A stretch of DNA of 64,000 nucleotides, taken from the NCBI GenBank assembly GCA_030684695.1, contig JAUXXX010000127.1, forward strand, positions 8,250-72,249, given 5' to 3'. Source of the DNA: a bacterium (GTDB lineage Bacteria; Bacillota_I; Bacilli_A; Izemoplasmatales; Hujiaoplasmataceae). A model generated the notes under the pieces. That model saw nothing but the letters and a program-made list of their open reading frames with translations. It was not told the DNA's origin and did no database searches. Both the position numbers and the translations under genes were made by a program. Below are positions 1 through 64,000 of the stretch, piece after piece; within the stretch, counting starts at the first letter, position 1, and each line of letters starts with the position of its first letter.

Positions 1-1113
1 AATTCCTGTCGAAGCAACACCTGTTAAGTTTCCAAATAATGCGACGAAATATTCATCCTTAAACTTGGGATATACTCTCCATGTAATAAATCTTGTATAA
101 AGTAAAGTGGCCAACCCACCAACAGTACTAACTACTAGTAGTAACACTCCAAATTGTTGGAAAAAAGAAACGGTTATTGTTAAAACTCCACCTGCAATCA
201 TATAGTTAAATGCGGTAGAACTAATGTTGGATAGAATATAATTGTTGGTCATTAACCGAACGTTTCGCCCTTTGGCTTGCATTCTTTTTAAAACTAATTT
301 ATAAATCAACGCATAACCAATCCCAATTACAAAATTGAATCCTGAAAGTAAATCGAAAATCGTTTTTCCAATGCCACCAATGGGCAACAGAACAGATTCT
401 AAAATCGTCAATGTCAACCATACGAGACCATAAATAACCGATAAAACCACGACTTGAGTCGTTAACCCATCTAAAATAGAGATTTCTTTTACCGTTTCAA
501 TCTCAATGGTTTGCATGGAAGATGCTTTTTCTTCGTAAGAAGTTGGTTTAAGCAATCCTTTCTTTCTAGCAAAATAATTGATTGCGACAACCCCAATGAT
601 CCCGCCCCATAAAAATCCGAGGAAGGCAAATGAAGCACCTAAAGCGACCCCATGTCCACCAAGAAAAGCAGACCAGTTACTCCCAAAACTAATGGCCAAT
701 GCCGGTCCCTGTCCAAATCCTAGTGGTAACAACAATCCCGCGCCGATAAACGTTGGAACGAAAAACAAGAGAACAATGGCGCTTCCAATAAATCCTTGAA
801 GTGCATAAGTACTGGTAATAATCATTCCTGTTGACCACACTTTTCGTTTGTTTTCCACTTGTTTGTCTTTCAAAGCTAGTGCAATGAACCCAATGGCCAA
901 GGCATGATATACAATCGATTCCATGACTTGCTTGTCGATATAATACGACCCTGGAATCACTTCACTCGAAAGTAATAATCCAATCAAACCCCCAAGAAGT
1001 GCAGTTGGTAATACCAACTTATTAAAAAACTTAAATCTTGTTTTAACAAATTTACCAACGAAAATTGTAATACCAATTAAGAGAATATAAATAATGCTAT
1101 CCCATTTATCCAT
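1..1113 (-). CDS. gltS: sodium/glutamate symporter family (GltS/ESS-type) membrane protein; N-terminal 371 codons, C-terminus lies beyond the window start
   Basis: Not in the ORF track because it runs off the edge. Own reverse-strand translation from ATG 1113 (GGAGGG RBS about 7 nt upstream; overlaps the upstream stop by 8 nt): MDKWDSIIYILLIGITIFVGKFVKTRFKFFNKLVLPTALLGGLIGLLL...LLYTRFITWRVYPKFKDEYFVALFGNLTGVASTGI. Open to nt 1 and polytopic. Segment order resembles E. coli GltS as I recall it. Confidence 0.6.
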   Translation of the reverse strand, partial: MDKWDSIIYILLIGITIFVGKFVKTRFKFFNKLVLPTALLGGLIGLLLSSEVIPGSYYIDKQVMESIVYHALAIGFIALALKDKQVENKRKVWSTGMIITSTYALQGFIGSAIVLLFFVPTFIGAGLLLPLGFGQGPALAISFGSNWSAFLGGHGVALGASFAFLGFLWGGIIGVVAINYFARKKGLLKPTSYEEKASSMQTIEIETVKEISILDGLTTQVVVLSVIYGLVWLTLTILESVLLPIGGIGKTIFDLLSGFNFVIGIGYALIYKLVLKRMQAKGRNVRLMTNNYILSNISSTAFNYMIAGGVLTITVSFFQQFGVLLLVVSTVGGLATLLYTRFITWRVYPKFKDEYFVALFGNLTGVASTGI

Positions 1114-2242
1114 TCGTGTTCCCTCCATTTAGATAGTCTATTGCATTTAAAAACAGCATTGGATCTTTGACAAATATATAATACACTTTATCCAAGTAAT
1201 CAAAGGACAAGCCGTCTTTTTTTGTTAAAACCAAGCCTTTTATCTGTGACACATTTAATACAAACGTCTCTTTTCGATTCGAAAATATGAGTTGATGGTT
1301 GGATAACTTCACCTTGAATGTCCCTATAAATTGATTACGATAATTACTCAAATTGGTTATATTAACTTTTCCAGTAGTATAAATATCATTTTTAACAATT
1401 TGAGGAATTTTTTGTACTTGAAGTTCTCCCCACGGAACTAAACTATCAAACTCTAGTCCTTCGATTAAACTATAGGAATTAAAATGAGCAATCTTTCCAC
1501 AATGACTACAAAGAATATCATTCCCATGTGTATGAATGGTTTGAGATCGTTGACATTTTGGACACCAATAGATAAATCGCTCCAGTCCAAGAGCTCGTCT
1601 TTTTGTTTTATAGACATATTTTCTTTCTTTGTTATATTCAAAATCATTAAAGGCTAATTGCTCAGATAGACGCTGATATACTTCATCGATTGTTAACATC
1701 TCCAACTCTTCTTTTGTAAACAATGTGGAGTACGTAACATCAAACAATCCCTTTTTCACGTGATGGTCTGCCCACCTAGGAGCCGATAAATAGCCTCCAT
1801 TGACTTTACATAATACAATGTCATACTTGATCTTTTTCAAGAACTTAGCGGTACTGTAAGGGACAACACTTTCTTTTCCAAAATAACTTGAGTTACCTTC
1901 TGGATATAATAAAACACCATTTCCTTTTTTCATAGCATCCATCATCGCACGAATCGTTGCGATATCACTTTGCCCTTTTCGTTTAGGAATCGTTTCAATC
2001 ACTTTAGTCAATAAAAATTCCATTACTCTTGATGTGTATTGGAATACATTAATTACAGGAAATGCATACATTTCTATGGGTAAAAAGGTATACAATCCAT
2101 CGAGTAGCGACACATGGTTTCCTACAATAAAATAAGGGTCTGTTCGATTGCGATCAAACCCATCAAAATGAAAATCAAAATGGAATTTAGATTGGTAGTA
2201 CAAACGCAATAAAAACCGAAGTCGTTTATATTTGGGCTTCAT
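1106..2242 (-). CDS. PlsC-family lysophospholipid acyltransferase with internal zinc ribbon
   Basis: HX4D motif (GNHVSLLDG) and block III (LLYPEGNSS). CPKC...CSHC zinc ribbon after the acyltransferase core. Paralog of 55753-57006. Confidence 0.75.
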   Translation of the reverse strand: MKPKYKRLRFLLRLYYQSKFHFDFHFDGFDRNRTDPYFIVGNHVSLLDGLYTFLPIEMYAFPVINVFQYTSRVMEFLLTKVIETIPKRKGQSDIATIRAMMDAMKKGNGVLLYPEGNSSYFGKESVVPYSTAKFLKKIKYDIVLCKVNGGYLSAPRWADHHVKKGLFDVTYSTLFTKEELEMLTIDEVYQRLSEQLAFNDFEYNKERKYVYKTKRRALGLERFIYWCPKCQRSQTIHTHGNDILCSHCGKIAHFNSYSLIEGLEFDSLVPWGELQVQKIPQIVKNDIYTTGKVNITNLSNYRNQFIGTFKVKLSNHQLIFSNRKETFVLNVSQIKGLVLTKKDGLSFDYLDKVYYIFVKDPMLFLNAIDYLNGGNTNG

Positions 2243-2489
2243 GGACTATCCCTCACTTATTAAAGAAAATTATATCACAAACAACACAAATCAATAGGAT
2301 ATGAGTAATAATGATACGAATAAAGTAGAACGTGCAATCCATTTCTTGCGGATGTTTCATGAACTGAAAACTAAGTTACCTTCAATTTCGCTATTTGTGG
2401 ATAACTTACTGTAGTTGTAATAAAGTTGTAAAGAAATAAATAGTGAAGGTATGGTATAATAAGCCAAAGACTTCGAAAGGATAAATTGT

Positions 2490-3365
2490 ATGAATACTGC
2501 CGTTCCATTAGAAATACTAGATCAAATTGCTGTTCTTCAACGAGGAGAGATCACCGAATACCTTGTCTATATGAACATTTCAAGACGTATGAAAGACGTT
2601 AAAAACAAAGCAATTTTAGAATCCATAGCCTTACAAGAAAAATCACATCACGATATTTGGGAATCAATCACAAATAAAAAAGTACATCCTAACCGATTAC
2701 GTGTTTTCTTATTCAGTATCATGAATATTATATTCGGCTTTACCTTTACATTAAAAATCATGGAGCGTGGCGAGGATAAAGCAAACAAGTTTTATTTATC
2801 CATTCAAGAGTATTTTCCCATCGCAGCTCAAATCGCGCATGAAGAAGACCAACACGAACATGAATTGATTAATATGCTCGATGAAGAACGTTTGCAATAC
2901 GTTGGATCCATGGTACTTGGATTAAGCGATGCTTTGGTGGAATTAACTGGAACATTAGCAGGGTTAACATTTGCCTTTGCAAACAATACCTTAATTGTTC
3001 TATCTGGATTAATTACTGGAATCGCAGCGAGTTTATCCATGGCTTCGAGTGAATACTTGAGTGCGAAAGCAGAAAAAAAAGACAATGCATTTAAATCTGC
3101 ATTGTACACTGGAATTGCTTATATTCTCACAGTTGCATTAATGATTTTACCTTACCTACTGATTCCCAATTTATACATAGCATTAGGAGTATTGCTACTC
3201 ATCGTTGTGTTTATAATCTTCTTCTTCAACTTCTATATCTCCGTTGCTCAAGATTTACCATTCAAGAAACGCTTCTTTCAAATGGTATTTATTTCCCTTG
3301 GTGTCGCTGCGATATCCTTTGGAATTGGTGTCTTAATCAAATCCGTATTTGGAATCGAAATCTAA
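2490..3365 (+). CDS. VIT1/CCC1-family iron/manganese transporter with N-terminal ferritin-like (rubrerythrin-type) domain
   Basis: ExxH-type helices (LQEKSHHDIWE, AHEEDQHEHELI) followed by the VIT signature GLSDALVELTGTLAGL and C-terminal TM helices. AAAGGA RBS. Confidence 0.75.
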   Translation: MNTAVPLEILDQIAVLQRGEITEYLVYMNISRRMKDVKNKAILESIALQEKSHHDIWESITNKKVHPNRLRVFLFSIMNIIFGFTFTLKIMERGEDKANKFYLSIQEYFPIAAQIAHEEDQHEHELINMLDEERLQYVGSMVLGLSDALVELTGTLAGLTFAFANNTLIVLSGLITGIAASLSMASSEYLSAKAEKKDNAFKSALYTGIAYILTVALMILPYLLIPNLYIALGVLLLIVVFIIFFFNFYISVAQDLPFKKRFFQMVFISLGVAAISFGIGVLIKSVFGIEI

Positions 3366-3367
3366 AT

Positions 3368-3396
3368 CAAAAGGACACTGCGAAGTGTCCTTTTTC
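3368..3396. terminator. bidirectional rho-independent terminator between convergent genes
   Basis: AAAGGACACT-gcga-AGTGTCCTTT hairpin, with an A-run upstream and a T-run downstream. Confidence 0.75.
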
Positions 3397-3401
3397 ATTG
3401 A

Positions 3402-4259
3402 TTACTTTTTGCTATCGAATAAGACAGTTACCACTCCGCAAAGGATTCCTCCAATAGGGAACGCAACCCAAGCAGGGTGCCAACTCCCTTGTAAAAAGCC
3501 AAATAACAAGAAAATGACAGTCGCAAGCATCATGATAATCGCATTAAGTTTTTCAACAAGCTGGTTTTGTTGTTTGGGTTTAGGTTCCATCGCCATCTTT
3601 TCACTAAGCATTCCATAATACACCATGAGAAACACCGCTATTCCAATCATCAGCATCATAATCGATAACGGATAAAACGGGTTTGACATCACGTATTGGA
3701 CTAAGGTAATAAAAACAATAATGGCAAGAAAAATCAAAGCAACGGCAATGGTCATCCCAAGTCCCATTTTCTTGCTAAACTCTCTTCTTTGCTTGGAATT
3801 ATAGTAGTCTGCATCTATGGGGATGCTTTTTTTAAATTCTTCTTCTTGGGTACCATAATAGATAAAGATAGCAACAGCAATCATGACAAATACAAGTAAG
3901 GTCCCGATTGGAAGAACGTATGCATTCTCTCCTAAAAGTCCAAAAAACAAAAACATGAGACTGACACCGATTAAAATCAAGAATACTCCAAGCGCAGTAA
4001 CCTTGGCATATTTGTTGTAGAAATGCTCGTACTCTTTTGCTTTATCGATTGAATCTGTATCAATCGTTGAATGAATCAATTCATCGATGGAGCAACGGAA
4101 CAATTCACACATTACCAACAAACGATCCATTTCTGGATAACTTTGACCACTTTCCCACTTATATATGGTTTGTCTTGAAACTTCCAACTTTTCTGCTAAT
4201 ACCTCTTGGCTCCATCCATACTGCTTTCGTAGCTTAACAACATTTTCACTAAATTTCAT
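3402..4259 (-). CDS. XRE-family HTH transcriptional regulator fused to a multi-TM membrane domain
   Basis: HTH_3 signature LRKQYGWSQEVLAEKLEVSRQTIYKWESGQSYPEMDRL, then 5-6 hydrophobic helices. Start moved to ATG 4259 (GAGGAG RBS) rather than the track start at 4313. Confidence 0.8.
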   Translation of the reverse strand: MKFSENVVKLRKQYGWSQEVLAEKLEVSRQTIYKWESGQSYPEMDRLLVMCELFRCSIDELIHSTIDTDSIDKAKEYEHFYNKYAKVTALGVFLILIGVSLMFLFFGLLGENAYVLPIGTLLVFVMIAVAIFIYYGTQEEEFKKSIPIDADYYNSKQRREFSKKMGLGMTIAVALIFLAIIVFITLVQYVMSNPFYPLSIMMLMIGIAVFLMVYYGMLSEKMAMEPKPKQQNQLVEKLNAIIMMLATVIFLLFGFLQGSWHPAWVAFPIGGILCGVVTVLFDSKK

Positions 4260-4443
4260 ATGATCATCTCCTCTGCCAAAATTGTAGCAAAAACTCAACT
4301 TTCTTAGTACCAACTACAACGTACATCTCTCGACATTCATGTACATTTTACTTTACATTCCTTGTAAATCATAGTGTAAATGTGCATTTTTGATGACATT
4401 TGGGACAAAAAACTTTCAATAATGTAATGAACGGTGATAACTA

Positions 4444-4478
4444 TGAGAAAGAAAAAGGGACAAAGCATATTGTCCCTT
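4444..4478 (-). terminator. rho-independent terminator after the TPM gene
   Basis: On the minus strand: AAGGGACAA-uaugcu-UUGUCCCUU followed by UUUCUUUCUC. Confidence 0.7.
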
Positions 4479-4482
4479 GAAC

Positions 4483-5301
4483 TTATTTGCGGCGTCTAAA
4501 AATGGAAGTACCATCACTTCGTCCGCCTCCGCCAACACTAAACAAAAGTCCGCCACTGAATGCGATGACTATAAAGGTAATCAAACCTGTACCTATTCCA
4601 TCAAAAAATCCAGATAATGGAGAAAATACCATAGACAGCAAATCCATCGGTTGTGATCCAATTGAGCTTGGAGTCCCACGATAGATTTCTACTTGTTCTT
4701 CCACATATTCCATATCGTATTCAAACTCTTCAAACAAACCAACATATGCATCCCGGTAAATTCGTGTCATCGCTTCAAAATAAAAATGCAACAATGCAAT
4801 CTCTTCATCCAAATACAATGGAAAGATTTGGTCGGTCATCTGCGAACCCATGTCAGCTTCATTTAAATACTGTGCCATCTCACGACCAACAAGTGGTAAA
4901 AATGCTTCAAACTTTGGAAGTGTATATCCATCAAATTGCTCATTGGAGTAAAGCATAATAATCAATAACCCCATATTGTTGTCTCCAATTCCCCATTGAT
5001 TGTATAAATCAACGGAATTGGCACGATAGTATTGAATGTCTTCTTCGGAGTCCACAAGAAAGGTTGCGACTACGATTTGAGTCGCACCATCCCCTAAATT
5101 TTTAGTATTTTCATACAATTCATTTGAAAATGTAACAATGTACTCTTTGACTCCTGCGGACAACACTCTGGCATAATCATTCACATAAAACACTTGTGAA
5201 GGATTTGGAAATTTCTTGGGAGTAAGGCTTTGAATTCCTACAATCACGACTACGACTATGAAAATCAAAGCGACAATTGCTTTTGCTTTACCCAATCGCA
5301 A
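4483..5301 (-). CDS. TPM-domain membrane protein (LemA partner)
   Basis: N-terminal TM, then VNDYARVLS...TQIVVATF...YNQWGIGDNNMGLLIIMLY, typical of the TPM fold. C-terminal TM plus a Gly-rich tail. Overlaps the LemA gene by 14 nt. Confidence 0.65.
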   Translation of the reverse strand: MRLGKAKAIVALIFIVVVVIVGIQSLTPKKFPNPSQVFYVNDYARVLSAGVKEYIVTFSNELYENTKNLGDGATQIVVATFLVDSEEDIQYYRANSVDLYNQWGIGDNNMGLLIIMLYSNEQFDGYTLPKFEAFLPLVGREMAQYLNEADMGSQMTDQIFPLYLDEEIALLHFYFEAMTRIYRDAYVGLFEEFEYDMEYVEEQVEIYRGTPSSIGSQPMDLLSMVFSPLSGFFDGIGTGLITFIVIAFSGGLLFSVGGGGRSDGTSIFRRRK

Positions 5302-5872
5302 TCACCGGAAGTTGAGTGACTTGGTTCGAAACTTCCCAATAAGGTTTTTGTGTTCCAAAGCCAAGCATCGATGCAAATAGCACCCGTGGAAACAATCGAA
5401 TGGATGCATTAAAATCCGCGACGGCTTCATTATATCTTTGGCGAGCAACATCGAGTTGATACTCAAATGACAAGACTGAATCCAAGAGTGTCTGGTATTG
5501 CCCAGTAACTGAGATTCCTTCAATTGGTGCTTCCACCAATGCAAGAACAGCTACTAACGCTACCACTTCATCGTTTTCTGCTTCATTAATCGCTGTTTGA
5601 TCACCACTTTGAACAGCGTTTAAATACTTTGTCCGTGCGGTAGTAACCATTTCGTAAATCTCAGAGGCGTATGTTTGTAAGCCATTGATGGAAGCAACCA
5701 ATTGTTGTGTAGCGTCGGACCGTAGTTGTAGTTTACTTAAGATGACATTATATTTTTCTTCAATTGTAATTTCAGAGCGAGTAAAGGTGTTATAACTGTT
5801 CCATGTGATACTTCCAAATAAAACCGAAATTACGGCAACGACAATTGCCACAATAGCAAGTGGACTTTTCAT
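5288..5872 (-). CDS. LemA-family membrane protein
   Basis: Single N-terminal TM followed by a helical domain (NSYNTFTRSEITIEEKYNVILSKLQLRSD...) and the usual LemA-TPM pairing. Start set at ATG 5872 (GGGGGA RBS). Confidence 0.6.
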   Translation of the reverse strand: MKSPLAIVAIVVAVISVLFGSITWNSYNTFTRSEITIEEKYNVILSKLQLRSDATQQLVASINGLQTYASEIYEMVTTARTKYLNAVQSGDQTAINEAENDEVVALVAVLALVEAPIEGISVTGQYQTLLDSVLSFEYQLDVARQRYNEAVADFNASIRLFPRVLFASMLGFGTQKPYWEVSNQVTQLPVIAIG

Positions 5873-5973
5873 GCTTATTCCCCCTATAGACCAATCATTC
5901 ATCTGTATGATGACTGTGCCTTTTCTTAAAATATCATAAAAAAATCGATTCCACAAGGGAACCGATTTACAAA

Positions 5974-6498
5974 TTAATCATTTAGAGAGTTATGTGGTAT
6001 TTTAGTCAACATATAGCGACTCAGTTGTCGTCTATTTCGAAACGACAACACTTGTAAGTGAGGATGCTTACTAATCTCTTCGATTAATAAAGGGCGTACA
6101 TTCTTACGAAAGTGAAGAATCCAAGTAATAAATTCCCAATCAAGTTTCTCGTTGCATCCTGGAGTAATATCCAATCGAGACTTGTGTCTATAGATAAAAA
6201 ATCGTTTGATGGCACCCCATAAACCACTCCAAGTGGAGTAATCTAAATGAATCACTGTATCTGCATGTTCTAGTCTTGAGGGAAGTGTTTTTCGATAATT
6301 GCCATCAATAACCCACACAGTGGACTGCATCCATTTATCGTGTGCTTCTTGAAACAAATCTGCAGGTGCGACTTCCCAGTTAGGAAGCCAGTAAACCGTA
6401 TCTAAATGTAATACAGGTAAACGTAATTCTTTTCCAAGAATGCGTGCTAGAGTAGATTTTCCACTACCTGCAATTCCAATAATACAAATCCGTTCCAT
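5974..6498 (-). CDS. P-loop kinase-like protein (DNA topology modulation FlaR / adenylate-kinase-like family)
   Basis: MERICIIGIAGSGKSTLARILGKEL...HLDTVYWLPNWE...WVIDGNY...GCNEKLDWEFITWI matches the family pattern as recalled. Confidence 0.7.
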   Translation of the reverse strand: MERICIIGIAGSGKSTLARILGKELRLPVLHLDTVYWLPNWEVAPADLFQEAHDKWMQSTVWVIDGNYRKTLPSRLEHADTVIHLDYSTWSGLWGAIKRFFIYRHKSRLDITPGCNEKLDWEFITWILHFRKNVRPLLIEEISKHPHLQVLSFRNRRQLSRYMLTKIPHNSLND

Positions 6499-6503
6499 CT
6501 AGT

Positions 6504-7169
6504 TTAAGCTGCTGGTTGTACTTGGATGGTTACTTTTGCGCTGTTAGAAAAACCACCTTGACCATCACGAATGATATAGTAAAGTGTAACACTACCAACG
6601 AAATCAACAGTTGGAGTAAAGCGAATGGTATCCCCTTCAATGGTTGCAACGCCATTTGATGGTTGTTGAGCAATGGAATCAATGACCAATGTGTCGCCAT
6701 CCGCATCGGAATCGTTGGTCATCACGGCCATCAATATCGATCCACCTTGAGTCATGGTAAAGGTATCGTTTTCCGCAACAGGAATATCGTTCACTGAAAC
6801 TACAGTGACCGTTACTGTTTGGGATTTAAATACCCCTTCTATATTTTTCACTGTATATGTAAATGTGTCTACTCCATGGAAATTTGCTTTGGGAGTATAA
6901 CGAATTTTTAAATCTTCCGTTAAGATATTGACCGTTCCATTGGTCCCTTGCGTAACCGACTCAATGTTTAATGTAGATAAGTCATTGGTGATATCGTTGG
7001 CTAATACATCGATTATGACGTTTTGATCCTCTTGGACTGTTGCACTATCAGCAACCAATTCAAACACATTACTTGATGGGATGATACTAGTGATCACCAT
7101 CGCTATCATATATAATGCAAATATCGAAACTAATGCAATTGGTAAAGTAAGTTTTTTTGATTTATTCAT
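6504..7169 (-). CDS. membrane-anchored cadherin-like/Ig-like repeat protein
   Basis: N-terminal TM anchor. Two repeats of the type ANDxD...TNGTV...IxYTPxxxFxGxDxFTYTV (VLANDITND...; VMTNDSDADGDTL...IRFTPTVDFVGSVTLYYII). AGGAGG RBS. Confidence 0.6.
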   Translation of the reverse strand: MNKSKKLTLPIALVSIFALYMIAMVITSIIPSSNVFELVADSATVQEDQNVIIDVLANDITNDLSTLNIESVTQGTNGTVNILTEDLKIRYTPKANFHGVDTFTYTVKNIEGVFKSQTVTVTVVSVNDIPVAENDTFTMTQGGSILMAVMTNDSDADGDTLVIDSIAQQPSNGVATIEGDTIRFTPTVDFVGSVTLYYIIRDGQGGFSNSAKVTIQVQPAA

Positions 7170-7351
7170 ACATTCCTCCTAGAATCTCTAGGGATGATTA
7201 TAGCACTAATTCCATCATTTGAAAAGACTATATCCCATGTGGTTTTTGTGAACAATCCAATATTCATATACGATTTTAGTCAGAATAGTTTACTATCATA
7301 TCGATAATTGTGTATAATGAATAGGAGTAAATTAACAGAAAGGAGAACCCT

Positions 7352-8152
7352 ATGAATCCCGTATTATTTGCTTTTTTGATTACCCTCTTTGCTGGCCTTT
7401 CGACAGGGATAGGTAGCGCCATTGCCTTCTTTGCGAAACGGACAAACACCAAGTTCTTATCCATCGCTCTTGGGTTTTCCGCAGGGGTCATGATTTATGT
7501 ATCATTAGTAGAAATCTTTGTTAAAGCACAAGATTCTTTGATTTCAGAATTAGGAGAAATCACTGGTTCATGGATTACCGTCATTGCCTTCTTTGGCGGA
7601 ATGTTGTTAATTGGTATCATTGATCGACTCATTCCTAAAGCGGAAAATCCCCATGAAGTTTGTAAGGTTGAAGACATGCTTTCAGGAAAATGCTCTTCTG
7701 ATAAATTGATGAGAATGGGGGTTTTTACAGCCATTGCCATCATGATTCATAATTTCCCTGAAGGACTAGCCACCTTCATTACTGCTTTACAAGAACCTAC
7801 CTTAGCAATACCGATTGCTGTTGCCATTGCAATTCACAACATTCCAGAAGGAATCGCAGTGAGTGTTCCCATCTACTATGCAACAGGCTCCAAGAAGAAA
7901 GCATTTATGTATTCCTTCTTGTCTGGTCTTTCTGAGCCAGTTGGCGCACTAATAGGCTACTTGATTCTTATGCCTTTGATGAGTGATGTATTACTAGGCG
8001 TTGTATTTGCTGGGGTTGCTGGAATCATGGTCTTTATCTCCCTTGATGAATTGCTTCCTTCCGCAAGAGAGTATGGAGAACACCATTTGTCGATTTATGG
8101 ACTCGTGGCCGGTATGGCAGTGATGGCGATTAGTATATTATTGTTCCTTTAA
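7352..8152 (+). CDS. zupT: ZIP-family zinc transporter ZupT
   Basis: 8-TM ZIP architecture with HNFPEG and HNIPEG metal-binding motifs. AAAGGAG RBS. Confidence 0.85.
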
Positions 8153-8185
8153 AAAAAAGATGCGAATTTAAATCGCATCTTTTTC
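8151..8185. terminator. bidirectional terminator between zupT and the convergent membrane-protein gene
   Basis: A8-AGATGCGA-loop-TCGCATCT-T4 hairpin. It includes the minus-strand stop codon. Confidence 0.7.
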
Positions 8186-8665
8186 ATTTTGTGGTTTTAT
8201 AATTTTACATTTGCCTTTTTTGATTTCTGAAGTGAGCCAAAAATATCCACCAATCAATAATATAAAAGCAATGATTTTATAGGGAAAACCAGCAAGAGGT
8301 AACACCAAGACGCTAAATGCAATGCCAATGGTCGCAAAGAATGCGATGACGCATGTGGTGCATCCATAGGTTAACATCCCAAATAAAACAGCGAAACTAG
8401 TTGCAAAAGAACCCTTTCCTTCTTTTCCAGAAAGTTCCACATATGCAGAACTCAAGTTCATCATATAAGCGCTCATGGCAGACATAAATACATTCATAAA
8501 AAGGTTTAAGGCAACCAACCACCAACCAAAATCAGCGATTAGTTTTGGGTATCCTCCATTCAATGAATCAAGCACAAGATAAATGACAACAAAACTTACA
8601 AAATATACAAGAAAGAAAATTCTAAACTTTTTTTGCTTTGTCATGCTTAATACTGTATCTAACAT
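8168..8665 (-). CDS. hypothetical polytopic membrane protein with an intramembrane CxxC (GCTTCV), co-transcribed with msrAB
   Basis: Four to five hydrophobic helices. AGGAG RBS. 9-nt gap after msrAB. No family recognised. Confidence 0.5.
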   Translation of the reverse strand: MLDTVLSMTKQKKFRIFFLVYFVSFVVIYLVLDSLNGGYPKLIADFGWWLVALNLFMNVFMSAMSAYMMNLSSAYVELSGKEGKGSFATSFAVLFGMLTYGCTTCVIAFFATIGIAFSVLVLPLAGFPYKIIAFILLIGGYFWLTSEIKKGKCKIIKPQNEKDAI

Positions 8666-8674
8666 GTTTGTCTC

Positions 8675-9619
8675 CTATTGAAATAGCGCAAGGAACTCTT
8701 CAAAGCCCTCTTCAGCTAATTTGTTTTTTGGGATAAATCGTAAAGCTGCGGAATTAATACAATATCGTAACCCGCCTTTTTCTAGCGGACCATCTTCAAA
8801 TACATGTCCCAAATGAATATCCGATTGGAATGAACGGACTTCTGTGCGAATCATTCCATGGGAGTAATCATTTTTTGATTTGATTCTAGTGATTGGCTTC
8901 GTAAAACTTGGCCACCCACAACCAGAATCAAATTTATCTATCGAAGAAAACAACGGTTCATTCGAAACAACATCAACGTAGATACCTTCATTGTGATTGT
9001 TCCAATAATCATTTTTAAAAGGGGGTTCCGTTCCATTCTTTTGAGTAACAATGTATTGAATCGGAGTAAGTATTGAACGAAGTGTCGCATCATCATAGGT
9101 TTGTTTCCACGCTTCTTCTAAGAAGGAAACACGTCCTGAACTTTTTTCATATCGTTGAAAAAGAAAACTTGAATGGATGTAATATCGTTGATGCTTCTCT
9201 TCTGCTTTATAAAACGTCGTAAACGGTAGTATTTGCACTGCAATTGGTTTTTTAAATCGATTGGAGCGTGTTAAGGCCTCAAGTGAATCAGAAGCGATAG
9301 CGTATTGATCCTCATTTAAGGTGTAAATCACTGGTTGATAACTACTTCCACGATCACTAAATTGTCCATCTCCATCTGTAGGATCAATGTGGCGTAAATA
9401 TTGACGAACTAATTTTTGATAGGTAATTACTTGATCATCAAACTCGATGTATACAGCTTCTTTATGTGACGTTTGATTCTTGCTGACTTGTTCATAGGTA
9501 GGAGAAGTTTCTACACCTCCTGTGTATCCAGAAATGACAGATAATACACCAGGAAGTACCTCAAAAGGTTCTACCATGCACCAAAAACAGCCTCCGGCGA
9601 ACACTGATATTTGTTTCAC
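8675..9619 (-). CDS. msrAB: bifunctional peptide-methionine sulfoxide reductase MsrA/MsrB
   Basis: MsrA GGCFWC active site near the N-terminus; MsrB CGWPSF and RYCINS motifs in the C-terminal half. Probable GTG start at 9619 (AGGAG 8 nt upstream); the track start is 9658. Confidence 0.9.
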
Positions 9620-9709
9620 GTAGATCACTCCTTTTTCATTGATTATATCACAAACCAACAGGGTTCATCGTTAGAATGCTTTGTTAATCCGAATAAGTCA
9701 GGCCTTCCG

Positions 9710-9738
9710 TTGAATCAAAGTAATATAAGTGTTATAAT
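9710..9738 (+). promoter_or_regulatory. sigma-A type promoter for the ABC/lipoprotein operon
   Basis: TTGAAT, 17 nt spacer, TATAAT, about 60 nt upstream of the ATG at 9797. Confidence 0.55.
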
Positions 9739-9796
9739 CAAGTAGTAATAAGCATTTCTTTTCGTTCACGAAATACGCTCAAGCAGGAGGAAATCC

Positions 9797-10465
9797 ATGG
9801 AAATTATTCGCGCAAACCAAATAACCAAGAGCTATGTTGTGGGGAAAGTGGTAACACCTGTTTTGCGTCCCATGGATATCCACATCCAAGAAGGAGAGTA
9901 TATTGGTATTGTAGGACCTTCTGGCTCAGGAAAAACAACGTTACTATATGTGTTAAGCGGTTTAGAGCAGCCAACAACTGGTGTGGTTTATTACGATTCA
10001 ACGAATATTACTGAAAAAAAGGAAGATGATCGAATTTCATTACGCCAGTCTTATCTGGGATTTATCTTTCAATTTTATAACTTGATTCAAAACTTAACAG
10101 TAGAAGAAAACATTCAATTAGCTAAAGTCATCTCCTCCAAAAAAGACAGCTTAGAAATTGATCATGTACTTGAATGGGTTGGAATGAAAGAATATAAACA
10201 TTACTATCCTCATCAATTATCTGGAGGAATGCAACAACGAGTAGCGATTGCAAGAGCCTTAGTAAATCGACCGAAAGTGATTTTCGCAGATGAACCTACT
10301 GGCAATTTAGATAGCAAAAACGGTCAGGATATTATGGAGTTATTCCGTAGGTTACATCATGAAGAAGGCGTCGGTATTGTATTAGTAACTCACAGTCTTG
10401 AGAATCTAAAAGATTGTACACGTGTCATTCAATTAAAAGATGGACAAATAGTTCCTCATGAATAA
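9797..10465 (+). CDS. ABC transporter ATP-binding protein (MacB/LolD/FtsE-like)
   Basis: Walker [10 protein letters not shown], signature LSGGMQQRV, Walker [11 protein letters not shown]. Confidence 0.9.
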
Positions 10466-12905
10466 AGTTCTATTTACGTTTCGTTTTAGTTACCGAAATC
10501 TCACTGTAAGTCTTGCAAGATCCTTGCTCATGATGTTTGCATTATTCGTGGCATCCACGATACTATTGATTGTTACAAATACACATCATGCATTTTATCA
10601 AGTCCATGAGAACCGTGCAATCGAGCAATATGGACCTATTGATATTGTCATCACCTATGATTCTAACTCCACTTCAAGATTAGTCAATCAGCGAATCATT
10701 GCTGAAAAGTACGCAACTTCCGTGGAACAGTATTCGGTGTTTTTTAACTTTTACACCTTAGCCACTTTCAACAATGAAGTGGACTATGTTCAAGTTTTTT
10801 CAAGTAACGATGTGGGATATTATCACTTATTTTCTGCACTTCCTCCCACATTGAGTCCTAGTGAAATGGTGATTACCGACGATTTTGCTATTAGCAACAA
10901 CTTAGTAGTCAATAGCAGCATTGAATTATCGATTTTAGGAGAATCATACGTTTATACCGTGAAAGAGATTGTTCCACAGCGTTATATGTTCTCTGGGAAA
11001 AGCATCTATATCAATAAAAACGATTTATTACATACCTTATTTTCGCTACCTCAGTTAAATAACTTAGGAAATACGTTGTACTTAAATGTACTTCCTCATG
11101 TAAACATTGATGATTTCCTCCATGATTTACAAGCAGAAGCTGCATTTGAATCCTATTACATTTTTCGAAGCGTTGACCCCTTACTTATTTCTCAATCCAC
11201 CAATTATTATGCCTCTGTACTATTTGGCATTGGATTGTTTGGTTTGTTTGCAATTGGGTATGTCATCCATTCTTTGATTCCTCTTTTCAAAAGTGATTAT
11301 CAAGCACAGTTGGGAGTGGTGAAATCGCTTGGTCAAAACATCACATGGATGGTGCCCATTTGGTTGAGTCAGTTTGCAATTTACCTGCTTGTGATTCCTT
11401 TGAGTGTTTATTCAGCCCAAGCGTTTTACCAAGAAAGCGCCAGTAGAGCCGGTGTCTTTAGCGAAATTAATCTACATCCAATCTTATCTGCGATCGCGAT
11501 TGCCATCTTAATTGGTTTTGTTATTCTTGAGTTCTTTACATTGATTCATTCTTTTTCTCGCCATTCAAGTGTTAGTCAATCTTTAGATAAACGTAGAATG
11601 GCAATCAAACCAAGTAAAGTTCAAGGGGTTGTGTTACTAGTTTTCTTGATACTTCTTCACATATTCAATCCGTTTTCTGAAGGTGTTCAGGCACTCTTAC
11701 TCATTGTTGTTTGTATATTGCTTTCCTTATACATCATCGATCATGGTTTCTATTTATGGAATCATTTACTTAAAAAGAAGAAAAACTACTTTCATTTAGT
11801 CAGCTTACCTTTGTTGAAGGAATCTACCGTCTTTCATAATGCAATGAAAGTTACTGTATTATCAATCATCATCATTTTGATTGCTTTAACCACTTCCTTA
11901 ATGATTGATAAGGAAATTGTAACCCTTCAGAATCAGACGAAGGTCGATTATTATTTAAGCAATCTCTTTGATTATTCCCCTTCATTAAAAGAAGAAATTG
12001 CGCTTCACGAAGAAGTAGAACAAATCGATGAAGCTATCATCTTTCGTCATATTGTCATCGATGTTTTGAACAAACCGAAAAAGATGTCATTCATGGTTTC
12101 TACTTCTTTCGATAAACTTCAGACTTACTTTGATTTTACCTATATTGGTAATGTCTCCGAGGCAATGAATGATTCACAAGTACTAGCCGTTCTTTTGCCT
12201 ATTTCTTTAGCGAAAGCCCATCAACTCCAAATTGGTGACTTTCTTGATATCCAATTAGGTGATAAGTTAGGAATAAAAACTTTCATGATGGCTGGATTTA
12301 TTGATACGGACTATGATAATATAATGATAACCAATCTTTTTATCAATGAAGAAAGTAGACTTCTTCAATCAGTAAATGGATTGTTAGTCAATACGATCGA
12401 TGGTGGCACATTTAAACAAGACATGATTCGAACGTACAGCTCACAAATGATGGTTGTGATTGATCTTGAAGAAATGACACAAAGCGTTGCTACTCAAGTA
12501 CGTAGTTTAGTTGATTTTGCGATCAATATTTCAATCATGTTGGTCATTGCTTTTGGAATCGTCATAATGAATAACTCACGGGTGGTCTTTTATCAACTAA
12601 AAAGTGAGTATACGGTATTTTTATCTCTTGGCCTACCTAAAAAACAACTTCTTAAGCACGTGTTTATTGAGTTTGTTATGATGTCGCTGTTGATTGGTAT
12701 TGTTTCTATTTTTATCTTGGTCGTAGCACTACCAAATCTTGGTTCCTTGATGCTATTGGTAGGATTTTACAAAGTAATCACTTTTGAATTTACCCGTAGC
12801 CTTGGATATATCGTACTTGGAATCCTTGTTTTCTTTGCAAGTTATTTTTTGTTTGTTCACCATGTATCCACTTTAAAAATCATCAATGAAATAAAAAAAA
12901 TATAG
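10458..12905 (+). CDS. FtsX-family ABC transporter permease (duplicated, about 10 TM, with large extracytoplasmic domains)
   Basis: 815 aa. Two FtsX-like 4-TM blocks separated by soluble regions. Overlaps the ATPase gene by 8 nt. Confidence 0.8.
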   Translation: MNKVLFTFRFSYRNLTVSLARSLLMMFALFVASTILLIVTNTHHAFYQVHENRAIEQYGPIDIVITYDSNSTSRLVNQRIIAEKYATSVEQYSVFFNFYTLATFNNEVDYVQVFSSNDVGYYHLFSALPPTLSPSEMVITDDFAISNNLVVNSSIELSILGESYVYTVKEIVPQRYMFSGKSIYINKNDLLHTLFSLPQLNNLGNTLYLNVLPHVNIDDFLHDLQAEAAFESYYIFRSVDPLLISQSTNYYASVLFGIGLFGLFAIGYVIHSLIPLFKSDYQAQLGVVKSLGQNITWMVPIWLSQFAIYLLVIPLSVYSAQAFYQESASRAGVFSEINLHPILSAIAIAILIGFVILEFFTLIHSFSRHSSVSQSLDKRRMAIKPSKVQGVVLLVFLILLHIFNPFSEGVQALLLIVVCILLSLYIIDHGFYLWNHLLKKKKNYFHLVSLPLLKESTVFHNAMKVTVLSIIIILIALTTSLMIDKEIVTLQNQTKVDYYLSNLFDYSPSLKEEIALHEEVEQIDEAIIFRHIVIDVLNKPKKMSFMVSTSFDKLQTYFDFTYIGNVSEAMNDSQVLAVLLPISLAKAHQLQIGDFLDIQLGDKLGIKTFMMAGFIDTDYDNIMITNLFINEESRLLQSVNGLLVNTIDGGTFKQDMIRTYSSQMMVVIDLEEMTQSVATQVRSLVDFAINISIMLVIAFGIVIMNNSRVVFYQLKSEYTVFLSLGLPKKQLLKHVFIEFVMMSLLIGIVSIFILVVALPNLGSLMLLVGFYKVITFEFTRSLGYIVLGILVFFASYFLFVHHVSTLKIINEIKKI

Positions 12906-12914
12906 GGGGATTTT

Positions 12915-15080
12915 ATGAAAAAGTTCACATTGCTTTTATTTATGATTCTAACTTTTTTTGGATTGATTGCTTGTCAAACTACTACAAACAACAACCCTAC
13001 CACACTTGCACCAGTTGTTGTGGAAGAACGACTGTCAGCGCCTTCTAATCTTCAGATAACTGGCAAGATATTAACATGGGATGCAGTCTCAAAAGCCACA
13101 GGCTATGAAATCTATCTCAATGATGTGTTGTTAGCAACTAGAACAGGTGCTTCTTACGATTTTACGAGTCAAACCGGTGATCAACTTGTATTCCGTGTGG
13201 TAGCGAAAGGAAACCCAGCGATTCAATTGCTGAATTCCTTGCCTAGTGCATCTGTTGCCTACCTATCAAACTCAGCACAGGAAATTAACGCTTTAATCGC
13301 GTTGTTAACTCCTGATCTTGGTGCGACAAATTCCGAAATATTTGCTCGCGAACTGGTTCGTAAAGGGATGAAAGCTTCCGAATTTGAAGCCGCAAAAGAT
13401 GACATAGAGGCTATGGTTAGTGCAATGAATGACGCCGAGTCATATTCTGATGCTCATGCTGAAATGTCGAAGTTTATCGCTAAAAAACATAATCTTGAAG
13501 CATTCATTAGTGCGTATGCATTGGTGATGGGCGACATGATGTATGACGATGCACTATACTCAAAAATAGTAACTTCGGCTCACGATGAGTTGGTTTTAGC
13601 CATTGTTCGTACACTAGAATACTTCATGGATTTGCAACAAGCTTTTTCACCAGCATTAGTATCGAAAATATCAAATTTGACAACCGATAATCAAAATCCA
13701 ATCACGGCTCAAGAGCTTGATGATTTGACATCTGAAATCGCAACTGTTTTCTTAGAAAACCTTCCAAGTGTCGCTGACATTCAACTATTCTTCTTATTTA
13801 TGTCACGTGCACTTCAATCATTTGAAGGAACAGAAGGATTACAAACAGCCGTATTTAATTATTCGGAGGAAGCTTCTACTGCCATTCGTTTATCCATTGA
13901 ACTTGAGTTAAGATTCATTGCTTCTCTTGACCTTGCGTACTTTACTTCACTCCTTGGTTTCCAAAATGGAGACATGCATGAAGAATTGAAAGCTGTAGAG
14001 ATTTCGATACTTTCGACAATCGCTATGGCAAGATTTAAAGAAAATAACCAAGCTTTGTTTACACAAATTAGAAATGTACTTACTAGTGCTCAAAAAGAAA
14101 ACCTATTCAATCAACTCAAAGTATCGATATCAAGTATATCTGACGAAGAAATCGGTATGGGTGGAATGAATATGATGGGCTTTCTTGCTTCAAGTATCAA
14201 GAACATATCTTATGCTCTTTTGGAATCATTCTTCGGTGTTGGAGATAAAATCTCCGATGCAGTATTAGACTATATTGTGGAAACCAATGGTGAAATACTT
14301 CGAAAACAAATGATTACCCAATTGTATATGTCAAATATGTATGATTATTATTCTAATTATGAAAATCCTGTTACTGGAGTGCCCCACGATAACTATACCG
14401 AGTACCTTCATGCGAGCAAAATCAATTCACTAGAGTTAGCAGGTTGTTATATCGATTTAATGAAGAAAGTACTCGATGCAACGACTGTAGAAGATGTAAA
14501 AACGGTACTTGAGTTCTACATTACGTATATCCCTGCTTCGGTACTAGAGTCAATGTTTGAAATTAATGCAGAATCAGCACAAACACTACACACACTCATT
14601 AAACAAACACTCGATGGTCAAGCTAGCAATCTTCGTAGTTTACTGGTTGATTTGGTCAATTATCTCCAATCAGCGAATTTGATTAACGAAATGAAAGCAG
14701 CCATGAATGCAAGCCATCAATACAATAAAACAAATTATGGCGCTGATTATGAGAACGGTATGTTTAGCTGGGAAGCTTATAAATACGATAAGTATTCGAA
14801 CCAAATCGTTATAGCAAAACATGTGGATACCTTCATGACTTCCGCAAGAAGAGCTACATTGAATCAAGTAATCAATGCTGCGTTTGCAGTCATGAAATCA
14901 CCTACCGGCTTAGCTTCTTTTAATATGACATTACAAGATGTAACGTCTTTAGAAACTGCATACATGGACGCACTTGATTTATTCCTCTCTGAAGCAGCTG
15001 TCATTCGAACATTTACCATCGCTTCACTGACCACTATTCAAAAAGAACGGATTGATCGTTGGGGCTTTGAAATAGAGTAA
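12915..15080 (+). CDS. lipoprotein with an N-terminal FN3 domain and a large alpha-helical domain of unknown function
   Basis: Lipobox LIAC after the signal peptide. FN3-like LSAPSNLQITGKILTWDAVSKATGYEIYLND...VFRVVAKGN. The remaining roughly 600 aa are helical with no recognisable motif. Confidence 0.65.
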   Translation: MKKFTLLLFMILTFFGLIACQTTTNNNPTTLAPVVVEERLSAPSNLQITGKILTWDAVSKATGYEIYLNDVLLATRTGASYDFTSQTGDQLVFRVVAKGNPAIQLLNSLPSASVAYLSNSAQEINALIALLTPDLGATNSEIFARELVRKGMKASEFEAAKDDIEAMVSAMNDAESYSDAHAEMSKFIAKKHNLEAFISAYALVMGDMMYDDALYSKIVTSAHDELVLAIVRTLEYFMDLQQAFSPALVSKISNLTTDNQNPITAQELDDLTSEIATVFLENLPSVADIQLFFLFMSRALQSFEGTEGLQTAVFNYSEEASTAIRLSIELELRFIASLDLAYFTSLLGFQNGDMHEELKAVEISILSTIAMARFKENNQALFTQIRNVLTSAQKENLFNQLKVSISSISDEEIGMGGMNMMGFLASSIKNISYALLESFFGVGDKISDAVLDYIVETNGEILRKQMITQLYMSNMYDYYSNYENPVTGVPHDNYTEYLHASKINSLELAGCYIDLMKKVLDATTVEDVKTVLEFYITYIPASVLESMFEINAESAQTLHTLIKQTLDGQASNLRSLLVDLVNYLQSANLINEMKAAMNASHQYNKTNYGADYENGMFSWEAYKYDKYSNQIVIAKHVDTFMTSARRATLNQVINAAFAVMKSPTGLASFNMTLQDVTSLETAYMDALDLFLSEAAVIRTFTIASLTTIQKERIDRWGFEIE

Positions 15081-15119
15081 CGATATGATTGTTGCTACTT
15101 TAATCTAAAATAGTAATAC

Positions 15120-15155
15120 ACCGTTGACAGCCCCTCGTTGTCAACGGTTTTTTTG
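15120..15155 (+). terminator. rho-independent terminator
   Basis: ACCGTTGACA-9 nt-TGTCAACGGT followed by T7. Confidence 0.8.
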
Positions 15156-15213
15156 ATTTGATAGTTTTTTATGGTATACTATAATTACACATTTATAAAG
15201 TAGGCGGTATATA

Positions 15214-16644
15214 ATGAAAAAATGGCTGATTCTTCTATTACTTGGAATATTTACATTTGGTTTAACAAGTTGCACGGTCTTAAGTACCACTTCAGAACTC
15301 TCTACCACAGCAACTGTAGTTACCACCTCAACAAGTTCTTCAAACGAAACATCGACAACTCAAACCGTACCACCAACCACTTCGGTTGTTACAACTGTAC
15401 TTCCCACCACTTCAATTCTGACAACTACTTCCACAATTCCCACAACTACTTCCACGATTACATCAATGACCACGACAACCACCCAAACCACAGTTCCTGT
15501 CATCTTTGATACTCATTTAGAAATTACAAGATACCCTTTCAAGGTGGTTTATCAATTAGGGGATGAATTTAATCAAAGTGGCTTACGAGTCAATGTTGTT
15601 CAATCAAGTGGAACGAGAATTCCTGTTTCGCTCGATACGTTAACTCTTACTGGTTTTGATAAGACCAAGGTAGGTTTACAAAACATAACGATATCTTACA
15701 ACAACTTAACTCTCGTCTTTTCTGTCTATGTGAAGGAACAAGTCCAGGCTGGAAATGTAATCCTTCGTATTGATCAACCGACAAAACTAGAATATACAAG
15801 AGGAGATGCTTTTGATTCCACTGGACTAGTGGTTAGAGTCGTCGGACTAGATGAATCTGAAATCATTCTTGCACCCAATCAGTATTCCATAACTCCTGCA
15901 AATATGAACCTCTTGGGAGAACAAACCATTCGCATTACTGCTCTTGGACTAGAAGCTTCGTTTGTCATTACAATCGTTCCTCCGATCGATGCCGTTCCGA
16001 TTACAATGCCTTATTATCAAGGAATCTCTGGATTAGCTGGCCTCGAACTGGAACTAACTTTGCGAATCATCATCAATAGTAATCTCATACGTAAGTCTTA
16101 TGACTCTGCTCGCCAAATCTTATGGGAAACGGATAGAGATCCAAATAACTCCAATAATCTAATCTTAGTGTACTTAGGAACATCTGTTTCTGGAGTATGG
16201 GATGGTGGAGTTACTTGGAATCGAGAACATGTATGGCCTCAATCCAAAATGATGAATCCGACCAACACCAACATTGGTGTGGCTACGGATTTGCATAACT
16301 TAAAACCTGCAGATCCGGGAATTAACTCTTCGAGAGGAAATCGCTATTACGATTCCGTTGCCATTCCCAATGTATCCTTTACCCCACGCGCAGAAGTACG
16401 TGGAGATTTGGCTCGCATCCTTTTTTATATGGTGATTATGTATGATTATTTAAAACTTATTGACTTAGAACCAGATCAACCACTCGCTGTTTATCGGATG
16501 GCAATGCTATCCGTATTGCTACAATGGCACGATGACGATCCAGTGGACGATTTTGAACGAAACCGAAATAACGTAATTTTCTCTCATCAAAAAAACCGTA
16601 ATCCATTTATTGATTATCCTCATTTGGTTGATCTTATTTGGTAA
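15214..16644 (+). CDS. surface lipoprotein nuclease: Thr-rich stalk + two Big_3-like Ig domains + endonuclease I domain
   Basis: Lipobox LTSC. About 75 aa of T/S-rich linker. Two YxxGDxFDxxGLxV Ig-like repeats. Endonuclease I motifs: NREHVWPQS, DLHNLKPADPGINSSRGN, RGDLARILFYM, NRNPFIDYP. Confidence 0.85.
   Translation: MKKWLILLLLGIFTFGLTSCTVLSTTSELSTTATVVTTSTSSSNETSTTQTVPPTTSVVTTVLPTTSILTTTSTIPTTTSTITSMTTTTTQTTVPVIFDTHLEITRYPFKVVYQLGDEFNQSGLRVNVVQSSGTRIPVSLDTLTLTGFDKTKVGLQNITISYNNLTLVFSVYVKEQVQAGNVILRIDQPTKLEYTRGDAFDSTGLVVRVVGLDESEIILAPNQYSITPANMNLLGEQTIRITALGLEASFVITIVPPIDAVPITMPYYQGISGLAGLELELTLRIIINSNLIRKSYDSARQILWETDRDPNNSNNLILVYLGTSVSGVWDGGVTWNREHVWPQSKMMNPTNTNIGVATDLHNLKPADPGINSSRGNRYYDSVAIPNVSFTPRAEVRGDLARILFYMVIMYDYLKLIDLEPDQPLAVYRMAMLSVLLQWHDDDPVDDFERNRNNVIFSHQKNRNPFIDYPHLVDLIW
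15290..15500 (+). repeat. low-complexity Thr/Ser-rich coding repeats (stalk of the nuclease lipoprotein)
   Basis: Reiterated ACnACT/TCC codon runs, e.g. acaactacttccacaattcccacaactacttccacgatt. Confidence 0.7.
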
Positions 16645-16651
16645 ATAAACT

Positions 16652-16677
16652 AGTTGGAGTGATTTCCAACTTTTTTA
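16652..16677 (+). terminator. rho-independent terminator after the nuclease gene
   Basis: AGTTGGA-gtgatt-TCCAACT followed by T6. Confidence 0.75.
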
Positions 16678-16744
16678 TTTGTTGTGACTAAACCATTCAT
16701 TGGATGTAACTGATTGCCACTTATCATTCAAGTCACAAAATAAA

Positions 16745-16783
16745 AAAGGGCAAAAAAACAAGATTGCTTGTTGGCAATCTTGT
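16745..16783 (-). terminator. rho-independent terminator after the rRNA methyltransferase gene
   Basis: Minus strand: ACAAGATTGC-loop-GCAATCTTGT followed by U7GCCCUUUUUU. Confidence 0.75.
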
Positions 16784-16789
16784 TATATG

Positions 16790-18148
16790 TTATTTACTGA
16801 ATTTTTTTGTTAACAAGGTGACCGATTCAACACTTGTGGTTTGTGGGAACATATCAACAGGTGTCACTTCTTTAACAACATATCCACTATCTGATAATAT
16901 CTTTAAATCTCTGGCTAGGGTTGCTTGATCACATGAGATATAGACGATTCTAGGAATCTTCATATCGTCAATCGCTTGAAGAAGTGCTTTGTCACAGCCT
17001 TTTCGTGGTGGATCGACGAAGATCACATCAAACTTATACTTATTCCATTTCTTAATGACCGTTTCTGCTTCGCCTACTTCAAAGAAGGCATTGGTAATAT
17101 GATTTATCTCTGCATTTTTTCTAGCATCCATTACTGCAGACTTGATTAACTCAATTCCAAAAACTTTCGCAGCTTTTGAAGCAGCGGTTAAAGCAATGGT
17201 TCCAATTCCACAATAGGCATCGATGACCCGTTCTTTCCCGGTTAACTCTGCATATTCTAACGCTTTTGCATAGAGTTTTTCAGTTTGAATAGAATTTACT
17301 TGGAAAAATGATCGGTATCCAATGGCAAATTGAAGTTCCCCAATGGAATCAAGAATCGTCTCTGGACCATGCCAAATGGTGATTGGATCAAGAGCATAGC
17401 TGGATGGATCGGTTGCGCTGGTACGAGCAATCGCTATTAGTTCAGGAATCTTTGTTGTCAACTTCTTGATGATTACATCTTTTGCATCATGAAGAGGATC
17501 TGTGGTATGTAGAAGCAAGCTCAATTGCTTGGTCTTTGATGTTTCACGAATTACTGCAGATCGAAGAATTCCAGAGTTCGCTGCTTCGTTAAAGGCAGGA
17601 ATCTTTAACTCATTAAAAATGTTTTTCACCAAAATTACTACATCTAACATGCGTTTACTCATGATAAAGCATTCCGATAGATTGACTATTTTATGTGATT
17701 TGGCTTGGAAGAAGCCAGCTTCAATGCCTTTTTCTCCATTTTGGAATTTAATTTCGATTTTATTGCGGTAATAATATGGATTGGCCATCCCAATCATTTC
17801 TTTCACTGGTACTTGACCAAGCCCTTGACGTTTCAAAGTGGTTTCCACACGATATTTCTTAAATGCAGTTTGTAAATCGTAGTCCATATGCATCAAACTA
17901 CAGCCACCACATTCGTAATAATGTATACACTTTGGAGTTACTCGGTAGGGACTTTTTTCGAGATAATGTAAAACCTTGCCAAACCCATAACTTGACTTTC
18001 GTTCGGTTACTATAATTTCTGCCTTTTCACCTTTTAAGAAGTCCTCGACAAAGACCGTATAGCCGTCTTCTAGTTTGCATACGCCAAAAGCATCGTGGGT
18101 TAAATCAACGGCTTCAACGATATAGGTTAACTTATTCAACTCGTCCAT
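16790..18148 (-). CDS. 23S rRNA (uracil-5-)-methyltransferase, RumA/RlmD(CD) family
   Basis: N-terminal TRAM domain, Fe-S cysteines (CIHYYECGGCSLMH), SAM motif DAYCGIGT, DPPRKG, and catalytic ISCDQATLARD. Confidence 0.9.
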   Translation of the reverse strand: MDELNKLTYIVEAVDLTHDAFGVCKLEDGYTVFVEDFLKGEKAEIIVTERKSSYGFGKVLHYLEKSPYRVTPKCIHYYECGGCSLMHMDYDLQTAFKKYRVETTLKRQGLGQVPVKEMIGMANPYYYRNKIEIKFQNGEKGIEAGFFQAKSHKIVNLSECFIMSKRMLDVVILVKNIFNELKIPAFNEAANSGILRSAVIRETSKTKQLSLLLHTTDPLHDAKDVIIKKLTTKIPELIAIARTSATDPSSYALDPITIWHGPETILDSIGELQFAIGYRSFFQVNSIQTEKLYAKALEYAELTGKERVIDAYCGIGTIALTAASKAAKVFGIELIKSAVMDARKNAEINHITNAFFEVGEAETVIKKWNKYKFDVIFVDPPRKGCDKALLQAIDDMKIPRIVYISCDQATLARDLKILSDSGYVVKEVTPVDMFPQTTSVESVTLLTKKFSK

Positions 18149-18300
18149 CAACGGTTGTCCCCCTTTGGGTCAAGGCGTCATTTCAATTAGTTTGAAGACT
18201 CTTATACCTTTATTAATTATACCACAAAAGTCTTATAAATATAAGATGAACTTTTCGAAAGATTAAGAAGACCACCCCAATGGATGGTCTTCATGAATTA

Positions 18301-19638
18301 TTAGATGGTATTGACAGATTTATTACGCACAAACCAGATTGCGACGATGAGTGCACCGACACTACAATAGATGTAAAGGACTCCTACCGATGTTTTTGCG
18401 ATGATAAACGCCGCTAACATCGCGGAGAATGGAATCAACGCTTGAGACAAGACATTGGAGACACTTGACACTTTTCCTAACATATTGCGATCGACTTGAC
18501 GTTGCATAATCATGCTTACAGGAATATTAAAACTGATCGAAGCAATGCCAAGTGCAAACATCATAAGTGTAGAGGTGATTAGTACAAGGTTGACTCCAGA
18601 TAACTGACTATAATATAAGTTCATCGCAACAGCGATTAAGATGATGGGGATTAAGAATCCGATTAATGCTTTCTTTAACGACTTTCCATATAGTGTTTTT
18701 GTTTTCTGCTTCGATAAAACCAATGACATAATAATAGCAGAGACAGAAAAGGCAACCGACATCAAGGAATACCATAATTCAGGAGTTAAGAAAGCATCAA
18801 ACAAGTAGCTTGGCTCTGTGGATAATCCAAATTTGATAAAAAATGGCATTGCGGAGGAAAAAGTAGGACTTAAGAAAAAGTTAAACGTTAACGCCATAAT
18901 CATAATAGCAAGAATGCCTTTTTGCTTAAATAAGTATTTGATACCATCCGTAATATCTACGAATACTTCTTTTACTCCAGTAATTTCTTTGGCATGTGAG
19001 GAGGCGTCATAGCGGATGAACATTTCGGTCAGGGCTGATATTAAGTATCCTATTCCATTGATTAAGAAAATCCACCAAATGGGTAAAGCAGCATACATGA
19101 TTCCACCTAATATAAGTCCAATGATGGATTGAAGAGCATGACTTCCTTGTAAGTACGAAGCTGCTGGTTGCAATTCTTCGTCAGAGACAATAAACCGAAG
19201 GAGTGAACCGCTTGCTGGATTAAAGAAAGAGGAGTTTGCTGATAAGATAATGGTCATGATGAACAAAGAAACGATTTGGACGATGGGTTCCACACCAAAC
19301 GCTATGAGACTTCCAGTAATGATGATCGTTGCGCCTCGGATGTAATCTGTGACGTACATGATTCGAACTTTGTTCATTCGATCGGCCATGACTCCTCCAA
19401 ATGGAATCAACAATACCAAGACAATCCCTGATACGAAGAGGAAACTGCCTTGGATCAAGGCTGCTCCTTCTTTTCCATAGGCCCTGTTGGCTATTTCTAA
19501 GATATAAAAACTAATAGCAAAGTTGAATAGAATATGTGCAACGTTGGAAACCATTACTCCCCAAAAGAGTAAACAAAAGTTTTTGTTTTTGAATACACGG
19601 GGTTTTGTACTCGTTGGCTGAATGATATTTTCTTCCAT
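18301..19638 (-). CDS. MFS transporter
   Basis: 12 TM helices and an MFS loop motif (GGVMADRMNKVRIM). Start abuts the stop of the upstream gene. Confidence 0.8.
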   Translation of the reverse strand: MEENIIQPTSTKPRVFKNKNFCLLFWGVMVSNVAHILFNFAISFYILEIANRAYGKEGAALIQGSFLFVSGIVLVLLIPFGGVMADRMNKVRIMYVTDYIRGATIIITGSLIAFGVEPIVQIVSLFIMTIILSANSSFFNPASGSLLRFIVSDEELQPAASYLQGSHALQSIIGLILGGIMYAALPIWWIFLINGIGYLISALTEMFIRYDASSHAKEITGVKEVFVDITDGIKYLFKQKGILAIMIMALTFNFFLSPTFSSAMPFFIKFGLSTEPSYLFDAFLTPELWYSLMSVAFSVSAIIMSLVLSKQKTKTLYGKSLKKALIGFLIPIILIAVAMNLYYSQLSGVNLVLITSTLMMFALGIASISFNIPVSMIMQRQVDRNMLGKVSSVSNVLSQALIPFSAMLAAFIIAKTSVGVLYIYCSVGALIVAIWFVRNKSVNTI

Positions 19639-20034
19639 TTATTCGACCGTAATTCGAACGATGTCACCATCCGCCGAAGTAACATTCACAATTTCACCGA
19701 TGGCTCCAGAGTTGATCATTTGGATTAACATATCGATGTCGATGTCCATATCTTCAATGGCATCAATGTTAAATTTGCTGGTTTTTAACAATTTTGCAAA
19801 CTCGATGGGCAATTGAATGCGAACTTGATCTCCATCTGCGGAATCCACATAGACCTTAAGCATCCGAAATGGTGCTTTTTTATTCGTAATCAACTCGACA
19901 GTATTTTCATTGGTTTCCGCTTTCGAAGCTCCAAGCGCTGCGAGCAAGCGTTCTGCATCTTCGACCTTAATGATTCCTTTGTGTAATAAATCTAATATTT
20001 TTAAGCGTTCTGCTTTCAAATCGTCTTTTGACAT
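19639..20034 (-). CDS. SHOCT-like domain protein (partner of DUF2089)
   Basis: N-terminal ERLKILDLLHKGIIKVEDAERLLAAL helix pair. Two SADGDxVRI beta motifs. AAGGAG RBS. Confidence 0.55.
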   Translation of the reverse strand: MSKDDLKAERLKILDLLHKGIIKVEDAERLLAALGASKAETNENTVELITNKKAPFRMLKVYVDSADGDQVRIQLPIEFAKLLKTSKFNIDAIEDMDIDIDMLIQMINSGAIGEIVNVTSADGDIVRITVE

Positions 20035-20046
20035 GATGGGTTCTCC

Positions 20047-20556
20047 TTATAATTTAAGTTTTTTAATGAGGTCAAGTGCTGCTTCTACGTTCAGTTCACC
20101 TGAGTTAATTTTTTCAAGAATGTCGAGTTTAGAGGCTTTGGGTTCGGCGGGTTCTTTTTCTTTATCTTTTTCTTTGATTGGAGGAGTGTCTTCTCCACTA
20201 TCTGGCTTGTATCCAAGTCCAAGAATAACATCATCAAGCATCTTTTTAATCGTTGGGTAAGACAGATCCATTTCTTTTTCTATTGCTTTGATGTTTCCTC
20301 GATTTTTAACAAACACTTCTATGAAGTACAACTGTTCGGTATCTAAATAGTTAAATTTGGATAATGTGAACTCGCCTTCAATGACGGTATTGCATTGACT
20401 GCATTTTAATCTGTGTACATGGAGATCTTGTTTGCACACTGGGCATTCTGAGATGACAGGATATTGTGCACGTTGTTTCAGATGGTCTTTGTGAAAATCT
20501 TTCATTGTATCTTTCATGAAATCGAATTTGACGCTTTTAAATTTTGATTTATCCAT
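20047..20556 (-). CDS. DUF2089-family zinc-ribbon/HTH protein
   Basis: CPVCKQDL...CSQCNTVIEGEF zinc ribbon, followed by LDTEQLYFIEVFVKNRGNIKAIEKEMDLSYPTIKKMLDDV. C-terminal SHOCT-like ILEKINSGELNVEAALDLIKKL. Confidence 0.65.
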   Translation of the reverse strand: MDKSKFKSVKFDFMKDTMKDFHKDHLKQRAQYPVISECPVCKQDLHVHRLKCSQCNTVIEGEFTLSKFNYLDTEQLYFIEVFVKNRGNIKAIEKEMDLSYPTIKKMLDDVILGLGYKPDSGEDTPPIKEKDKEKEPAEPKASKLDILEKINSGELNVEAALDLIKKLKL

Positions 20557-20577
20557 AATGGACTCCTTTGCTTTGGG

Positions 20578-20763
20578 TTAATCCCAAGGGTTTGTAGATT
20601 CGTTGGTTTGATTTGCAAAACTGCCTGTGAATCCAGATTCATCGAACCCAAGACGTTCCATGACTTCTTCAGGCATCCCCACTTGATAGAGTTGACTCAT
20701 TGGTAAAACATGATAGTATTTCAATGTGGATTGTTTTGTATCATTGGAAGTAATCTTTTTCAT
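20578..20763 (-). CDS. small hypothetical protein (61 aa)
   Basis: AAGGAGG RBS before ATG 20763 (track start 20811). No motif recognised. Confidence 0.4.
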   Translation of the reverse strand: MKKITSNDTKQSTLKYYHVLPMSQLYQVGMPEEVMERLGFDESGFTGSFANQTNESTNPWD

Positions 20764-20776
20764 CTTAATTTCCTCC

Positions 20777-21139
20777 TTATATGGTTTTGATGTCGACAAC
20801 GACACCGTCATTACTTTTTACATGAACTGCGGATCCTTTGACACTGAGTAATCGAATCATATCTTGCTTACTGATAGGAATGGACTCTCCAGCATACTTT
20901 TCAAGTTTGACAAACGATAGACAAATTCGAATGAACAAAATCGAGATTGGTAAGAAGAATAAGAAGTTGATCCATCGACTGACTTTTGGTTCATCTGGAA
21001 TTGTTAAGCGTAGTTTTACAAAGTGTGCTCTTTTTTGTTTTACCACTGGTGTTGGTTTCATCGGTTCAAAGAGTTCCTTATATGTTGCCTTTGCGCTTCT
21101 TTTTTTTGTGGAACATTCATACAGAAGTTGATTATTCAC
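20777..21139 (-). CDS. hypothetical single-TM protein (120 aa), first gene of the DUF2089 cluster
   Basis: GTG start with GAGGTG RBS. Central TM (WINFLFFLPISILFIRICLSFV). The C-terminal VHVKSNDGVVVDIKTI resembles the SADGDxVRI motif of 19639-20034. Confidence 0.45.
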   Translation of the reverse strand: MNNQLLYECSTKKRSAKATYKELFEPMKPTPVVKQKRAHFVKLRLTIPDEPKVSRWINFLFFLPISILFIRICLSFVKLEKYAGESIPISKQDMIRLLSVKGSAVHVKSNDGVVVDIKTI

Positions 21140-21242
21140 TCTTTTTCACCTCAAAACTTTTATTTTATTAATTTCTGACTTAATTATATGAAACATTTTT
21201 GTATAAATCAAGTGTTTTTTTAATATTTTTTTAAATAAAATA

Positions 21243-21262
21243 AAACGTCTCTTAAGAGACGT
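21243..21262. terminator. palindromic bidirectional terminator at the VanZ stop
   Basis: AACGTCTC-ttaa-GAGACGTT flanked by T/A runs on both sides. Confidence 0.6.
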
Positions 21263-21701
21263 TGTTTTTTTTGTTATATTTTCGATTTATGATGATGATG
21301 AAACAAAATGTTCCTCCAAGTAGATATCCTCCATAATTGAATACTAAGGCATCGATGATACTTGGACCTCGACCTTGCACAAATAATTGAAGTACTTCAC
21401 CAACGACAGATAATACTAGACCAATCCCCAAAATGTAAATCCACTTTTTTCGAAATCCTTGAAAAGAAATCGTCCATAACACTCCTGCAATTCCAAACGA
21501 AGCCATGTGGGCTATTTTCCTTATAATGGTATGCCATAATTCGATATCGATGATGAGTCTAGGAAACATCTGAGAAACAAAGGTTGTGATTGCTTCTACA
21601 AATGAGCCACTTAAACTTCCAGAAGTTTCACCACTTTGCAAAGAAAAAGACAAAATAAACAATGAATATAAGATACTGATGAGGAAAATACCCATTTTCA
21701 T
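21252..21701 (-). CDS. VanZ-family membrane protein
   Basis: 4 TM helices and the [13 protein letters not shown] motif typical of VanZ. Overlaps the uvrB stop by 4 nt. Confidence 0.7.
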
Positions 21702-23662
21702 TTTATATGGCCTTTCATGTCAATAATAATATCACGAAGTTCAGCTGCACGTTCAAAATCGAGTTCTTTGGCAGCTGCGACCATTTGCTTTTCTAAAATT
21801 GAAATGCTTTTTTCCAAATCTTTTTTGGAAAGACGTTTGTAATCCACTTCACCAGTTTTTGCATCTACTTTTATACTAACCGCCTCATGGACAGCTTTCA
21901 ATATGGTTTTGGGTTCTATGTGGTTCACAATGTTGTGCTCATTTTGAATGGCTCGTCTGCGATTGGTTTCGCTAATAGCAAACTTCATAGAATCCGTCAT
22001 TTTGTCGGCATACATCACAACTTTTCCATGTACGTTACGCGCCGCGCGCCCTATAATTTGAACAAGGGAGCGTCCGCTTCGTAAAAATCCTTCTTTATCA
22101 GCATCCAAAATAGCAATAAAGGATACTTCTGGTAAATCTAAACCTTCCCGAAGTAAATTGATTCCAACTAAAATATCATAGACTCCTAGTCGCAGTTTAC
22201 GGATGATTTCAAGTCGTTCCAGCGACTTAATCTCAGAGTGAAGATACGCCACTTTATATCCTAAACTTTTTAAATAGTCCGTTAAGTCTTCGGACATCTT
22301 AATGGTTAGTGTAGTGATTAAAATGCGTTCTTTTCTTGCAATCGTTGTTTCAATTTCTTGAATCAAATCATCAATTTGACCGTCCGACTTTCGAACAAAC
22401 ACTTCTGGGTCAAGCAATCCAGTAGGACGAATGATTTGTTGAATGACTTGAGGAGATCGTTGTAGTTCATAATCCCCTGGAGTAGCCGAAACATAGACCA
22501 CTTGATTGATTTTCTCATTGAACTCACCGAAGTTAAGAGGTCGGTTATCTAGTGCACTTGGCAAACGGAATCCATAATCAACTAAGGTTTGTTTACGCGA
22601 GCGATCTCCATTATACATCCCTCTTACTTGTGGAAGTGTGACGTGAGATTCATCGACAATTAACAAGAAATCTTTGGGAAAAAAATCAATCAATACCGCT
22701 GGCGTTTCCCCACTGTCTCGAAGGGTTAAGTGACGGGAATAGTTTTCAACACCTGAGCAGGTACCCATTTCTTTAAGCATTTCTAAATCATACATGGTCC
22801 GTTGTTCAATGCGCTGTGCTTCAAGTAACTGATTATTTGCTTTAAAAAAATCGATTCGTTCGATTAACTCTGTTTTAATACGATGCATTGCTTCGTCAAG
22901 TTTATTACGATTGGTGATAAAGTGTGATGCTGGAAATAAAGATACAACTTGTAAATCTTGAACGATTTCGCCGGTCACAACATTAAATTTGCGAATACGT
23001 TGGATTCGATCAAAATCAAATTCAATGCGAATGGCATTGGTTTTTTCATACGTTGGCAATACTTCTACTACATCCCCGCGAACACGAAAGGATCCTCGAC
23101 TAAAGTCAATATCATTACGAACAAACAAGATAGTAACGAGCTTTTCTAATAGTTCATCGCGAGAATTGATTTCTCCTGCACGAAGTGTAAGCATACCATC
23201 TCGGTAATCATCCGGATCACCGATGCCATAAATACAAGAAACAGAGGCTACGACGATGACATCTCTTCGTTCGAGTAAAGAAGAGGTCGCTGCATGCCGT
23301 AGTTCATCGATTTCTTCGTTGGTTTTTGAATCTTTTTCGATATATAGATCTTTTCCTGGAACATAGGCTTCTGGTTGATAATAGTCATAGTAGGAGATGA
23401 AATATTCTACTCTGTTTTCTGGAAAATATGCTTTAAACTCATTATATAATTGTCCAGCTAGTGTTTTGTTATGTGCCAGTACCAAAACTGGTCGATTCAA
23501 TTGTTCAATCACGTGGCTCATTGTATAGGTTTTCCCTGTACCTGTGGCACCAAGCAAAACAAGTTCTTTTTCTCCTTGTTGTAACCGATTTACAATTTCT
23601 TCAATGGCTTTGGGTTGATCTCCGGTTGGAAAATAATCACTCGCTAGTTTAAAAAGACTCAT
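21698..23662 (-). CDS. uvrB: excinuclease ABC subunit B
   Basis: GATGTGKT Walker A, DESH box, QIIGRAARN motif VI, and the C-terminal UVR domain ([12 protein letters not shown]). Start set at ATG 23662 (AAGGTGA RBS). Confidence 0.97.
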
Positions 23663-23815
23663 ACATATCACCTTATAACATTATAGCATACAATTGTTCC
23701 TCCTGAAACTACCTGAAGATTTAGCACTCTCTAAAAAGCACAAAACTCAGTGGTTTTCTATGATATAATAAACGTAGAGGAAGTTATAACTGAGGTATCC
23801 TACAAGTGCTACTTC

Positions 23816-23843
23816 ATACTAATCTCGAACAATCGTTTTTCAA
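23816..23843 (-). promoter_or_regulatory. candidate uvrB promoter (TTGAAA-16 nt-TAGTAT) with a Cheo/SOS-like box in the spacer
   Basis: The plus-strand sequence CGAACAATCGTTTT at 23826-23839 matches GAAC-N4-GTTC at 7 of 8 half-site positions. Confidence 0.35.
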
Positions 23844-23870
23844 TGAAAAAACGGAAATGAGGAATCCTTT

Positions 23871-25490
23871 ATGCGTGTTGTTCTAGTTAGCATCGATGCT
23901 AAGTATATTCATACCAATCTAGCCGTCCGGTTATTAAAGGCCAACACAACGTATCCTGTGGACCTGTTGGAGTTCACAATTAAGGATGGTGTCGATACCA
24001 TACTCGAACAAATCGCCTCTTTTCAGGCAGATGTCATTGGCTTTAGCGTCTATTTGTGGAATCGTGAAATCGTTGTGGATTTGATTGATAAAATTAAATC
24101 CACAAGTTCAGCCAAGATTATCTTAGGTGGGCCTGAAGTCAGTTATGATGTTGAAGAGCTATTCTTAAAAACAAAAGTAGATTTTGTTATTTCTGGAGAA
24201 GGTGAAATCGCATTCCATCATCTATTGGAAGCACTTGATAATTCCACCCCAGTTCAAGACATTCAAAATCTATCTTATAAAAACAATGAAGGCCTTCACT
24301 CTAATACAGTAAAACCTATCCCCGTGCTGGCAAAATTACAAAGTGGGTATCAAGTAGTTCCAATCAATCCCCATAAAATTCAATACATAGAAAGTTCAAG
24401 AGGTTGTCCATATCGTTGTTCGTATTGTTTGGCTTCTTTGGATAAACCAGTACGTTACTTTGATGAAGAGCAACTGAAAGAAAATCTACTTGAGCTAATC
24501 AATAGCAACGCAAAAGTCTTTAAATTTTTAGATCGGACATTCAATGCACACATTAATCGCTCCAAAAGAATCTTTGATTTTATTATCAAACATCATCGAG
24601 TTGGTCAATCCTTCCAGTTTGAAATAACAGGCGATGTTTTTCCTCAATCGCTCATCGATTATTTGCATGAAGTCGCCCCTAAACACTTATTTCGATTTGA
24701 AATTGGCATTCAATCCACTAATCTTGAAACCAATCAACTTGTTGATCGCATCCAAAACAACCAAAAGTTGTTTCAAATGATTGAATGCATCCAAAAACAT
24801 CAAATCATTGATTTGCATTTAGACTTAATCGCTGGCTTACCCAAAGAAACAAAGCCTATTTTTCAAAAAACATTCAACGATGTCTTCGCACTTCGACCCT
24901 CAGAACTTCAACTTGGATTTCTCAAGTTCTTAAAAGGCACTAAAATACGCCAAGAAGCTCATAAGTATGACTATTTATTTCAAGAAAATCCTCCCTATGA
25001 GATCATTCAAAGCACGGATATTTCAATCGCAGACCTTAAAGAAATCCACAAAGTGGAAGAGATGCTTGAAATCTTTTGGAACAAGCGTTATTTCCCTATG
25101 ACATTTGAACAACTCAAAGAACTAGAAGATCCCTATTCTTTCTTTTATAAGTTGTATGAATTTCTATCGAAACCGATTTCAAAATCTTTGCCAATGCTTG
25201 CACAATCATTCGAGTCCTTTCTTACATCCAATCCTGATTATGATTTGGCCAGTCGTTATGTCAAAATCGATTATTTAAAACACCACCCCATAAAACCTAA
25301 GATTTGGTGGGAACAAGCCTTTAGTATCCATGAAAGAAAACAAATCATTCGAGTATTTCAAAGCAAAAACCCTATCTTCCTCATTGATGATTTGTACAAA
25401 CGAGCTGTACTTGTCCCTCATAAAGATACCTTCAACATCGCTATCTTCGAACCAGCTGGAGTCGTTATCTTTCCACTTGTACTTGAATAA
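23871..25490 (+). CDS. B12-binding-domain radical SAM protein (DUF4080-type C-terminus)
   Basis: N-terminal B12-like Rossmann region, CPYRCSYC radical SAM cluster motif, and a long helical C-terminal extension. Confidence 0.8.
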   Translation: MRVVLVSIDAKYIHTNLAVRLLKANTTYPVDLLEFTIKDGVDTILEQIASFQADVIGFSVYLWNREIVVDLIDKIKSTSSAKIILGGPEVSYDVEELFLKTKVDFVISGEGEIAFHHLLEALDNSTPVQDIQNLSYKNNEGLHSNTVKPIPVLAKLQSGYQVVPINPHKIQYIESSRGCPYRCSYCLASLDKPVRYFDEEQLKENLLELINSNAKVFKFLDRTFNAHINRSKRIFDFIIKHHRVGQSFQFEITGDVFPQSLIDYLHEVAPKHLFRFEIGIQSTNLETNQLVDRIQNNQKLFQMIECIQKHQIIDLHLDLIAGLPKETKPIFQKTFNDVFALRPSELQLGFLKFLKGTKIRQEAHKYDYLFQENPPYEIIQSTDISIADLKEIHKVEEMLEIFWNKRYFPMTFEQLKELEDPYSFFYKLYEFLSKPISKSLPMLAQSFESFLTSNPDYDLASRYVKIDYLKHHPIKPKIWWEQAFSIHERKQIIRVFQSKNPIFLIDDLYKRAVLVPHKDTFNIAIFEPAGVVIFPLVLE

Positions 25491-25513
25491 TTCAAACTCA
25501 ATTGCTTTTCCTA

Positions 25514-25542
25514 TTGATATATTCTTTCTAATGAGTTAAAAT
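25514..25542 (+). promoter_or_regulatory. sigma-A type promoter of the BMP/nucleoside ABC operon
   Basis: TTGATA, 17 nt spacer, TAAAAT. Confidence 0.5.
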
Positions 25543-25589
25543 CTAATTAAATCGTAGTTTAAAAAAACTACAAAAAAAAGGAGATTGAA

Positions 25590-26699
25590 ATGAAAAAGAT
25601 ATTGTCTATCCTCGCAGTATTCATTTTCGCAGTGGTATTGTTCGCATGTCAAAACGGTGCTAAAACCGAATGGAAAATTGTCATGCTTACCGACGTAGGA
25701 ACCATTACGGATAAGTCATTCAACCAAGGAACATGGGAAGGTGTTAAAGCTTTTGCAGAAGAACATGAAATTAATCACATGTACTTTAGACCAAATGCAG
25801 GAACGAAAGCAGATTACTTAGAAGCTATTGATTTAGTAGTAGCAAATGGAGCAAACGTTATCGTGACTCCTGGATTCTTATTCGAAACTGCAATCTATGA
25901 AGCACAAACAAGATATCCAAATGTATACTTTATCCTTATTGATGGTGTTCCTCAATTAGGGGATTACTCCACTTACGAAACAAAGAGCAATACTGTTAAT
26001 ATCTTATTCCAAGAAGAACAATCTGGTTTCTTAGCAGGATACGCTGCAGTTGCAGATGGTTATACAAAACTTGGATTCATGGGTGGAATGGCTGTCCCAG
26101 CCGTTGTTCGTTTCGGTCTTGGATTCGTTGCTGGAGCATATTATGCGGCTAATGCACTAAGCAAAACCATTACATTCGAAGCTGAAAGATATGAGTATCT
26201 TGGAAACTTCGATGACTTACCAAATCATACTACAAAAGCAAACAGCTGGTATGCAGCTGGTGTTGAAATAATATTCGTCGCTGCTGGTGGAGCAGGAAAC
26301 TCTGTTATGAAAGCTGCTGAAGATTCGTCTACAGTTGCTGTACCAAAAAAAGTAATCGGCGTTGACGTTGACCAATCTGGCGAATCCGCTACCGTCATCT
26401 CTTCTGCAATGAAACAACTAGCTGTTGCTGTTCAACAAGAATTAAAAGCCCTTATCATTGATAATGCCTTCAAAGGCGGACAAACCTTGATTAAAGGTGC
26501 TGTCGAAGGCGGCGTTGGTCTTCCATTAGGAGCTTCCTTCAAGTTCGCAACATTCACTGAATCTCAATACACAACCTTGTTAAATCAAGTGAAAAACGGT
26601 ACTATCGTTGTTCCACAAACCAAAGCTGAGTTGATTACATTCTTAAGTCAACACGCTGGAAACCCATCGATTACACCACTAGTAAATAGAGTTAGCTAA
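25590..26699 (+). CDS. BMP-family (PnrA/Med-like) ABC substrate-binding lipoprotein, probable nucleoside binding
   Basis: Lipobox LFAC. The pattern TDVGTITDKSFNQGTWEG...GFLAGYAA...IGVDVDQS is characteristic of the BMP family. Confidence 0.85.
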   Translation: MKKILSILAVFIFAVVLFACQNGAKTEWKIVMLTDVGTITDKSFNQGTWEGVKAFAEEHEINHMYFRPNAGTKADYLEAIDLVVANGANVIVTPGFLFETAIYEAQTRYPNVYFILIDGVPQLGDYSTYETKSNTVNILFQEEQSGFLAGYAAVADGYTKLGFMGGMAVPAVVRFGLGFVAGAYYAANALSKTITFEAERYEYLGNFDDLPNHTTKANSWYAAGVEIIFVAAGGAGNSVMKAAEDSSTVAVPKKVIGVDVDQSGESATVISSAMKQLAVAVQQELKALIIDNAFKGGQTLIKGAVEGGVGLPLGASFKFATFTESQYTTLLNQVKNGTIVVPQTKAELITFLSQHAGNPSITPLVNRVS

Positions 26700-26721
26700 C
26701 AAAGTTATTTTTTGATGATTT

Positions 26722-26750
26722 GAGGGGTGAGATTCACACCCCTCTTTTTC
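26722..26750 (+). terminator. intra-operon hairpin/terminator after the binding-protein gene
   Basis: GAGGGGTG-7 nt-CACCCCTC followed by T5. Confidence 0.65.
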
Positions 26751-26766
26751 AAACAAGGAGGTAATT

Positions 26767-28323
26767 ATGAATTACGCGATTGAAATGATTAACATCACAA
26801 AAACCTTCGGAACATTGATTGCGAATGATAACATTACTTTTCAGGTTAAGCCAGGTGAAATTCATGCTATTTTAGGGGAGAATGGAGCTGGTAAATCGAC
26901 ACTGATGTCCATTCTGTTTGGTTTATATACTGCAGACTCTGGGACTATTCTAATTAATGGTCAAGAAGTGAAGATTAAAAACCCAAATGATGCAAATCGT
27001 TACAAAATCGGAATGGTCCACCAACATTTTAAATTGGTGGATGTTTTTAGTGTTATTGACAATATTCTTTTGGGTGCAGAAACAACAAAACACGGTTTTA
27101 TGCAAAACGATGTACCTCGAAAAGCCATCGAAGAGTTGTCTATTCGATATGCTCTTAAGGTGGATTTAGACTCTTATATTAAAGATATCAGTGTGGGAAT
27201 GCAACAACGGGTTGAGATTCTCAAAATGTTATATCGAAATGCAGATATCTTAATCTTTGATGAGCCAACAGCTGTTCTTACTCCTCAAGAAATTGAAGGG
27301 TTATTCAAAGTCATTAAGGCATTTGCTGCAGAAGGAAAATCGATTATTATCATTACTCACAAATTAAATGAAATCAAGGCAATCGCTCAACGCTGCACTG
27401 TGTTACGAAAGGGAAAACACGTTGCCACAGTAGACGTATCGAATACATCCGTGGAAAGACTGGCGGAACTAATGGTAGGTCGTGACGTTTCTTTTGAAGT
27501 AGAGAAATCAAAAGCAAATCCCAAAGAAGTTGTCCTTGAAGTAAAAAACCTCAACTTACAAAACAAAGATCGCACGAAAATGATTCTTAAGAATGTTAAC
27601 TTTCAAGTGAAAGCCGGCGAAATTGTTTGTATTGCTGGAATTGAGGGGAATGGACAGACTCAACTGATTAACCTCATTACCGGGCTGGATAAACTGCATG
27701 ACTTGAACTCTCACATAACATTGAACGGCGCGGATATTACAAACGTAAGCATTCGAAAACGATTTGAATTAGGGATGTCACACATTCCTGAAGACCGTCA
27801 AAAATATGGATTAATTCTTGATTACACTCTGAGTGAAAATATGATTTCGAATACCTATTACTTTGATAAGTTTCAAAAAAATGGACTATTGAAGTTTGAA
27901 GCGATTTCTGCGTATACAAATCAGTTGATTGAACAATATGATATCCGAAGTAGTATGGGAGAGTATACAAAAACACGCTCCATGTCAGGTGGTAATCAGC
28001 AAAAAGCAATCATCGCCAGAGAAACTTCGAGGGAGCATCATCTATTGATTGCGGCTCAACCAACTCGCGGACTCGATGTAGGAGCGATTGAATATGTTCA
28101 TAAAACCATCGTTGCTCAACGTGATTTAAACCATGCAATCTTAGTGGTTTCACTTGAACTAGATGAAGTAATGACCATAAGTGATCGTATTCTAGTAATG
28201 TATGAAGGTGAAATTGTGGGCGAATTCGATCCTTTGAAAACAACAGTGGAAGAAATTGGTCTTTATATGTCTGGATCGAAAAGAATGGAGTTGAGTACAG
28301 ATGACATTCCAAGCATTCATTAA
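26767..28323 (+). CDS. ABC transporter ATP-binding protein, duplicated NBD (sugar/nucleoside CUT2 type)
   Basis: NBD1 has GENGAGKST. NBD2 has GIEGNGQTQL, plus MSGGNQQK. 518 aa. Confidence 0.9.
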   Translation: MNYAIEMINITKTFGTLIANDNITFQVKPGEIHAILGENGAGKSTLMSILFGLYTADSGTILINGQEVKIKNPNDANRYKIGMVHQHFKLVDVFSVIDNILLGAETTKHGFMQNDVPRKAIEELSIRYALKVDLDSYIKDISVGMQQRVEILKMLYRNADILIFDEPTAVLTPQEIEGLFKVIKAFAAEGKSIIIITHKLNEIKAIAQRCTVLRKGKHVATVDVSNTSVERLAELMVGRDVSFEVEKSKANPKEVVLEVKNLNLQNKDRTKMILKNVNFQVKAGEIVCIAGIEGNGQTQLINLITGLDKLHDLNSHITLNGADITNVSIRKRFELGMSHIPEDRQKYGLILDYTLSENMISNTYYFDKFQKNGLLKFEAISAYTNQLIEQYDIRSSMGEYTKTRSMSGGNQQKAIIARETSREHHLLIAAQPTRGLDVGAIEYVHKTIVAQRDLNHAILVVSLELDEVMTISDRILVMYEGEIVGEFDPLKTTVEEIGLYMSGSKRMELSTDDIPSIH

Positions 28324-29446
28324 GAAACTTGTAGCTTCTCTTAAAAAAGCAGTCTCATCCTCTGCATTCACGAACACTTTCTTTGCGATATCCAGTGGAG
28401 TTTTGGTTGGTTTTGTGATTATGCTTTTGACAGCAAGTAGTCTTTCAAATGCTGTCAATGGTTTGTTTCGATTACTAACAGGCGGTTTTCAAAGTCCTTC
28501 CATGTTAGGAAATGTATTGTTTAGTGCCGCTCCTCTCATATTGGTGGGTCTATCTGTCGCGTTTGCTTTCAAAACCGGATTGTTTAACATAGGCGCTTCG
28601 GGGCAGTTCATGATTGGTGGTATATTTGCTTTGTATGTCGCTAATTTGGTTTCACTCCCACCTGTGATTCACTTTATCGTAGCTGCGTTAGCAGCGATTG
28701 TAGGTGGTGCAATATGGGGGTTTATACCAGGACTATTAAAAGTAAGATACAACGTAAATGAAGTAATTACCTGTATCATGCTAAACTATGTCGCTGCTTA
28801 TACTTCTGTCATGGCAGTAGAAAATCCGGCTGTATATGATCGTGGAATTACTGCAATCTCGATTGATTATCCTACTGCAGAAATTCCAAGACTTGGTTTA
28901 AACCAACTCTTTCCAGGTTCATACATTGACATGTCTATTTTAATCGCTATCGCGGTGGCGATATTGATATGGTTTATTTTAAAAAAGACCACCCTTGGAT
29001 ATCAATTAAAAGCGGTTGGATTTAGCAAAGATGCATCGAAATATGCAGGGATTCCTGTTTCAAGAAATATGATCCTTTCCATGATGATTGCTGGAGGACT
29101 TGCTGGATTAGCTGCGGCTATGAACTACTTACCTGCAAACCCTGACTATTTTAGATCCTTTTCTCAAATCAATCCCATCGGTTTCGAAGGTATTTCCATA
29201 GCATTAATCGCGCAAAGTCATCCAATTGGCATTATTTTTTCTGGAATATTCATCAGTTTCATCAAGAAAGGTGCTTTATTGATGCAGTTCTTTGGCTTTA
29301 ACAAAGAAATCACTTCGATCATTATGTCTGTAATCATCTATATGATTTCGATTTCTGCATTTGTAGGTCAATTCATCAAGAAAAGAAAACTGATGAAAAA
29401 ACAGAAGTCCAAACTGATAGATCAAAGAGGTGATGCAAATGTATAG
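28301..29446 (+). CDS. ABC transporter permease (BMP/nucleoside system)
   Basis: About 10 TM helices. Overlaps the ATPase gene. GLFNIGASGQFMIGG motif. Confidence 0.85.
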   Translation: MTFQAFIKKLVASLKKAVSSSAFTNTFFAISSGVLVGFVIMLLTASSLSNAVNGLFRLLTGGFQSPSMLGNVLFSAAPLILVGLSVAFAFKTGLFNIGASGQFMIGGIFALYVANLVSLPPVIHFIVAALAAIVGGAIWGFIPGLLKVRYNVNEVITCIMLNYVAAYTSVMAVENPAVYDRGITAISIDYPTAEIPRLGLNQLFPGSYIDMSILIAIAVAILIWFILKKTTLGYQLKAVGFSKDASKYAGIPVSRNMILSMMIAGGLAGLAAAMNYLPANPDYFRSFSQINPIGFEGISIALIAQSHPIGIIFSGIFISFIKKGALLMQFFGFNKEITSIIMSVIIYMISISAFVGQFIKKRKLMKKQKSKLIDQRGDANV

Positions 29447-30428
29447 CAACCTCATTACTTTTTTATCTCTTGTTCTAATTTTAGCGATTCCTTTGATCAT
29501 CACCGCCACAGGTGGACTGTTTACCGAGCGTAGTGGAGTTACCAACATTGCATTGGAAGGAATTATGATTCTAGGTGCATTTACTGCCTTAATCGTGACC
29601 AATCGAATCACTCCTGAATCGGTTGGTGGACCCTTTGTATTGTATTTAATTGGGATGTTCGTTGCAATTGTCACGGGTATTCTTGTGAGTATCTTACACT
29701 CTGTTGCCTCGATAAAAATGAAAGCCGATCAAATCATCAGTGCAACCGCAATTAACACCCTCGCTCCTGCACTTGCCTTATTTCTTACCTATACCTTAAC
29801 ATTAGGCGCACCTAACGATGACAAACTCCCCATTTTTAGTGGATTTAAAATTGCTCAAATACCAATTTTGTCTGATATTCCATTCATTGGCGATTTGTTC
29901 TTTCGAAATTTCTACCCTGCACTTTATTTTGGTATTATCGTTATTATCGCAGCCTATATCATTCTTTATAAGACGAAGTTTGGTTTGCGACTACGATCTT
30001 GTGGAGAAAATCCTCACGCAGCGGACTCTGCTGGAATCAACATTTACAAGATGCGTTACATTGGCGTCTCTATCTCTGGTGGATTGGCTGGATTAGGTGG
30101 ATTCTTCTATATCACTAGTTTCACTACTTCTTACCATGCCAATGTCGCTGGTTATGGATTCTTAGCCATTGCAGTATTGATTTTCGGAAACTGGAAACCA
30201 TTGAATATTGCACTGACTGCATTGTTGTTTTCAACGCTGCTAACATTTGCTCAAGGAATTGCGTTTTTCCCAGAACTAGAAAGACTCGTTACACAAACAC
30301 TAAACATTAATCTAAATCTAATCAGTATGCTTCCTTATTTGGTAACCATCATTGTACTAGTGCTCACTTCGAAAAACTCAAGATCGCCAAAAGCATTGGG
30401 TCAAACCTACGACAAAGGTCAACGTTAA
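29439..30428 (+). CDS. ABC transporter permease (BMP/nucleoside system, second subunit)
   Basis: Polytopic, with a RSGVTNIALEGIM motif. Start probably ATG 29439 (GAGGTG 6 nt upstream); the track start is 29430. Confidence 0.85.
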   Translation: MYSNLITFLSLVLILAIPLIITATGGLFTERSGVTNIALEGIMILGAFTALIVTNRITPESVGGPFVLYLIGMFVAIVTGILVSILHSVASIKMKADQIISATAINTLAPALALFLTYTLTLGAPNDDKLPIFSGFKIAQIPILSDIPFIGDLFFRNFYPALYFGIIVIIAAYIILYKTKFGLRLRSCGENPHAADSAGINIYKMRYIGVSISGGLAGLGGFFYITSFTTSYHANVAGYGFLAIAVLIFGNWKPLNIALTALLFSTLLTFAQGIAFFPELERLVTQTLNINLNLISMLPYLVTIIVLVLTSKNSRSPKALGQTYDKGQR

Positions 30429-30476
30429 CCCTCTATGCCCATTCGTTATCTCAGTCTTTAGCTTCGGTCATGAAAA

Positions 30477-30527
30477 AGAGCACTTCATTGTTGTAAAATA
30501 GCAATGAAGTGCTCTATATTTTTTTAT
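30477..30527. terminator. bidirectional terminator between the ABC operon and convergent pfkA
   Basis: 14-bp stem AGAGCACTTCATTG / CAATGAAGTGCTCT, with a T-run downstream and an A-run upstream. Confidence 0.8.
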
Positions 30528-30580
30528 TGATTATCCCTTTATCGACTTTTCCTTCATGTAGTGGTAATTCCCTGTAACCT

Positions 30581-31531
30581 CTAGTTTAATTTCTCCAAAT
30601 ACCGATAAAGATCTGTGATGGGTCTTTTTTTGTTTAGGGCTTCTTGTATATCGCAATAATCAATTTCAATTCCTTTGGAGAATACTGCTTTTCCACTTAA
30701 TCCTTTTCCTAACAAATCAACCGCAAAACTACCCATTTTACTGGCTAACACACGGTCAAATGCTGAGGGAGTACCCCCTCGCTGAATGTGTCCAAGAACT
30801 GTGGCTCTTGTTTCATACAAGGTGAAGGCTTCAATCTCTTTAGCCAACACATTCACATCAACGATATTTTCAGCCACCACTATGATGATGTGTCGTTTTC
30901 CCATTGCCTTTGCATTTTTAACGCGTTCTAACACACGTTGCTTTTCAAAGCCCGTTTCTTTGGTAATTACGATTTCCGCTCCACAAGCTACTCCAGCGAA
31001 GATGGATAAATCTCCACAGTCTCTACCCATCACTTCAACTACCGTGCAACGTTGGTGTGAAAATGAGGTGTCTCTTAGTTTATCAATGGCATCAATTGCC
31101 GTATCAAGTGCGGTAAAAAATCCAATGGTGTATTCTGTAGAAGAAATATCGTTATCAATCGTACCAGGAAGTGCAATGCATTTGATTCCCATTTCATTGA
31201 GCGCCATCGCTCCTCGATACGTTCCGTCTCCACCAATGACAACCAAAGCATCAATACCATGGTTATTCAAATGTTTAACCGCAATTTCACGAACCTCTTT
31301 TTGAGCGAACTCTTTTAAACGGGAAGACCCTAAAATGGTCCCTCCACGATTTAACATTTGACCAACATCATTTCTTCCAAGTTTATAGATTTTCCCTTCT
31401 ACCAACCCTTTATAGCCATCTTGTATTCCATAGGCCTCCATGCCATAATAAATCGCTGTTCGGACCACAGCGCGGATGGCCGCATTCATCCCGGGTGCGT
31501 CTCCTCCTGATGTTAATACTCCTATTTTCAT
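30581..31531 (-). CDS. pfkA: ATP-dependent 6-phosphofructokinase
   Basis: MKIGVLTSGGDAPGMNAAIR, GGDGT, PGTIDND, and MGR motifs. Confidence 0.97.
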   Translation of the reverse strand: MKIGVLTSGGDAPGMNAAIRAVVRTAIYYGMEAYGIQDGYKGLVEGKIYKLGRNDVGQMLNRGGTILGSSRLKEFAQKEVREIAVKHLNNHGIDALVVIGGDGTYRGAMALNEMGIKCIALPGTIDNDISSTEYTIGFFTALDTAIDAIDKLRDTSFSHQRCTVVEVMGRDCGDLSIFAGVACGAEIVITKETGFEKQRVLERVKNAKAMGKRHIIIVVAENIVDVNVLAKEIEAFTLYETRATVLGHIQRGGTPSAFDRVLASKMGSFAVDLLGKGLSGKAVFSKGIEIDYCDIQEALNKKRPITDLYRYLEKLN

Positions 31532-31538
31532 TTGTATG

Positions 31539-34500
31539 TTACTCCTCTATTTGCTCAATACGGTCAATGATTAATTGCGATTGATGATTTCGTACTTCTA
31601 AAGTTCCTGAAAATACATATACTTGATGCCTTTTTAACAATGCAAGATATTCATGATGCTTTTTAGGAAACAATACTGCTTCGATAGTTTGAAGATGATC
31701 TTCAATCTCAATAAACGACATCGGTTCCTTGCTTTTTGTCTGAATGGTTTTGATTCGTTGCATAACACCAATGAAGCGAACTGGCCCTACCTGGTCAAGT
31801 ACTATTTCACTGGGCAGACATATTTTATATTTCTTTGCATAGGCTAAAAACTGATTTAATGGATGGTACTGCATGGAAAAGCCCAATAATTCTTTTTCTG
31901 ATTGTTGTAAATAATCAAACTCATACTCCTCATAAGGCGTATACATAAACTCCATGCTTGATGGTCCATCGCCAAGTTCCGCAAACCGAATAATCGGTTT
32001 TAAATTTTCGATAAGTGTCCGTTTGTTTTGGCCAAAGCCATCAAAAACGCCTGCCATAATCAGCGATTCAATGGCGCGATTGTTGATGTCTTTTCCTCGT
32101 CTAATAAATTCTAGGAAACTGGTAATTGGACCCAAGGATTGAATTTCGACCAATCGCTTTGCGATGGTTTCACCAATCGAACGAATCCCTAAAAATGGAT
32201 AGCGCAATTGCCCTTCTTCGAGACGATAGTGAGCGGAAGATTCGTTGATATGTGGCGGTTTTACTTCAATACCTAGACGTCGACATTCTTTGATGTATTC
32301 CGCAGTGGCATTCAATGAACCCGCAACAGAATCCATCAACACCGCCATAAATGCGGTCGGATAATTGGCTTTTAAATACGCCATCCAATATGCAACGAGT
32401 GCATAGGCAACCGAATGAGACTTATTAAATCCATAGTTTGCAAACTTAACGATGTAATCATAGATTTCATTGGCAATATGTTCGCTATGCCCTTGCTTGA
32501 GGGACTTGCTCACAAATTTCGAACGTTCTGCTTGTAAAATAGCATCGCTTTTTTTACTAACCGCACGTCGCAATACATCAGCTTCGCCAAGTGAATAATT
32601 GGCAAAATCGCGTGCGATTTGCATGATTTGTTCTTGATAAACAATAACCCCTTTGGTACCTTCTAAAATCGGTTGTAAAATGGGGTGAAGATATTCAACC
32701 TTCTCTTGGTGAAACCTTCGTTTTAGGTACGTTGGGATGTTTTCCATGGGTCCTGGGCGAAACAAAGCAATGCATAAAGAAATATCATCAAATGTAGTTA
32801 ACTGCATTTTTCGCATTAAGTTCATCATACCATCGGATTCTAGCTGAAAAATTCCTAAAGAATGTACATCTTGAAGAAGTGAGAACGTTTTGGAATCATC
32901 AAATGGGATTTTATATACATCGACCACTTCAGAAGTCGTTTCTTTGATCAACTCTACCACTTTTTGAATGGTCTTTAAATTGCGTATTCCTAAAAAGTCG
33001 ATTTTATTAAGTCCAATGCGTTCTAAATCAGCGGCTTCGTATTGTGTCTGGTACATGTCTAATAATCCATTTTGCACAGGCGAATACGCTAGGACATTTT
33101 CTTGAGTGATAATGATACCAGCAGCGTGTGTCCCAATGTGTTTGGGTAAGTTGATAAGTTTTGAAGATACTTCGAATAAAAACGCAACTTCTTTGTTCTC
33201 AATTAAGTTGTGATATTTTTGCGGTTGATCTTGAATAAAATCTTGAATGGAATTATTCGTAGAACTTAAGTACTCACTAATCTCTGATAAGGTACTATCT
33301 GGCATTTTTAAGATTCTACCAACATCTCGTATGGCACTTTTCCCTTGAAATGTCCCAAAGGCAACGATGTTGGTTACATGATTCTTGCCATATTTATCTA
33401 CCACATAACGAATGACTTCATCTCGTCTATCGTCTGGAAAATCCATATCAATATCGGGCATAGTAATGCGTTCTGGATTCAAGAAACGTTCAAAAAACAA
33501 GCCATGCTCCAAAGGGTCCACATCGACAATCCCTAACACATAGCTTACCAAAGAACCTGCCGCAGAACCACGTCCTGGTCCTACAAGGATTTGGCTACGT
33601 TTCGCAAATAAAACGAAATCCCATACGATTAAGAAGTAATCTTCATATCCCATTTTTTCTATCATGGATAACTCAAAAAGAAGTCGATTCAAATATACAT
33701 CGAATGTCGCTTTTGGCCGCGTCATTTGCACATATCTTCTATCGAGTCCTCTTCTTGCCAATCTAGACAAAAATACAGAAGGTAGTTCGTCAGTAGGTAA
33801 GGGATATTTAGGAAGATGACGTTGTCCAATCGGGATGACCCAAGTAATCGAATCGATGAGTCGTTTCGTTCGAAGGATTGCTTCTTCATACCCTTTATAC
33901 CTAGTATTTAACTCTTCTATGGAGAGTAAAGATTGATCTACTGCTTCTGTCGTAAACAAACCACTCTCCATGGAAATGGTATCTTTTAGAATTTGAGATA
34001 GTATATTGGCTGCTGTTTTATCCGATGATTGATAATAACTAACCTGATTAATGATTACGGTGTTACCCAATTGTTCGTACCATGGAGCGACAATCGTTTC
34101 TACTTCAAAGTTGCCCAAATCAATACCCAAGTACCATTCTTGTAAATACTTATTGTACTGACCTACTAGATACGTTGCTGTGTCAAAGTCTTGTTCTAGT
34201 GCTGTTTGGTAGAAATCTCCTTTGCTTGGAGATTGAACAAAGAAGAGTCCTGTGGACCAATTGGTTAGCATTTCCAAAGTGATGGGAGTGGATAACGTAT
34301 TGATATGGGAACTAATTTGTATTAAATTCTGATATCCATTCTGGTTTTTTGCATAAGCAATTAATGTAGATGATTTACCAAAAACACCGGTTATCGGAAA
34401 CTCTAGTCCAATAATCGGTTTAATTTTGGCTGCAATACATGCCTCACTAAATTTAATCGCCGCATACATGACACCTTGATCTACCAATCCAAGTGTCTTA

Positions 34501-34595
34501 TATCCAGCGACACTTGCTTTTTGAACAAGGACTTCAACGTCAATTAAACTTCCATTGAGGGAATAACTTGTCTGAATCATTAAATCATAATTCAT
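31539..34595 (-). CDS. dnaE: DNA polymerase III alpha subunit (DnaE type)
   Basis: About 1020 aa. Palm motifs MPDIDMDF and GLNKIDFLG, fingers FANYGFNKSH, and a C-terminal OB domain. Start probably ATG 34595. Confidence 0.95.
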   Translation of the reverse strand: MNYDLMIQTSYSLNGSLIDVEVLVQKASVAGYKTLGLVDQGVMYAAIKFSEACIAAKIKPIIGLEFPITGVFGKSSTLIAYAKNQNGYQNLIQISSHINTLSTPITLEMLTNWSTGLFFVQSPSKGDFYQTALEQDFDTATYLVGQYNKYLQEWYLGIDLGNFEVETIVAPWYEQLGNTVIINQVSYYQSSDKTAANILSQILKDTISMESGLFTTEAVDQSLLSIEELNTRYKGYEEAILRTKRLIDSITWVIPIGQRHLPKYPLPTDELPSVFLSRLARRGLDRRYVQMTRPKATFDVYLNRLLFELSMIEKMGYEDYFLIVWDFVLFAKRSQILVGPGRGSAAGSLVSYVLGIVDVDPLEHGLFFERFLNPERITMPDIDMDFPDDRRDEVIRYVVDKYGKNHVTNIVAFGTFQGKSAIRDVGRILKMPDSTLSEISEYLSSTNNSIQDFIQDQPQKYHNLIENKEVAFLFEVSSKLINLPKHIGTHAAGIIITQENVLAYSPVQNGLLDMYQTQYEAADLERIGLNKIDFLGIRNLKTIQKVVELIKETTSEVVDVYKIPFDDSKTFSLLQDVHSLGIFQLESDGMMNLMRKMQLTTFDDISLCIALFRPGPMENIPTYLKRRFHQEKVEYLHPILQPILEGTKGVIVYQEQIMQIARDFANYSLGEADVLRRAVSKKSDAILQAERSKFVSKSLKQGHSEHIANEIYDYIVKFANYGFNKSHSVAYALVAYWMAYLKANYPTAFMAVLMDSVAGSLNATAEYIKECRRLGIEVKPPHINESSAHYRLEEGQLRYPFLGIRSIGETIAKRLVEIQSLGPITSFLEFIRRGKDINNRAIESLIMAGVFDGFGQNKRTLIENLKPIIRFAELGDGPSSMEFMYTPYEEYEFDYLQQSEKELLGFSMQYHPLNQFLAYAKKYKICLPSEIVLDQVGPVRFIGVMQRIKTIQTKSKEPMSFIEIEDHLQTIEAVLFPKKHHEYLALLKRHQVYVFSGTLEVRNHQSQLIIDRIEQIEE

Positions 34596-34646
34596 CACAT
34601 CTATCACCGGTTAAATTATACCATAGAGTGTTAGAGTTCCTTGTAC

Positions 34647-35966
34647 TCATTTCTTTTTTATGATGAAATAAAGACCAACTAAACCTACAACTGTCAGTAG
34701 TATCTGAACCCAGTATATCTCATTCAAACCATTTGGTTCCTCTAGAGGCTTTGCCATATCAATTCGAAACTGTGCTGTTTCGTATAGCTGATTTTCCATG
34801 TATAATTCCAATACATAATACCCAGACTCATCCAAATAGATGTGGTCAACGAACAGCTCCCCATTTATTTTAGCAACTCCATTTACATAGATTGTTACGG
34901 GATTTGTCGATACACTATGTGATTCTATTCCCCGAAAAGAGGGCAAGATTTGTACTTGATACTCTCGCTTAAGCCCGTTGATGCCTTCTAGTACAATTTC
35001 ATACTTCCCTGCCTTCGATAACACAAATCCATTGGATACTTTTTCTCCATTCACAAAAATAGAAGGTGCATTGGTAAAGATTGGAATGGATTCTTTGCTC
35101 GTACTGTTTTGAAGTACTCCGTTTAATCTCGGCTCAATTGTAATCTCTTTTTGGTAATAGTACCCAAAATATCCCATGATATTGATCATGTAAATTCCGG
35201 GTGTTTCAAGCAAATATGGAGAAGTCCTCACTTGTCCATTGACCTTTAGTACGCCACTTGTGGTAATTTCGATGGGTTCATATGGATCATGTTTTGATAA
35301 TTCATGCACCCATTTGGGATGGACGGTTAAGTAAAAACGAAGCGTTACTCCTGTGAAGTTCATATAGGAAAGTGTATATTTTGATGAATCAAGTGGTTGA
35401 AGGTTTTCGGTTTCTTCCATGATGTTACATTGGCCAAAACAACGAAAACGTTGATCTATATCCCAATCAATGTGTTGAACCAATGGGATTATTTTAAAGG
35501 AGGAATCGATTTGATAATAAGGGCCATGTTGATCCAATTGTACAATCAATTGATCAAAAATATTTCCACTATAAAATATCTGCTTTTCTAGTTCTATGGA
35601 GTCAATAAAATACCCATTTTTTTGAATGAGTATCAACTCCGTTGGGTAATGGTACCATACTTGAAAATCTTGAATATATCTCGAGTGCTCCACCACTACA
35701 ATTAAAGTATCCCCTACATCTGCGATAAATGTAATGTCCACCATATACTCTTTGGAGATAACAAACGTGTGAATCAACTCATTTGTTTGAGGATCCATCA
35801 CTCGCACAAAACCTTCTTTTTGATCCCAATGATTGTTCTCACGGAAGTACCCATACTCATATAAATAAGTTTCTCCATGTAAACGACCATTAACTACTTC
35901 ATTTGGATACGGTTGAACCCCTTGCATCAAACACCCTAACCACATAAGAAACATGTACCACCACAT
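34647..35966 (-). CDS. hypothetical secreted, C-terminally TM-anchored beta-rich protein with three internal VNG repeats
   Basis: AAAGGAGG RBS before ATG 35966. N-terminal hydrophobic signal. Three modules of about 45 aa of the type [IV]xVNG...GxYxI. Terminal TM VQILLTVVGLVGLYFII-KKK. Confidence 0.5.
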   Translation of the reverse strand: MWWYMFLMWLGCLMQGVQPYPNEVVNGRLHGETYLYEYGYFRENNHWDQKEGFVRVMDPQTNELIHTFVISKEYMVDITFIADVGDTLIVVVEHSRYIQDFQVWYHYPTELILIQKNGYFIDSIELEKQIFYSGNIFDQLIVQLDQHGPYYQIDSSFKIIPLVQHIDWDIDQRFRCFGQCNIMEETENLQPLDSSKYTLSYMNFTGVTLRFYLTVHPKWVHELSKHDPYEPIEITTSGVLKVNGQVRTSPYLLETPGIYMINIMGYFGYYYQKEITIEPRLNGVLQNSTSKESIPIFTNAPSIFVNGEKVSNGFVLSKAGKYEIVLEGINGLKREYQVQILPSFRGIESHSVSTNPVTIYVNGVAKINGELFVDHIYLDESGYYVLELYMENQLYETAQFRIDMAKPLEEPNGLNEIYWVQILLTVVGLVGLYFIIKKK

Positions 35967-36023
35967 AAAAAAACCTCCTTTGTATACAAGATACGTCAAA
36001 GGAGGCTGGTTTCTTTTATGAAA

Positions 36024-37214
36024 TTATTGGTGTGTCAAACGAAGAGTATCTCTTGCAATCATGACTTCTTCGTTGGTTGGTACAACAAAGACTTTAATTG
36101 TAGAGTCATCTGTAGAAATCAAACGTTCAATGCCTCGGCAATTGTTTCGTTCACGATCAATTTTGACTCCAAGAACAGCCAAACGGTTGATGATATTTTC
36201 GCGAGTTGATGGAGCGTTTTCACCAATACCTGCAGTGAAAACGATGGCATCGGCTCCACCCATGTACACATAATAACTAGCAATATAATCTGCAATTCGT
36301 TTTGCTTGAATTTGGATTGCTAAATCCGCGCGATGATTGCCCTTAGCGGCTGCATCATTGACATCACGGGAATCACTCGAAATACCAGAAACGCCTAAGT
36401 AACCAGAGAATTTATTTAAAGTGTTTGTAATTTCCTTCACTGATTTTTGTTTCTTAATGCCCATATATTCAATAATAGCAGGGTCAATATTACCGCTTCT
36501 TGTTCCCATTGGAACTCCTTCTAAAGGAGTGAATCCCATGGTTGTATCCACAGATTTTCCAGCTTTTACTGCACATAAGGAAGCACCATTCCCAAGATGA
36601 GCAACGATGATATTCACTTCTTCTGGTTTCTTTCCTAAGATCTCAGCAGTTCGATGAGAAACATATTTATGGGAAGTTCCATGAAAACCATATTTCCGAA
36701 CACTATATCGTTCATACCATTCATAGGGAACGGCGTACAAAAAGGCCTCTTCTGGCATCGATACGTGAAACGCTGTATCAAATACACCAATATGCAAAAC
36801 ATTGGGCAATACTTCTTTAAACGCCTTCACACCCGTAATATTTGCTGGTAAATGAAGTGGGCCTAAATCAATAATGCTTTCAAGCAACTCCACGGCTTTG
36901 TCATCCAATATGCATGAATCGGTAATGACATCTCCTCCATGTACAATTCGGTGTCCAACTCCTTCAATTTCTTCAAAAGATTGGATGATGTTGAAATCAA
37001 TCAATTTTTTCAATAAAATAGTGACTGCTTCTCCGTGATGTTCGATATCACTTGTTTCATTGATTTTTTCACCATTTACTTTTATGGAAAAAATTGAATC
37101 CTTCATTCCGATTCGTTCAATCACTCCTGTAGTAATCACTTTTTCTGCTGGCATATCTAGTAATTGAAACTTTAGAGATGAACTGCCTGCATTTACTGCC
37201 ATTATTTTAGCCAT
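36024..37214 (-). CDS. ackA: acetate kinase
   Basis: MAVNAGSSSLKFQL, HRIVHGG, YGFHGTSH, and FTAGIGEN motifs. Confidence 0.97.
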   Translation of the reverse strand: MAKIMAVNAGSSSLKFQLLDMPAEKVITTGVIERIGMKDSIFSIKVNGEKINETSDIEHHGEAVTILLKKLIDFNIIQSFEEIEGVGHRIVHGGDVITDSCILDDKAVELLESIIDLGPLHLPANITGVKAFKEVLPNVLHIGVFDTAFHVSMPEEAFLYAVPYEWYERYSVRKYGFHGTSHKYVSHRTAEILGKKPEEVNIIVAHLGNGASLCAVKAGKSVDTTMGFTPLEGVPMGTRSGNIDPAIIEYMGIKKQKSVKEITNTLNKFSGYLGVSGISSDSRDVNDAAAKGNHRADLAIQIQAKRIADYIASYYVYMGGADAIVFTAGIGENAPSTRENIINRLAVLGVKIDRERNNCRGIERLISTDDSTIKVFVVPTNEEVMIARDTLRLTHQ

Positions 37215-38160
37215 TTTTATGTTCCCCTTTGTGCATGTTTTCTTTTATCCATTGGTTAATATGTGAAATCGTCATTCGTGACGATGATTCATCTTGGAAA
37301 TCGGGTAATTCCACAATCAGCGCTTTTTCAATCTTTGTAACAGTAGGACCTTGTTTTTGCAGTATAAGAATACTTTTACTAAAACGCTTAAACATACTAG
37401 ATGGTAACTTGATTAATCCAATTACAGAATACTTTTCTTGAATTAATTGGCGAAAGTCGTTACTTTGAACATGATCGAAGAAATCATCGAAAATGATAGA
37501 GAACACGAATCCAGCAGGTTGTAAATTTTGATGATGGTGAAGTAGCACCTCATAGGGAAAATAACGTTCTTGTGTGAGTTCATGTTTGGAAAAATCCATT
37601 ACCAAGCAATCCACCCATTCTCCTAGATAAGTCATGGTATCTTGAAAAAATAGTTGAGGTTGTTCGTCAAGCATTGCAAAGAGCGATTGAAGCATTGAAA
37701 ACATCGGTTTGGATGCCTCTACCCCAAACAACTCTACTTCTTTGTCAAGCGCATGTTCAATGGTAGCTAGTAAATTTCCACTCCCTGCAAGTGGATCAAG
37801 AAGGCGGATATGTTTTGGATGAATGAACTTCTCAATCAAATAAGCAAGAAATATTCCCACGGTATCTGGAGTAATCACTTGATTGGAAATCCCAAGTTCT
37901 TTGAGTCCTTTTAACATAACCAATTGCATTGCTTTCCTGATTTCCTCTTTATGAAAGGTGGTTTGCTTAATAGAGGAAAGAAGGAGTTCTAGTTTTTTTT
38001 GCCCTTGTAATGAAATGTCTTGGAGAACACTCGACTCACAAGCATTCAATACAGCCTCATGAAGTGCTTTGATGTAATCCCAATCCATTTCCCTTTGAAG
38101 CAAAGATGCAGATTGATCTAAATATTCAAACATCACTTCGATATGCTCCTGATTTAGCAT
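37207..38160 (-). CDS. class I SAM-dependent methyltransferase (YtxK-like; conserved upstream partner of ackA in Bacillus)
   Basis: SAM motif I LLDPLAGSGNLL. Overlaps ackA by 8 nt, the same synteny as B. subtilis ytxK-ackA. Confidence 0.7.
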   Translation of the reverse strand: MLNQEHIEVMFEYLDQSASLLQREMDWDYIKALHEAVLNACESSVLQDISLQGQKKLELLLSSIKQTTFHKEEIRKAMQLVMLKGLKELGISNQVITPDTVGIFLAYLIEKFIHPKHIRLLDPLAGSGNLLATIEHALDKEVELFGVEASKPMFSMLQSLFAMLDEQPQLFFQDTMTYLGEWVDCLVMDFSKHELTQERYFPYEVLLHHHQNLQPAGFVFSIIFDDFFDHVQSNDFRQLIQEKYSVIGLIKLPSSMFKRFSKSILILQKQGPTVTKIEKALIVELPDFQDESSSRMTISHINQWIKENMHKGEHKNG

Positions 38161-38273
38161 AGTAACACCTCAATTTATTTTAACATACTGAATAAATATT
38201 CACAACAAAAAACTCATGATTCGTGGCCGTTGAAAGATAAGCGACTTTATGATAATATAATGACGGTGATCTT

Positions 38274-38570
38274 ATGAAAAAACTCGCAATTCGATTAATT
38301 CAATGGTATCAACGTGCCTTTTCAGGCAAACAGCCGACCTGTAGGTTCAAACCCACTTGCTCCAACTATGCCATAGATGCTTATCGATACCACAACTTTT
38401 TTTACGCTTCTTTGTTAACAATTTGGCGAATCATTCGGTGTAATCCCCTTGTGAAAGGTGGATATGATCCGATTCCAAAGTTTAAAAAAGAATTAAAAGC
38501 GCAATTAAAGGCAGAGAAGGAATCACTTGTTCAACCCTCAAGTCCGAAAAAAGACGACGCTTCTTTGTAG
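38274..38570 (+). CDS. yidD: membrane protein insertion efficiency factor YidD
   Basis: [11 protein letters not shown]...[14 protein letters not shown]...[15 protein letters not shown] matches the YidD signature. Confidence 0.9.
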
Positions 38571-38581
38571 CGTCGTTTTTA
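38546..38581. terminator. bidirectional terminator between yidD and the convergent antiporter gene
   Basis: A-run, then ACGACGCT-7 nt-AGCGTCGT, then T5. Confidence 0.7.
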
Positions 38582-38582
38582 T

Positions 38583-39941
38583 TTAGTGGTGTGTTGAATG
38601 CGTAGTAGTTGAAGACGAGTCCATGTTATTGTCATTCATGCCATGGAAATAGGCTAATTGTGCAGGGCTTACTTCATTACACGCTAGCATAGCACGCTGC
38701 GACACGAATGGTCCTACAAGCTGATAAAAAAAGGCCGCAATCAAAATAACAATATAAATGGTTGTTCTCCACACGTGAGGCAATGCCTCATTATGTAATA
38801 ATACTTGAGCCATCCCAATCGATACCGTAGCTTGAGGTAGTAAACATCTCACTAGGTATTTCACAACAGACTCCGGTGCATGTTTCACTTTTGAACCAAC
38901 CACGACTCCAACTTGCTTGCCAACAACTCGAATGACAGCATATGCCAATGCGATTAAAATGTATATAAAGATTGATGTTTCCGCCTCAGTGATGAATACA
39001 ACCAAATTCATACCAATCAAAGCAAAAAATGCAAAGATGAATGGAGGAGTAAATGCATCAATGGCTTCATCATTTTCTTTTCGTACTTGTTTGGGAACGA
39101 GGTTAGTAAAGATGATTCCACAAAACATCGGAGTTAAGATGGGGCTAACGATGAAATGAATCTCCCCTAAATGGAATTGATGCATCGATAAGGCAACACA
39201 CAAGACAATAGCGAAAACGGACTCTGTTAAATAGTTTTGTTTATATTCAGGATCTTTTTTAGCTGTCGTACGAATAATCAATGCTAGGGCAGCTCCGATT
39301 CCCCCACCCATTAAAATCGATCCAAGTATTTCAAAAACTGGTTCCAAAATAGCATGGCTTGATTCAACGTGACCACTTTGATTCACAGCAGTTGCTATCG
39401 CCATTACAATCGCGAATAAAATAACACCGATGATATCGTCTACTCCAATGTGAGGCATAATAGCATCGGTTAAGTGACCTTTTGTCTTAAATTTTCTTGA
39501 AATATACATTATTGTTTCCGGAGAAGTTGCCATGGCAATGACTCCAACTACCAAAGCGATTTCCCATGGTGCCCCTAGTAATATAAACAATCCCGTTACG
39601 AACCCTACTGTAAAAATGGCCTGGAAGATGACGATGACAATAACTTCTGAAATACTATGGAATAGTTTACGATGATGAAGTCTTGTTCCTAACTCAAACG
39701 CAATAAATGCCAAAGCAACACTTGAAATCAAACTTAAATCCGTATAAATAGATTCAATATGAAATCTCTTCAGCAAAAAACCGACAATTATGCCGGAAAC
39801 AAAATACCCTGTAATCGATGGAATCCGTAGCGCCTCGCTCAAACGTGCAAGAAGCGTTCCCAGTACGATTAACAATGCGAGAAAGGCAAAATCGGTAAAA
39901 ATAGTTTCGTTGATATTCCCTGCAAGGGTAAGTATACTCAT
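38583..39941 (-). CDS. cation:proton antiporter (CPA-family Na+/H+ exchanger)
   Basis: About 12 TM helices with a Na_H_Exchanger-like layout. Start probably ATG 39941 (GAGGT RBS); the track uses TTG 39959. Confidence 0.75.
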   Translation of the reverse strand: MSILTLAGNINETIFTDFAFLALLIVLGTLLARLSEALRIPSITGYFVSGIIVGFLLKRFHIESIYTDLSLISSVALAFIAFELGTRLHHRKLFHSISEVIVIVIFQAIFTVGFVTGLFILLGAPWEIALVVGVIAMATSPETIMYISRKFKTKGHLTDAIMPHIGVDDIIGVILFAIVMAIATAVNQSGHVESSHAILEPVFEILGSILMGGGIGAALALIIRTTAKKDPEYKQNYLTESVFAIVLCVALSMHQFHLGEIHFIVSPILTPMFCGIIFTNLVPKQVRKENDEAIDAFTPPFIFAFFALIGMNLVVFITEAETSIFIYILIALAYAVIRVVGKQVGVVVGSKVKHAPESVVKYLVRCLLPQATVSIGMAQVLLHNEALPHVWRTTIYIVILIAAFFYQLVGPFVSQRAMLACNEVSPAQLAYFHGMNDNNMDSSSTTTHSTHH

Positions 39942-40066
39942 CACAAGACCTCGATTCAAATCCCTAATCCATTATATCAAAGTTTATGAAATAAACAAGC
40001 CAATAAAACACCCCTGAAAACGGATTCAAATGATTCTTACAAGAATATAAAATGCAAGTTTAATTT

Positions 40067-40185
40067 CTAAATGTTTAGTGTAGTTGTTTTCCCAACCTGT
40101 CTTGATCCTGTGATCAACAATACTTTGAACATTTCTATAGCTTCAATGTTCTTCTTTTCAATATGTCTTGTGTAATATATCGTGC
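40067..40185 (-). pseudogene. 5' remnant of an AAA_14/DUF4143-type ATPase gene (about 37 codons, then a stop)
   Basis: Own translation: ...YYTRHIEKKNIEAIEMFKVLLITGSRQVGKTTTLNI*. The Walker A context xLLITGxRQVGKTT is typical of this family, whose proteins are about 400 aa. GAGGTG lies upstream, but no clear ATG. Confidence 0.45.
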
Positions 40186-40249
40186 CACCTCTTTTCGTAA
40201 TTAATGGAATTCAACTCCATTTTAGACGAACACAGAGATTTTTTTCATC

Positions 40250-40302
40250 AAAAAAGGTCTGATACCTGAGGCGATTTGTAAATCGCTTTGATATCAAACC
40301 TA
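40250..40302 (-). terminator. long-hairpin terminator after the AlbA_2-domain gene
   Basis: Minus strand: GGUUUGAUA...(inner GCGAUUU/AAAUCGC)...UAUCAGACC followed by U6. Confidence 0.6.
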
Positions 40303-40365
40303 TTCATTCAAGGTGTTTTGAGTAGCCTATTATAATACCATCTATATGCAAAGAAGACATTTGCT

Positions 40366-41637
40366 TTATTTACAAGAATATACCGTACTTGGACCACTGC
40401 CACTCTTATAAATAACGCCCTGTCCATCAAGCTCATTTAATCTTCTTATTAAAGAACTCTTCTCCAGCCCTATTGCATTTTCGATACTTTGTCTTGATGA
40501 CTTAGGAAAAGCTTTTAAATATGCAAGAATTGATTCTTTGCTTTCCAACTTCGGATAATCAAAATTTGTAACTGGCAAAACAATTCTTATTTGCGATGTT
40601 GAAATTTCAAAAGAAGGGGTTAATTTATACTGTTTGTAAGAATCCATAATTCTATTGATACCTGTACCAAACTGCTCAATGAGCTTTAACCTAAAGAATA
40701 CGTTGGCTATGATTGGATTTCTAGAAAGTGATGTTAGTCCTTTACAAAACTGTTCTTCATCCATACCTTCAGGAAGACCTCCAGGTGATGCAATCTCAAT
40801 CCTGTTATCAAACATTGCAATCTGAACACCAGCATTCAATAAATAGTCTCTATGAATGATTGCATTCGATAGTGCTTCTCTAAAAGCAATGAACGGGATT
40901 AATTCTCTGGTTGTTCTGTGTTTACCGTCAATGATTTGATAAGATGAATATCTTATTTGAAACTCATCTATGGATTGATCAAAATACTCTAGTAAAGATT
41001 GATTCTCCAAACGTTTTCTATCCAAAAAAGTATTAGTATCAAGTTTAAACCGCGCAATGTCAACATATGATTGACTAAGTTTGCCATTATCAGCAAGCAA
41101 TAAAGCTGCATGATTAAATGTATTTTCACCATATAGACCAAGTGTAGTCAGTATTGCAACACTAATCTCATCAATGTTTAGAATTGCTTTGAGTTTGCTT
41201 TTTAAATATTTAAAACTCAATTCCTCTTTATCAGAAGTCATTTGATCATAAGTGAGATTTTTACTTTTCAAAATAAGTCGAGTTAAATTATTACCATCAA
41301 CAGGAATTGTTGATGTGTTATTTCTCATGTAAGCCGTATTTTGGTAATAATAAGGACCATTATCACCTTTATAAACTACAATCTCTAATATGAATTTGTT
41401 GTCTATTTCTATAATATTCAAATCAAAAAAAGGCTTCGGGGTTATTGTTGTATTGATTGTATTTTCAATATCAATCCTGTCTTTGTTAATATTTGAATTC
41501 CCCACTATTTCTCCATCATCACGAACACCTATGTATATTGTACCATCATGATAATTACTGAATGCTGATACAGTCTTGAGCATTGATTTAGTAAATTTCT
41601 CTTTCAGTTCAGTAGTCTTAGATTCACTAAATTTCAT
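40366..41637 (-). CDS. AlbA_2 (Schlafen-type divergent AAA) + HATPase_c_4 + C-terminal wHTH protein
   Basis: N-terminal ESKTTELKEKF...SAFSNYHDGTIYIGVRDDGEIVG (AlbA_2). REALSNAIIHRDY...IEIASPGGLP...RNPIIANVF...EQFGTGI (HATPase_c_4). C-terminal winged-helix-like tail. Confidence 0.75.
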   Translation of the reverse strand: MKFSESKTTELKEKFTKSMLKTVSAFSNYHDGTIYIGVRDDGEIVGNSNINKDRIDIENTINTTITPKPFFDLNIIEIDNKFILEIVVYKGDNGPYYYQNTAYMRNNTSTIPVDGNNLTRLILKSKNLTYDQMTSDKEELSFKYLKSKLKAILNIDEISVAILTTLGLYGENTFNHAALLLADNGKLSQSYVDIARFKLDTNTFLDRKRLENQSLLEYFDQSIDEFQIRYSSYQIIDGKHRTTRELIPFIAFREALSNAIIHRDYLLNAGVQIAMFDNRIEIASPGGLPEGMDEEQFCKGLTSLSRNPIIANVFFRLKLIEQFGTGINRIMDSYKQYKLTPSFEISTSQIRIVLPVTNFDYPKLESKESILAYLKAFPKSSRQSIENAIGLEKSSLIRRLNELDGQGVIYKSGSGPSTVYSCK

Positions 41638-41669
41638 TTAAATCACCTCTGAATATATAGTAGCATTTA

Positions 41670-41717
41670 TCGTTTCGTTTTGCAACTATAAATATAGTTT
41701 TCGTTTCATTTTGAAAC
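41670..41717 (-). promoter_or_regulatory. two 17-nt direct repeats (15 of 17 identical, 31-bp phasing) in the promoter region of the AlbA_2 gene
   Basis: tcgtttcGttttgCaac at 41670-41686 and tcgtttcAttttgAaac at 41701-41717. A TTGCAA-17 nt-TACTAT promoter on the minus strand overlaps the proximal copy. Confidence 0.4.
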
Positions 41718-41865
41718 AATGTTATTTTTAAACGGTTCACAATGAATCGATTATAATACTATTGTCTATTACCTTAAATCATAGACTTTTCTCAAAATTA
41801 CAGTCTGTATAAGAGTTAGATGAACTAATTGTCAAAAACAACATCGACTGAAAAAACACTTTGAT

Positions 41866-41897
41866 AGAAAATAAAAACGGCTAATAAAATAGCCGTC
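41866..41897 (-). terminator. terminator of the tRNA operon
   Basis: Minus strand: ACGGCUA-loop-UAGCCGU followed by UUUUAUUUUC. Confidence 0.7.
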
Positions 41898-41908
41898 TAA
41901 ATTTCAAG

Positions 41909-41994
41909 TGGTGCGGATAACAGGACTTGAACCTGCACGCCTCACGGCACTAGATCCTAAGTCTAGGGCGTCTGCCAATTTCGCCATATCCGCA
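41909..41994 (-). tRNA. tRNA-Leu (anticodon UAG), class II long variable arm, CCA encoded
   Basis: Reverse complement: TGCGGATATGGCGAAATTGGCAGACGCCCTAGACTTAGGATCTAG...GGTTCAAGTCCTGTTATCCGCACCA. Anticodon loop CTTAGGA. Confidence 0.9.
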
Positions 41995-42020
41995 TATACA
42001 TGATATAAATTCACCAAAAA

Positions 42021-42096
42021 TGGTGACCCGCGGGCGATTCGAACGCCCGACCCTTTGATTAAAAGTCAAATGCTCTACCTACTGAGCTAGCGGGTC
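42021..42096 (-). tRNA. tRNA-Lys (anticodon UUU)
   Basis: Reverse complement: GACCCGCTAGCTCAGTAGGTAGAGCATTTGACTTTTAATCAAAGGGTCGGGCGTTCGAATCGCCCGCGGGTCACCA. Anticodon loop CTTTTAA. Confidence 0.92.
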
Positions 42097-42109
42097 TTGA
42101 TGAAAAAAC

Positions 42110-42184
42110 TGGCTGGGCTAGGTAGATTCGAACTACCGATCTCGGAGTCAAAGTCCGATGCCTTAACCGCTTGGCCATAGCCCA
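42110..42184 (-). tRNA. tRNA-Gln (anticodon UUG)
   Basis: Reverse complement: TGGGCTATGGCCAAGCGGTTAAGGCATCGGACTTTGACTCCGAGATCGGTAGTTCGAATCTACCTAGCCCAGCCA. Anticodon loop CTTTGAC. Confidence 0.9.
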
Positions 42185-42204
42185 ATGACCTGTGAAAAAC
42201 GTAG

Positions 42205-42281
42205 TGGGGCGATTGATGGGAATTGAACCCACGAATGTCGGAGCCACAATCCGATGCGTTAACCACTTCGCCACAACCGCC
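42205..42281 (-). tRNA. tRNA-His (anticodon GUG) with the extra 5' G(-1)
   Basis: Reverse complement: GGCGGTTGTGGCGAAGTGGTTAACGCATCGGATTGTGGCTCCGACATTCGTGGGTTCAATTCCCATCAATCGCCCCA. Anticodon loop TTGTGGC. Confidence 0.9.
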
Positions 42282-42302
42282 ATGATGTTTTTCGCAATTT
42301 AT

Positions 42303-42331
42303 AGTTTACCAATTTCACATAAGGATGTCAA
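42303..42331 (-). promoter_or_regulatory. promoter of the tRNA His-Gln-Lys-Leu operon
   Basis: Minus strand: TTGACA, 17 nt spacer, TAAACT, about 20 nt upstream of tRNA-His. Confidence 0.5.
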
Positions 42332-42354
42332 GCATTATTTCTTTAAAGCAACCA

Positions 42355-42402
42355 TGGAAAAAAATAAACGGAAATTCACCTGTTATCGCTGTGAATTTCC
42401 GT
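42355..42402 (-). terminator. terminator after the DegV gene
   Basis: ACGGAAATTCAC-11 nt-GTGAATTTCCGT, followed on the minus strand by UUUAUUUUUUU. Confidence 0.8.
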
Positions 42403-42411
42403 TGGAAATCG

Positions 42412-43260
42412 TTACTCTGCTGAGATAGAAAGCCCAAATCCTTGATCTCCTAAATGTACGAAGAACACCGGGCTAACATAACTTGTCATGTGGATCACTG
42501 CTGTTGGATACTTTGATTCTATTGCTTCCTTTAGCTTTTCTGCCCATTCTGGCTTATTTAATTGGATAATATCAATGTATAATCTTGAGTATTTTTTAGC
42601 ATATGTTTCAACTTTATCCATAAAGTATTCATAGCAAGCTTGATTGGTTCGCTCTTTCCTTGTCAGTGCTAACTTGCCTTCCACCATTTCAATGATTGGC
42701 TTAATTCGTAATACCGTACCCAATAACGCTTGAATTCGATTCAATCGTCCACCACGGAATAGGTGCATTAAATCACTCAATGTAAACATCACACAAGAAT
42801 CTGAATACAATCGATCCGACCGAAGAACAACTTCGTCAAAAGAAGCACCGTCGCTGATCATTTTTTGGATCAATGGAATGACATTAGCTACTCCAAATGA
42901 CGCTACTTGTGGTGCGAACACTTTGAGTGTCAAAGGAAAGTCCATCATTGTTGATGCAATTTGAGCAGATTGATAGGTTCCACTTATTTTATCAGACAAA
43001 GTGATGACAACGACGTGGGTATATCCTTCTTGATGAAATTGCTCATACAACTTTAAAAATTCTCCTGGAGATGGTTGACTCGTTAACATCTTTTTAGCAC
43101 TGTGAAGGTGTTCGATCATTTGACTTGTAGTGATATCAAGTTCTCTGTAATCAACATCATCAATCGAAACATTTAAAGAAGCCACTTTGACAAAAGGAAC
43201 TTGTAGTAATGTATCTCTGGTTAACGTAGTACTGTCAATCAATAAGCCTATTTTTTCCAT
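42412..43260 (-). CDS. DegV-family fatty-acid-binding protein
   Basis: IGLLIDSTT...TSQPSPGEF...SDKISGTYQSA are typical DegV motifs. Start at ATG 43260 (track start 43302). Confidence 0.88.
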   Translation of the reverse strand: MEKIGLLIDSTTLTRDTLLQVPFVKVASLNVSIDDVDYRELDITTSQMIEHLHSAKKMLTSQPSPGEFLKLYEQFHQEGYTHVVVITLSDKISGTYQSAQIASTMMDFPLTLKVFAPQVASFGVANVIPLIQKMISDGASFDEVVLRSDRLYSDSCVMFTLSDLMHLFRGGRLNRIQALLGTVLRIKPIIEMVEGKLALTRKERTNQACYEYFMDKVETYAKKYSRLYIDIIQLNKPEWAEKLKEAIESKYPTAVIHMTSYVSPVFFVHLGDQGFGLSISAE

Positions 43261-43365
43261 AAAAATCCTCTCTACTATATAATAAAGTACTCTATCACAC
43301 ATATAACTTTATCAAAAATAAACCTGACTGTCAATAACCTACGCAATATAAGAAAAAGGTATTTT

Positions 43366-43398
43366 TGTAAAGAAAACAACCGACAAATTTGTCGGTTG
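43366..43398 (-). terminator. terminator after the EF-G paralog
   Basis: Perfect palindrome CAACCGACAAATTTGTCGGTTG, followed on the minus strand by UUUUCUUU. Confidence 0.75.
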
Positions 43399-43407
43399 AA
43401 TGAATGA

Positions 43408-45480
43408 TTATGCTGATTTTTGTTTGTGATCTTCAATAATTTTGGGAATGAGGTTTCCAGGAACTTCTTCATAGCGAACAAATTCACGAGAAAACGTTCC
43501 TGATCCTTGAGTCATCGCTTTTAAGTCAATGGTATACTTGATAATTTCGGCTTCTGGGACTTCCGCAACCACTTTTTGATAACCAAGTTCAGAAGGCTCC
43601 ATACCAAGAACTCGTCCACGACGTTTGTTCACATCGCCAAGTACATCTCCTAAGTATTCATCTTTAATGGTAACTTCGATGCGATGAATGGGTTCTAGAA
43701 TCGATGGTTTCGCTGACTTGCATGCTTCTTTAAATGCAATCGAAGCAGCCATCTTAAACGCTAATTCATTGGAGTCCACAGGGTGATACTTTCCATCTGT
43801 TAAGATGCCTTTGACACCGATAACTGGGAATCCAGCAAGAACTCCATGCTCAAGAGTTTCTTGCAAGCCTTTGTCTACCGCTGGGAAATAGTTTCTTGGA
43901 ACGGCTCCACCGAATACTTCTTCAGTGAACTCATAGTTTTTATCTTGGATAGGTTCAAAACGCATGACGACAACCCCATAATACCCAGATCCGCCTGATT
44001 GTTTTACATAGCGTCCTTCAGCGGTTGCTGTTGCCTTAATGGTTTCACGATAGACGATTTCTTGGTCTTTCATTTCCACATCTACTTTAAACATATTCTT
44101 CATTCGATCGGTAATATATCCGATGTGAATAATTCCTTGTCCACCAATGAGTAATTGAGACGTTTCTTTGTTTCGAATGATTTCAAATGTTACGTCTTCT
44201 AGTGTAAGCTTAGCTAGTGAGTTGGATAGTTTATCTTCATCAGCCTTATTCTTCGGATGAATTGCCACATACATGGTCGGTGTGGGAACTACAGGTTTAT
44301 CATAGACAATTTGAGATTTGCGATCTGAAATGGTACTTCCAGTAACGACTTTATTCATCTTCGAAACTGCACAAATATCTCCGGCATGTACGACTTCCGC
44401 AGGGATCTGAGTTTTTCCACACAAATGGAAAATTTGTCCAATTTTCTCAACGTCTCCAGAAGCGGAAACGAATACTTCTTGGTCTTTACGTAATGTTCCT
44501 GATTTCACATGAATGTAGTTAATCATCCCCATGAATGGATCTACAATGGTCTTAAAGACAAATCCAGAGAATGGCTCAGAGTCACTATACTTTCGAGTGA
44601 TTGGTTCTAATGTTCCTGGTTTTACCCCAACATTTTCTTCTAATTCTTGAATACTTGGGAAGTATTCGCGAATCATGTGAAGTAAGGTCAATGGCCCAAT
44701 ATTCTTAGTCGCAGATCCGACCATGACAGGAATGGCATCCCCAGACATAATCGAGAGTTTTAATCCACGTTTGATTTCTTCCATTGTCAATTCTTCGCCA
44801 CCAAAATACTTTTCAAGTAACACTTCATCGGAACCGGCAACGGTTTCGATCAAGTCTTGGCGCAAAGCGAGAACACGGTCCATCTTATCTGGATAGATGT
44901 CTCCGTCTACAGCTTTTTCACCATCATAAATACGAGCTTTTAACTCGACTATATCGGCAAATCCACTGAATTCATCTTTCTTACCAATTGGCAAGCAAAA
45001 TGGAACTGCTTGAGCACCTAAGCGCTCTTTAATTAAGGCTAGTAAGTCATCAAATTTAACGTTTTCTTTGTCCATTTTGTTGATGTAAATAATGGCTGGA
45101 AGATTATTTTTCTTAATTTCCATCCACATTTTTTCTGCGCCAACTTCGATTCCTTTTGTGGCGTCTAAAACCAAGACAGCCCCGGTTGCTGCTTTTAGTG
45201 CATACTTAATGTCTCCAATCATTTCATCTGCACCTGGTGCATCTAAAAAGTTAATCTTTGCATTCTTAAACTCAACAGGGATGATAGCGGTTTGTAGTGA
45301 TGTCATCCGGTTGTGTTCTTCTAACGTAAAATCAGAGACGGTTGTTTTACGTTCTACTTCCCCTTTTTTTTCAATGCCTCCAGCACTAAAAATCAAGGAC
45401 TCTGCAAGGGATGTTTTACCACTTCCCAAGTGGCCAAGCACAATGACGTTTTTCAAAGACTCAGTTGTGTATTCTTTCAT
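43408..45480 (-). CDS. elongation factor G-family GTPase (paralog, not the str-operon fusA)
   Basis: Five-domain EF-G layout, 690 aa. G1 GHLGSGKTS, G3 DAPGADEM, G4 NKMD. Domain IV/V regions are recognisable (GGQGIIHIG, ILEPIHRIEV). Confidence 0.85.
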   Translation of the reverse strand: MKEYTTESLKNVIVLGHLGSGKTSLAESLIFSAGGIEKKGEVERKTTVSDFTLEEHNRMTSLQTAIIPVEFKNAKINFLDAPGADEMIGDIKYALKAATGAVLVLDATKGIEVGAEKMWMEIKKNNLPAIIYINKMDKENVKFDDLLALIKERLGAQAVPFCLPIGKKDEFSGFADIVELKARIYDGEKAVDGDIYPDKMDRVLALRQDLIETVAGSDEVLLEKYFGGEELTMEEIKRGLKLSIMSGDAIPVMVGSATKNIGPLTLLHMIREYFPSIQELEENVGVKPGTLEPITRKYSDSEPFSGFVFKTIVDPFMGMINYIHVKSGTLRKDQEVFVSASGDVEKIGQIFHLCGKTQIPAEVVHAGDICAVSKMNKVVTGSTISDRKSQIVYDKPVVPTPTMYVAIHPKNKADEDKLSNSLAKLTLEDVTFEIIRNKETSQLLIGGQGIIHIGYITDRMKNMFKVDVEMKDQEIVYRETIKATATAEGRYVKQSGGSGYYGVVVMRFEPIQDKNYEFTEEVFGGAVPRNYFPAVDKGLQETLEHGVLAGFPVIGVKGILTDGKYHPVDSNELAFKMAASIAFKEACKSAKPSILEPIHRIEVTIKDEYLGDVLGDVNKRRGRVLGMEPSELGYQKVVAEVPEAEIIKYTIDLKAMTQGSGTFSREFVRYEEVPGNLIPKIIEDHKQKSA

Positions 45481-45573
45481 TGTAATTTTCTCCTCTCGAT
45501 TCTAAAACGCTTACAGTCTATAATATTATATCATAGAGCATTGAAAAATAAAGATTGTCCCAAGAAACATTTT

Positions 45574-45611
45574 AGAAAAAAAACAGCGATTTAGAGTGAA
45601 TCTGTCGCTGT
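45574..45611 (-). terminator. terminator after the ABC exporter pair (the stem includes the stop codon)
   Basis: Minus strand: ACAGCGA-loop-UCGCUGU followed by U8. Confidence 0.7.
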
Positions 45612-47603
45612 TTTTATTTGAGAACGGTAGATATTTGCATAAACACTATTGTTTTTCAATAAATCCTTGTGTTTGCCTTCTTCCACTTTAATTCCATTTT
45701 CCAAGACTACAATTTTATCTGCGTTCTTTATCGTAGACAATCGATGGGCAATAACTACCATTGTACGACCTTGTTTGACTTTTTCTAAAGCTGTTTGAAT
45801 GAGAGTTTCGGTCTCTGTATCAATATTGGCTGTGGCTTCATCTAATACTAAAATCGCTGGGTTATGCAAAACGGCTCTTGCAAAGCTGATTAATTGCTTT
45901 TCACCAACACTTAAATTTCCGCCACCTCGAGAAATCATTTGTTTTACACCATGTTCGAATTTATCCAATAGTTTTCCAGCACCAATGTCTCGTAATACAA
46001 GTTCGACTTCTTCGTCGGTGATGTTGGTTAATCCAAAACGTACATTGTCCGCTACCGTCCCCTTCAATAAGACAGGGTCTTGTAAAATGATGCCAATATG
46101 GGTACGGTACGTTCGTTTTGAATACGTAGTGATGTCCAATCCATCCACTAAGATACGCCCCATGTCTGAAGGTTTAATGTCGTAAAACCGCATAAGTAGA
46201 CTCATTAAAGAGGATTTCCCAGAACCTGTATGGCCGACGAGTCCAACCATTTGACCACTTTTAATGAATAGATCAATCCCTTTTAAAACTGGATGTCCTT
46301 CCGAATAAGAAAACCAAATGTTTTCGAATGTTATGTCTCCGTGAAAGCGCGGAATGATTTCAAAGGATCCATCTTCTTGGTCCCCATCAATGATTTTGAA
46401 TATTCGTTCTGTTTTGACAATCGCATGTTGTAAGTTTCCGATTTCACGAAACAATGTACCAACTGGTTCTATCAATCGACTTAGGTAATCGTTGTAGGCG
46501 TAAATAATCCCAGCAGATACCACAAACCCTGAAATCGTTAAATACCCATTGCCAAAGTAAAACACGATGACCGCTGTAACAAGTGCCCCAATAAGACGAA
46601 TCATGTTCCAACCAATCGATAAATGAAGTTTGGTTTCTTTTAGTTTTTCTCTTGAAAAATCTGCGGACAAATCGTTAAACTTCTGTTCGGTTTGAGTTTT
46701 AAAGTTAAAAATTTGCAAGATGGATATTCCATTGATAATTTCATTTAAGTTGGCTGTAATCATTGAACTTTGCTCATTGACCTTCACAGCAATGGTATTG
46801 AGTTTCTTAATAAAAAACTTGAGCCATAAGTAGACAATAGGGAACACCAAGAAGGTCAATAATGCAAGTGTGGAATCCAGATAAAACATTCCAATGTACG
46901 CAAAGATTACTGCTAAGGTTGCATTGACTAGTAAGTTCATAATGGTCGAAAACAAATTCATCATTCCAGAAACATCCGAGATGATTCGATTCGCAATTTT
47001 TCCTGCAGGTTCACTTTCATAATATGTCATCGGCATTTTTTGAAGACTTCGAACCGCATCTTTTCTAGCGTCCCTTACAATATTTACGTTGATCATTGAA
47101 GTAGAAATACGTTGAATGTAGGTAAAGAGTATTTGCAAAAAGAATCGCAAGAATAGCAGTAATAATAACACAGTTAACGGAGAGATAAAAGGTTGATAAA
47201 ATGCCAATACTTGGGCCTTATCCAATAATACTGATTCGTATGTATATACTTCTCCGCTTGGTAAAGATACTGTAAATAAATTGCCATTTAATTGTTTGTT
47301 TCCGCGAGGGACGACGTCTTCTATCAAGTAGTATTTCCCTTGATAAATCATCACAGAGATTCCTTCGCTAACATTATCTTCTTGCATAAAATATCGACCA
47401 TTATATTCTACAGTAGTTGATGTTTGTTCACTGACTTCGGTCCATGGTCGTTCAATCCCGACCAGATAATCATCTAAAATAGATTTAACCAGCAGTGGAG
47501 CGATTAACCCAAGAACTTGAACAATTAACATGGACACGATTGATATGGTGAGGAGTTTTTTATATTTGGCGATATAGCGCCAGACTTTTTTCATTGTTTT
47601 CAT
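45591..47603 (-). CDS. ABC exporter permease/ATPase half-transporter (type I, multidrug/lipid-like) with an enlarged first extracytoplasmic loop
   Basis: 6-TM domain plus NBD (GHTGSGKSS, LSVGEKQL, LVLDEATANID). About 95 aa lie between TM1 and TM2. Confidence 0.88.
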   Translation of the reverse strand: MKTMKKVWRYIAKYKKLLTISIVSMLIVQVLGLIAPLLVKSILDDYLVGIERPWTEVSEQTSTTVEYNGRYFMQEDNVSEGISVMIYQGKYYLIEDVVPRGNKQLNGNLFTVSLPSGEVYTYESVLLDKAQVLAFYQPFISPLTVLLLLLFLRFFLQILFTYIQRISTSMINVNIVRDARKDAVRSLQKMPMTYYESEPAGKIANRIISDVSGMMNLFSTIMNLLVNATLAVIFAYIGMFYLDSTLALLTFLVFPIVYLWLKFFIKKLNTIAVKVNEQSSMITANLNEIINGISILQIFNFKTQTEQKFNDLSADFSREKLKETKLHLSIGWNMIRLIGALVTAVIVFYFGNGYLTISGFVVSAGIIYAYNDYLSRLIEPVGTLFREIGNLQHAIVKTERIFKIIDGDQEDGSFEIIPRFHGDITFENIWFSYSEGHPVLKGIDLFIKSGQMVGLVGHTGSGKSSLMSLLMRFYDIKPSDMGRILVDGLDITTYSKRTYRTHIGIILQDPVLLKGTVADNVRFGLTNITDEEVELVLRDIGAGKLLDKFEHGVKQMISRGGGNLSVGEKQLISFARAVLHNPAILVLDEATANIDTETETLIQTALEKVKQGRTMVVIAHRLSTIKNADKIVVLENGIKVEEGKHKDLLKNNSVYANIYRSQIKTATDSL

Positions 47604-47609
47604 ATGTGC

Positions 47610-49343
47610 CTACTTCATCGTCATTTGTTGAATATATTGTTGCTTATACCAGCCTTCCATACGGAGTAACTCCTCATGTGTACCCCGTTGGCTAATTTTA
47701 CCATTTTCTAAAACTAAAATAATATCTGCATCACGCACAGCTGAAAAACGGTGAGCGACGATGATGTTCGTTTTGCCTTGTCGATATTCTTTTAAATGAT
47801 CGATGATCGTATCTTCTGTCTTGGCATCCACAGCGCTTAACGAATCATCGAGGATTAATATTTCAGGATTCTTAATCAACGCTCTGGCAATCGAAAGCCG
47901 TTGCTTTTGACCTCCTGAAAGTGTAGAACCAGCCTCGCCCACTTGTGTATGTAGCCCATCGTTTAAATACATTAAATCTTTTTCGAAGTCGGCAATTTTT
48001 ACCGCCTTGTCCAATTCAGTCAAATTGGCTTTGGGGTTACCAATCATGATATTTTCGTCAACTGCACGTTTAAACAACATATGGGATTGTGGAACGTATC
48101 CCACTAAATTTCGAATATCATCAATGATATAGTCTTCAATCGGCACTCCATCCACAAATATTTGACCCTCTGTTGTATTAAACTCACGAAGCAGTTGTCG
48201 TATTAGGGTAGACTTTCCTGCTCCGGTGGGTCCTACAATTCCAATGGTCTGACCTTTCTTAATGGTAAACGTAATGTTTCGGATGACAGGTGTTTTATCA
48301 AACGGATATTTAAATGTTACGTTCTTAAAATCAATTTCATTAAAGTGAATGATCGATTTTGATGTAGGTTCATCATGCACTTCCGCTGTTTGCTTTAAAA
48401 TTTCATCGAAACGATCGACGGAGATGGTGGCATTGTTGATTTGCGAAAAAATCGTTGATATTGAAATAATCGGTCCATAAAGCAATCCAATGTAGGAAAC
48501 AAAGGTGATCAATCCACCAAGTGTCATTTCTTGGTGAATGATAAAATATACCCCAAATGCAAATGCGAGAATATAGGCAATCCCATAAATAATTTCAAAC
48601 AGTGGGTTGAACCAGTTTTCAAACCGTACAATATAACGCCACGATTCAATGTCTTTATCAATAGCAAGGTATTGTTTTTCCAAGTCGCTATCTTCTTGAA
48701 CGTAGGCTCTGATTGCTTTTTGACCCTCTACGGATTCTAGTACTTTTTCTGTCATTTCAGCATATATTTCTCGGTGTCTTTTGATATACTTGCGTTTGTT
48801 GGTACGGATGACATTTAAAATGGTAAGTCCAATGGGCATAATGATAATCGAAATTAAAGTGAGCTTCCAACTAATTGTTGTAGACATCACTCCAATTGCA
48901 AAAAATATCAGACCGATATTAAAGACCAGTCCTTCCAAAAGAGATGTTGCTGCGGTCGTTATTGCTTCTAAATCATTGGTAACTCTTGAAATCAGATCGC
49001 CTTTTTCATACATTTCATAAAAACGAGAATCCATTTCAAACAAATGAGTTAAATATTTCTTACGTAGCTTGAACGCTAATTTTTGAGCTTCTACGTTGAC
49101 GATGTAGTTATATGTAAAACTTAGTAAATACCGTCCCAGTGGTAATAGCAATAACGCAAACACTAAAAAGGATAAACTACTGGAGTTTACTCCTCCTGAT
49201 ACAATGGTATCAATGGCGAGTCCCAACACTCTAGCAGGAGTAAGTGAGATAAATGCAATACAAAGAAGCAAAGTCAACATCAATAAATATGTTTTCCATT
49301 CTTCTTTGATAAACCAACTAATCTTATGAAAAATATTGCCCAT
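47610..49343 (-). CDS. ABC exporter permease/ATPase half-transporter (heterodimer partner)
   Basis: 6-TM domain plus NBD (GPTGAGKST, LSGGQKQRL, LILDDSLSAVD). AGGAG RBS. Confidence 0.9.
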   Translation of the reverse strand: MGNIFHKISWFIKEEWKTYLLMLTLLLCIAFISLTPARVLGLAIDTIVSGGVNSSSLSFLVFALLLLPLGRYLLSFTYNYIVNVEAQKLAFKLRKKYLTHLFEMDSRFYEMYEKGDLISRVTNDLEAITTAATSLLEGLVFNIGLIFFAIGVMSTTISWKLTLISIIIMPIGLTILNVIRTNKRKYIKRHREIYAEMTEKVLESVEGQKAIRAYVQEDSDLEKQYLAIDKDIESWRYIVRFENWFNPLFEIIYGIAYILAFAFGVYFIIHQEMTLGGLITFVSYIGLLYGPIISISTIFSQINNATISVDRFDEILKQTAEVHDEPTSKSIIHFNEIDFKNVTFKYPFDKTPVIRNITFTIKKGQTIGIVGPTGAGKSTLIRQLLREFNTTEGQIFVDGVPIEDYIIDDIRNLVGYVPQSHMLFKRAVDENIMIGNPKANLTELDKAVKIADFEKDLMYLNDGLHTQVGEAGSTLSGGQKQRLSIARALIKNPEILILDDSLSAVDAKTEDTIIDHLKEYRQGKTNIIVAHRFSAVRDADIILVLENGKISQRGTHEELLRMEGWYKQQYIQQMTMK

Positions 49344-49352
49344 ATTGTTCTC

Positions 49353-51683
49353 CTACTTAATGAATCTTCCTTGAGTAAATAATTGTCGTTCCATTCGAGG
49401 CAATGCTTGTTGCTTCGCTAGGAAAAACCACTCTAATACCTGTTTTGTTTCTTCTTTGCTTTCGATGGTAAAATCAAGTCTACATTGCTTAATTCCCGCT
49501 TGAGATAAGGATGAAAGATAGTCAAACAACATCAATGGTTTTGCATGTAACATACGAATATTGCAGAAACCATCATTCTTTAATGGGAATGATACTCCCA
49601 CACGATCCGTTAGCACGTATTGTTTTTTTGAACATAGCGTACAATGTGATAATTTGACACCAAATGTTTTGGCGATGGGACAGTATTTCGAAATCATCAA
49701 ATCCATTCTGCCATACACCACCATTTGTAAATTGGGAGTATGGTGGAACGTTTCTTGGTAGCGAGTCACCATGGAAAGAATCTGATGTTGATGTAGTTCA
49801 GGAGACAAAACAACGACTTGTGCTCCATGATCTGCAAACAGCGCCACAGTATGAATATTTGTTGTGTTCAGGTATTGATCCGCAATCCAAGAAGAAGATG
49901 GCTGATTCACAAGTGTTCCTAACTCGTTTATAACCAAAGGTGTCTTGCTGGCATCTTTTTGGTGATCGGTTTGAATTCTTTTTTTTGCCTTATAAAACGT
50001 GGTTGTAGGATATAGACTTGCATCAAAGATGAGATCTTCTTCTACGTAGACAAATTGAATTCCTGCTTGAATCACTTCAATCAATTGATCCATTGTTTCT
50101 ACACGAGCACAAGTAAGTTCTTCTACATTGGGAAATTTTCCCAGGAAAGGTTGACTTACAACAACCTTTCCTTGATCACGATAAAGTAATTTTTCTTCCA
50201 GTAACTGTAGAGCACTTCTTCGCAAATCATTGAGAACTTTTACAGGAACAAACACCCCCGCTTGGCACTCTAAATGAAGTGATTCGTAGAAGAAAGGAGT
50301 GTTACCTAATTTTGAAAGTTGCTCCATGATTTGCTCTTTCGTGGTTGCATTTTTTTGTGCTTGTTGAACAAAAAAATCACTTTGGACAAAGACTTTATGC
50401 CCCATCGCATGAAGATGTAACTCGATGGGTTTATCGATGACGCAATGCACAAAACCGGTTAAGCAGATTTTTTTATAATCCGTATGCAAGTATTGCTCCA
50501 GCCCTCGTTCAAGTACAATGTCTTGAGTTTTCATCATGATGGTATGTAATGGGATTTCTTGCGCGACATCAAGTGTCACAAATTCCCCCATTTTCGCAGT
50601 TTTTACTGACTCATTGTCTTGAAGTATTCGTGAAACTACCATTCCATAATCTCGATCAAAAAGGAAGCGAACACCATCACCCACTGATAAATCATCAAGT
50701 AAAAGCATTCCCACTTTCCCATGTTTATATTGTATTACTTTTCCCGCCTCCACACCAATATGGTTGGGTCGATACGATTGGTTGATAGAAGTTGGGGTAA
50801 TATCAAACAAATAACCTTCTGTATAATCCCGGTTAAAGACACGTTTTAATCGATCAATCGCGGTATCTAGTGGTGGAGTTACTCCTTGATAGTAGCTGTC
50901 GATGGCACTTGCATACTCAAGAACAGTCGTTACTACATATTCTGGTTTTCTCATTCGACCTTCGATTTTAAAACTATCGATTCCCGACTCAATCAATTCA
51001 GGAATTCTTTTTATGGTCATTAAGTCTTTGGTAGACATGAGATAGCTTGGTTCTTGAATGGATTGGTCTGAAGTAGTCAAAGTATATGGAAGTCGACAAC
51101 TTTGAGCACATTCCCCTCTATTGCCACTTCGATATCCAATCATTGAACTGTGAAGACAGTTTCCTGAGTAAGAAACACATAAAGCCCCATGGATAAAGAC
51201 TTCAATCTCTACATCCACCAATGCCTTTATTTGTGTAATCAAATCGATATTGGTTTCTCTTGCTAAAACAATCCGTTTAACTCCAAGTTCTTTGAGCCAC
51301 ATTGCCTGCTCTATGGTATGTGTATTGGCTTGTGTTGAAACATGAATATCGGTATGTGGATACCGATGGATGAGTATGGAAAGTAATCCAAAGTCTTGTA
51401 CAATAAATGCGTCGATGTGATGCTGTACCAAAAAATCAGTATACGTTAATAACTCTGACATTTCCTCATCGAAAATTAAAGTATTAACTGTAACAAATAA
51501 ACGCGCCCCCCGAAGGTGGGCGAACTGGATCATCTCTACTAATTCATCATCTTCAAAATTGGAAGCATTTGCTCGTGCCCCAAATTTCTTTCCTGCTACA
51601 TAGACAGCATTTGCCCCTGCATTAATTGCACCAATCAACGAATTTTTATCTCCAGCAGGTGCTAATAATTCCACTTTTTTCAT
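49353..51683 (-). CDS. U32-family peptidase/collagenase-like protein (long form with C-terminal extension)
   Basis: U32 signature EVFIHGALCVSYSGNCLHSS. 776 aa. Confidence 0.85.
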   Translation of the reverse strand: MKKVELLAPAGDKNSLIGAINAGANAVYVAGKKFGARANASNFEDDELVEMIQFAHLRGARLFVTVNTLIFDEEMSELLTYTDFLVQHHIDAFIVQDFGLLSILIHRYPHTDIHVSTQANTHTIEQAMWLKELGVKRIVLARETNIDLITQIKALVDVEIEVFIHGALCVSYSGNCLHSSMIGYRSGNRGECAQSCRLPYTLTTSDQSIQEPSYLMSTKDLMTIKRIPELIESGIDSFKIEGRMRKPEYVVTTVLEYASAIDSYYQGVTPPLDTAIDRLKRVFNRDYTEGYLFDITPTSINQSYRPNHIGVEAGKVIQYKHGKVGMLLLDDLSVGDGVRFLFDRDYGMVVSRILQDNESVKTAKMGEFVTLDVAQEIPLHTIMMKTQDIVLERGLEQYLHTDYKKICLTGFVHCVIDKPIELHLHAMGHKVFVQSDFFVQQAQKNATTKEQIMEQLSKLGNTPFFYESLHLECQAGVFVPVKVLNDLRRSALQLLEEKLLYRDQGKVVVSQPFLGKFPNVEELTCARVETMDQLIEVIQAGIQFVYVEEDLIFDASLYPTTTFYKAKKRIQTDHQKDASKTPLVINELGTLVNQPSSSWIADQYLNTTNIHTVALFADHGAQVVVLSPELHQHQILSMVTRYQETFHHTPNLQMVVYGRMDLMISKYCPIAKTFGVKLSHCTLCSKKQYVLTDRVGVSFPLKNDGFCNIRMLHAKPLMLFDYLSSLSQAGIKQCRLDFTIESKEETKQVLEWFFLAKQQALPRMERQLFTQGRFIK

Positions 51684-51743
51684 TCAAACACATCCAATCA
51701 ACATCGATAATTATACCACTAATGATGTACTTTTTCACAATAA

Positions 51744-51780
51744 AACAAAAAGAAAAACAACCCACAATGTTGGGGTTGTC
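51744..51780 (-). terminator. terminator after the Cys-rich small gene
   Basis: Minus strand: ACAACCCC-loop-GGGUUGU (one bulge) followed by UUUUUCUUUUUG. Confidence 0.6.
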
Positions 51781-51795
51781 CATGTGTATTCTTGA

Positions 51796-52098
51796 TCAGG
51801 ATAAACGGTATTCTTCAGGTAAATTTTCCATTTGGTCGAGTAATAACGTTTCTAACTCCTCAAAGATTTCCCGTTTTTGCATCGGGAAACAATCGTCGCA
51901 AAAATTGTCTTTGGGACAGTTTGCACAATACACACTTGTCATGTCCTTGTACTCATTAATGATTGCAAGAGTAGCCTTGATGGTTTGAACTTCGTCCTGC
52001 CGTCGTAAAAAGTAATAAGCTTCGAGGACTTCTTCAATGACCTTATCTCGCAGTTCGTTGATACCACGCATTGCTTTGATTCGATGGCTTGTTTTCAT
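51796..52098 (-). CDS. hypothetical 100-aa protein with a CxxC-x5-CxxC motif
   Basis: GGAGG RBS. The sequence YCANCPKDNFCDDCF is flanked by helical, acidic segments. Has its own terminator. Confidence 0.5.
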   Translation of the reverse strand: MKTSHRIKAMRGINELRDKVIEEVLEAYYFLRRQDEVQTIKATLAIINEYKDMTSVYCANCPKDNFCDDCFPMQKREIFEELETLLLDQMENLPEEYRLS

Positions 52099-52182
52099 AC
52101 TACCTCCATAATCACCATTCTCTTATGTGACCATTTCCAATTCCATTATATCGAAATATTAGCGTTGATAATAGATACCTAC

Positions 52183-52225
52183 AAAAAAAAAATAAAAAAG
52201 TTCGATATTTGGAGATATCAAACTT
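52183..52225 (-). terminator. terminator after tRNA-Trp
   Basis: Minus strand: AAGUUUGAUAU-cuccaa-AUAUCGAACUU followed by a long U-run. Confidence 0.7.
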
Positions 52226-52236
52226 TATTTTGTAAG

Positions 52237-52312
52237 TGGCAGGGGTGACAGGATTCGAACCCGTACAAACAGTTTTGGAGACTGTCGTGCTACCGTTGAC
52301 ACCACACCCCTA
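52237..52312 (-). tRNA. tRNA-Trp (anticodon CCA)
   Basis: Reverse complement: AGGGGTGTGGTGTCAACGGTAGCACGACAGTCTCCAAAACTGTTTGTACGGGTTCGAATCCTGTCACCCCTGCCA. Anticodon loop CTCCAAA. Confidence 0.92.
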
Positions 52313-52354
52313 AAAGGCATATATCTATTAAACAAGATTTCATAGAAATAGTCA

Positions 52355-52388
52355 AGAAAAAACCGCTTGAAACGGCTAATTTCAAGCG
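52355..52388 (-). terminator. terminator at the end of the HMA gene
   Basis: Minus strand: CGCUUGAAA-loop-UUUCAAGCG followed by GUUUUUUC. Confidence 0.65.
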
Positions 52389-52591
52389 AGTTTTTCTATG
52401 GATAGAAGTTTATAACCTTCTACTGCTAATGCGGATGAAATGACATCACTGGAGACAAACCCATCAAATAATACGTAGCATCCTTCCAAGGATACTTCTA
52501 CATTGGTAACTCCATAGATGTTTTTAAAAATATGATTAATATCGCGGGCACACCCTTCGCAGCACATACCATCAATGATTGCTTTTTTCAT
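52382..52591 (-). CDS. copZ: heavy-metal-associated (HMA) domain metallochaperone, CopZ-like
   Basis: 69 aa with an N-terminal GMCCEGC metal-binding loop and a ferredoxin-like length. No P-type ATPase gene adjacent. Confidence 0.75.
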   Translation of the reverse strand: MKKAIIDGMCCEGCARDINHIFKNIYGVTNVEVSLEGCYVLFDGFVSSDVISSALAVEGYKLLSIEKLA

Positions 52592-52662
52592 TTGTTGTCC
52601 TCCCTAAACAGCCTCATTATAGACTATCATTTTTGAAAAGTAAACAATCTAACAACTTTTCT

Positions 52663-53493
52663 CTAAAATGTAAGATTTTGCGATATTTTTAATCCAAATT
52701 GATTGGCAAAATCAATCGCCATTTCACTGGAAAAATCTGCTATTTCCTGTGGCTGATGAGCATCAGATCCGATAACGATACACACATCTTTGAAATCTTT
52801 TACCACATTCCAAAAATCATATCTTGGATACAAAAAATCCAAACATCCCTCTTTATAGACCGATTGTTTTCTGATTCCTCCTGCATTTATCTCTAAAGCC
52901 ACATTGTTTTTAATTGCTGAGGCAATAATTCGCTTGGTTACCTGCAATGCCACCTCATCAAACTCATATTTCCCCTTATCAGACAAATAACTAGCAAGAA
53001 ACAAATCAGGATGGACAAGCACTTTAAAAAATCCAGTGGCGAGAGCAGCTTCGATAGTGGAAGCATAGTCGAGTGCTCTGGTTTTATCCATTGGTTCGTA
53101 TGTATTATACAAGCCATTTGGAGTGTGAAAATAATGAACCCCTAGCAACAAATAATCGACATCTTGAAGTAATAACTCGTAATACTCATCGTGTCCTTTG
53201 ATGTATTCAATTTCAAGCCCTTTTCGGATTTTTATCAATGAAGAATAGTCTCTTATCGCTTGATTGACATCTGGCAAATAGACTTCTTTAAACATTTGGT
53301 AATCCATTTGTCGTTCCAACCAATTGTTCACATACTCCTGTGCAGTCATGAAACTCCTTGGTATGGGACCATGATCCGACATACCAATCTCTTGTAATCC
53401 TTTTTGAATAGCTACTTTTATATAATCCGCACTCATTCCAGTTGCGTGTCCACACAGTGCCGTATGGGTATGATAATTCGATATAAACTGCAT
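52663..53493 (-). CDS. PHP-family histidinol-phosphatase-like protein (HisJ family)
   Basis: NYHTHTALCGHA, MSDHGP, and GSDAH motifs. Start at ATG 53493 (GAGGTG RBS). Confidence 0.8.
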   Translation of the reverse strand: MQFISNYHTHTALCGHATGMSADYIKVAIQKGLQEIGMSDHGPIPRSFMTAQEYVNNWLERQMDYQMFKEVYLPDVNQAIRDYSSLIKIRKGLEIEYIKGHDEYYELLLQDVDYLLLGVHYFHTPNGLYNTYEPMDKTRALDYASTIEAALATGFFKVLVHPDLFLASYLSDKGKYEFDEVALQVTKRIIASAIKNNVALEINAGGIRKQSVYKEGCLDFLYPRYDFWNVVKDFKDVCIVIGSDAHQPQEIADFSSEMAIDFANQFGLKISQNLTF

Positions 53494-53529
53494 ATTTTTC
53501 ACCTCATGAACATTGTATCATATCCAACT

Positions 53530-53567
53530 CAAAAAAAAGAAAAGTGATGCACAAGGCAGCACTTTTC
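53530..53567 (-). terminator. terminator closing the repeat-peptide/regulator cassette
   Basis: Minus strand: GAAAAGUG-13 nt-CACUUUUC followed by U8. Confidence 0.7.
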
Positions 53568-53616
53568 CCAGGGAAGGGATTGGTCTATGAGGACCCGTTA
53601 GGGAAAATGAGTCAGT

Positions 53617-54912
53617 TTACGCTAAAAATATATCATCTGTGAGCGGAGATTTCGATGTTTTACTAGCCTTCTTGTTGTTCATCTGGGTAAACAGTTGAAT
53701 CGCCAACTCTTGAATGGTTTGACCACGATACTTATATCCTTGAAACTTTGATTCTGCCTCAATGAATCGTTTTTCTATGACATCATGGGGTTGTTTTGTG
53801 AATGCTGCTTCAAAGAATAACACCAATTTAAAATATTCATCGTTGTATTTCTCGTCTTCATGCAATCCTTTTAATGTGTGAACAACTGCGTTCGCAACAT
53901 CAAATTGATTGCTTTGGTAAGCACAATACACCATCATGATGGATTCATAATCATGTCGTTTGATGATTTGATCAATAATCCGTGTGTAATACTTCAATGC
54001 TTCGGTATATTGTTGTTCCATCAAGCAACAGTCTGCGTAGTTAAGGTAAGTGACACGATCAAGCCTTGGAATATCATTGAAGTTTAAATAGATTAAGTTC
54101 TTTTTCAACATCCGTTTTGCTTCGTCCACATTTCCAAGCTTTTTATAAAATGTGGCGATGTTCATCCGGCAAAAGACAGCTTTGGTATAGTTGAGTTGTT
54201 CTTCGAGCTTCGGCAATGCTTTGTTTGCATAAATAAGCGCATTGATGAAGTCACTGATTAGCGAGTAAGCAAATGATACGTGATAATTGGCTGTTGGCTC
54301 TAGTTCTGGATAGTTTGCAGCCAAATAAACCGTCAAGCGAGCATAGTGGATCACTTTTTCTTGATCCTTCATGATGCCTGCATAGGCGGCCATATATTCA
54401 TAATACAAGAATCGATGTTCATTCGATAATTTATCCACAAAGTGTTTTAAGAACTGAATTGCTTCACCGATTTTTGTGTGATTGACTTGATTGGTATAGT
54501 TCACTTCTGTAATGTGGTAGATTAATTGGGCCAGGTGTAAAGGAACTAACAAAATGGAATTTTGATAGTTGTCAAATTGTTGATGCATTTTTAGATAAAA
54601 AACTTCTGCTTCTTTAAATTTGGAGAAGCAAACACAGGTATAAAATTGGCTGAAGTTCTCATCCAAATTGGCAATCACCGATTTTGGTGTAGTGATTGGT
54701 ATGTGTAAGTGGTGAGCCATTTTATCCACAATTTCATCGTACCCTTCAAAGTTCTTCTGCTGGGCACGTCTAAAATTGGACTTTGGAATGGAAGCCTCTT
54801 CGTTAATATCTTTTTGGGTAATTGCATTGACCTTTTTGAGATACTCTACCATAACCAAGACATCTGCTCGGTTTTGGTAATAGAAATTACTAGAGAACTC
54901 ATAGATAGTCAT
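53617..54912 (-). CDS. HTH + TPR-like helical-repeat regulator (RNPP/NprR-like candidate peptide receptor)
   Basis: N-terminal HTH-like ITQKDINEEASIPKSNFRRAQQ. About 350 aa of helical repeats with TPR-like periodicity (IATFYKKLGNVDEAKRMLKKNL; CCLMEQQYTEALKYYTRII). No signal peptide or TM. The family call is an inference from architecture only. Confidence 0.55.
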   Translation of the reverse strand: MTIYEFSSNFYYQNRADVLVMVEYLKKVNAITQKDINEEASIPKSNFRRAQQKNFEGYDEIVDKMAHHLHIPITTPKSVIANLDENFSQFYTCVCFSKFKEAEVFYLKMHQQFDNYQNSILLVPLHLAQLIYHITEVNYTNQVNHTKIGEAIQFLKHFVDKLSNEHRFLYYEYMAAYAGIMKDQEKVIHYARLTVYLAANYPELEPTANYHVSFAYSLISDFINALIYANKALPKLEEQLNYTKAVFCRMNIATFYKKLGNVDEAKRMLKKNLIYLNFNDIPRLDRVTYLNYADCCLMEQQYTEALKYYTRIIDQIIKRHDYESIMMVYCAYQSNQFDVANAVVHTLKGLHEDEKYNDEYFKLVLFFEAAFTKQPHDVIEKRFIEAESKFQGYKYRGQTIQELAIQLFTQMNNKKASKTSKSPLTDDIFLA

Positions 54913-54999
54913 ATTGTATCAACCTTCTTTTATACGTCAGCGGAAAAATCGAAATCCTTTCACCGCTGGCAAAATAAAGAAGGAGTTGTTCCTAATTAT

Positions 55000-55416
55000 T
55001 TAGCAAGAAAATACTGGTTTTGGATATACGATTTCCGGTTCTGGATCGTCAGCTAAAAAACGTGGTGCTGGATAAACGATTTCTGGTTCTGGGTCATCAG
55101 CCAAGAAACGACGGTCTGGATATACGATTTCTGGTTCTGGGTCATCAGCTAAGAAACGACGGTCTGGATATACGATTTCTGGTTCTGGGTCATCAGCCAA
55201 GAAACGACGGTCTGGGTAAACGATTTCTGGTTCTGGATCGTCAGCTAAGAAACGACGGTCTGGATAAACGATTTCTGGTTCTGGATCATCAGCGAGTTGG
55301 ACGGGGTAATAAAACTCATTAGTAGAAATATCAGCTGTTCTTAACACGTTAAACGACACAAACATTGTAACTGCGAACACCATAACAAATAACGACTTCC
55401 ATGCAAACTTTTTCAT
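55000..55416 (-). CDS. secreted tandem-repeat propeptide: Sec signal + 6 x ADDPEPEIVYP
   Basis: AAGGAG RBS 7 nt before ATG 55416. MKKFAWKSLFVMVFAVTMFVSFNVLRTADIS..., then QL-[ADDPEPEIVYPDRRFL]x4-ADDPEPEIVYPAPRFL-ADDPEPEIVYPKPVFSC*. The repeats differ only by synonymous changes. Confidence 0.8.
   Translation of the reverse strand: MKKFAWKSLFVMVFAVTMFVSFNVLRTADISTNEFYYPVQLADDPEPEIVYPDRRFLADDPEPEIVYPDRRFLADDPEPEIVYPDRRFLADDPEPEIVYPDRRFLADDPEPEIVYPAPRFLADDPEPEIVYPKPVFSC
55030..55293 (-). repeat. 48-bp in-frame tandem repeat, 5.5 copies
   Basis: Units start at 55030, 55078, 55126, 55174, 55222 and 55270, each beginning gatttc[tc]ggttctgg on the plus strand. Confidence 0.95.
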
Positions 55417-55560
55417 AAACAATCTCCTTTAGGGCGAATATTTTTGTTTGAACATTGTGTCTCAAACAGGAATAACATGATGTGTTTTGCTTTCTATCAT
55501 CATCTTATCATAGCCCCAAATTATTGTAAATATTTGCATTTTAGGATATTTGTCTTTCAT

Positions 55561-55569
55561 ATTATAACA
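55561..55569 (-). promoter_or_regulatory. extended -10 (TGTTATAAT) candidate promoter of the repeat-peptide gene
   Basis: The minus strand reads TGTTATAAT. It lies about 145 nt upstream of the ATG, downstream of the preceding terminator. Confidence 0.4.
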
Positions 55570-55594
55570 TATTTCAAACTATAATCTATATAAT

Positions 55595-55610
55595 ATTCTA
55601 AAATTAGAAT
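55595..55610. promoter_or_regulatory. inverted repeat ATTCTAA-aa-TTAGAAT, candidate operator/activator site
   Basis: Perfect 7-bp arms, centred about 39 bp upstream of the centre of the candidate -10. Confidence 0.35.
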
Positions 55611-55714
55611 CTTTTTCACTTAAGATTTTTGTAAGGACTTCTTTTTAATGGCCCAATCGCCATAAAAATTAATTTAATAAATTTTCAAAAAGATTCAGAA
55701 AACGGAATATTGAT

Positions 55715-55740
55715 CAAAAAAAGCAACCGAATTCGGTCGC
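55715..55740 (-). terminator. terminator after the acyltransferase gene (upstream boundary of the cassette)
   Basis: Minus strand: GCGACCGAA/UUCGGUUGC followed by U7. Confidence 0.75.
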
Positions 55741-55752
55741 TCTTATGATTTT

Positions 55753-57006
55753 TTATTCTTTTAATGCGAATCTTTCAATCATTTTTTGTTTATACAGTTC
55801 CTCTACAGCAAAATGAAGTTTGGTGACAACATTTTTTTGATGTAAGGGATATAAGTAATACGTATCGTCTAGTGTTGATAAATCAAGACAATCTGTAGTT
55901 CCTAAATAGTCATATTCAATGTGTAGAGAGTACATTGATAATGGGTCTTTACGAAGTTCAAAGGATTCACTGCCAAAGCTTCCGTGCAAATGGAATCCTT
56001 GAAGATCATGACGCAATGTAGCGTTTCCCAAACGAATATATCCTTTGGAGTTGGGTAGAGAATCTACCGCCACTTCATCTTCAAAGAAATATGTTCCGTC
56101 TAAAATTTGTTTTTTGACGTGTTCGCGCTCAAATTCATACCAATCTGGGATATGAGCAAATTCTGTATCCCCAGATTCCGCATGTAGTCTTCCAAGCTCA
56201 TCCATTTCGTAGGTTTTATGACAATGATTGCACCAAAGTTTGGACCCTTTTGAATCCATCTGATGTTCGGTCAAACACGAAGGGCATAAGTATAATACTT
56301 TATGGAGACCTTTCGCACGGTCTTCGTAAGAAATCTTCAGTTTATTTTCAAATTGATACTTGTATTCGTCATAAACAAAAGCATCATTGATCCGTTTGTT
56401 GATTTGTGGAACACTTAATTCAAAAATATCCTCTTTTGTGACGATTTGCGTCATATCTGCAGAAATCCGTACTTTCCGCTTTTTTAGATTCCATACGGGT
56501 TGGCTTAAGTAGTTCCCATGCATGTTGAGTACAACAATCGGGTGCTTCATTAATTTACAAAGTTTACCTAATGAATCTGGCAAAATGGCATTCGTACCAG
56601 CCAATGAATATCTTGCTTCTGGATAAATGGCAATGATGGTTTTGTTGACCTTTAGGGAATGTTCAATTTGACGTATCAAACTAATGTCGTTTGTAAACTT
56701 GCGTTTACACAAACATCCAACATCCCGTAATAGTTTTTCTCTGCCGATGAAACCATCTATAGCCACTATATAGTTAGCTTTATGTGGAAAAATTGCAGCG
56801 GTAGTTACTGAGAAATCAATAAAGGCATGGTGAGTACATAATAATACATATGGTGGTTTTAATCCCTTCATATGATGCTTGCGTACTTTAAGGTGATGTC
56901 CCCATACCGTTGGAAAAGCCAAAAGCCAAGCCAAGATGGTCAAATACCAGGCTTGTTTTTTCGGTTTTTTAAGCATATCAAAACGCGTTTCATGTTGGTC
57001 CTTCAT
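55753..57006 (-). CDS. PlsC-family acyltransferase with zinc ribbon (paralog of 1106-2242)
   Basis: HX4D (CTHHAFIDF), IAIYPEARYS, CPSC...CNHC. AAGGAG RBS. 10-nt gap after the GGDEF gene. Confidence 0.75.
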   Translation of the reverse strand: MKDQHETRFDMLKKPKKQAWYLTILAWLLAFPTVWGHHLKVRKHHMKGLKPPYVLLCTHHAFIDFSVTTAAIFPHKANYIVAIDGFIGREKLLRDVGCLCKRKFTNDISLIRQIEHSLKVNKTIIAIYPEARYSLAGTNAILPDSLGKLCKLMKHPIVVLNMHGNYLSQPVWNLKKRKVRISADMTQIVTKEDIFELSVPQINKRINDAFVYDEYKYQFENKLKISYEDRAKGLHKVLYLCPSCLTEHQMDSKGSKLWCNHCHKTYEMDELGRLHAESGDTEFAHIPDWYEFEREHVKKQILDGTYFFEDEVAVDSLPNSKGYIRLGNATLRHDLQGFHLHGSFGSESFELRKDPLSMYSLHIEYDYLGTTDCLDLSTLDDTYYLYPLHQKNVVTKLHFAVEELYKQKMIERFALKE

Positions 57007-57016
57007 TATTTACTCC

Positions 57017-58573
57017 TTAGTTTTGAATTGATGAAGCAGTCATCACACAATTCTTTCCATTTTTTTTAGCCTGATACATTCCCATATCCGCTTGGTAAAT
57101 ATGGTTCATAATATCTTGGTTTCCATCCACCATTCCATGACTTACTCCAATGGATACCTGAATTTGAATTTTTATTTCCCCATATACAAACCATCTATTT
57201 TCTACAGCTATTCGGGCAATATCAGACAAACGCAGTGCTTCCTCCAAACTTACTTGAGGCAGCAATCCAACAAACTCTTCCCCACCATAACGAGAAAAGA
57301 TAGCATTATCTGGCAGGTTTCGGTAAAGAATATTACTTAGATCCTCTAATAACAAATCCCCCACTAAATGTCCATGGGTATCATTCACAAGTTTAAAGTC
57401 GTCAATATCTATCATCATTACTGCAAATGACTCTTGTGAACGAAATGCAGATTGAAAATACCGATCCACTCTTTCAAAGAACGCTCTTCTGTTCAATAGC
57501 TTTGTTAATGCGTCATGAGAAGCATCAAAATCCAAGCGTTCAATCTTTTCTAGGTAGGCTGTCATATCGTTAAATTTTAGCAAATATCCATTTATCCGTC
57601 CACGCTTTGTTTTTAAATCGACGGTTTCTACGATATAACGTTTCTCTTTGATGAAAAAGGTACTTGTTTGTTTCAAAAAAATCGCGGAATATACTTCGTC
57701 ATCTCGAATGTAGCGTTTAAGTGGCATACGATATAAAAGGGGTCTTGATTGAAGGGATTGGATGGCTTGATTCCATGAAACGATTTCGAATCGATCGTCA
57801 AGAAGCAACATCGGATCTGTCGAATGCTCAAATGTAGCTCGGTGCGCAAGTGGAGCCAAATCAAACACTTCGTAATTGACAGTGGCATATAAAATAATAT
57901 AACCAAGAATCACATACAAATACAAAGAAAGATCGATTCCCAAGGTATGGGTTGTCAGGAATATTGGAATTGTTGCGACAGCTGTTATGGCAGAGCAAAA
58001 CATCATTGCAAACGATTGCTTCTTTTGAATTCCAGAAGATTTGATAAAAATCTTAGCATACATTCCTGTTACAATTAATACAAGTATCACATTATATACT
58101 GCGTTCACAAAATAAAGGAAGCCCTTTTCAATGATTAATATTGCTAATCCAAAATTATCAATCGATAAGGAGTTGTCGATATCAAAGGATTTGTAATACC
58201 AATCCATCGAGGTAAAGTAGCTTAGTTGAGCAGCGAAAAACACAAGCAGCGGGACTACTAAGAATGCATAATGCTTTTTGAGCGAGAAATGATAGCTTGG
58301 TGTTTTAAAACGAATGGCAATGATCAACCAAATTGTTGATAGAAACGGGATGGCTAAATATTGAACTCGATTTGACAGCACTTTAGTAAGTTCCGTTTCA
58401 CTCATTAACTCAAGTGCATAACCAAATGCATAAACAGCTTCTAAGACAAACAAAAGCCCAATTTGAGACAGACCATTTCGACGAGGAATACGTACAAAAA
58501 TAACAATAGCGATGGCCAATGCCACCACAGCCAATGCAATCGTACCTCCAATAAGCAAATAATCTAGCCTCAT
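57017..58573 (-). CDS. membrane-bound diguanylate cyclase (7-TM sensor + PAS-like + GGDEF)
   Basis: Seven N-terminal TM helices. GGDEF domain with LTKLLNRRAF, DIDDFKLVND, and active-site RYGGEEF. No RxxD I-site five residues upstream. Confidence 0.85.
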   Translation of the reverse strand: MRLDYLLIGGTIALAVVALAIAIVIFVRIPRRNGLSQIGLLFVLEAVYAFGYALELMSETELTKVLSNRVQYLAIPFLSTIWLIIAIRFKTPSYHFSLKKHYAFLVVPLLVFFAAQLSYFTSMDWYYKSFDIDNSLSIDNFGLAILIIEKGFLYFVNAVYNVILVLIVTGMYAKIFIKSSGIQKKQSFAMMFCSAITAVATIPIFLTTHTLGIDLSLYLYVILGYIILYATVNYEVFDLAPLAHRATFEHSTDPMLLLDDRFEIVSWNQAIQSLQSRPLLYRMPLKRYIRDDEVYSAIFLKQTSTFFIKEKRYIVETVDLKTKRGRINGYLLKFNDMTAYLEKIERLDFDASHDALTKLLNRRAFFERVDRYFQSAFRSQESFAVMMIDIDDFKLVNDTHGHLVGDLLLEDLSNILYRNLPDNAIFSRYGGEEFVGLLPQVSLEEALRLSDIARIAVENRWFVYGEIKIQIQVSIGVSHGMVDGNQDIMNHIYQADMGMYQAKKNGKNCVMTASSIQN

Positions 58574-58628
58574 GATTTCACCCACTTTTTTTTATTATAT
58601 CACGAGTCATCTTGAAGTATCATAGAGT

Positions 58629-58679
58629 CAAAAAAAAGAAGCAATACATTTCGTTGATTTCAACAAATTGTATTGCTTC
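58629..58679 (-). terminator. terminator after the ABC-F gene
   Basis: 11-bp stem GAAGCAATACA/TGTATTGCTTC, followed on the minus strand by U8. Confidence 0.75.
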
Positions 58680-58682
58680 ATA

Positions 58683-60278
58683 TTATTTCACTGCTTTTTC
58701 TAACGCTTCGATTTCATCGATGTATTCGTCGTAAGTAACCATCTTGTCATAAACGATACTTTGATCAATCACAATCACTCGATTCGCAACTGTTGACATA
58801 ATCTCTTGGTCATGACTGGTAAACAAAAGGTTTCCTTTAAAACGGGTCATTCCTTGATTGAGTGCAGTAATGGATTCTAAGTCCAAATGGTTGGTAGGGT
58901 CATCCATAATTAATGCATTCGCCCCAGAAAGCATCATCTTAATGAGCATCATCCGTACTCGTTCTCCTCCGGATAATACATCACTCATTTTAAGGGATTC
59001 ATCTCCTGAAAACAACATTCTACCAAGCCATCCTCGTATAAAGGTTTCGGCTTGCTCTGTTCCGGTGTATTGACGAACCCAATCAATGAGATTGATTTTC
59101 TTCTTAAAGAACGCTCCATTGTCCTGTGGAAAGTTCGCTGTTGTAATAGTGACTCCCCATTTAAAAGATCCTGTAAAAGCAGAGTCCTCTCCAGCCAATA
59201 CTTGGAATAGACTGGTAAGTACTAGTGTATTATCACATAAGAACGCAATCTTTTCGTTTTTTCTAATCGTAAAATTAATGTTTTTAAATAATCCTGGTTT
59301 TGTGAGGTTTTCAACAACCAAGATTTCATTTCCCACTTCCCTAGACATTTGAAAATCAATAAATGGATATCTGCGTAGTGAAGGTTTGATATCATTTAGT
59401 ACAATCTTATCCAACGCTTTCTTACGTGAAGTGGCTTGTTTCGCTTTGGATTTATTCGCCGAGAACCGGCGAATAAAATCTTCTAATTCCTTAATTTTTT
59501 GTTCGGATTTTTTGTTTTGATCTTTGGCTTGACGTAGAGCTAATTGACTCGATTCATACCAGAAATCGTAGTTCCCAGGGTATAAGCTGATCCGTCCATA
59601 TTCCACGTCGCATATATGAGTACAAACATTATTCAAAAAATGACGGTCATGGCTCACAATGAGAACTGTGTTTTCAAAATTGATTAAGAAATTTTCAAGC
59701 CAACGTACGCTAATAGGATCAAGATTATTGGTGGGCTCATCTAGGAGTAATACTTCGGGATTGCCAAATATTGCTTGAGCAAGTAAAATTTTGACCTTTT
59801 GCTTGGCGTCTAGTTTTCCCATTTTTTCGTGAAACACAGTTGTTTTAATACCTAGTCCAATTAGTAGAATTTCTGCATTACTTTCAGCATTCCATCCATC
59901 TAGTTCCATAAACTCTGCTTCTAGATCAGCAAGCTTCATCCCGATTTCATCCGTAAATTCAGTGACTTCGTAAAGTCGATCTTTTTCTTGGATGATTTCA
60001 ACTAAACGTTTATGTCCTTGTAATACCGTCTCAATCACCGTAAAAGAGTCAAAAGCATTTTGATTTTGACTTAAAATTGAAAGCCTTGCCAACGGGTCCA
60101 ACCAAACGCTTCCAGCTGTTGGTTCAATTTCCTCGGTTAAGATTTTCAAAAAAGTGGTTTTACCAGCGCCATTTGCGCCAATAACCCCATATGCATTTCC
60201 TTTAGTAAATTCTAAGTTGACTTCTGAGAACAACTTACGACCACCAAATGATAGTTCAACGTTCATTACTTTTAACAT
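58683..60278 (-). CDS. ABC-F family ATPase (YbiT-like) with a degenerate second nucleotide-binding site
   Basis: Two NBDs and no TMD. NBD1 has GANGAGKTT and LLLDEPTNNLD. The inter-domain linker is basic. NBD2 has LSGGERVR, but its Walker A reads FLCDNTLVLTS and its Walker B reads IMDDPTNHLD. Confidence 0.85.
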   Translation of the reverse strand: MLKVMNVELSFGGRKLFSEVNLEFTKGNAYGVIGANGAGKTTFLKILTEEIEPTAGSVWLDPLARLSILSQNQNAFDSFTVIETVLQGHKRLVEIIQEKDRLYEVTEFTDEIGMKLADLEAEFMELDGWNAESNAEILLIGLGIKTTVFHEKMGKLDAKQKVKILLAQAIFGNPEVLLLDEPTNNLDPISVRWLENFLINFENTVLIVSHDRHFLNNVCTHICDVEYGRISLYPGNYDFWYESSQLALRQAKDQNKKSEQKIKELEDFIRRFSANKSKAKQATSRKKALDKIVLNDIKPSLRRYPFIDFQMSREVGNEILVVENLTKPGLFKNINFTIRKNEKIAFLCDNTLVLTSLFQVLAGEDSAFTGSFKWGVTITTANFPQDNGAFFKKKINLIDWVRQYTGTEQAETFIRGWLGRMLFSGDESLKMSDVLSGGERVRMMLIKMMLSGANALIMDDPTNHLDLESITALNQGMTRFKGNLLFTSHDQEIMSTVANRVIVIDQSIVYDKMVTYDEYIDEIEALEKAVK

Positions 60279-60281
60279 ATT

Positions 60282-61451
60282 TTATACCTCCTGAATGTTT
60301 CTGGAGTTTGGAACCTTTGTGCCCGGTGGGAAAACAAGGTAAAAAACCAAACCAATTGCAATGATAATCATGTGAATCATATAAAACAGACCATATCCAT
60401 ATTGCTCAATGAAATGACCAAAATACAAACTACCTAACCCCGTATAAATACTAAATGTTAATGTAATGAGCAAAATCCCTAAAAAGACATTTTCAACCTT
60501 AACAATTTTTAAAACGACCTTGATATGAGCAAACAAAATAATTCCCCAAGCAATTCCCCTAAACAAAGTAGAAATCGCAACAATCCATATTGGCATGTTT
60601 AGTGCATATACGAGGAAGCGAAGCGAAAACATCACAGTAGCTGCGATATACAAATGACGTTCTTTAAATTGATTTGGGTGTAAGATTAAGTACCGCATCA
60701 TGAGTACTTCCGCCACAATAAACGCTGAGAAAATAAAGCCATATTCTGTTGTTGTTAACGACCTTGCGGAGGTAAGATATACTGCAAAGAAGGAATCTCC
60801 AATGCGCACACTACCAATCACAATGGTGTAAAAGATTAAATAGCGGAAGAAACTTTTGTTTTTAAGTAGCGCCTTTAAATCTCGCTTGGGTCGTTGTTCA
60901 TGCGTGGAGGGTTCCTCTAGTGGCTTGATCCATGAAGTAATAATCGCTGTCAACCCAAAGAACACACCTGCGATGACAAATAAGATATCAAAACTTAGCC
61001 ACAAAATGGCAATTCCAGCAATCGAAGATGCTACGACATAAGCGATGGATGCATGAATACGAATGGAGGTATAATCTATCTTTTCTTTGTTCGTAAACAG
61101 AGCTGTGAACCCATCTTGAATGGGCATATAAGGAGAACAAAAGAAAGCAATCAATGTAATCAATAAAGCATACAACTCAAACCCTGAAACTTGGGTAATC
61201 AGAATAATCGCAATTCCTTCAATAATGGTCATTAATTTTAGGATGCGTCTACTGGTTCTTGCATCCTTCACAAGGAAATTCCATAAGGGATTTACAAGAA
61301 TGGTTGTAATTGGAGTAATCGCCAGAATGACGCCTAATTCAGACTCACTTAACCCTTTTGAAACAAAGTAAATACTCATAAAGGGATAAAACAAAGCATC
61401 TCCAAAAAAACGGATGAAGTAAAAAAGTTTAAACTTTACAGTTTCACTCAA
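60282..61451 (-). CDS. MFS transporter (MFS_1_like/PPP-type)
   Basis: 12 TM helices. TTG start with GGGGTGA RBS. Confidence 0.75.
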   Translation of the reverse strand: MSETVKFKLFYFIRFFGDALFYPFMSIYFVSKGLSESELGVILAITPITTILVNPLWNFLVKDARTSRRILKLMTIIEGIAIILITQVSGFELYALLITLIAFFCSPYMPIQDGFTALFTNKEKIDYTSIRIHASIAYVVASSIAGIAILWLSFDILFVIAGVFFGLTAIITSWIKPLEEPSTHEQRPKRDLKALLKNKSFFRYLIFYTIVIGSVRIGDSFFAVYLTSARSLTTTEYGFIFSAFIVAEVLMMRYLILHPNQFKERHLYIAATVMFSLRFLVYALNMPIWIVAISTLFRGIAWGIILFAHIKVVLKIVKVENVFLGILLITLTFSIYTGLGSLYFGHFIEQYGYGLFYMIHMIIIAIGLVFYLVFPPGTKVPNSRNIQEV

Positions 61452-61465
61452 CTAGATCACCCCAT

Positions 61466-61564
61466 CTATCTTCCATATCGACAAATTATTATACATGGAA
61501 TCATCAATAATTGCAACAACTTAAAGGCGCCAAACCACATAAAAATAGGTGTCACTGAATCCAT
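61466..61564 (-). CDS. possible 32-aa hydrophobic micropeptide upstream of the MFS gene
   Basis: AGAGGAG RBS 7 nt before the ATG. Sequence MDSVTPIFMWFGAFKLLQLLMIPCIIICRYGR*. The stop lies 14 nt before the MFS TTG start. Below the ORF-track size cut-off. Confidence 0.25.
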   Translation of the reverse strand: MDSVTPIFMWFGAFKLLQLLMIPCIIICRYGR

Positions 61565-61773
61565 TAGATTCTCCTCTTTCAATCAACGATTTTCTTATGA
61601 TACTTTCATTCATGATTGAAATGTACCGCTGTATTTATTCCACCTCTTTGGTCGTTACAAGATCTAAAATTTACGATTCATAAAAATTATTTTTCCTTTT
61701 GAAGAATGGCTTCATTTGGCTCAATACCTAAAAAACATAAAATAATCGTGAAAAAATATTTCAAATAGAGGCC

Positions 61774-61802
61774 TTGACAAAGGCTCTTGAACTCATTAGT
61801 AT
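61774..61802 (+). promoter_or_regulatory. candidate nrdDG promoter
   Basis: TTGACA, 17 nt spacer, TAGTAT, about 40 nt upstream of ATG 61841. Confidence 0.45.
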
Positions 61803-61840
61803 GAATGTTATCTTTGATTCAACGAAGGAGATTTTTCTTG

Positions 61841-63958
61841 ATGTTAAAGCAAATTGTGAAACGTGATCAAACTCTCGCACCATTCCGTAAAGAAAAAATT
61901 GTCTTAGCCATTTATCGAGCCGCGAGTTCTGTTGGAGGAACCGACTTTTCGAAGTCAGAAGAGTTAACAGAAGAAGTCATCCGTATTGCTTCTGTAAAAT
62001 ATCCAAACGGCATCGCTGAGGTGGAAGGCATTCAAGATATTGTAGAAAAAGTATTAATCGAAAATGGTCACGCACGTACAGCGAAAGCATTCATTCTTTA
62101 TCGTGAAAAACGTCGTGCATCCAGAGAAGCGAACGCACTTATTGGTGCCACCATTGAAATGTTCACCGAGTATTTAAACGATCGAGACTGGCAAATCAAT
62201 GAAAATGCCAATACTCAAAAGTCCATCAATGGGTTAAATAACTATGTTCGAGAAGAATTCACAAAAAATTATTGGCTACATGAAATCTATCCTGAAGATG
62301 TGAGAAATGCTCATTTGAATGGTGACATTCATATTCATGACTTAGGTTTTTTTGGACCATACTGCGCGGGATGGGATTTGCGCTTGTTATTAAGCAATGG
62401 GTTTGGTGGTGTCATAGGAAAAGTCGAAAGTCGTCCACCAAAGCATTTTCGCTCCTTCCTTGGTCAAATCATCAACTCCACCTTTACCACACAAGGTGAG
62501 ACCGCTGGAGCCCAAGCCTGGTCTTCTTTTGATACGTATGGAGCTCCTTTCATCCGATATGATAAATTAGACTATAAGGGAGTAAAACAAGCTTTACAAG
62601 AGTTTATCTTCAACTTAAATGTCCCAACACGTGTAGGCTTTCAATGTCCGTTTTCCAATCTGACCTTTGATATCATCGCTCCATCCACCTTACGTAATCA
62701 AAACGTCTTGATTGGTGGGAAACTAATGCCAGAAACCTATGGCGATTTCCAAGCAGAGATGGATTTACTCAACATCGCATTTTGCGATGTCATGATGGAA
62801 GGCGACGCCAAAGGCAGAGTCTTTACATTCCCGATTCCAACCATCAATGTTACAAAAGACTTTGATTGGAACAGTCCTGTTGTTGAAAAATACATGGAAA
62901 TCACTGCAAAGTATGGAATCCCATATTTTTCCAATTATGTCAACTCTGATTTATCGCCAGAAGATGCCCTTTCAATGTGTTGCCGTCTTCGTCTCGATAC
63001 TACCGAACTACGGAAACGTGGTGGTGGGTTGTTTGGATCAAACCCATTGACTGGTTCGATTGGAGTTGTTACAATTAACCTTCCCCGATTGGCATATTTA
63101 TCAAAAACCGAATCTGAATTTTTCACAAGACTGTGGGAAACGATTAATATCTCAAAGAAAAGTTTGGAACTAAAACGTAAAGTGATTGAGGAACAAACAA
63201 CCAAAGGCTTGTATCCTTATAGTCAACATTATCTACAAGACGTGAAACTAAAAAGTGGAAGTTATTGGTTTAATCACTTCAACACCATTGGACTCATTGG
63301 AATGAATGAAGCTGCGCAAAATCTGTACGGAGAATCTTGTGACATTACGACTCCTTTGGGTCAAGAGTTTGCAGTCCGTACATTACACTATATGCGTGAT
63401 GTGATTAAAGATATTCAAGAAGAAACCGGCAATTACTACAATCTGGAAGCTACCCCCGCAGAAGGTACCGCTTATCGTTTAGCCAAAAACGACAAATCGA
63501 AGTTTCCAAACATCATCACCTCCGGACATGAAGTGCCCTATTACACCAACTCCACGCAACTGCCTGTTGGGTATACTTCTGACATTTTTGAAACCTTAGA
63601 TTTACAAGATGAGTTACAATCCCTCTATACCGGGGGTACCGTCCTTCACTTGTATGTAGGGGAACGAGTCAAAGATATCCAAACAACCAAATCCTTAATC
63701 CAAAAAATCTTTACCAAATATAAACTTCCTTACGTCTCCATTACTCCAACATTTTCTGTATGTAATGAGCATGGATATTTATCGGGAGAACATTTCACTT
63801 GTCCCACATGCGGAAAAGCATCCGAAGTATATACTCGAGTAGTTGGCTACTTACGACCTGTTCAAAACTTTAACAAAGGGAAAAAGGCGGAATATATGGA
63901 TCGCATGAAATATGTCATACAAGAAGAACTTCCACAAACTATGGGGTATGATGTCTAA
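61841..63958 (+). CDS. nrdD: anaerobic ribonucleoside-triphosphate reductase (class III)
   Basis: N-terminal ATP-cone (VKRDQTLAPFRKEKI). C-terminal zinc site CPTCG and glycyl-radical motif RVVGYLRPV. Start at ATG 61841 (AGGAG RBS). Confidence 0.95.
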   Translation: MLKQIVKRDQTLAPFRKEKIVLAIYRAASSVGGTDFSKSEELTEEVIRIASVKYPNGIAEVEGIQDIVEKVLIENGHARTAKAFILYREKRRASREANALIGATIEMFTEYLNDRDWQINENANTQKSINGLNNYVREEFTKNYWLHEIYPEDVRNAHLNGDIHIHDLGFFGPYCAGWDLRLLLSNGFGGVIGKVESRPPKHFRSFLGQIINSTFTTQGETAGAQAWSSFDTYGAPFIRYDKLDYKGVKQALQEFIFNLNVPTRVGFQCPFSNLTFDIIAPSTLRNQNVLIGGKLMPETYGDFQAEMDLLNIAFCDVMMEGDAKGRVFTFPIPTINVTKDFDWNSPVVEKYMEITAKYGIPYFSNYVNSDLSPEDALSMCCRLRLDTTELRKRGGGLFGSNPLTGSIGVVTINLPRLAYLSKTESEFFTRLWETINISKKSLELKRKVIEEQTTKGLYPYSQHYLQDVKLKSGSYWFNHFNTIGLIGMNEAAQNLYGESCDITTPLGQEFAVRTLHYMRDVIKDIQEETGNYYNLEATPAEGTAYRLAKNDKSKFPNIITSGHEVPYYTNSTQLPVGYTSDIFETLDLQDELQSLYTGGTVLHLYVGERVKDIQTTKSLIQKIFTKYKLPYVSITPTFSVCNEHGYLSGEHFTCPTCGKASEVYTRVVGYLRPVQNFNKGKKAEYMDRMKYVIQEELPQTMGYDV

Positions 63959-64000
63959 TGTTTGTGGGCATCATCAAGTCTTCTTTAATTGACTATCCGG
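63958..64000 (+). CDS. nrdG: anaerobic RNR activating protein, first 14 codons (truncated by the window end)
   Basis: The ATG overlaps the nrdD TAA (TAATG). MFVGIIKSSLIDYP matches the conserved NrdG N-terminus (xSLIDYPG). The nrdD-nrdG synteny also fits. Confidence 0.7.
   Translation, partial: MFVGIIKSSLIDYP

Follow-up and report, generated by a model that had tools for sequence, protein, structure and literature searches.

A candidate NprR-like peptide quorum-sensing cassette with a multi-copy pheromone precursor in Izemoplasmatales-type bacteria

Among described peptide-signalling systems, NprR–NprX and Rap–Phr come closest to the locus considered here. The active NprX peptide (SKPDIVG) is internal to its Sec-exported propeptide, in the C-terminal part, and hence needs trimming at both ends; for the NprR tetramer, use of two DNA sites has been proposed (PMC3763537). 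PrgX tetramers, as cited in the same paper, also use two operator sites. In Bacillales systems the peptide gene lies downstream of the receptor gene, and RRNPPA propeptides can carry as many as six identical pheromones in tandem (PMC9765709). Two phage Rap–Phr systems with repeated pheromones, for which one to four copies are reported, have been studied experimentally (PMC11343458); tandem Phr pheromones mature through extracellular proteolysis (PMC11343458, PMC5199041, PMC9765709). Even-Tov et al. compare Phr with yeast α-factor (PMC5199041), and the logic of such eukaryotic polyprotein precursors, with several identical peptides per precursor and a variable copy number, is shared by the locus described below.

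This locus is a two-gene cassette in a 64,000-nucleotide stretch of bacterial DNA (the window; Table 1). It is probably an RRNPPA-type, NprR-like peptide quorum-sensing module with a previously undescribed receptor subfamily, from Izemoplasmatales-type bacteria; the NCBI taxonomy places Izemoplasmatales within Mollicutes, the relatives of mycoplasmas. Several of the features by which RRNPPA systems are recognised can be found here: a receptor of 250–500 aa with a TPR-type peptide-binding domain (431 aa, TPR_12, superhelix), fold similarity to solved RNPP receptors, an HTH, and an adjacent small gene for a secreted propeptide, which lies on the same strand and ends 87 nt before the receptor ORF begins. 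RRNPP_detector by default admits propeptides of 10–100 aa and spacers of −50 to 191 bp (PMC10075063); since the precursor exceeds 100 aa, such pipelines would skip the cassette.

Table 1. Positions of the features of the cassette, counted from the first letter of the window.
Feature	Position	Strand	Details
Box 0, third palindrome copy	55690..55711	(-)	AATATTCCGTTTTCTGAATCTT; PWM 20.1; 1 mismatch to ATATTC-N8-GAATAT
Terminator (intrinsic) of the upstream acyltransferase-like gene	55716..55740	(-)	GCGACCG-AATT-CGGTTGC + T7; 5' boundary of the cassette
Box 1, candidate operator	55592..55613	(-)	AAGATTC-TAATTTTA-GAATATT; PWM 24.9
P1, extended -10	55561..55569	(-)	TGtTATAAT; specified positions of TGnTATAAT invariant in 12 loci
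Box 2, candidate operator	55529..55550	(-)	AATATCC-TAAAATGC-AAATATT; PWM 19.8; ATATTTACA columns invariant
P2, sigma-70-type	55502..55530	(-)	TTTACA, 17-nt spacer, TAAGAT preceded by TG; promoter scan
Precursor gene	55000..55416	(-)	138 aa; ATG 55416, stop 55000-55002; RBS AAGGAG 55429-55424
Six 48-nt units, proposed pheromone-coding cores and linkers	55021..55290	(-)	Tandem Repeats Finder score 432
Intercistronic hairpin, no T-tract	54920..54988	(-)	-21.7 kcal/mol, z ~-2.6
Receptor/regulator gene	53617..54912	(-)	431 aa; N-terminal HTH, then TPR superhelix
HTH region	54688..54849	(-)	aa ~22-75; alignment to HTH_3
TPR domain, proposed peptide-binding module	53674..54684	(-)	aa ~77-413; alignment, secondary structure, Foldseek
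Terminator-like hairpin + T8	53533..53565	(-)	3' boundary of the cassette

The precursor begins with MKK and a hydrophobic stretch, judged by eye to be a Sec-type signal peptide, followed by a degenerate unit (TNEFYYPVQLA), six [A]DDPEPEIVYP cores and the tail KPVFSC. Both ORFs and the repeat are as a first-pass annotation had described them. The six DDPEPEIVYP cores (aa 43–132) are identical and are joined by 6-aa linkers, four times DRRFLA and once APRFLA; Tandem Repeats Finder places the array at 55021–55293, with a period of 48, 5.7 copies and 91% matches. No match to the precursor was obtained in Pfam or NCBIfam. A canonical AxA signal-peptidase site was not seen by eye in the window precursor, and in at least ten homologues the first core begins one residue past V-x-A.

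Codon variants among the copies within a gene reveal purifying selection on the core of every copy, from which the linkers are exempt. In the window gene, the cores differ by synonymous changes only (five, against no non-synonymous ones), and the linkers by two of each kind. Across the family, core positions 2–9 read D-[P/D]-E-P-[E/D]-[F/I]-x-Y; within-gene variants at these positions comprise 85 synonymous and 1 non-synonymous, compared with 64 and 51 in the linkers (Fisher p=2.8e-14). Every copy is therefore selected as a peptide. While the 8 core residues are invariant, the linkers vary freely in sequence and in length (3–10 residues): those of homologues read KEV, GKVIxL, xxLRGGV, AGGV, AGI or APAFxxL, and DRRFL is peculiar to the window genome. 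The RR/FL junctions, previously suggested to be the processing sites, are consequently not conserved, a dibasic RR site is rejected for the same reason, and the compared homologues have no conserved cleavage motif flanking the cores. In this the precursor differs from that of α-factor, as its spacers carry neither a dibasic nor any other fixed cleavage signal; the machinery of secretion and processing is also unrelated, and the receptor is cytoplasmic. The peptide variants IVYP, FVYP, FAYP and DDDEPEFM track receptor clades, a congruence that is equally expected under plain vertical inheritance of adjacent genes.

The two-gene cassette is kept in about 25 Izemoplasmatales-type loci. These were reached from both sides. 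A receptor search yielded 12 genome loci, to which further loci were added; wherever the contig allows, a signal peptide and one to nine cores are encoded directly upstream, with a single locus (L013) as the sole exception. A search with the repeat motif yielded 13 metagenome loci, and in all 11 whose contig continues the receptor gene follows 58–97 nt downstream, so that the repeat gene occurs without it in 0/11 testable loci. The recurrence of the same two-gene order in about 25 independent loci rules against a chance arrangement of the two genes. Repeat number varies between relatives, as the first-pass annotation had proposed to check, from one to nine; most loci have 4–9 copies per precursor, where metagenome copy numbers may suffer from repeat collapse. 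Most family precursors comprise 94–190 aa, and one locus (L011) has a single-copy form of 55 aa. Relatives of the receptor at greater distance (E 1.6e-65 to 5e-11) are preceded by genes for ordinary single-copy propeptides of 46–53 aa with signal peptides, one of which carries a core-like ...GDDPDPIIPLFIIK.

These data also bear on whether the repeat protein might function extracellularly in one piece or in large fragments, as an acidic, Pro-rich matrix, adhesion or cation-binding protein whose expression the HTH-TPR protein merely regulates. That the borders between units share no cleavage motif would suit such a protein, as would the acidic Pro-rich repeats without family assignment and the size of the 94–190-aa precursors, which exceeds the 10–100 aa typical of RRNPP propeptides (PMC10075063). 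A structural repeat is, however, not expected to hold 8 residues invariant beside free linkers of 3–10 residues; the 55-aa single-copy member and the 46–53-aa distant propeptides are too small for structural proteins; and the partner is NprR/Rap-like, a kind of receptor that takes ligands encoded next door. An intact extracellular protein is thus unlikely. The evidence supports reading the repeat protein as a multi-copy propeptide and its neighbour as an RNPP-type receptor with HTH and TPR domains.

The receptor passes the Pfam cut-off for TPR_12 (33.9 vs 30.1 bits, 3.5e-8), has no match in NCBIfam and belongs to a family of 32 proteins. Its AF2 model (pLDDT 88, pTM 0.80) is an all-helical superhelix, for which the top 18 Foldseek matches in the PDB are all Rap or NprR (E 2.5e-7 to 1.6e-5); generic eukaryotic TPR proteins rank below these. 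The target-normalised TM-scores, 0.45–0.68, are moderate, and the weight of the fold match is limited by the general resemblance of TPR proteins to one another. Compared with viral structures, the model matched generic TPR proteins only, and tblastn of phage genomes gave no match. The first-pass annotation had called for fold and profile searches against RNPP receptors: the fold part bears out its expectation, with Rap and NprR first, but a direct match by sequence or profile did not emerge, as both the single sequence and the profile returned only chance-level TPR matches among PDB sequences and no solved RNPP protein. A link can nevertheless be made through one intermediate, a plasmid-encoded HTH-TPR protein of Geobacillus (pBSO1). 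The family profile aligns to it with an hhalign probability of 96.5% (E 9.5e-10), HTH included; this protein in turn matches NprR (4gpk; phmmer E 1.4e-9), carries HTH_3 at 1.4e-10 and has its own gene for a 46-aa secreted peptide. Together with the predicted fold, this transitive link suggests kinship between the receptor and NprR.

The N-terminal HTH, like the TPR-like body, had been anticipated in the first-pass annotation, and it can be recognised by profile alignment: residues 28–75 of the receptor align to the Pfam HTH_3 of the Geobacillus protein (hhalign), and 8 further distant full-length relatives have HTH_3 above cut-off at the aligned position. Helices 33–39 and 44–52 hold the invariant residues T32, Q33, K34, I36, N37, I42, S45, R49, A50 and Q51. 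Pfam on the family members alone gives only weak HTH hints, an N-terminal profile search returned nothing among PDB sequences, and the N-terminal domain folded by itself (pLDDT 75.5) gave no significant Foldseek match (best E 4.6); 7/11 of its weak matches are XRE/Cro-type HTH domains. The best-conserved stretch of the TPR domain is aa 200–272, with invariant N200, N230, N241 and N272 and the basic residues K231, K235, R249, K257 and K258.

Hairpins with T-tracts bound the cassette, as had been noted before. Both fold: the upstream one reaches −17.6 kcal/mol (z=−5.3), the downstream one lies within a 76-nt fold of −18.7 kcal/mol and, with z=−1.8, is therefore the weaker terminator. A consensus terminator scan listed neither of the two, which were seen by folding. 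Stable hairpins occur at the same intercistronic place in L002, L010, L012, L019 and L020 and are absent from some loci; this hairpin may dampen read-through or lend stability to the upstream mRNA. Rfam gave nothing credible over 53300–56000, so neither the 5' leader nor the intercistronic hairpin belongs to a known RNA family. The neighbours of the cassette, namely GGDEF, acyltransferase-like and PHP genes, are not conserved in distant relatives. No Opp-type oligopeptide importer was found in the window; the ABC operon at 25590–30428 encodes a Bmp/PnrA-type transporter.

Some RiPP classes typically have multi-core precursors. In principle, the released peptides could act outside the cell, either as antimicrobial, RiPP-like multi-core products or as ligands that a membrane sensor detects, for instance a 7TM-PAS-GGDEF protein, the TPR protein being an unrelated regulator or chaperone. 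The gene for a protein of this kind, two genes upstream, and the acyltransferase-like gene are indeed syntenic with the cassette in most close-family loci. In distant relatives, however, the GGDEF synteny is gone and the pairing of peptide and receptor persists. The cassette, which the terminators part from its neighbours, lacks genes for a modifying enzyme, a dedicated protease or an exporter, and its product leaves by a Sec signal, not a leader peptide; with only two genes between the terminators, the precursor is not to be classed as a multi-core RiPP precursor. Given also an NprR-related receptor that carries an HTH, extracellular action is quite improbable. The reading as a peptide pheromone with an intracellular receptor draws instead on co-occurrence in both directions, selection on the cores, the Rap/NprR fold, the transitive link to NprR, the single-copy propeptides of distant relatives, and conserved palindromes upstream of the precursor; these points support the first-pass proposal of a polyprotein pheromone precursor with an adjacent receptor.

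The palindromes follow the form ATATTC-N8-GAATAT and are putative operators of the receptor. In the alignment of upstream regions, the columns that do not vary are those of the boxes and of both promoters. The centre of box 1 lies some 48 bp before the inferred P1 start, and its TTC...GAAT columns are invariant in the 12 aligned loci. P1 has no recognisable −35 element. Box 2 overlaps the −35 element of P2, which is invariant, while the −10 retains the form TAnnnT. Boxes 1 and 2 are 63 bp apart in the window and 63–64 bp apart in every locus. Box 0 sits 98 bp upstream of box 1, and a comparable extra box is present in L005, L010/L018 and L022. Boxes 0, 1 and 2 are the only matches of the box PWM in the window, and in 272 kb, matches with a score of 15 or more are almost confined to the region upstream of the precursor. 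In L013, where the precursor is missing, the boxes are kept directly before the receptor gene. The family PWM has no match in four distant relatives (L030, L031, L034, L035), whose upstream regions contain only AT-rich palindromes indistinguishable from chance. That the receptor acts like Rap, binding and inhibiting another protein, for instance a response regulator, and not DNA, with the boxes belonging to another transcription factor, is likewise quite improbable. In favour stand the Rap proteins as best Foldseek matches and the absence of a significant HTH match for the isolated N-terminal domain. Against it, a bona fide HTH_3 is aligned there, likewise in the further relatives, the invariant residues T-Q...S...R-A-Q agree with an XRE-type HTH, and the boxes travel with the receptor even without the precursor.

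Set against the described systems, the cassette resembles NprR–NprX in a receptor of about 420–430 aa with an XRE-type HTH and about nine TPRs, in the internal position of the cores within the precursor, and in two candidate operators six helical turns apart; NprR is also among the top fold matches (4gpk, 5dbk). It differs in having a strongly acidic 8–10-mer in one to nine copies, a precursor gene that is upstream of the receptor gene and co-transcribed with it, and a host in Izemoplasmatales, not Bacillales. It is not assigned to the NprR subfamily proper, for want of a direct sequence match and with its peptide gene upstream. The NprX sequence given in the first-pass annotation is confirmed (PMC3763537); the P-[D/E]-I-V resemblance drawn from it is only a lead. 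With the Rap–Phr systems of phages phi3T and phi105, the cassette shares a single Sec-exported propeptide with several pheromone copies (PMC11343458, PMC5199041, PMC9765709), which are far more conserved than the regions between them; the novelty implied earlier for a multi-copy precursor was thus overstated, such precursors having been published (PMC9765709, PMC11343458). Rap–Phr entries (8rst and related) are the best fold matches. Rap, however, lacks an HTH and acts on protein partners, whereas the receptor here has an HTH and candidate operators; repeats occur in a minority of Rap–Phr members and here multi-copy precursors are the rule. The HTH_3-aligned N-terminus and the conserved boxes set the receptor apart from the Rap subfamily, which is defined by an N-terminal three-helix bundle and protein targets. 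PlcR–PapR and PrgX–cCF10/iCF10 likewise combine HTH+TPR receptors, palindromic boxes and an autoregulated peptide gene, but PlcR and PrgX have no detectable sequence relation to the receptor, PapR and cCF10 are single-copy, and the box found here, ATATTC-N8-GAATAT, is specific to this receptor family.

A plausible mode of action can be outlined. P1 and P2 would transcribe the precursor gene and, past the intercistronic hairpin, less of the receptor gene. The precursor would be exported via Sec, and extracellular peptidases would trim the variable linkers, yielding up to six peptides of about 8–10 residues per precursor, each containing D-P-E-P-E-I-V-Y. Re-imported, presumably through an oligopeptide permease, the peptide may bind the concave TPR face and change how the receptor oligomerises or binds DNA. 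Maturation, import and receptor binding are inferred steps, for which the one, indirect, line of support is selection on the 8-residue core. With its XRE-type HTH the receptor would act on the ATATTC-N8-GAATAT boxes and so close an autoregulatory loop. The conserved spacing, equal to six helical turns, suggests that a dimer of dimers spans both operators, an arrangement seen in PrgX and put forward for NprR.

Among the papers searched, none joined Mollicutes with RRNPP and none contained the peptide motif. On balance, we lean towards regarding the cassette as the first peptide quorum-sensing system described for the wall-less, Mollicutes-affiliated Izemoplasmatales, and as a new subfamily of RRNPPA systems that relies on polyprotein pheromones as a rule and not by exception, with copy number as an evolvable gain control and a receptor tetramer that bridges two operators. 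With one to nine copies, each of them selected, copy number would then act as a gain control on signal output. RRNPPA signalling, so far associated with Bacillales, Lactobacillales, Clostridia and their mobile elements, would extend to Izemoplasmatales, and families with polyprotein precursors would be missed by limits on propeptide length such as the default mentioned above (PMC10075063). Why pheromones multiply and how internal copies are excised have been flagged as questions (PMC9765709, PMC11343458); with its one-to-nine-copy series, a delimited 8-residue core and a defined box, the family would offer a clean system for both.

Judged from sequence, the two-gene cassette is a well-supported and fairly likely candidate for a new subfamily of RRNPPA-type quorum-sensing systems (cytoplasmic receptor plus secreted propeptide), one with a polyprotein pheromone. 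The precursor gene has an AAGGAG motif 8 nt 5' of its ATG and encodes MKKFAWKSLFVMVFAVTMFVSFNVLRTADISTNEFYYPVQL and then six identical copies of ADDPEPEIVYP; these are spaced by DRRFL (four times) and APRFL (once), and the C-terminal tail is KPVFSC. The segment directly before the first unit, TNEFYYPVQLA, resembles a degenerate seventh copy. The precursor has no match in Pfam or NCBIfam. The first-pass annotation had described a repeat precursor with a neighbouring regulator, and both ORFs, the six units, the 87-nt gap and a TPR match bear this out.

Features of the cassette, its surroundings and related loci (window coordinates unless a locus is named)
Feature	Position	Strand	Details
Precursor ORF	ATG 55416, stop 55000-55002	minus	138 aa
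Repeat array	55021-55293		period 48, 5.7 copies, score 432 (Tandem Repeats Finder)
Opposite-strand ORF	55020-55322	plus	100 aa, overlaps repeat array; by-product of periodic sequence
Receptor ORF	53617-54912	minus	431 aa; starts 87 nt beyond precursor
Box 1	55613-55592		AAnnTTC-N8-GAAT; invariant alignment columns
P1, extended -10	55569-55561		TGnTATAAT; invariant alignment columns
Box 2	55550-55529		ATATTC-N8-(G/A)AATATT; invariant alignment columns
P2	55530-55502		TTTACA, 17 nt, TAnnnT with TG; invariant alignment columns
Third box	55711-55690		about 100 bp upstream of box 1; also in some relatives
Acyltransferase-like gene	55753-57006	minus	417 aa; weak acyltransferase match plus zinc ribbon; upstream of cassette
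Diguanylate cyclase gene	57017-58585	minus	7TM (HisKA_7TM)-PAS-GGDEF; upstream of cassette
Two adjacent large ORFs	10458-15080	plus	815 and 721 aa; no Pfam match at 1e-6
Cys-rich ORF	51796-52098	minus	100 aa; no Pfam match; adjoins 69-aa protein
69-aa protein	52382-52591	minus	in related loci its counterpart has an HMA domain
Duplicated receptors	L034:954-3679		48-aa propeptide gene (...RPGPDPPPIVFF...), then two paralogous receptors (409 aa, 392 aa)
NprR-like cassette on pBSO1	L036:894-2271		unannotated; HTH_3+TPR protein, then 46-aa secreted-peptide gene (...SVEPITKQSEQDYPNP), annotated as hypothetical only

Copies were compared within each gene. Pairwise codon differences in the 10-residue core are predominantly synonymous (1117, against 98 non-synonymous), whereas the linkers show 277 synonymous and 321 non-synonymous differences. 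When codon variants are counted once over 14 genes, core positions 2-9 have 85 synonymous variants and a single non-synonymous one, compared with 64 and 51 in the linkers (Fisher test on these counts, p=2.8e-14). Selection acts on the peptide core, in every copy. D2, E4, P5 and Y9 are constant in 124/124 units, and variation among these units is limited to positions 3 (P/D), 6 (E/D), 7 (F/I) and 8 (V/A/M); linker length (3-10 aa) and sequence both differ among genomes. With selection confined to the core and the linkers free, the predicted functional unit is an 8-10-mer, D-[P/D]-E-P-[E/D]-[F/I]-x-Y, which falls in the range of 5-10 residues typical of RRNPPA pheromones (PMC11343458). In at least 10 homologues the first core begins one residue past a V-x-A signal-peptidase-type site. 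The RR/FL junctions had initially been proposed as processing sites; since DRRFL occurs in the window only, this proposal is unsupported. Only the minus-strand frame of the array is supported by the synonymous/non-synonymous pattern.

The two genes are conserved as a pair. A search of 5.8 billion proteins returned only 32 close relatives of the receptor, either unnamed or called 'TPR repeat protein'; all those bearing a taxonomy belong to Candidatus Izemoplasmatales. When loci were fetched via the receptor and their upstream DNA was read, a same-strand gene encoding a signal peptide and tandem cores was found immediately upstream at nearly every locus. The core variants are DDPEPEIVYP (six copies in the window, eight in locus L005), DDPEPEFVYP (5-7), DDPEPDFVYP (6), DDPEPEFVYC (5), DDPEPEFAYP (4-9), DDDEPEFMYP (7) and DDDEPEFMY[C/A/L] (8-9); L011 has a single copy in a 55-aa precursor. 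In the reverse direction, a scan of metagenome contigs with nothing but the peptide motif gave 13 loci. The receptor lies 58-97 nt downstream of the repeat gene in 11/11 of those whose contig continues, and the remaining two contigs stop within the repeat gene; routine occurrence of the repeat gene without the regulator, which the first-pass annotation had named as evidence against its proposal, is thus not what these loci display. Peptide variants follow receptor clades, a pattern that adjacent genes inherited together would also give. Copy numbers read from short-read metagenome assemblies may reflect repeat collapse; for instance, the L026 precursor has nine copies and that of L028, otherwise almost identical, has four. 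In some clades a Cys follows the invariant Tyr in most copies (DDPEPEFVYC at L007:3556-3933; DDDEPEFMYC in L016 and L026), and Cys is also the last residue of several precursors, including that of the window.

The receptor scores above the Pfam gathering threshold for TPR_12, and its AlphaFold2 model (30 homologues; pLDDT 88.1, pTM 0.80) is all-helical. In the PDB, the 18 best Foldseek matches consist entirely of RNPP receptors, namely Rap of phage phi3T, RapI, RapF, RapJ, RapH, Rap of pLS20 and NprR (E 2.5e-7 to 1.6e-5; target-normalised TM up to 0.68), the matched fold being a repeat architecture common to many proteins; generic eukaryotic TPR proteins score below them. Direct searches against PDB sequences gave no match. 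A transitive sequence link to NprR runs through an intermediate, a 406-aa 'helix-turn-helix domain-containing protein' from Geobacillus stearothermophilus pBSO1, the sole tblastn match among plasmids. This protein aligns with the receptor family profile (hhalign probability 96.5%, E 9.5e-10, residues 28-316) and with NprR (4gpk; phmmer E 1.4e-9), and its Pfam HTH_3 domain at residues 7-59 coincides with the aligned residues 28-75 of the window receptor. An exhaustive profile search with the receptor family yielded 61 cluster representatives; of the full-length ones (~400 aa) that were scanned, eight carry HTH_3 above cut-off at the aligned N-terminus. The family's N-terminal domain alone gives weak HTH hints, and its invariant pattern T32-Q33...S45...R49-A50-Q51 is consistent with an XRE-type helix-turn-helix. 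The precursor's partner is probably an NprR-like HTH+TPR receptor. The regulator type originally proposed, HTH/TPR, stands on TPR_12, the RNPP fold matches and the HTH_3 alignment via pBSO1; Rap and NprR, two of the receptors then suggested for comparison, lead the structural ranking, and an RNPP-like fold is predicted.

In each of the more distant receptor clusters (E 1.6e-65 to 5e-11), a short signal-peptide gene stands immediately upstream. Its predicted products resemble classic RRNPP-style propeptides: ...GAKEGPGPDDRPIGWINCINSVEL in L030 (46 aa), ...DSNPDVSLEGCF in L031 (53 aa), ...RERPGPDPPPIVFFTIKNLLSLLF in L034 (48 aa; two receptor paralogues lie in tandem behind it) and ...LGDLGDDPDPIIPLFIIK in L035, which has a spore-former host and retains resemblance to the DDPEPEI core. 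In L034, the receptor has been duplicated behind one peptide gene. Given these single-copy propeptides, the tandem array looks like an amplification, in one clade, of an ancestrally single-copy peptide.

Alignment of 12 upstream regions revealed four elements of invariant columns, boxes 1 and 2 and promoters P1 and P2. Box 2 runs into the invariant -35 hexamer of P2, and the distance between the boxes is 63-64 bp in every case, equal to six helical turns. At a score of >=15, a PWM derived from these sites matches almost exclusively at the upstream-region boxes over 272 kb (window plus loci), and in the 64-kb window it finds nothing besides the three upstream boxes. The bare consensus with up to two mismatches occurs 10 times in the window versus 8.7 expected from shuffles, which is no excess; the significance of the boxes thus lies in their clustering and cross-species conservation. 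A palindrome whose two half-sites are 6 bp each would fit an HTH dimer, and two boxes on the same face would be compatible with a dimer of dimers, an arrangement demonstrated for PrgX and suggested for the NprR tetramer that NprX induces (PMC3763537). The receptor may well bind these candidate boxes. In L013 (DILB01000002.1, 'Bacillales bacterium UBA5603'; 3800-4010), P1 and both boxes, the second of them degenerate, stand directly before the receptor gene, and the precursor gene is absent; either this is an orphan ('eavesdropper') receptor, or the repeat was lost in assembly. The neighbouring 99-aa membrane gene in L013 appears frameshifted. The DDDEPEFMY clade alone has a fourth high-scoring site resembling the operator (24.7 bits at most), located within the acyltransferase-like ORF some 865 bp 5' of box 1 (L016:2408-2429, L014:2266, L025:1943, L026:1944).

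Both flanking terminators, described from the outset as hairpins plus T-runs, are confirmed by folding (upstream, -17.6 kcal/mol, z=-5.3; downstream, a weaker fold); a simple terminator pattern scanner missed both. No promoter of plausible geometry lies in the spacer between precursor and receptor, which holds a hairpin lacking a T-tract; several relatives have a hairpin at the equivalent position. This suggests that the two genes are co-transcribed with partial attenuation.

The GGDEF and acyltransferase-like genes are syntenic with the cassette across the close family; this synteny is absent in distant relatives. In 20 related loci (e.g. L001:3961-4260) a gene for a 99-aa three-TM membrane protein without a Pfam family separates the acyltransferase-like gene from the precursor gene. 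It is missing from window positions 55423-55752, L005 and L017, and occurs nowhere in the 64-kb window, which also encodes no oligopeptide permease.

The multi-copy pheromone principle is already known, as Rap-Phr and NprX supplied the first reported cases of pheromone repeats within RRNPPA propeptides (PMC5199041), and two phage Rap-Phr pairs have been dissected experimentally, with repeats better conserved than inter-repeat regions (PMC11343458). None of the papers searched contains the precursor's core sequence, and none combines RRNPP with Mollicutes, in which NCBI taxonomy places Izemoplasmatales. In contrast to Bacillales systems, where the peptide gene lies downstream of the receptor (PMC9765709), it lies upstream here. 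The precursors of 125-190 aa surpass the 100-aa propeptide ceiling of RRNPP_detector (PMC10075063), which probably accounts for the family having been overlooked. Besides the core sequence and the upstream position of the peptide gene, what is new is a putative receptor subfamily without direct sequence match to founding RRNPPA members, an operator architecture defined by predicted boxes, multiple copies (up to nine) as the rule in the Izemoplasmatales family, and Izemoplasmatales as the host lineage.

Follow-up and report, generated by a model that had tools for sequence, protein, structure and literature searches.

A polyprotein-like peptide precursor and its TPR receptor form a probable RRNPP-type signalling cassette in an Izemoplasmatales-like bacterium

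Introduction

What is the function of a gene that encodes the same acidic 11-residue peptide six times over, directly upstream of a gene annotated publicly as "TPR repeat protein"? The two genes lie in the window, by which we mean the whole 64-kb stretch of Izemoplasmatales-like DNA analysed here, and a first-pass annotation had proposed that selection on the peptide, rather than on the DNA repeat, maintains the array. Sequence comparison and structural modelling indicate that the locus is probably a two-gene, self-contained, chromosomal RRNPP-type peptide quorum-sensing cassette with a polyprotein-like pheromone precursor. As such it is most likely a new peptide cell-to-cell signalling system of a type familiar from Bacillus and related bacteria, to which it would belong because multi-copy RRNPP propeptides (up to 6–8 copies) have already been published.

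Coding frame of the repeat array

Tandem Repeats Finder places a single array at 55021-55293, with a period of 48, 5.7 copies, 91% matches and zero indels. As claimed at first pass, the four 48-nt units in the reverse complement of 55078-55269 all translate to VYPDRRFLADDPEPEI and differ at exactly five sites (GTT/GTA, TAT/TAC, TTA/TTG, GAC/GAT and GAT/GAC), all of them third codon positions and all synonymous. The fifth unit (55030-55077) does add two further synonymous changes (TTC>TTT and CCA>CCG) and a DR>AP replacement confined to the linker, and the core ADDPEPEIVYP is indeed invariant in all six copies on the minus strand (55416..55000), its five variable sites being synonymous throughout (S = 7.3, N = 25.7 sites). 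A random single-base change in the unit has a chance of only 22–32% of being synonymous (kappa 1–8), so that five synonymous changes out of five have a probability of 5e-4 to 3e-3 and seven out of seven one of 3e-5 to 3e-4.

The plus-strand ORF at 55020-55322 is real, and the same substitutions replace its amino acids (HQP/HQL and LDI/LDK/LGK), as had been pointed out in favour of the opposite strand. Stops interrupt this antisense frame in most orthologous arrays, and on both grounds it was rejected as coding. The sense frame is the sole frame open in all 16 arrays examined, which together with the synonymous pattern upholds the minus-strand reading. The precursor likely starts at ATG 55416, preceded 7 nt upstream by the Shine-Dalgarno sequence AAGGAG, giving a product of 138 aa; TTG 55422 is an unlikely start by comparison.

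Conservation and turnover of the core peptide

A comparison of pN and pS was made over 18 arrays from different Izemoplasmatales-like genomes, all family sequences being metagenome-assembled genomes (MAGs) or metagenomes. The eight-residue inner core, D[PD]EP[ED][FI]xY, has a pN of 0.000 in 17 of the 18 arrays and of 0.011 in one, while synonymous divergence among units within one array reaches pS values of 0.17–0.90 and linker pN rises to 0.27. The rare replacements are confined to the edges of the core and to one degenerate unit in the L006 orthologue. The nearest strain (L031, ~94% nucleotide identity in the flanks) has seven cores versus six in the window, and all array differences between the two are synonymous. 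Frame-disrupting indels, which the first-pass annotation had named beforehand as refuting its reading, are absent from the sense frame of every array examined. The window units and the 18 orthologous arrays thus confirm purifying selection on the encoded peptide, and the more specific claim that each core copy is individually constrained is borne out by the near-zero inner-core pN despite extensive synonymous divergence.

The accompanying suggestion that the array is old enough to have drifted describes the synonymous drift among units correctly but is incomplete, since arrays also turn over. Linkers are uniform inside an array and different among species (DRRFL, KEV/KEL, DQL, GKVIQL, AGGV and others), and the number and composition of units vary even between close strains such as the window and its nearest relative; arrays therefore turn over by unit duplication, loss or conversion. 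These sequence comparisons indicate that core variants are removed by selection while the arrays turn over, and all data are compatible with the idea that every unit may give a functional product. Across orthologues the core is present in 1 to 9 copies, counted on contigs that, when assembled from short reads, often end within the array, and the linkers are without any common conserved protease site. The core variants EPEIVY, EPEFVY, EPDFVY, EPEFAY and EPEFMY follow receptor clades, a covariation equally expected from plain vertical inheritance.

Organisation of the cassette

Features of the cassette and its promoter region are listed in Table 1. At the precursor N-terminus the n-region and h-region of a signal peptide were recognised by eye, and many orthologues have a canonical VNA|A cleavage site directly before the first core, with no clear site in the window copy. 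The precursor has no Pfam match and no NCBIfam match, and the exact 138-aa sequence has no entry in the protein collection.

Table 1. Coordinates of the genes, peptide copies and predicted regulatory features in the window
Feature	Position	Strand	Basis
Probable intrinsic terminator, hairpin gcgaccg-aatt-cggttgc plus T-run, just past the stop of the upstream 417-aa gene	55716..55740	-	read by eye
Extra palindromic box AATATTCCGTTTTCTGAATCTT, 1 mismatch	55690..55711	.	motif scans
Box 1 AAGATTCTAATTTTAGAATATT, consensus AAnATTC-N8-GAATATT, candidate operator	55592..55613	.	15-orthologue upstream alignment, motif scans, base counts
P1, conserved extended -10 element TGTTATAAT, no conserved -35	55561..55569	-	alignment, conserved as T.TG.TATAAT
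Box 2 AATATCCTAAAATGCAAATATT, 63 bp downstream of box 1	55529..55550	.	alignment, motif scans, base counts
P2, promoter-like site: TTTACA, 17 nt, TG-n-TAAGAT	55502..55530	-	AATATTTACA and T.TG.TA motif conserved in alignment
Possible fourth box AATATTCGCCCTAAAGGAGATT, 2 mismatches, weakly supported	55421..55442	.	motif scans
Propeptide gene, 138 aa plus stop: signal peptide, six cores, five linkers, C-terminal tail	55000..55416	-	only frame open in all orthologous arrays examined
Putative Sec-type signal peptide, ~residues 1-28 (MKK, hydrophobic stretch, LRTA)	55333..55416	-	sequence inspection by eye
Core 1, ADDPEPEIVYP	55261..55293	-	sequence
Core 2, ADDPEPEIVYP	55213..55245	-	sequence
Core 3, ADDPEPEIVYP	55165..55197	-	sequence
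Core 4, ADDPEPEIVYP	55117..55149	-	sequence
Core 5, ADDPEPEIVYP	55069..55101	-	sequence
Core 6, ADDPEPEIVYP, then tail KPVFSC (55003-55020) and stop codon	55021..55053	-	sequence
Intergenic stem-loop, CCUUCUU pairs with the receptor Shine-Dalgarno AAGAAGG	54920..54988	-	MFE -21.7 kcal/mol, z = -2.76
Receptor/regulator, 431 aa: divergent XRE-type HTH, then TPR superhelix with Rap/NprR-like fold	53617..54912	-	Pfam, AlphaFold2, Foldseek, hhalign
Predicted XRE-type HTH, receptor residues 1-75	54688-54912	-	hhalign

The receptor gene follows directly downstream on the same strand, 87 bp from the precursor gene, and the precursor lies directly upstream on the same strand in every receptor locus with upstream sequence except one (L009), which retains the receptor and the palindromic boxes described below, has lost the precursor and, judged by this gene content, resembles an orphan listener. 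The receptor matches Pfam TPR_12 (33.9 bits, cutoff 30.1), and its AlphaFold2 model is all-helical (pLDDT 88) with a TPR superhelix over residues ~77–416. Its best Foldseek matches in the PDB are Rap proteins (phi3T, RapI, RapF, RapJ, pLS20) and NprR, over ~360 columns, with E values of 1e-6 to 1e-5 and TM scores up to 0.68; part of this likeness is common to TPR superhelices in general, and LGN/Pins and designed TPR proteins score in Foldseek as well. Certain Asn, Lys and Arg residues of the receptor are invariant across the family. Pfam HTH models do not match the 431-aa receptor itself. An hhalign comparison of the family N-terminus with the N-termini of HTH_3-bearing relatives gave a probability of 96.9% (E 1.4e-10), and the best 14 Foldseek matches of an isolated HTH-domain model are all XRE-type HTH proteins, but non-significant (E 2–6). 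Among 39 profile-level relatives, HTH_3 is found in 26, TPR_12 in 28 and RapH_N in 2.

A profile search of 1.84 billion representatives returned just 4 proteins at E <= 1e-30. A search of all PDB chains with the receptor profile, NprR structures included, gave a best E of 0.2 and no Rap or NprR at E <= 10, the receptor has no NCBIfam match, and the NCBIfam names of its distant relatives are those of generic HTH and TPR models only. As neither the PDB-chain search nor NCBIfam yielded an NprR match, the family is not a sequence-level member of NprR; it appears to be NprR-like in working, yet outside that subfamily by sequence.

Set against the general RRNPP scheme, the 431-aa protein has the architecture of a cytoplasmic receptor of 250–500 aa with a TPR-type superhelix, with no significant sequence match to solved RRNPP receptors, and hhalign supports the N-terminal HTH. 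The scheme's adjacent small secreted propeptide gene is present, its signal peptide being judged by eye and its 138 aa exceeding the 10–100 aa propeptide range of RRNPP_detector (PMC10075063), and where multi-copy propeptides are defined by at least two conserved pheromone copies, the precursor has six identical cores.

Conserved neighbours of the cassette encode an acyltransferase-like protein, a PHP phosphatase, a heavy-metal-associated (HMA) protein, a U32 peptidase, ABC transporters and a GGDEF protein; no oligopeptide permease (Opp), through which RRNPP peptides return to the cell after extracellular maturation to 5–10 residues, was found among the 30 large ORFs scanned in the window. The cassette is chromosomal and found only in Izemoplasmatales-like MAGs, OW818673.1 (L002) being a complete genome among its carriers. 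A tblastn search with the receptor against phage and plasmid collections gave no match, and a mobile-element origin was dropped on this result.

Promoter region and RNA structures

Palindromic boxes occur at fixed positions upstream of the precursor in 15 loci, with a spacing of 63–64 bp. Box 1 ends 25 nt upstream of the conserved extended -10, and box 2 overlaps the -35 of the second promoter-like site, P2. The extra box at position -295 is shared by the window and L014 and limited to the window's own clade, and the possible fourth box, which overlaps the precursor Shine-Dalgarno AAGGAG, is found in the window, L014 and L032 only. Within the window, five box matches at <=2 mismatches were observed versus 1.29 expected, four of the five lying within 300 bp upstream of the precursor. 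A match at 2708-2729, inside an ORF and within chance expectation, was dismissed as a regulon member. The 15 loci together have 29 matches in their 4.7 kb of upstream sequence and 2 in the other 106.6 kb, an enrichment counted in the same upstream regions from which the motif was derived, so that the independent evidence is the absence elsewhere. We regard the boxes as the candidate operator of the HTH receptor.

The hairpin beyond the stop of the upstream gene probably marks the 5' boundary of the cassette; a consensus terminator scan of 53400-55800 found none and missed this hairpin. Of 14 orthologous spacers, 10 form a hairpin comparable to the intergenic stem-loop (z <= -2 after rounding, one being -1.96) although their sequences are unrelated, and the structure could regulate the receptor at the level of translation or processing. 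In an Rfam search of 52000-58000 at E <= 1 a tRNA (52240-52311) was the sole hit, and therefore no known riboswitch or leader was seen there.

Proposed mechanism and alternative explanations

We propose that the first gene (55416..55000) encodes a Sec-exported precursor acting as a polyprotein, in which six identical acidic ADDPEPEIVYP cores would be joined by disposable linkers. Extracellular proteases would cut or trim these linkers to give ~six pheromone molecules per translation event, the mature signal probably being an 8–11-mer around D-D-P-E-P-E-I-V-Y. After re-import the peptide would bind the TPR superhelix of the cytoplasmic receptor (54912..53617) on its concave side. The receptor's N-terminal HTH may recognise the two palindromic boxes of the precursor promoter region, AATATTC-N8-GAATATT, which lie on the same DNA face at a distance of 63 bp; with such recognition the cassette would autoregulate, the likeliest mode being positive feedback at an extended -10 promoter without a -35. 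The comparisons above establish the coding frame, the selection on each core, the adjacency of precursor and receptor, the receptor's fold and HTH and the conservation of the boxes, whereas the steps from export and processing to re-import, the exact ends of the pheromone, peptide and box binding by the receptor, the sign of regulation and any further regulon are inferred. That core variants track receptor clades and that boxes lie in the cassette promoter supports peptide control of the receptor indirectly.

A broader version of the proposal, which we advance tentatively and consider possible rather than likely, is that the family is an RRNPP-like subfamily not recognised before and provides the first candidate for peptide quorum sensing in the Mollicutes-affiliated Izemoplasmatales. 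The precursor would then be obligatorily a polyprotein, its copy number (1–9, varying even among close strains) may evolve fast and set the gain of signal output per transcript, and orphan listeners such as L009 might exploit a public signal.

The alternative that survives best, unlikely as we judge it, is a secreted repetitive acidic protein or peptide with a non-signalling role in cation binding, surface coating or antagonism of other cells, the HTH-TPR protein being its regulator or an unrelated neighbour. This would suit a core with five acidic residues among 11 and the HMA gene kept two genes downstream in orthologous loci, and a conserved motif with variable spacers is also seen in repeat proteins. 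A structural repeat protein would however not be expected to tolerate 1–9 copies, nor to work when reduced, as in the L007 orthologue, to one C-terminal 11-residue core in a propeptide of 55 aa, an arrangement canonical for RRNPP systems. The distant receptor relatives P0033 and P0034 have an unrelated single-copy secreted propeptide gene (46–53 aa) in the equivalent position, so that the conserved pairing is that of a small secreted peptide and a receptor, and the receptor's best structural matches, Rap and NprR, are peptide-binding proteins; both observations speak for signalling.

We consider it highly improbable that the gene encodes a multi-core RiPP precursor whose repeats are enzyme-modified cores, with the TPR protein as pathway regulator. 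Invariant cores with variable spacers are typical of multi-core precursors in some RiPP classes (cyanobactins and fungal dikaritins), and the core has a conserved Tyr and Pro and is sometimes followed by Cys. Against this, neither the window nor any orthologous or syntenic locus has a RiPP-type modifying enzyme beside the cassette, the sole radical-SAM gene of the window lies 30 kb from the cassette, the leaders of bacterial RiPPs do not usually take the form of a Sec signal peptide, and the single-copy relatives look like ordinary RRNPP propeptides.

There is similarly little to recommend a scheme in which the peptides are signals sensed elsewhere, for example by a neighbouring 7TM-GGDEF membrane sensor, and the TPR-HTH protein only controls their expression. 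A HisKA_7TM-GGDEF gene (57017-58585) does lie two genes upstream and is syntenic in L033, but vertical inheritance within one order explains this synteny equally well, whereas the receptor fold, the family-wide pairing of propeptide and receptor and the listener-like L009 locus favour direct cytoplasmic sensing. Finally, that the array is a non-coding DNA tandem repeat whose long ORFs are by-products of periodicity, as a period divisible by 3 (with which several frames can stay open) and a 100-aa antisense ORF might suggest, can be set aside as refuted, because the variable sites are all synonymous in one frame only, orthologues combine a pN of 0 with a pS of up to 0.9, the sense frame alone is open in all arrays examined, and the ORF begins with an ATG behind a Shine-Dalgarno sequence and encodes a signal peptide.

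Significance

If confirmed, the RRNPP-type cassette proposed here would extend this form of peptide communication to free-living relatives of mycoplasmas, for which we found no RRNPP-type system described in the literature. Whether every copy in a duplicated pheromone propeptide works has been called unresolved (PMC11343458). The ~18 independent arrays, in which cores are held invariant as protein while codons and linkers drift, bear on this question, and their invariance appears to be among the cleanest comparative evidence on copy function; the cassette is, on the same comparisons, apparently unusually clean in evolutionary terms among multi-copy propeptide systems. Current detectors would miss such cassettes: RRNPP_detector accepts propeptides of up to 100 aa, and the public annotation goes no further than "TPR repeat protein". 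With a defined peptide, a soluble receptor and a predicted 22-bp operator, the system lends itself well to experiment.

Comparison with known systems

A close parallel in architecture is offered by NprR-NprX of the Bacillus cereus group. NprR, like the window receptor, is a protein of ~420–430 aa in which a long TPR superhelix comes after an N-terminal HTH of the XRE type, its structures 4gpk and 5dbk are among the best Foldseek matches, and in both cases a Sec-type propeptide, predicted to be secreted in the window, is encoded beside the receptor. The two differ in that the window receptor has no NprR match in the profile and NCBIfam searches above, in host (Izemoplasmatales, not Bacillales) and in gene order, the propeptide gene lying upstream of the receptor in the window and downstream in NprR-NprX. 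The window family also has a strongly acidic core, which is atypical among characterised RRNPP pheromones, and high copy number is its family-wide rule. Atypically long NprX propeptides with repeated pheromones have nevertheless been reported (PMC9765709, Table 3).

Rap structures (8rst, 8rsv, 8rte and others) are the best structural matches of the window receptor. Rap proteins lack an HTH and have protein targets, whereas the window receptor has a predicted HTH; Rap-Phr systems are often on mobile elements, whereas the phage and plasmid collections searched yielded no relatives of the window family; and phr lies downstream of rap, unlike the window precursor, which is upstream of its receptor. 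In the Rap-Phr systems of phages phi3T and phi105, several copies of the mature pheromone per propeptide are released by extracellular proteases and are active (Felipe-Ruiz et al. 2024, PMC11343458). Two duplicated Phr propeptides have been shown experimentally to yield several active pheromones, and up to 8 identical copies are reported in the Rap-Phr literature (PMC11343458). More generally, propeptides with several pheromone copies are on record for the AimR, NprR, PlcR and Rap subfamilies (PMC9765709 section 7; PMC11343458).

In PlcR-PapR/PrgX-type systems the promoter of the signalling cassette contains palindromic boxes to which the cassette's own HTH-TPR receptor binds, as we infer for the window receptor, in which no sequence similarity to PlcR or PrgX was detected. 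PlcR autoregulates positively, and for PrgX and NprR tetramer or looping models have been described, which the two same-face operator sites predicted here recall. PlcR, with ~285 aa and the box TATGNAN4TNCATA, differs from the window receptor and its box.

Outside bacteria, the yeast alpha-factor precursor (MF-alpha-1) and animal neuropeptide polyproteins combine a signal peptide with tandem identical copies and spacers to give several signals per translation. They are eukaryotic, are cut at dibasic Kex2 sites in the secretory pathway and act through surface GPCR receptors, unlike the window cassette; what they share with the window gene is the logic of the precursor, a functional analogy without homology.

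Coding frame and selection on the repeated core

The precursor gene contains a single tandem array, and the position of a Shine-Dalgarno sequence (AAGGAG) 7 nt ahead of its ATG at 55416 makes a precursor length of 138 aa most likely, with the layout MKKFAWKSLFVMVFAVTMFVSFNVLRTADISTNEFYYPVQL-(ADDPEPEIVYP-DRRFL)x4-ADDPEPEIVYP-APRFL-ADDPEPEIVYP-KPVFSC. The first-pass annotation held that the minus-strand frame is the coding one, and array substitutions do alter the amino acids of the overlapping plus-strand ORF (55020-55322), which was rejected as a gene and regarded as a periodicity mirror artefact. The sense frame is also the sole frame without stops in every one of 16 orthologous arrays. Inspection of the units confirmed the earlier reading that the four at 55078-55269 all encode VYPDRRFLADDPEPEI with five differences, all of them synonymous and at third codon positions, that the fifth adds two further changes (TTC>TTT and CCA>CCG) together with the linker replacement DR>AP, and that the 11-residue core is unchanged (identical in six of six copies). 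Only 22–32% of random point changes in the 48-nt unit are expected to be synonymous, giving P values of about 5e-4 to 3e-3 for five of five and about 3e-5 to 3e-4 for seven of seven.

Pairwise Nei-Gojobori comparison of unit against unit inside each of 18 arrays gave a pN of 0.000 for the eight-codon inner core in 17 arrays and 0.011 in the remaining one (L006), at a pS of 0.17–0.90, while linkers reached a pN of 0.27 at a pS of about 0–0.74. Summed over arrays, 217 variants in the 11-codon core are synonymous and 33 are non-synonymous; nearly all of the 33 lie at positions 1–2 or the last position. Neither frequent core replacements nor frame-breaking indels were found in the orthologous arrays. 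The orthologues thus support the initial proposal of selection on the peptide with each copy constrained, and the sequence comparisons argue that every core copy is kept fixed at the protein level by selection.

Copy numbers, which are approximate in these short-read assemblies because contigs start or break inside the array (L031, L034, L035, L036, L004, L005, L020, L022) and two scaffolds carry N-runs within it (L001 and L010), extend from one in L007, a 55-aa propeptide with a C-terminal core, to nine in L006, L023 and L024. The nearest strain (L031; receptor 98% identical, flanks about 94% nucleotide identity) has an apparent seven cores versus six in the window; every difference between the two arrays is synonymous, and the codon pattern of no unit is common to both. 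L024 and L028 have common flanks, yet apparently nine versus four copies. Linkers are the same inside each array but species-specific (DRRFL; KEV/KEL; DQL; GKVIQL; AGGV; IQLGV; others), which together with the copy differences indicates that arrays are remodelled as units are gained, lost or converted.

Distribution of the receptor and its paired precursor

Homologues of the receptor are rare: 5.8 billion clustered proteins include only 32 that match at E <= 1e-3. These are all 410–436 aa long, and the few named sources are called Izemoplasmatales. In an HMM scan of 1.84 billion representatives with the receptor profile, the number of matching proteins was only 4 at E <= 1e-30 and rose to 60 at E <= 1e-3, and the phage and plasmid collections searched yielded no family member. 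The public record of the window receptor is NCBI MDP2426491.1, 'MAG: tetratricopeptide repeat protein'.

Among the loci compared (12 genome, 18 metagenome and 6 for close relatives), all those with upstream sequence have a same-strand gene encoding a signal peptide followed by tandem D-[DE]-[PD]-E-P-[ED]-[FI]-[VAM]-Y, with the exception of L009 (L009:3480-4003; DILB01000002.1, 'Bacillales bacterium UBA5603'), where the precursor gene is absent. A gene for a secreted single-copy propeptide of 46–53 aa precedes each of two more distant receptors, P0033 and P0034. What the wider family conserves is thus a gene for a small secreted peptide with an HTH-TPR receptor gene after it. At L040:1-1619, the C-terminus of a P0035-like paralogue directly precedes the receptor relative P0036, indicating that wider-family receptors can stand as tandem paralogues.

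Fold of the receptor

The receptor matches TPR_12 alone in Pfam, has zero NCBIfam matches, and a profile search of PDB sequences yielded nothing relevant. Its AlphaFold2 model (32 sequences) is all-helical and confident (pLDDT 88, pTM 0.79), and in a Foldseek search of the PDB the top ranks went to Rap proteins (phi3T Rap, RapI, RapF, RapJ, pLS20 Rap) and NprR over about 360 columns (E 1e-6 to 1e-5, target-normalised TM 0.5–0.68), with LGN and other generic TPR proteins ranking lower. Among 39 full-length remote relatives from a profile search, Pfam assigned HTH_3 to 26, TPR_12 to 28 and RapH_N to 2. The N-terminal 75 residues of the receptor family carry an invariant T32-Q-K..I-N....I-P-K-S-N-F-R-R-A-Q and align with the HTH_3-type N-termini of the remote relatives (hhalign probability 96.9%, E 1.4e-10). 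Modelled alone, this domain (pLDDT 83) has XRE-type HTH proteins (HipB, CylR2, VanU) as all of its top 14 neighbours, at E-values that are not significant. The receptor is thus predicted to be Rap/NprR-like with an N-terminal HTH.

Regulatory DNA and neighbouring genes

Alignment of the 260 nt ahead of 15 precursor genes revealed conserved islands amid otherwise diverged sequence.

Features of the cassette and other annotated elements in the window
Feature	Coordinates	Strand	Description	Source
Tandem array	55021-55293		one array, period 48, 5.7 copies, 91% matches, zero indels	Tandem Repeats Finder
ORF through array	55422/55416 to 55000	minus		
Box 1	55613..55592		AAnATTC-N8-GAATATT	upstream alignment
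Extended -10	55569..55561		TGnTATAAT, 25 nt past box 1, conserved -35 absent	upstream alignment
Box 2	55550..55529		AATATTC-N8-(G/A)AATATT	upstream alignment
Second promoter-like site	55530..55502		its -35 TTTACA overlapped by box 2	
Box-like palindrome	55690-55711		window's clade only, some 98 bp ahead of box 1	
Box-like palindrome	55421-55442		window's clade only, overlaps precursor Shine-Dalgarno	
Hairpin and T-run	55740..55716	minus	closes upstream gene, intrinsic-terminator-like	
Spacer hairpin	54920-54988	minus	in 87-nt spacer from precursor stop to receptor ATG; pairs receptor Shine-Dalgarno with upstream CCUUCUU, z = -2.76	
Upstream neighbour	55753-57006	minus	417 aa, synteny kept across family	
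HTH_3 protein	3402-4313	minus	303 aa, strong N-terminal HTH_3 (E 1e-15), Rgg/PlcR-type size range	
tRNA gene	52240-52311	minus	59 bits, downstream of PHP phosphatase gene	Rfam RF00005

The TTC and GAA triplets of the boxes lie 11 bp apart, centre to centre, and box 1 is separated from box 2 by 63–64 bp, about six helical turns. At <=2 mismatches the 64-kb window holds 5 box matches versus 1.29 expected (0/100 shuffles reach 5), four of which fall in 55421-55711, and the 15 loci hold 29 in 4.7 kb of upstream sequence versus 2 in the other 106.6 kb, the absence elsewhere being the only independent evidence since the motif was derived from the same upstream regions. This arrangement fits a candidate dimer-of-dimers HTH regulator autoregulating the cassette, and the extended -10 lacking a -35 right after box 1 suggests activation. 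L009 retains box 1, box 2 and the extended -10 directly before the receptor gene; this locus may represent an orphan receptor, a listener without its own signal, or an assembly collapse.

The hairpin and T-run closing the upstream gene make the cassette look like a separate transcription unit; a consensus terminator scan made no call at this hairpin. Hairpins comparable to that in the spacer (z about -2 or lower) occur in 10 of 14 orthologous spacers of unrelated sequence. The spacer hairpin may regulate the receptor through translation or RNA processing, and is a plausible way to set the receptor-to-signal ratio.

The 417-aa upstream neighbour has a weak Acyltransferase match and zinc-ribbon-like CxxC motifs, and belongs to no curated family. 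In some orthologues a membrane protein of roughly 95 aa is encoded between it and the precursor; at L009 the upstream small membrane-protein gene contains in-frame stops.

Inferred signalling route and minimal signal

The precursor is coding, secreted-looking and under selection; its neighbour is a Rap/NprR-like HTH receptor, and the boxes are conserved. We infer for the later steps that the precursor would be exported via Sec and lose its signal peptide, after which proteases would strip the linkers and C-terminal tail, freeing about six acidic peptides of 8–11 residues. A peptide taken back into the cell would dock in the TPR groove of the receptor and alter its binding to boxes 1 and 2, with feedback on the cassette.

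In many orthologues a canonical VNA|A site stands immediately before the first core and hints at where the N-terminal end of the signal lies. The constrained piece can be marked out from variation within arrays: residues ahead of DDD and past Y differ among the units of L010 and L012, and a unit SDAEPEFAYP persists in L006. On this estimate, D-x-E-P-E-[FI]-x-Y, led by one or two acidic residues, is the probable minimal signal. Core variants track receptor clades, which fits cognate pairs and equally plain vertical descent.

Comparison with known RRNPP systems

A small secreted peptide gene with an HTH-TPR receptor gene is the RRNPP signature (PMC10075063, PMC9765709), and the two genes are best classed as a predicted quorum-sensing cassette of the RRNPP type whose pheromone precursor is a polyprotein. 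Full-text literature searches found no paper tying Izemoplasma to an RRNPP-type system, and the RRNPP surveys consulted do not mention Mollicutes, where NCBI places Izemoplasmatales, or Tenericutes. The 138-aa precursor would be excluded by the default propeptide limit of RRNPP_detector (10–100 aa). Propeptides with up to six identical copies are known from the AimR, NprR, PlcR and Rap subfamilies (PMC9765709), up to 8 copies have been cited (PMC11343458), and the duplicated pheromones of two phage Rap-Phr systems were found by experiment to be active and released by specific extracellular proteases (PMC11343458); the idea of a multi-copy propeptide thus has precedent. The novelty lies in a receptor family without a sequence-level link to the named RRNPP subfamilies, confined to Izemoplasmatales-like MAGs and unmatched in the phage and plasmid collections searched, in which high copy number is the rule rather than the exception. 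The evidence from comparison is exceptionally clean and the system lends itself to testing, but the principle is already published.
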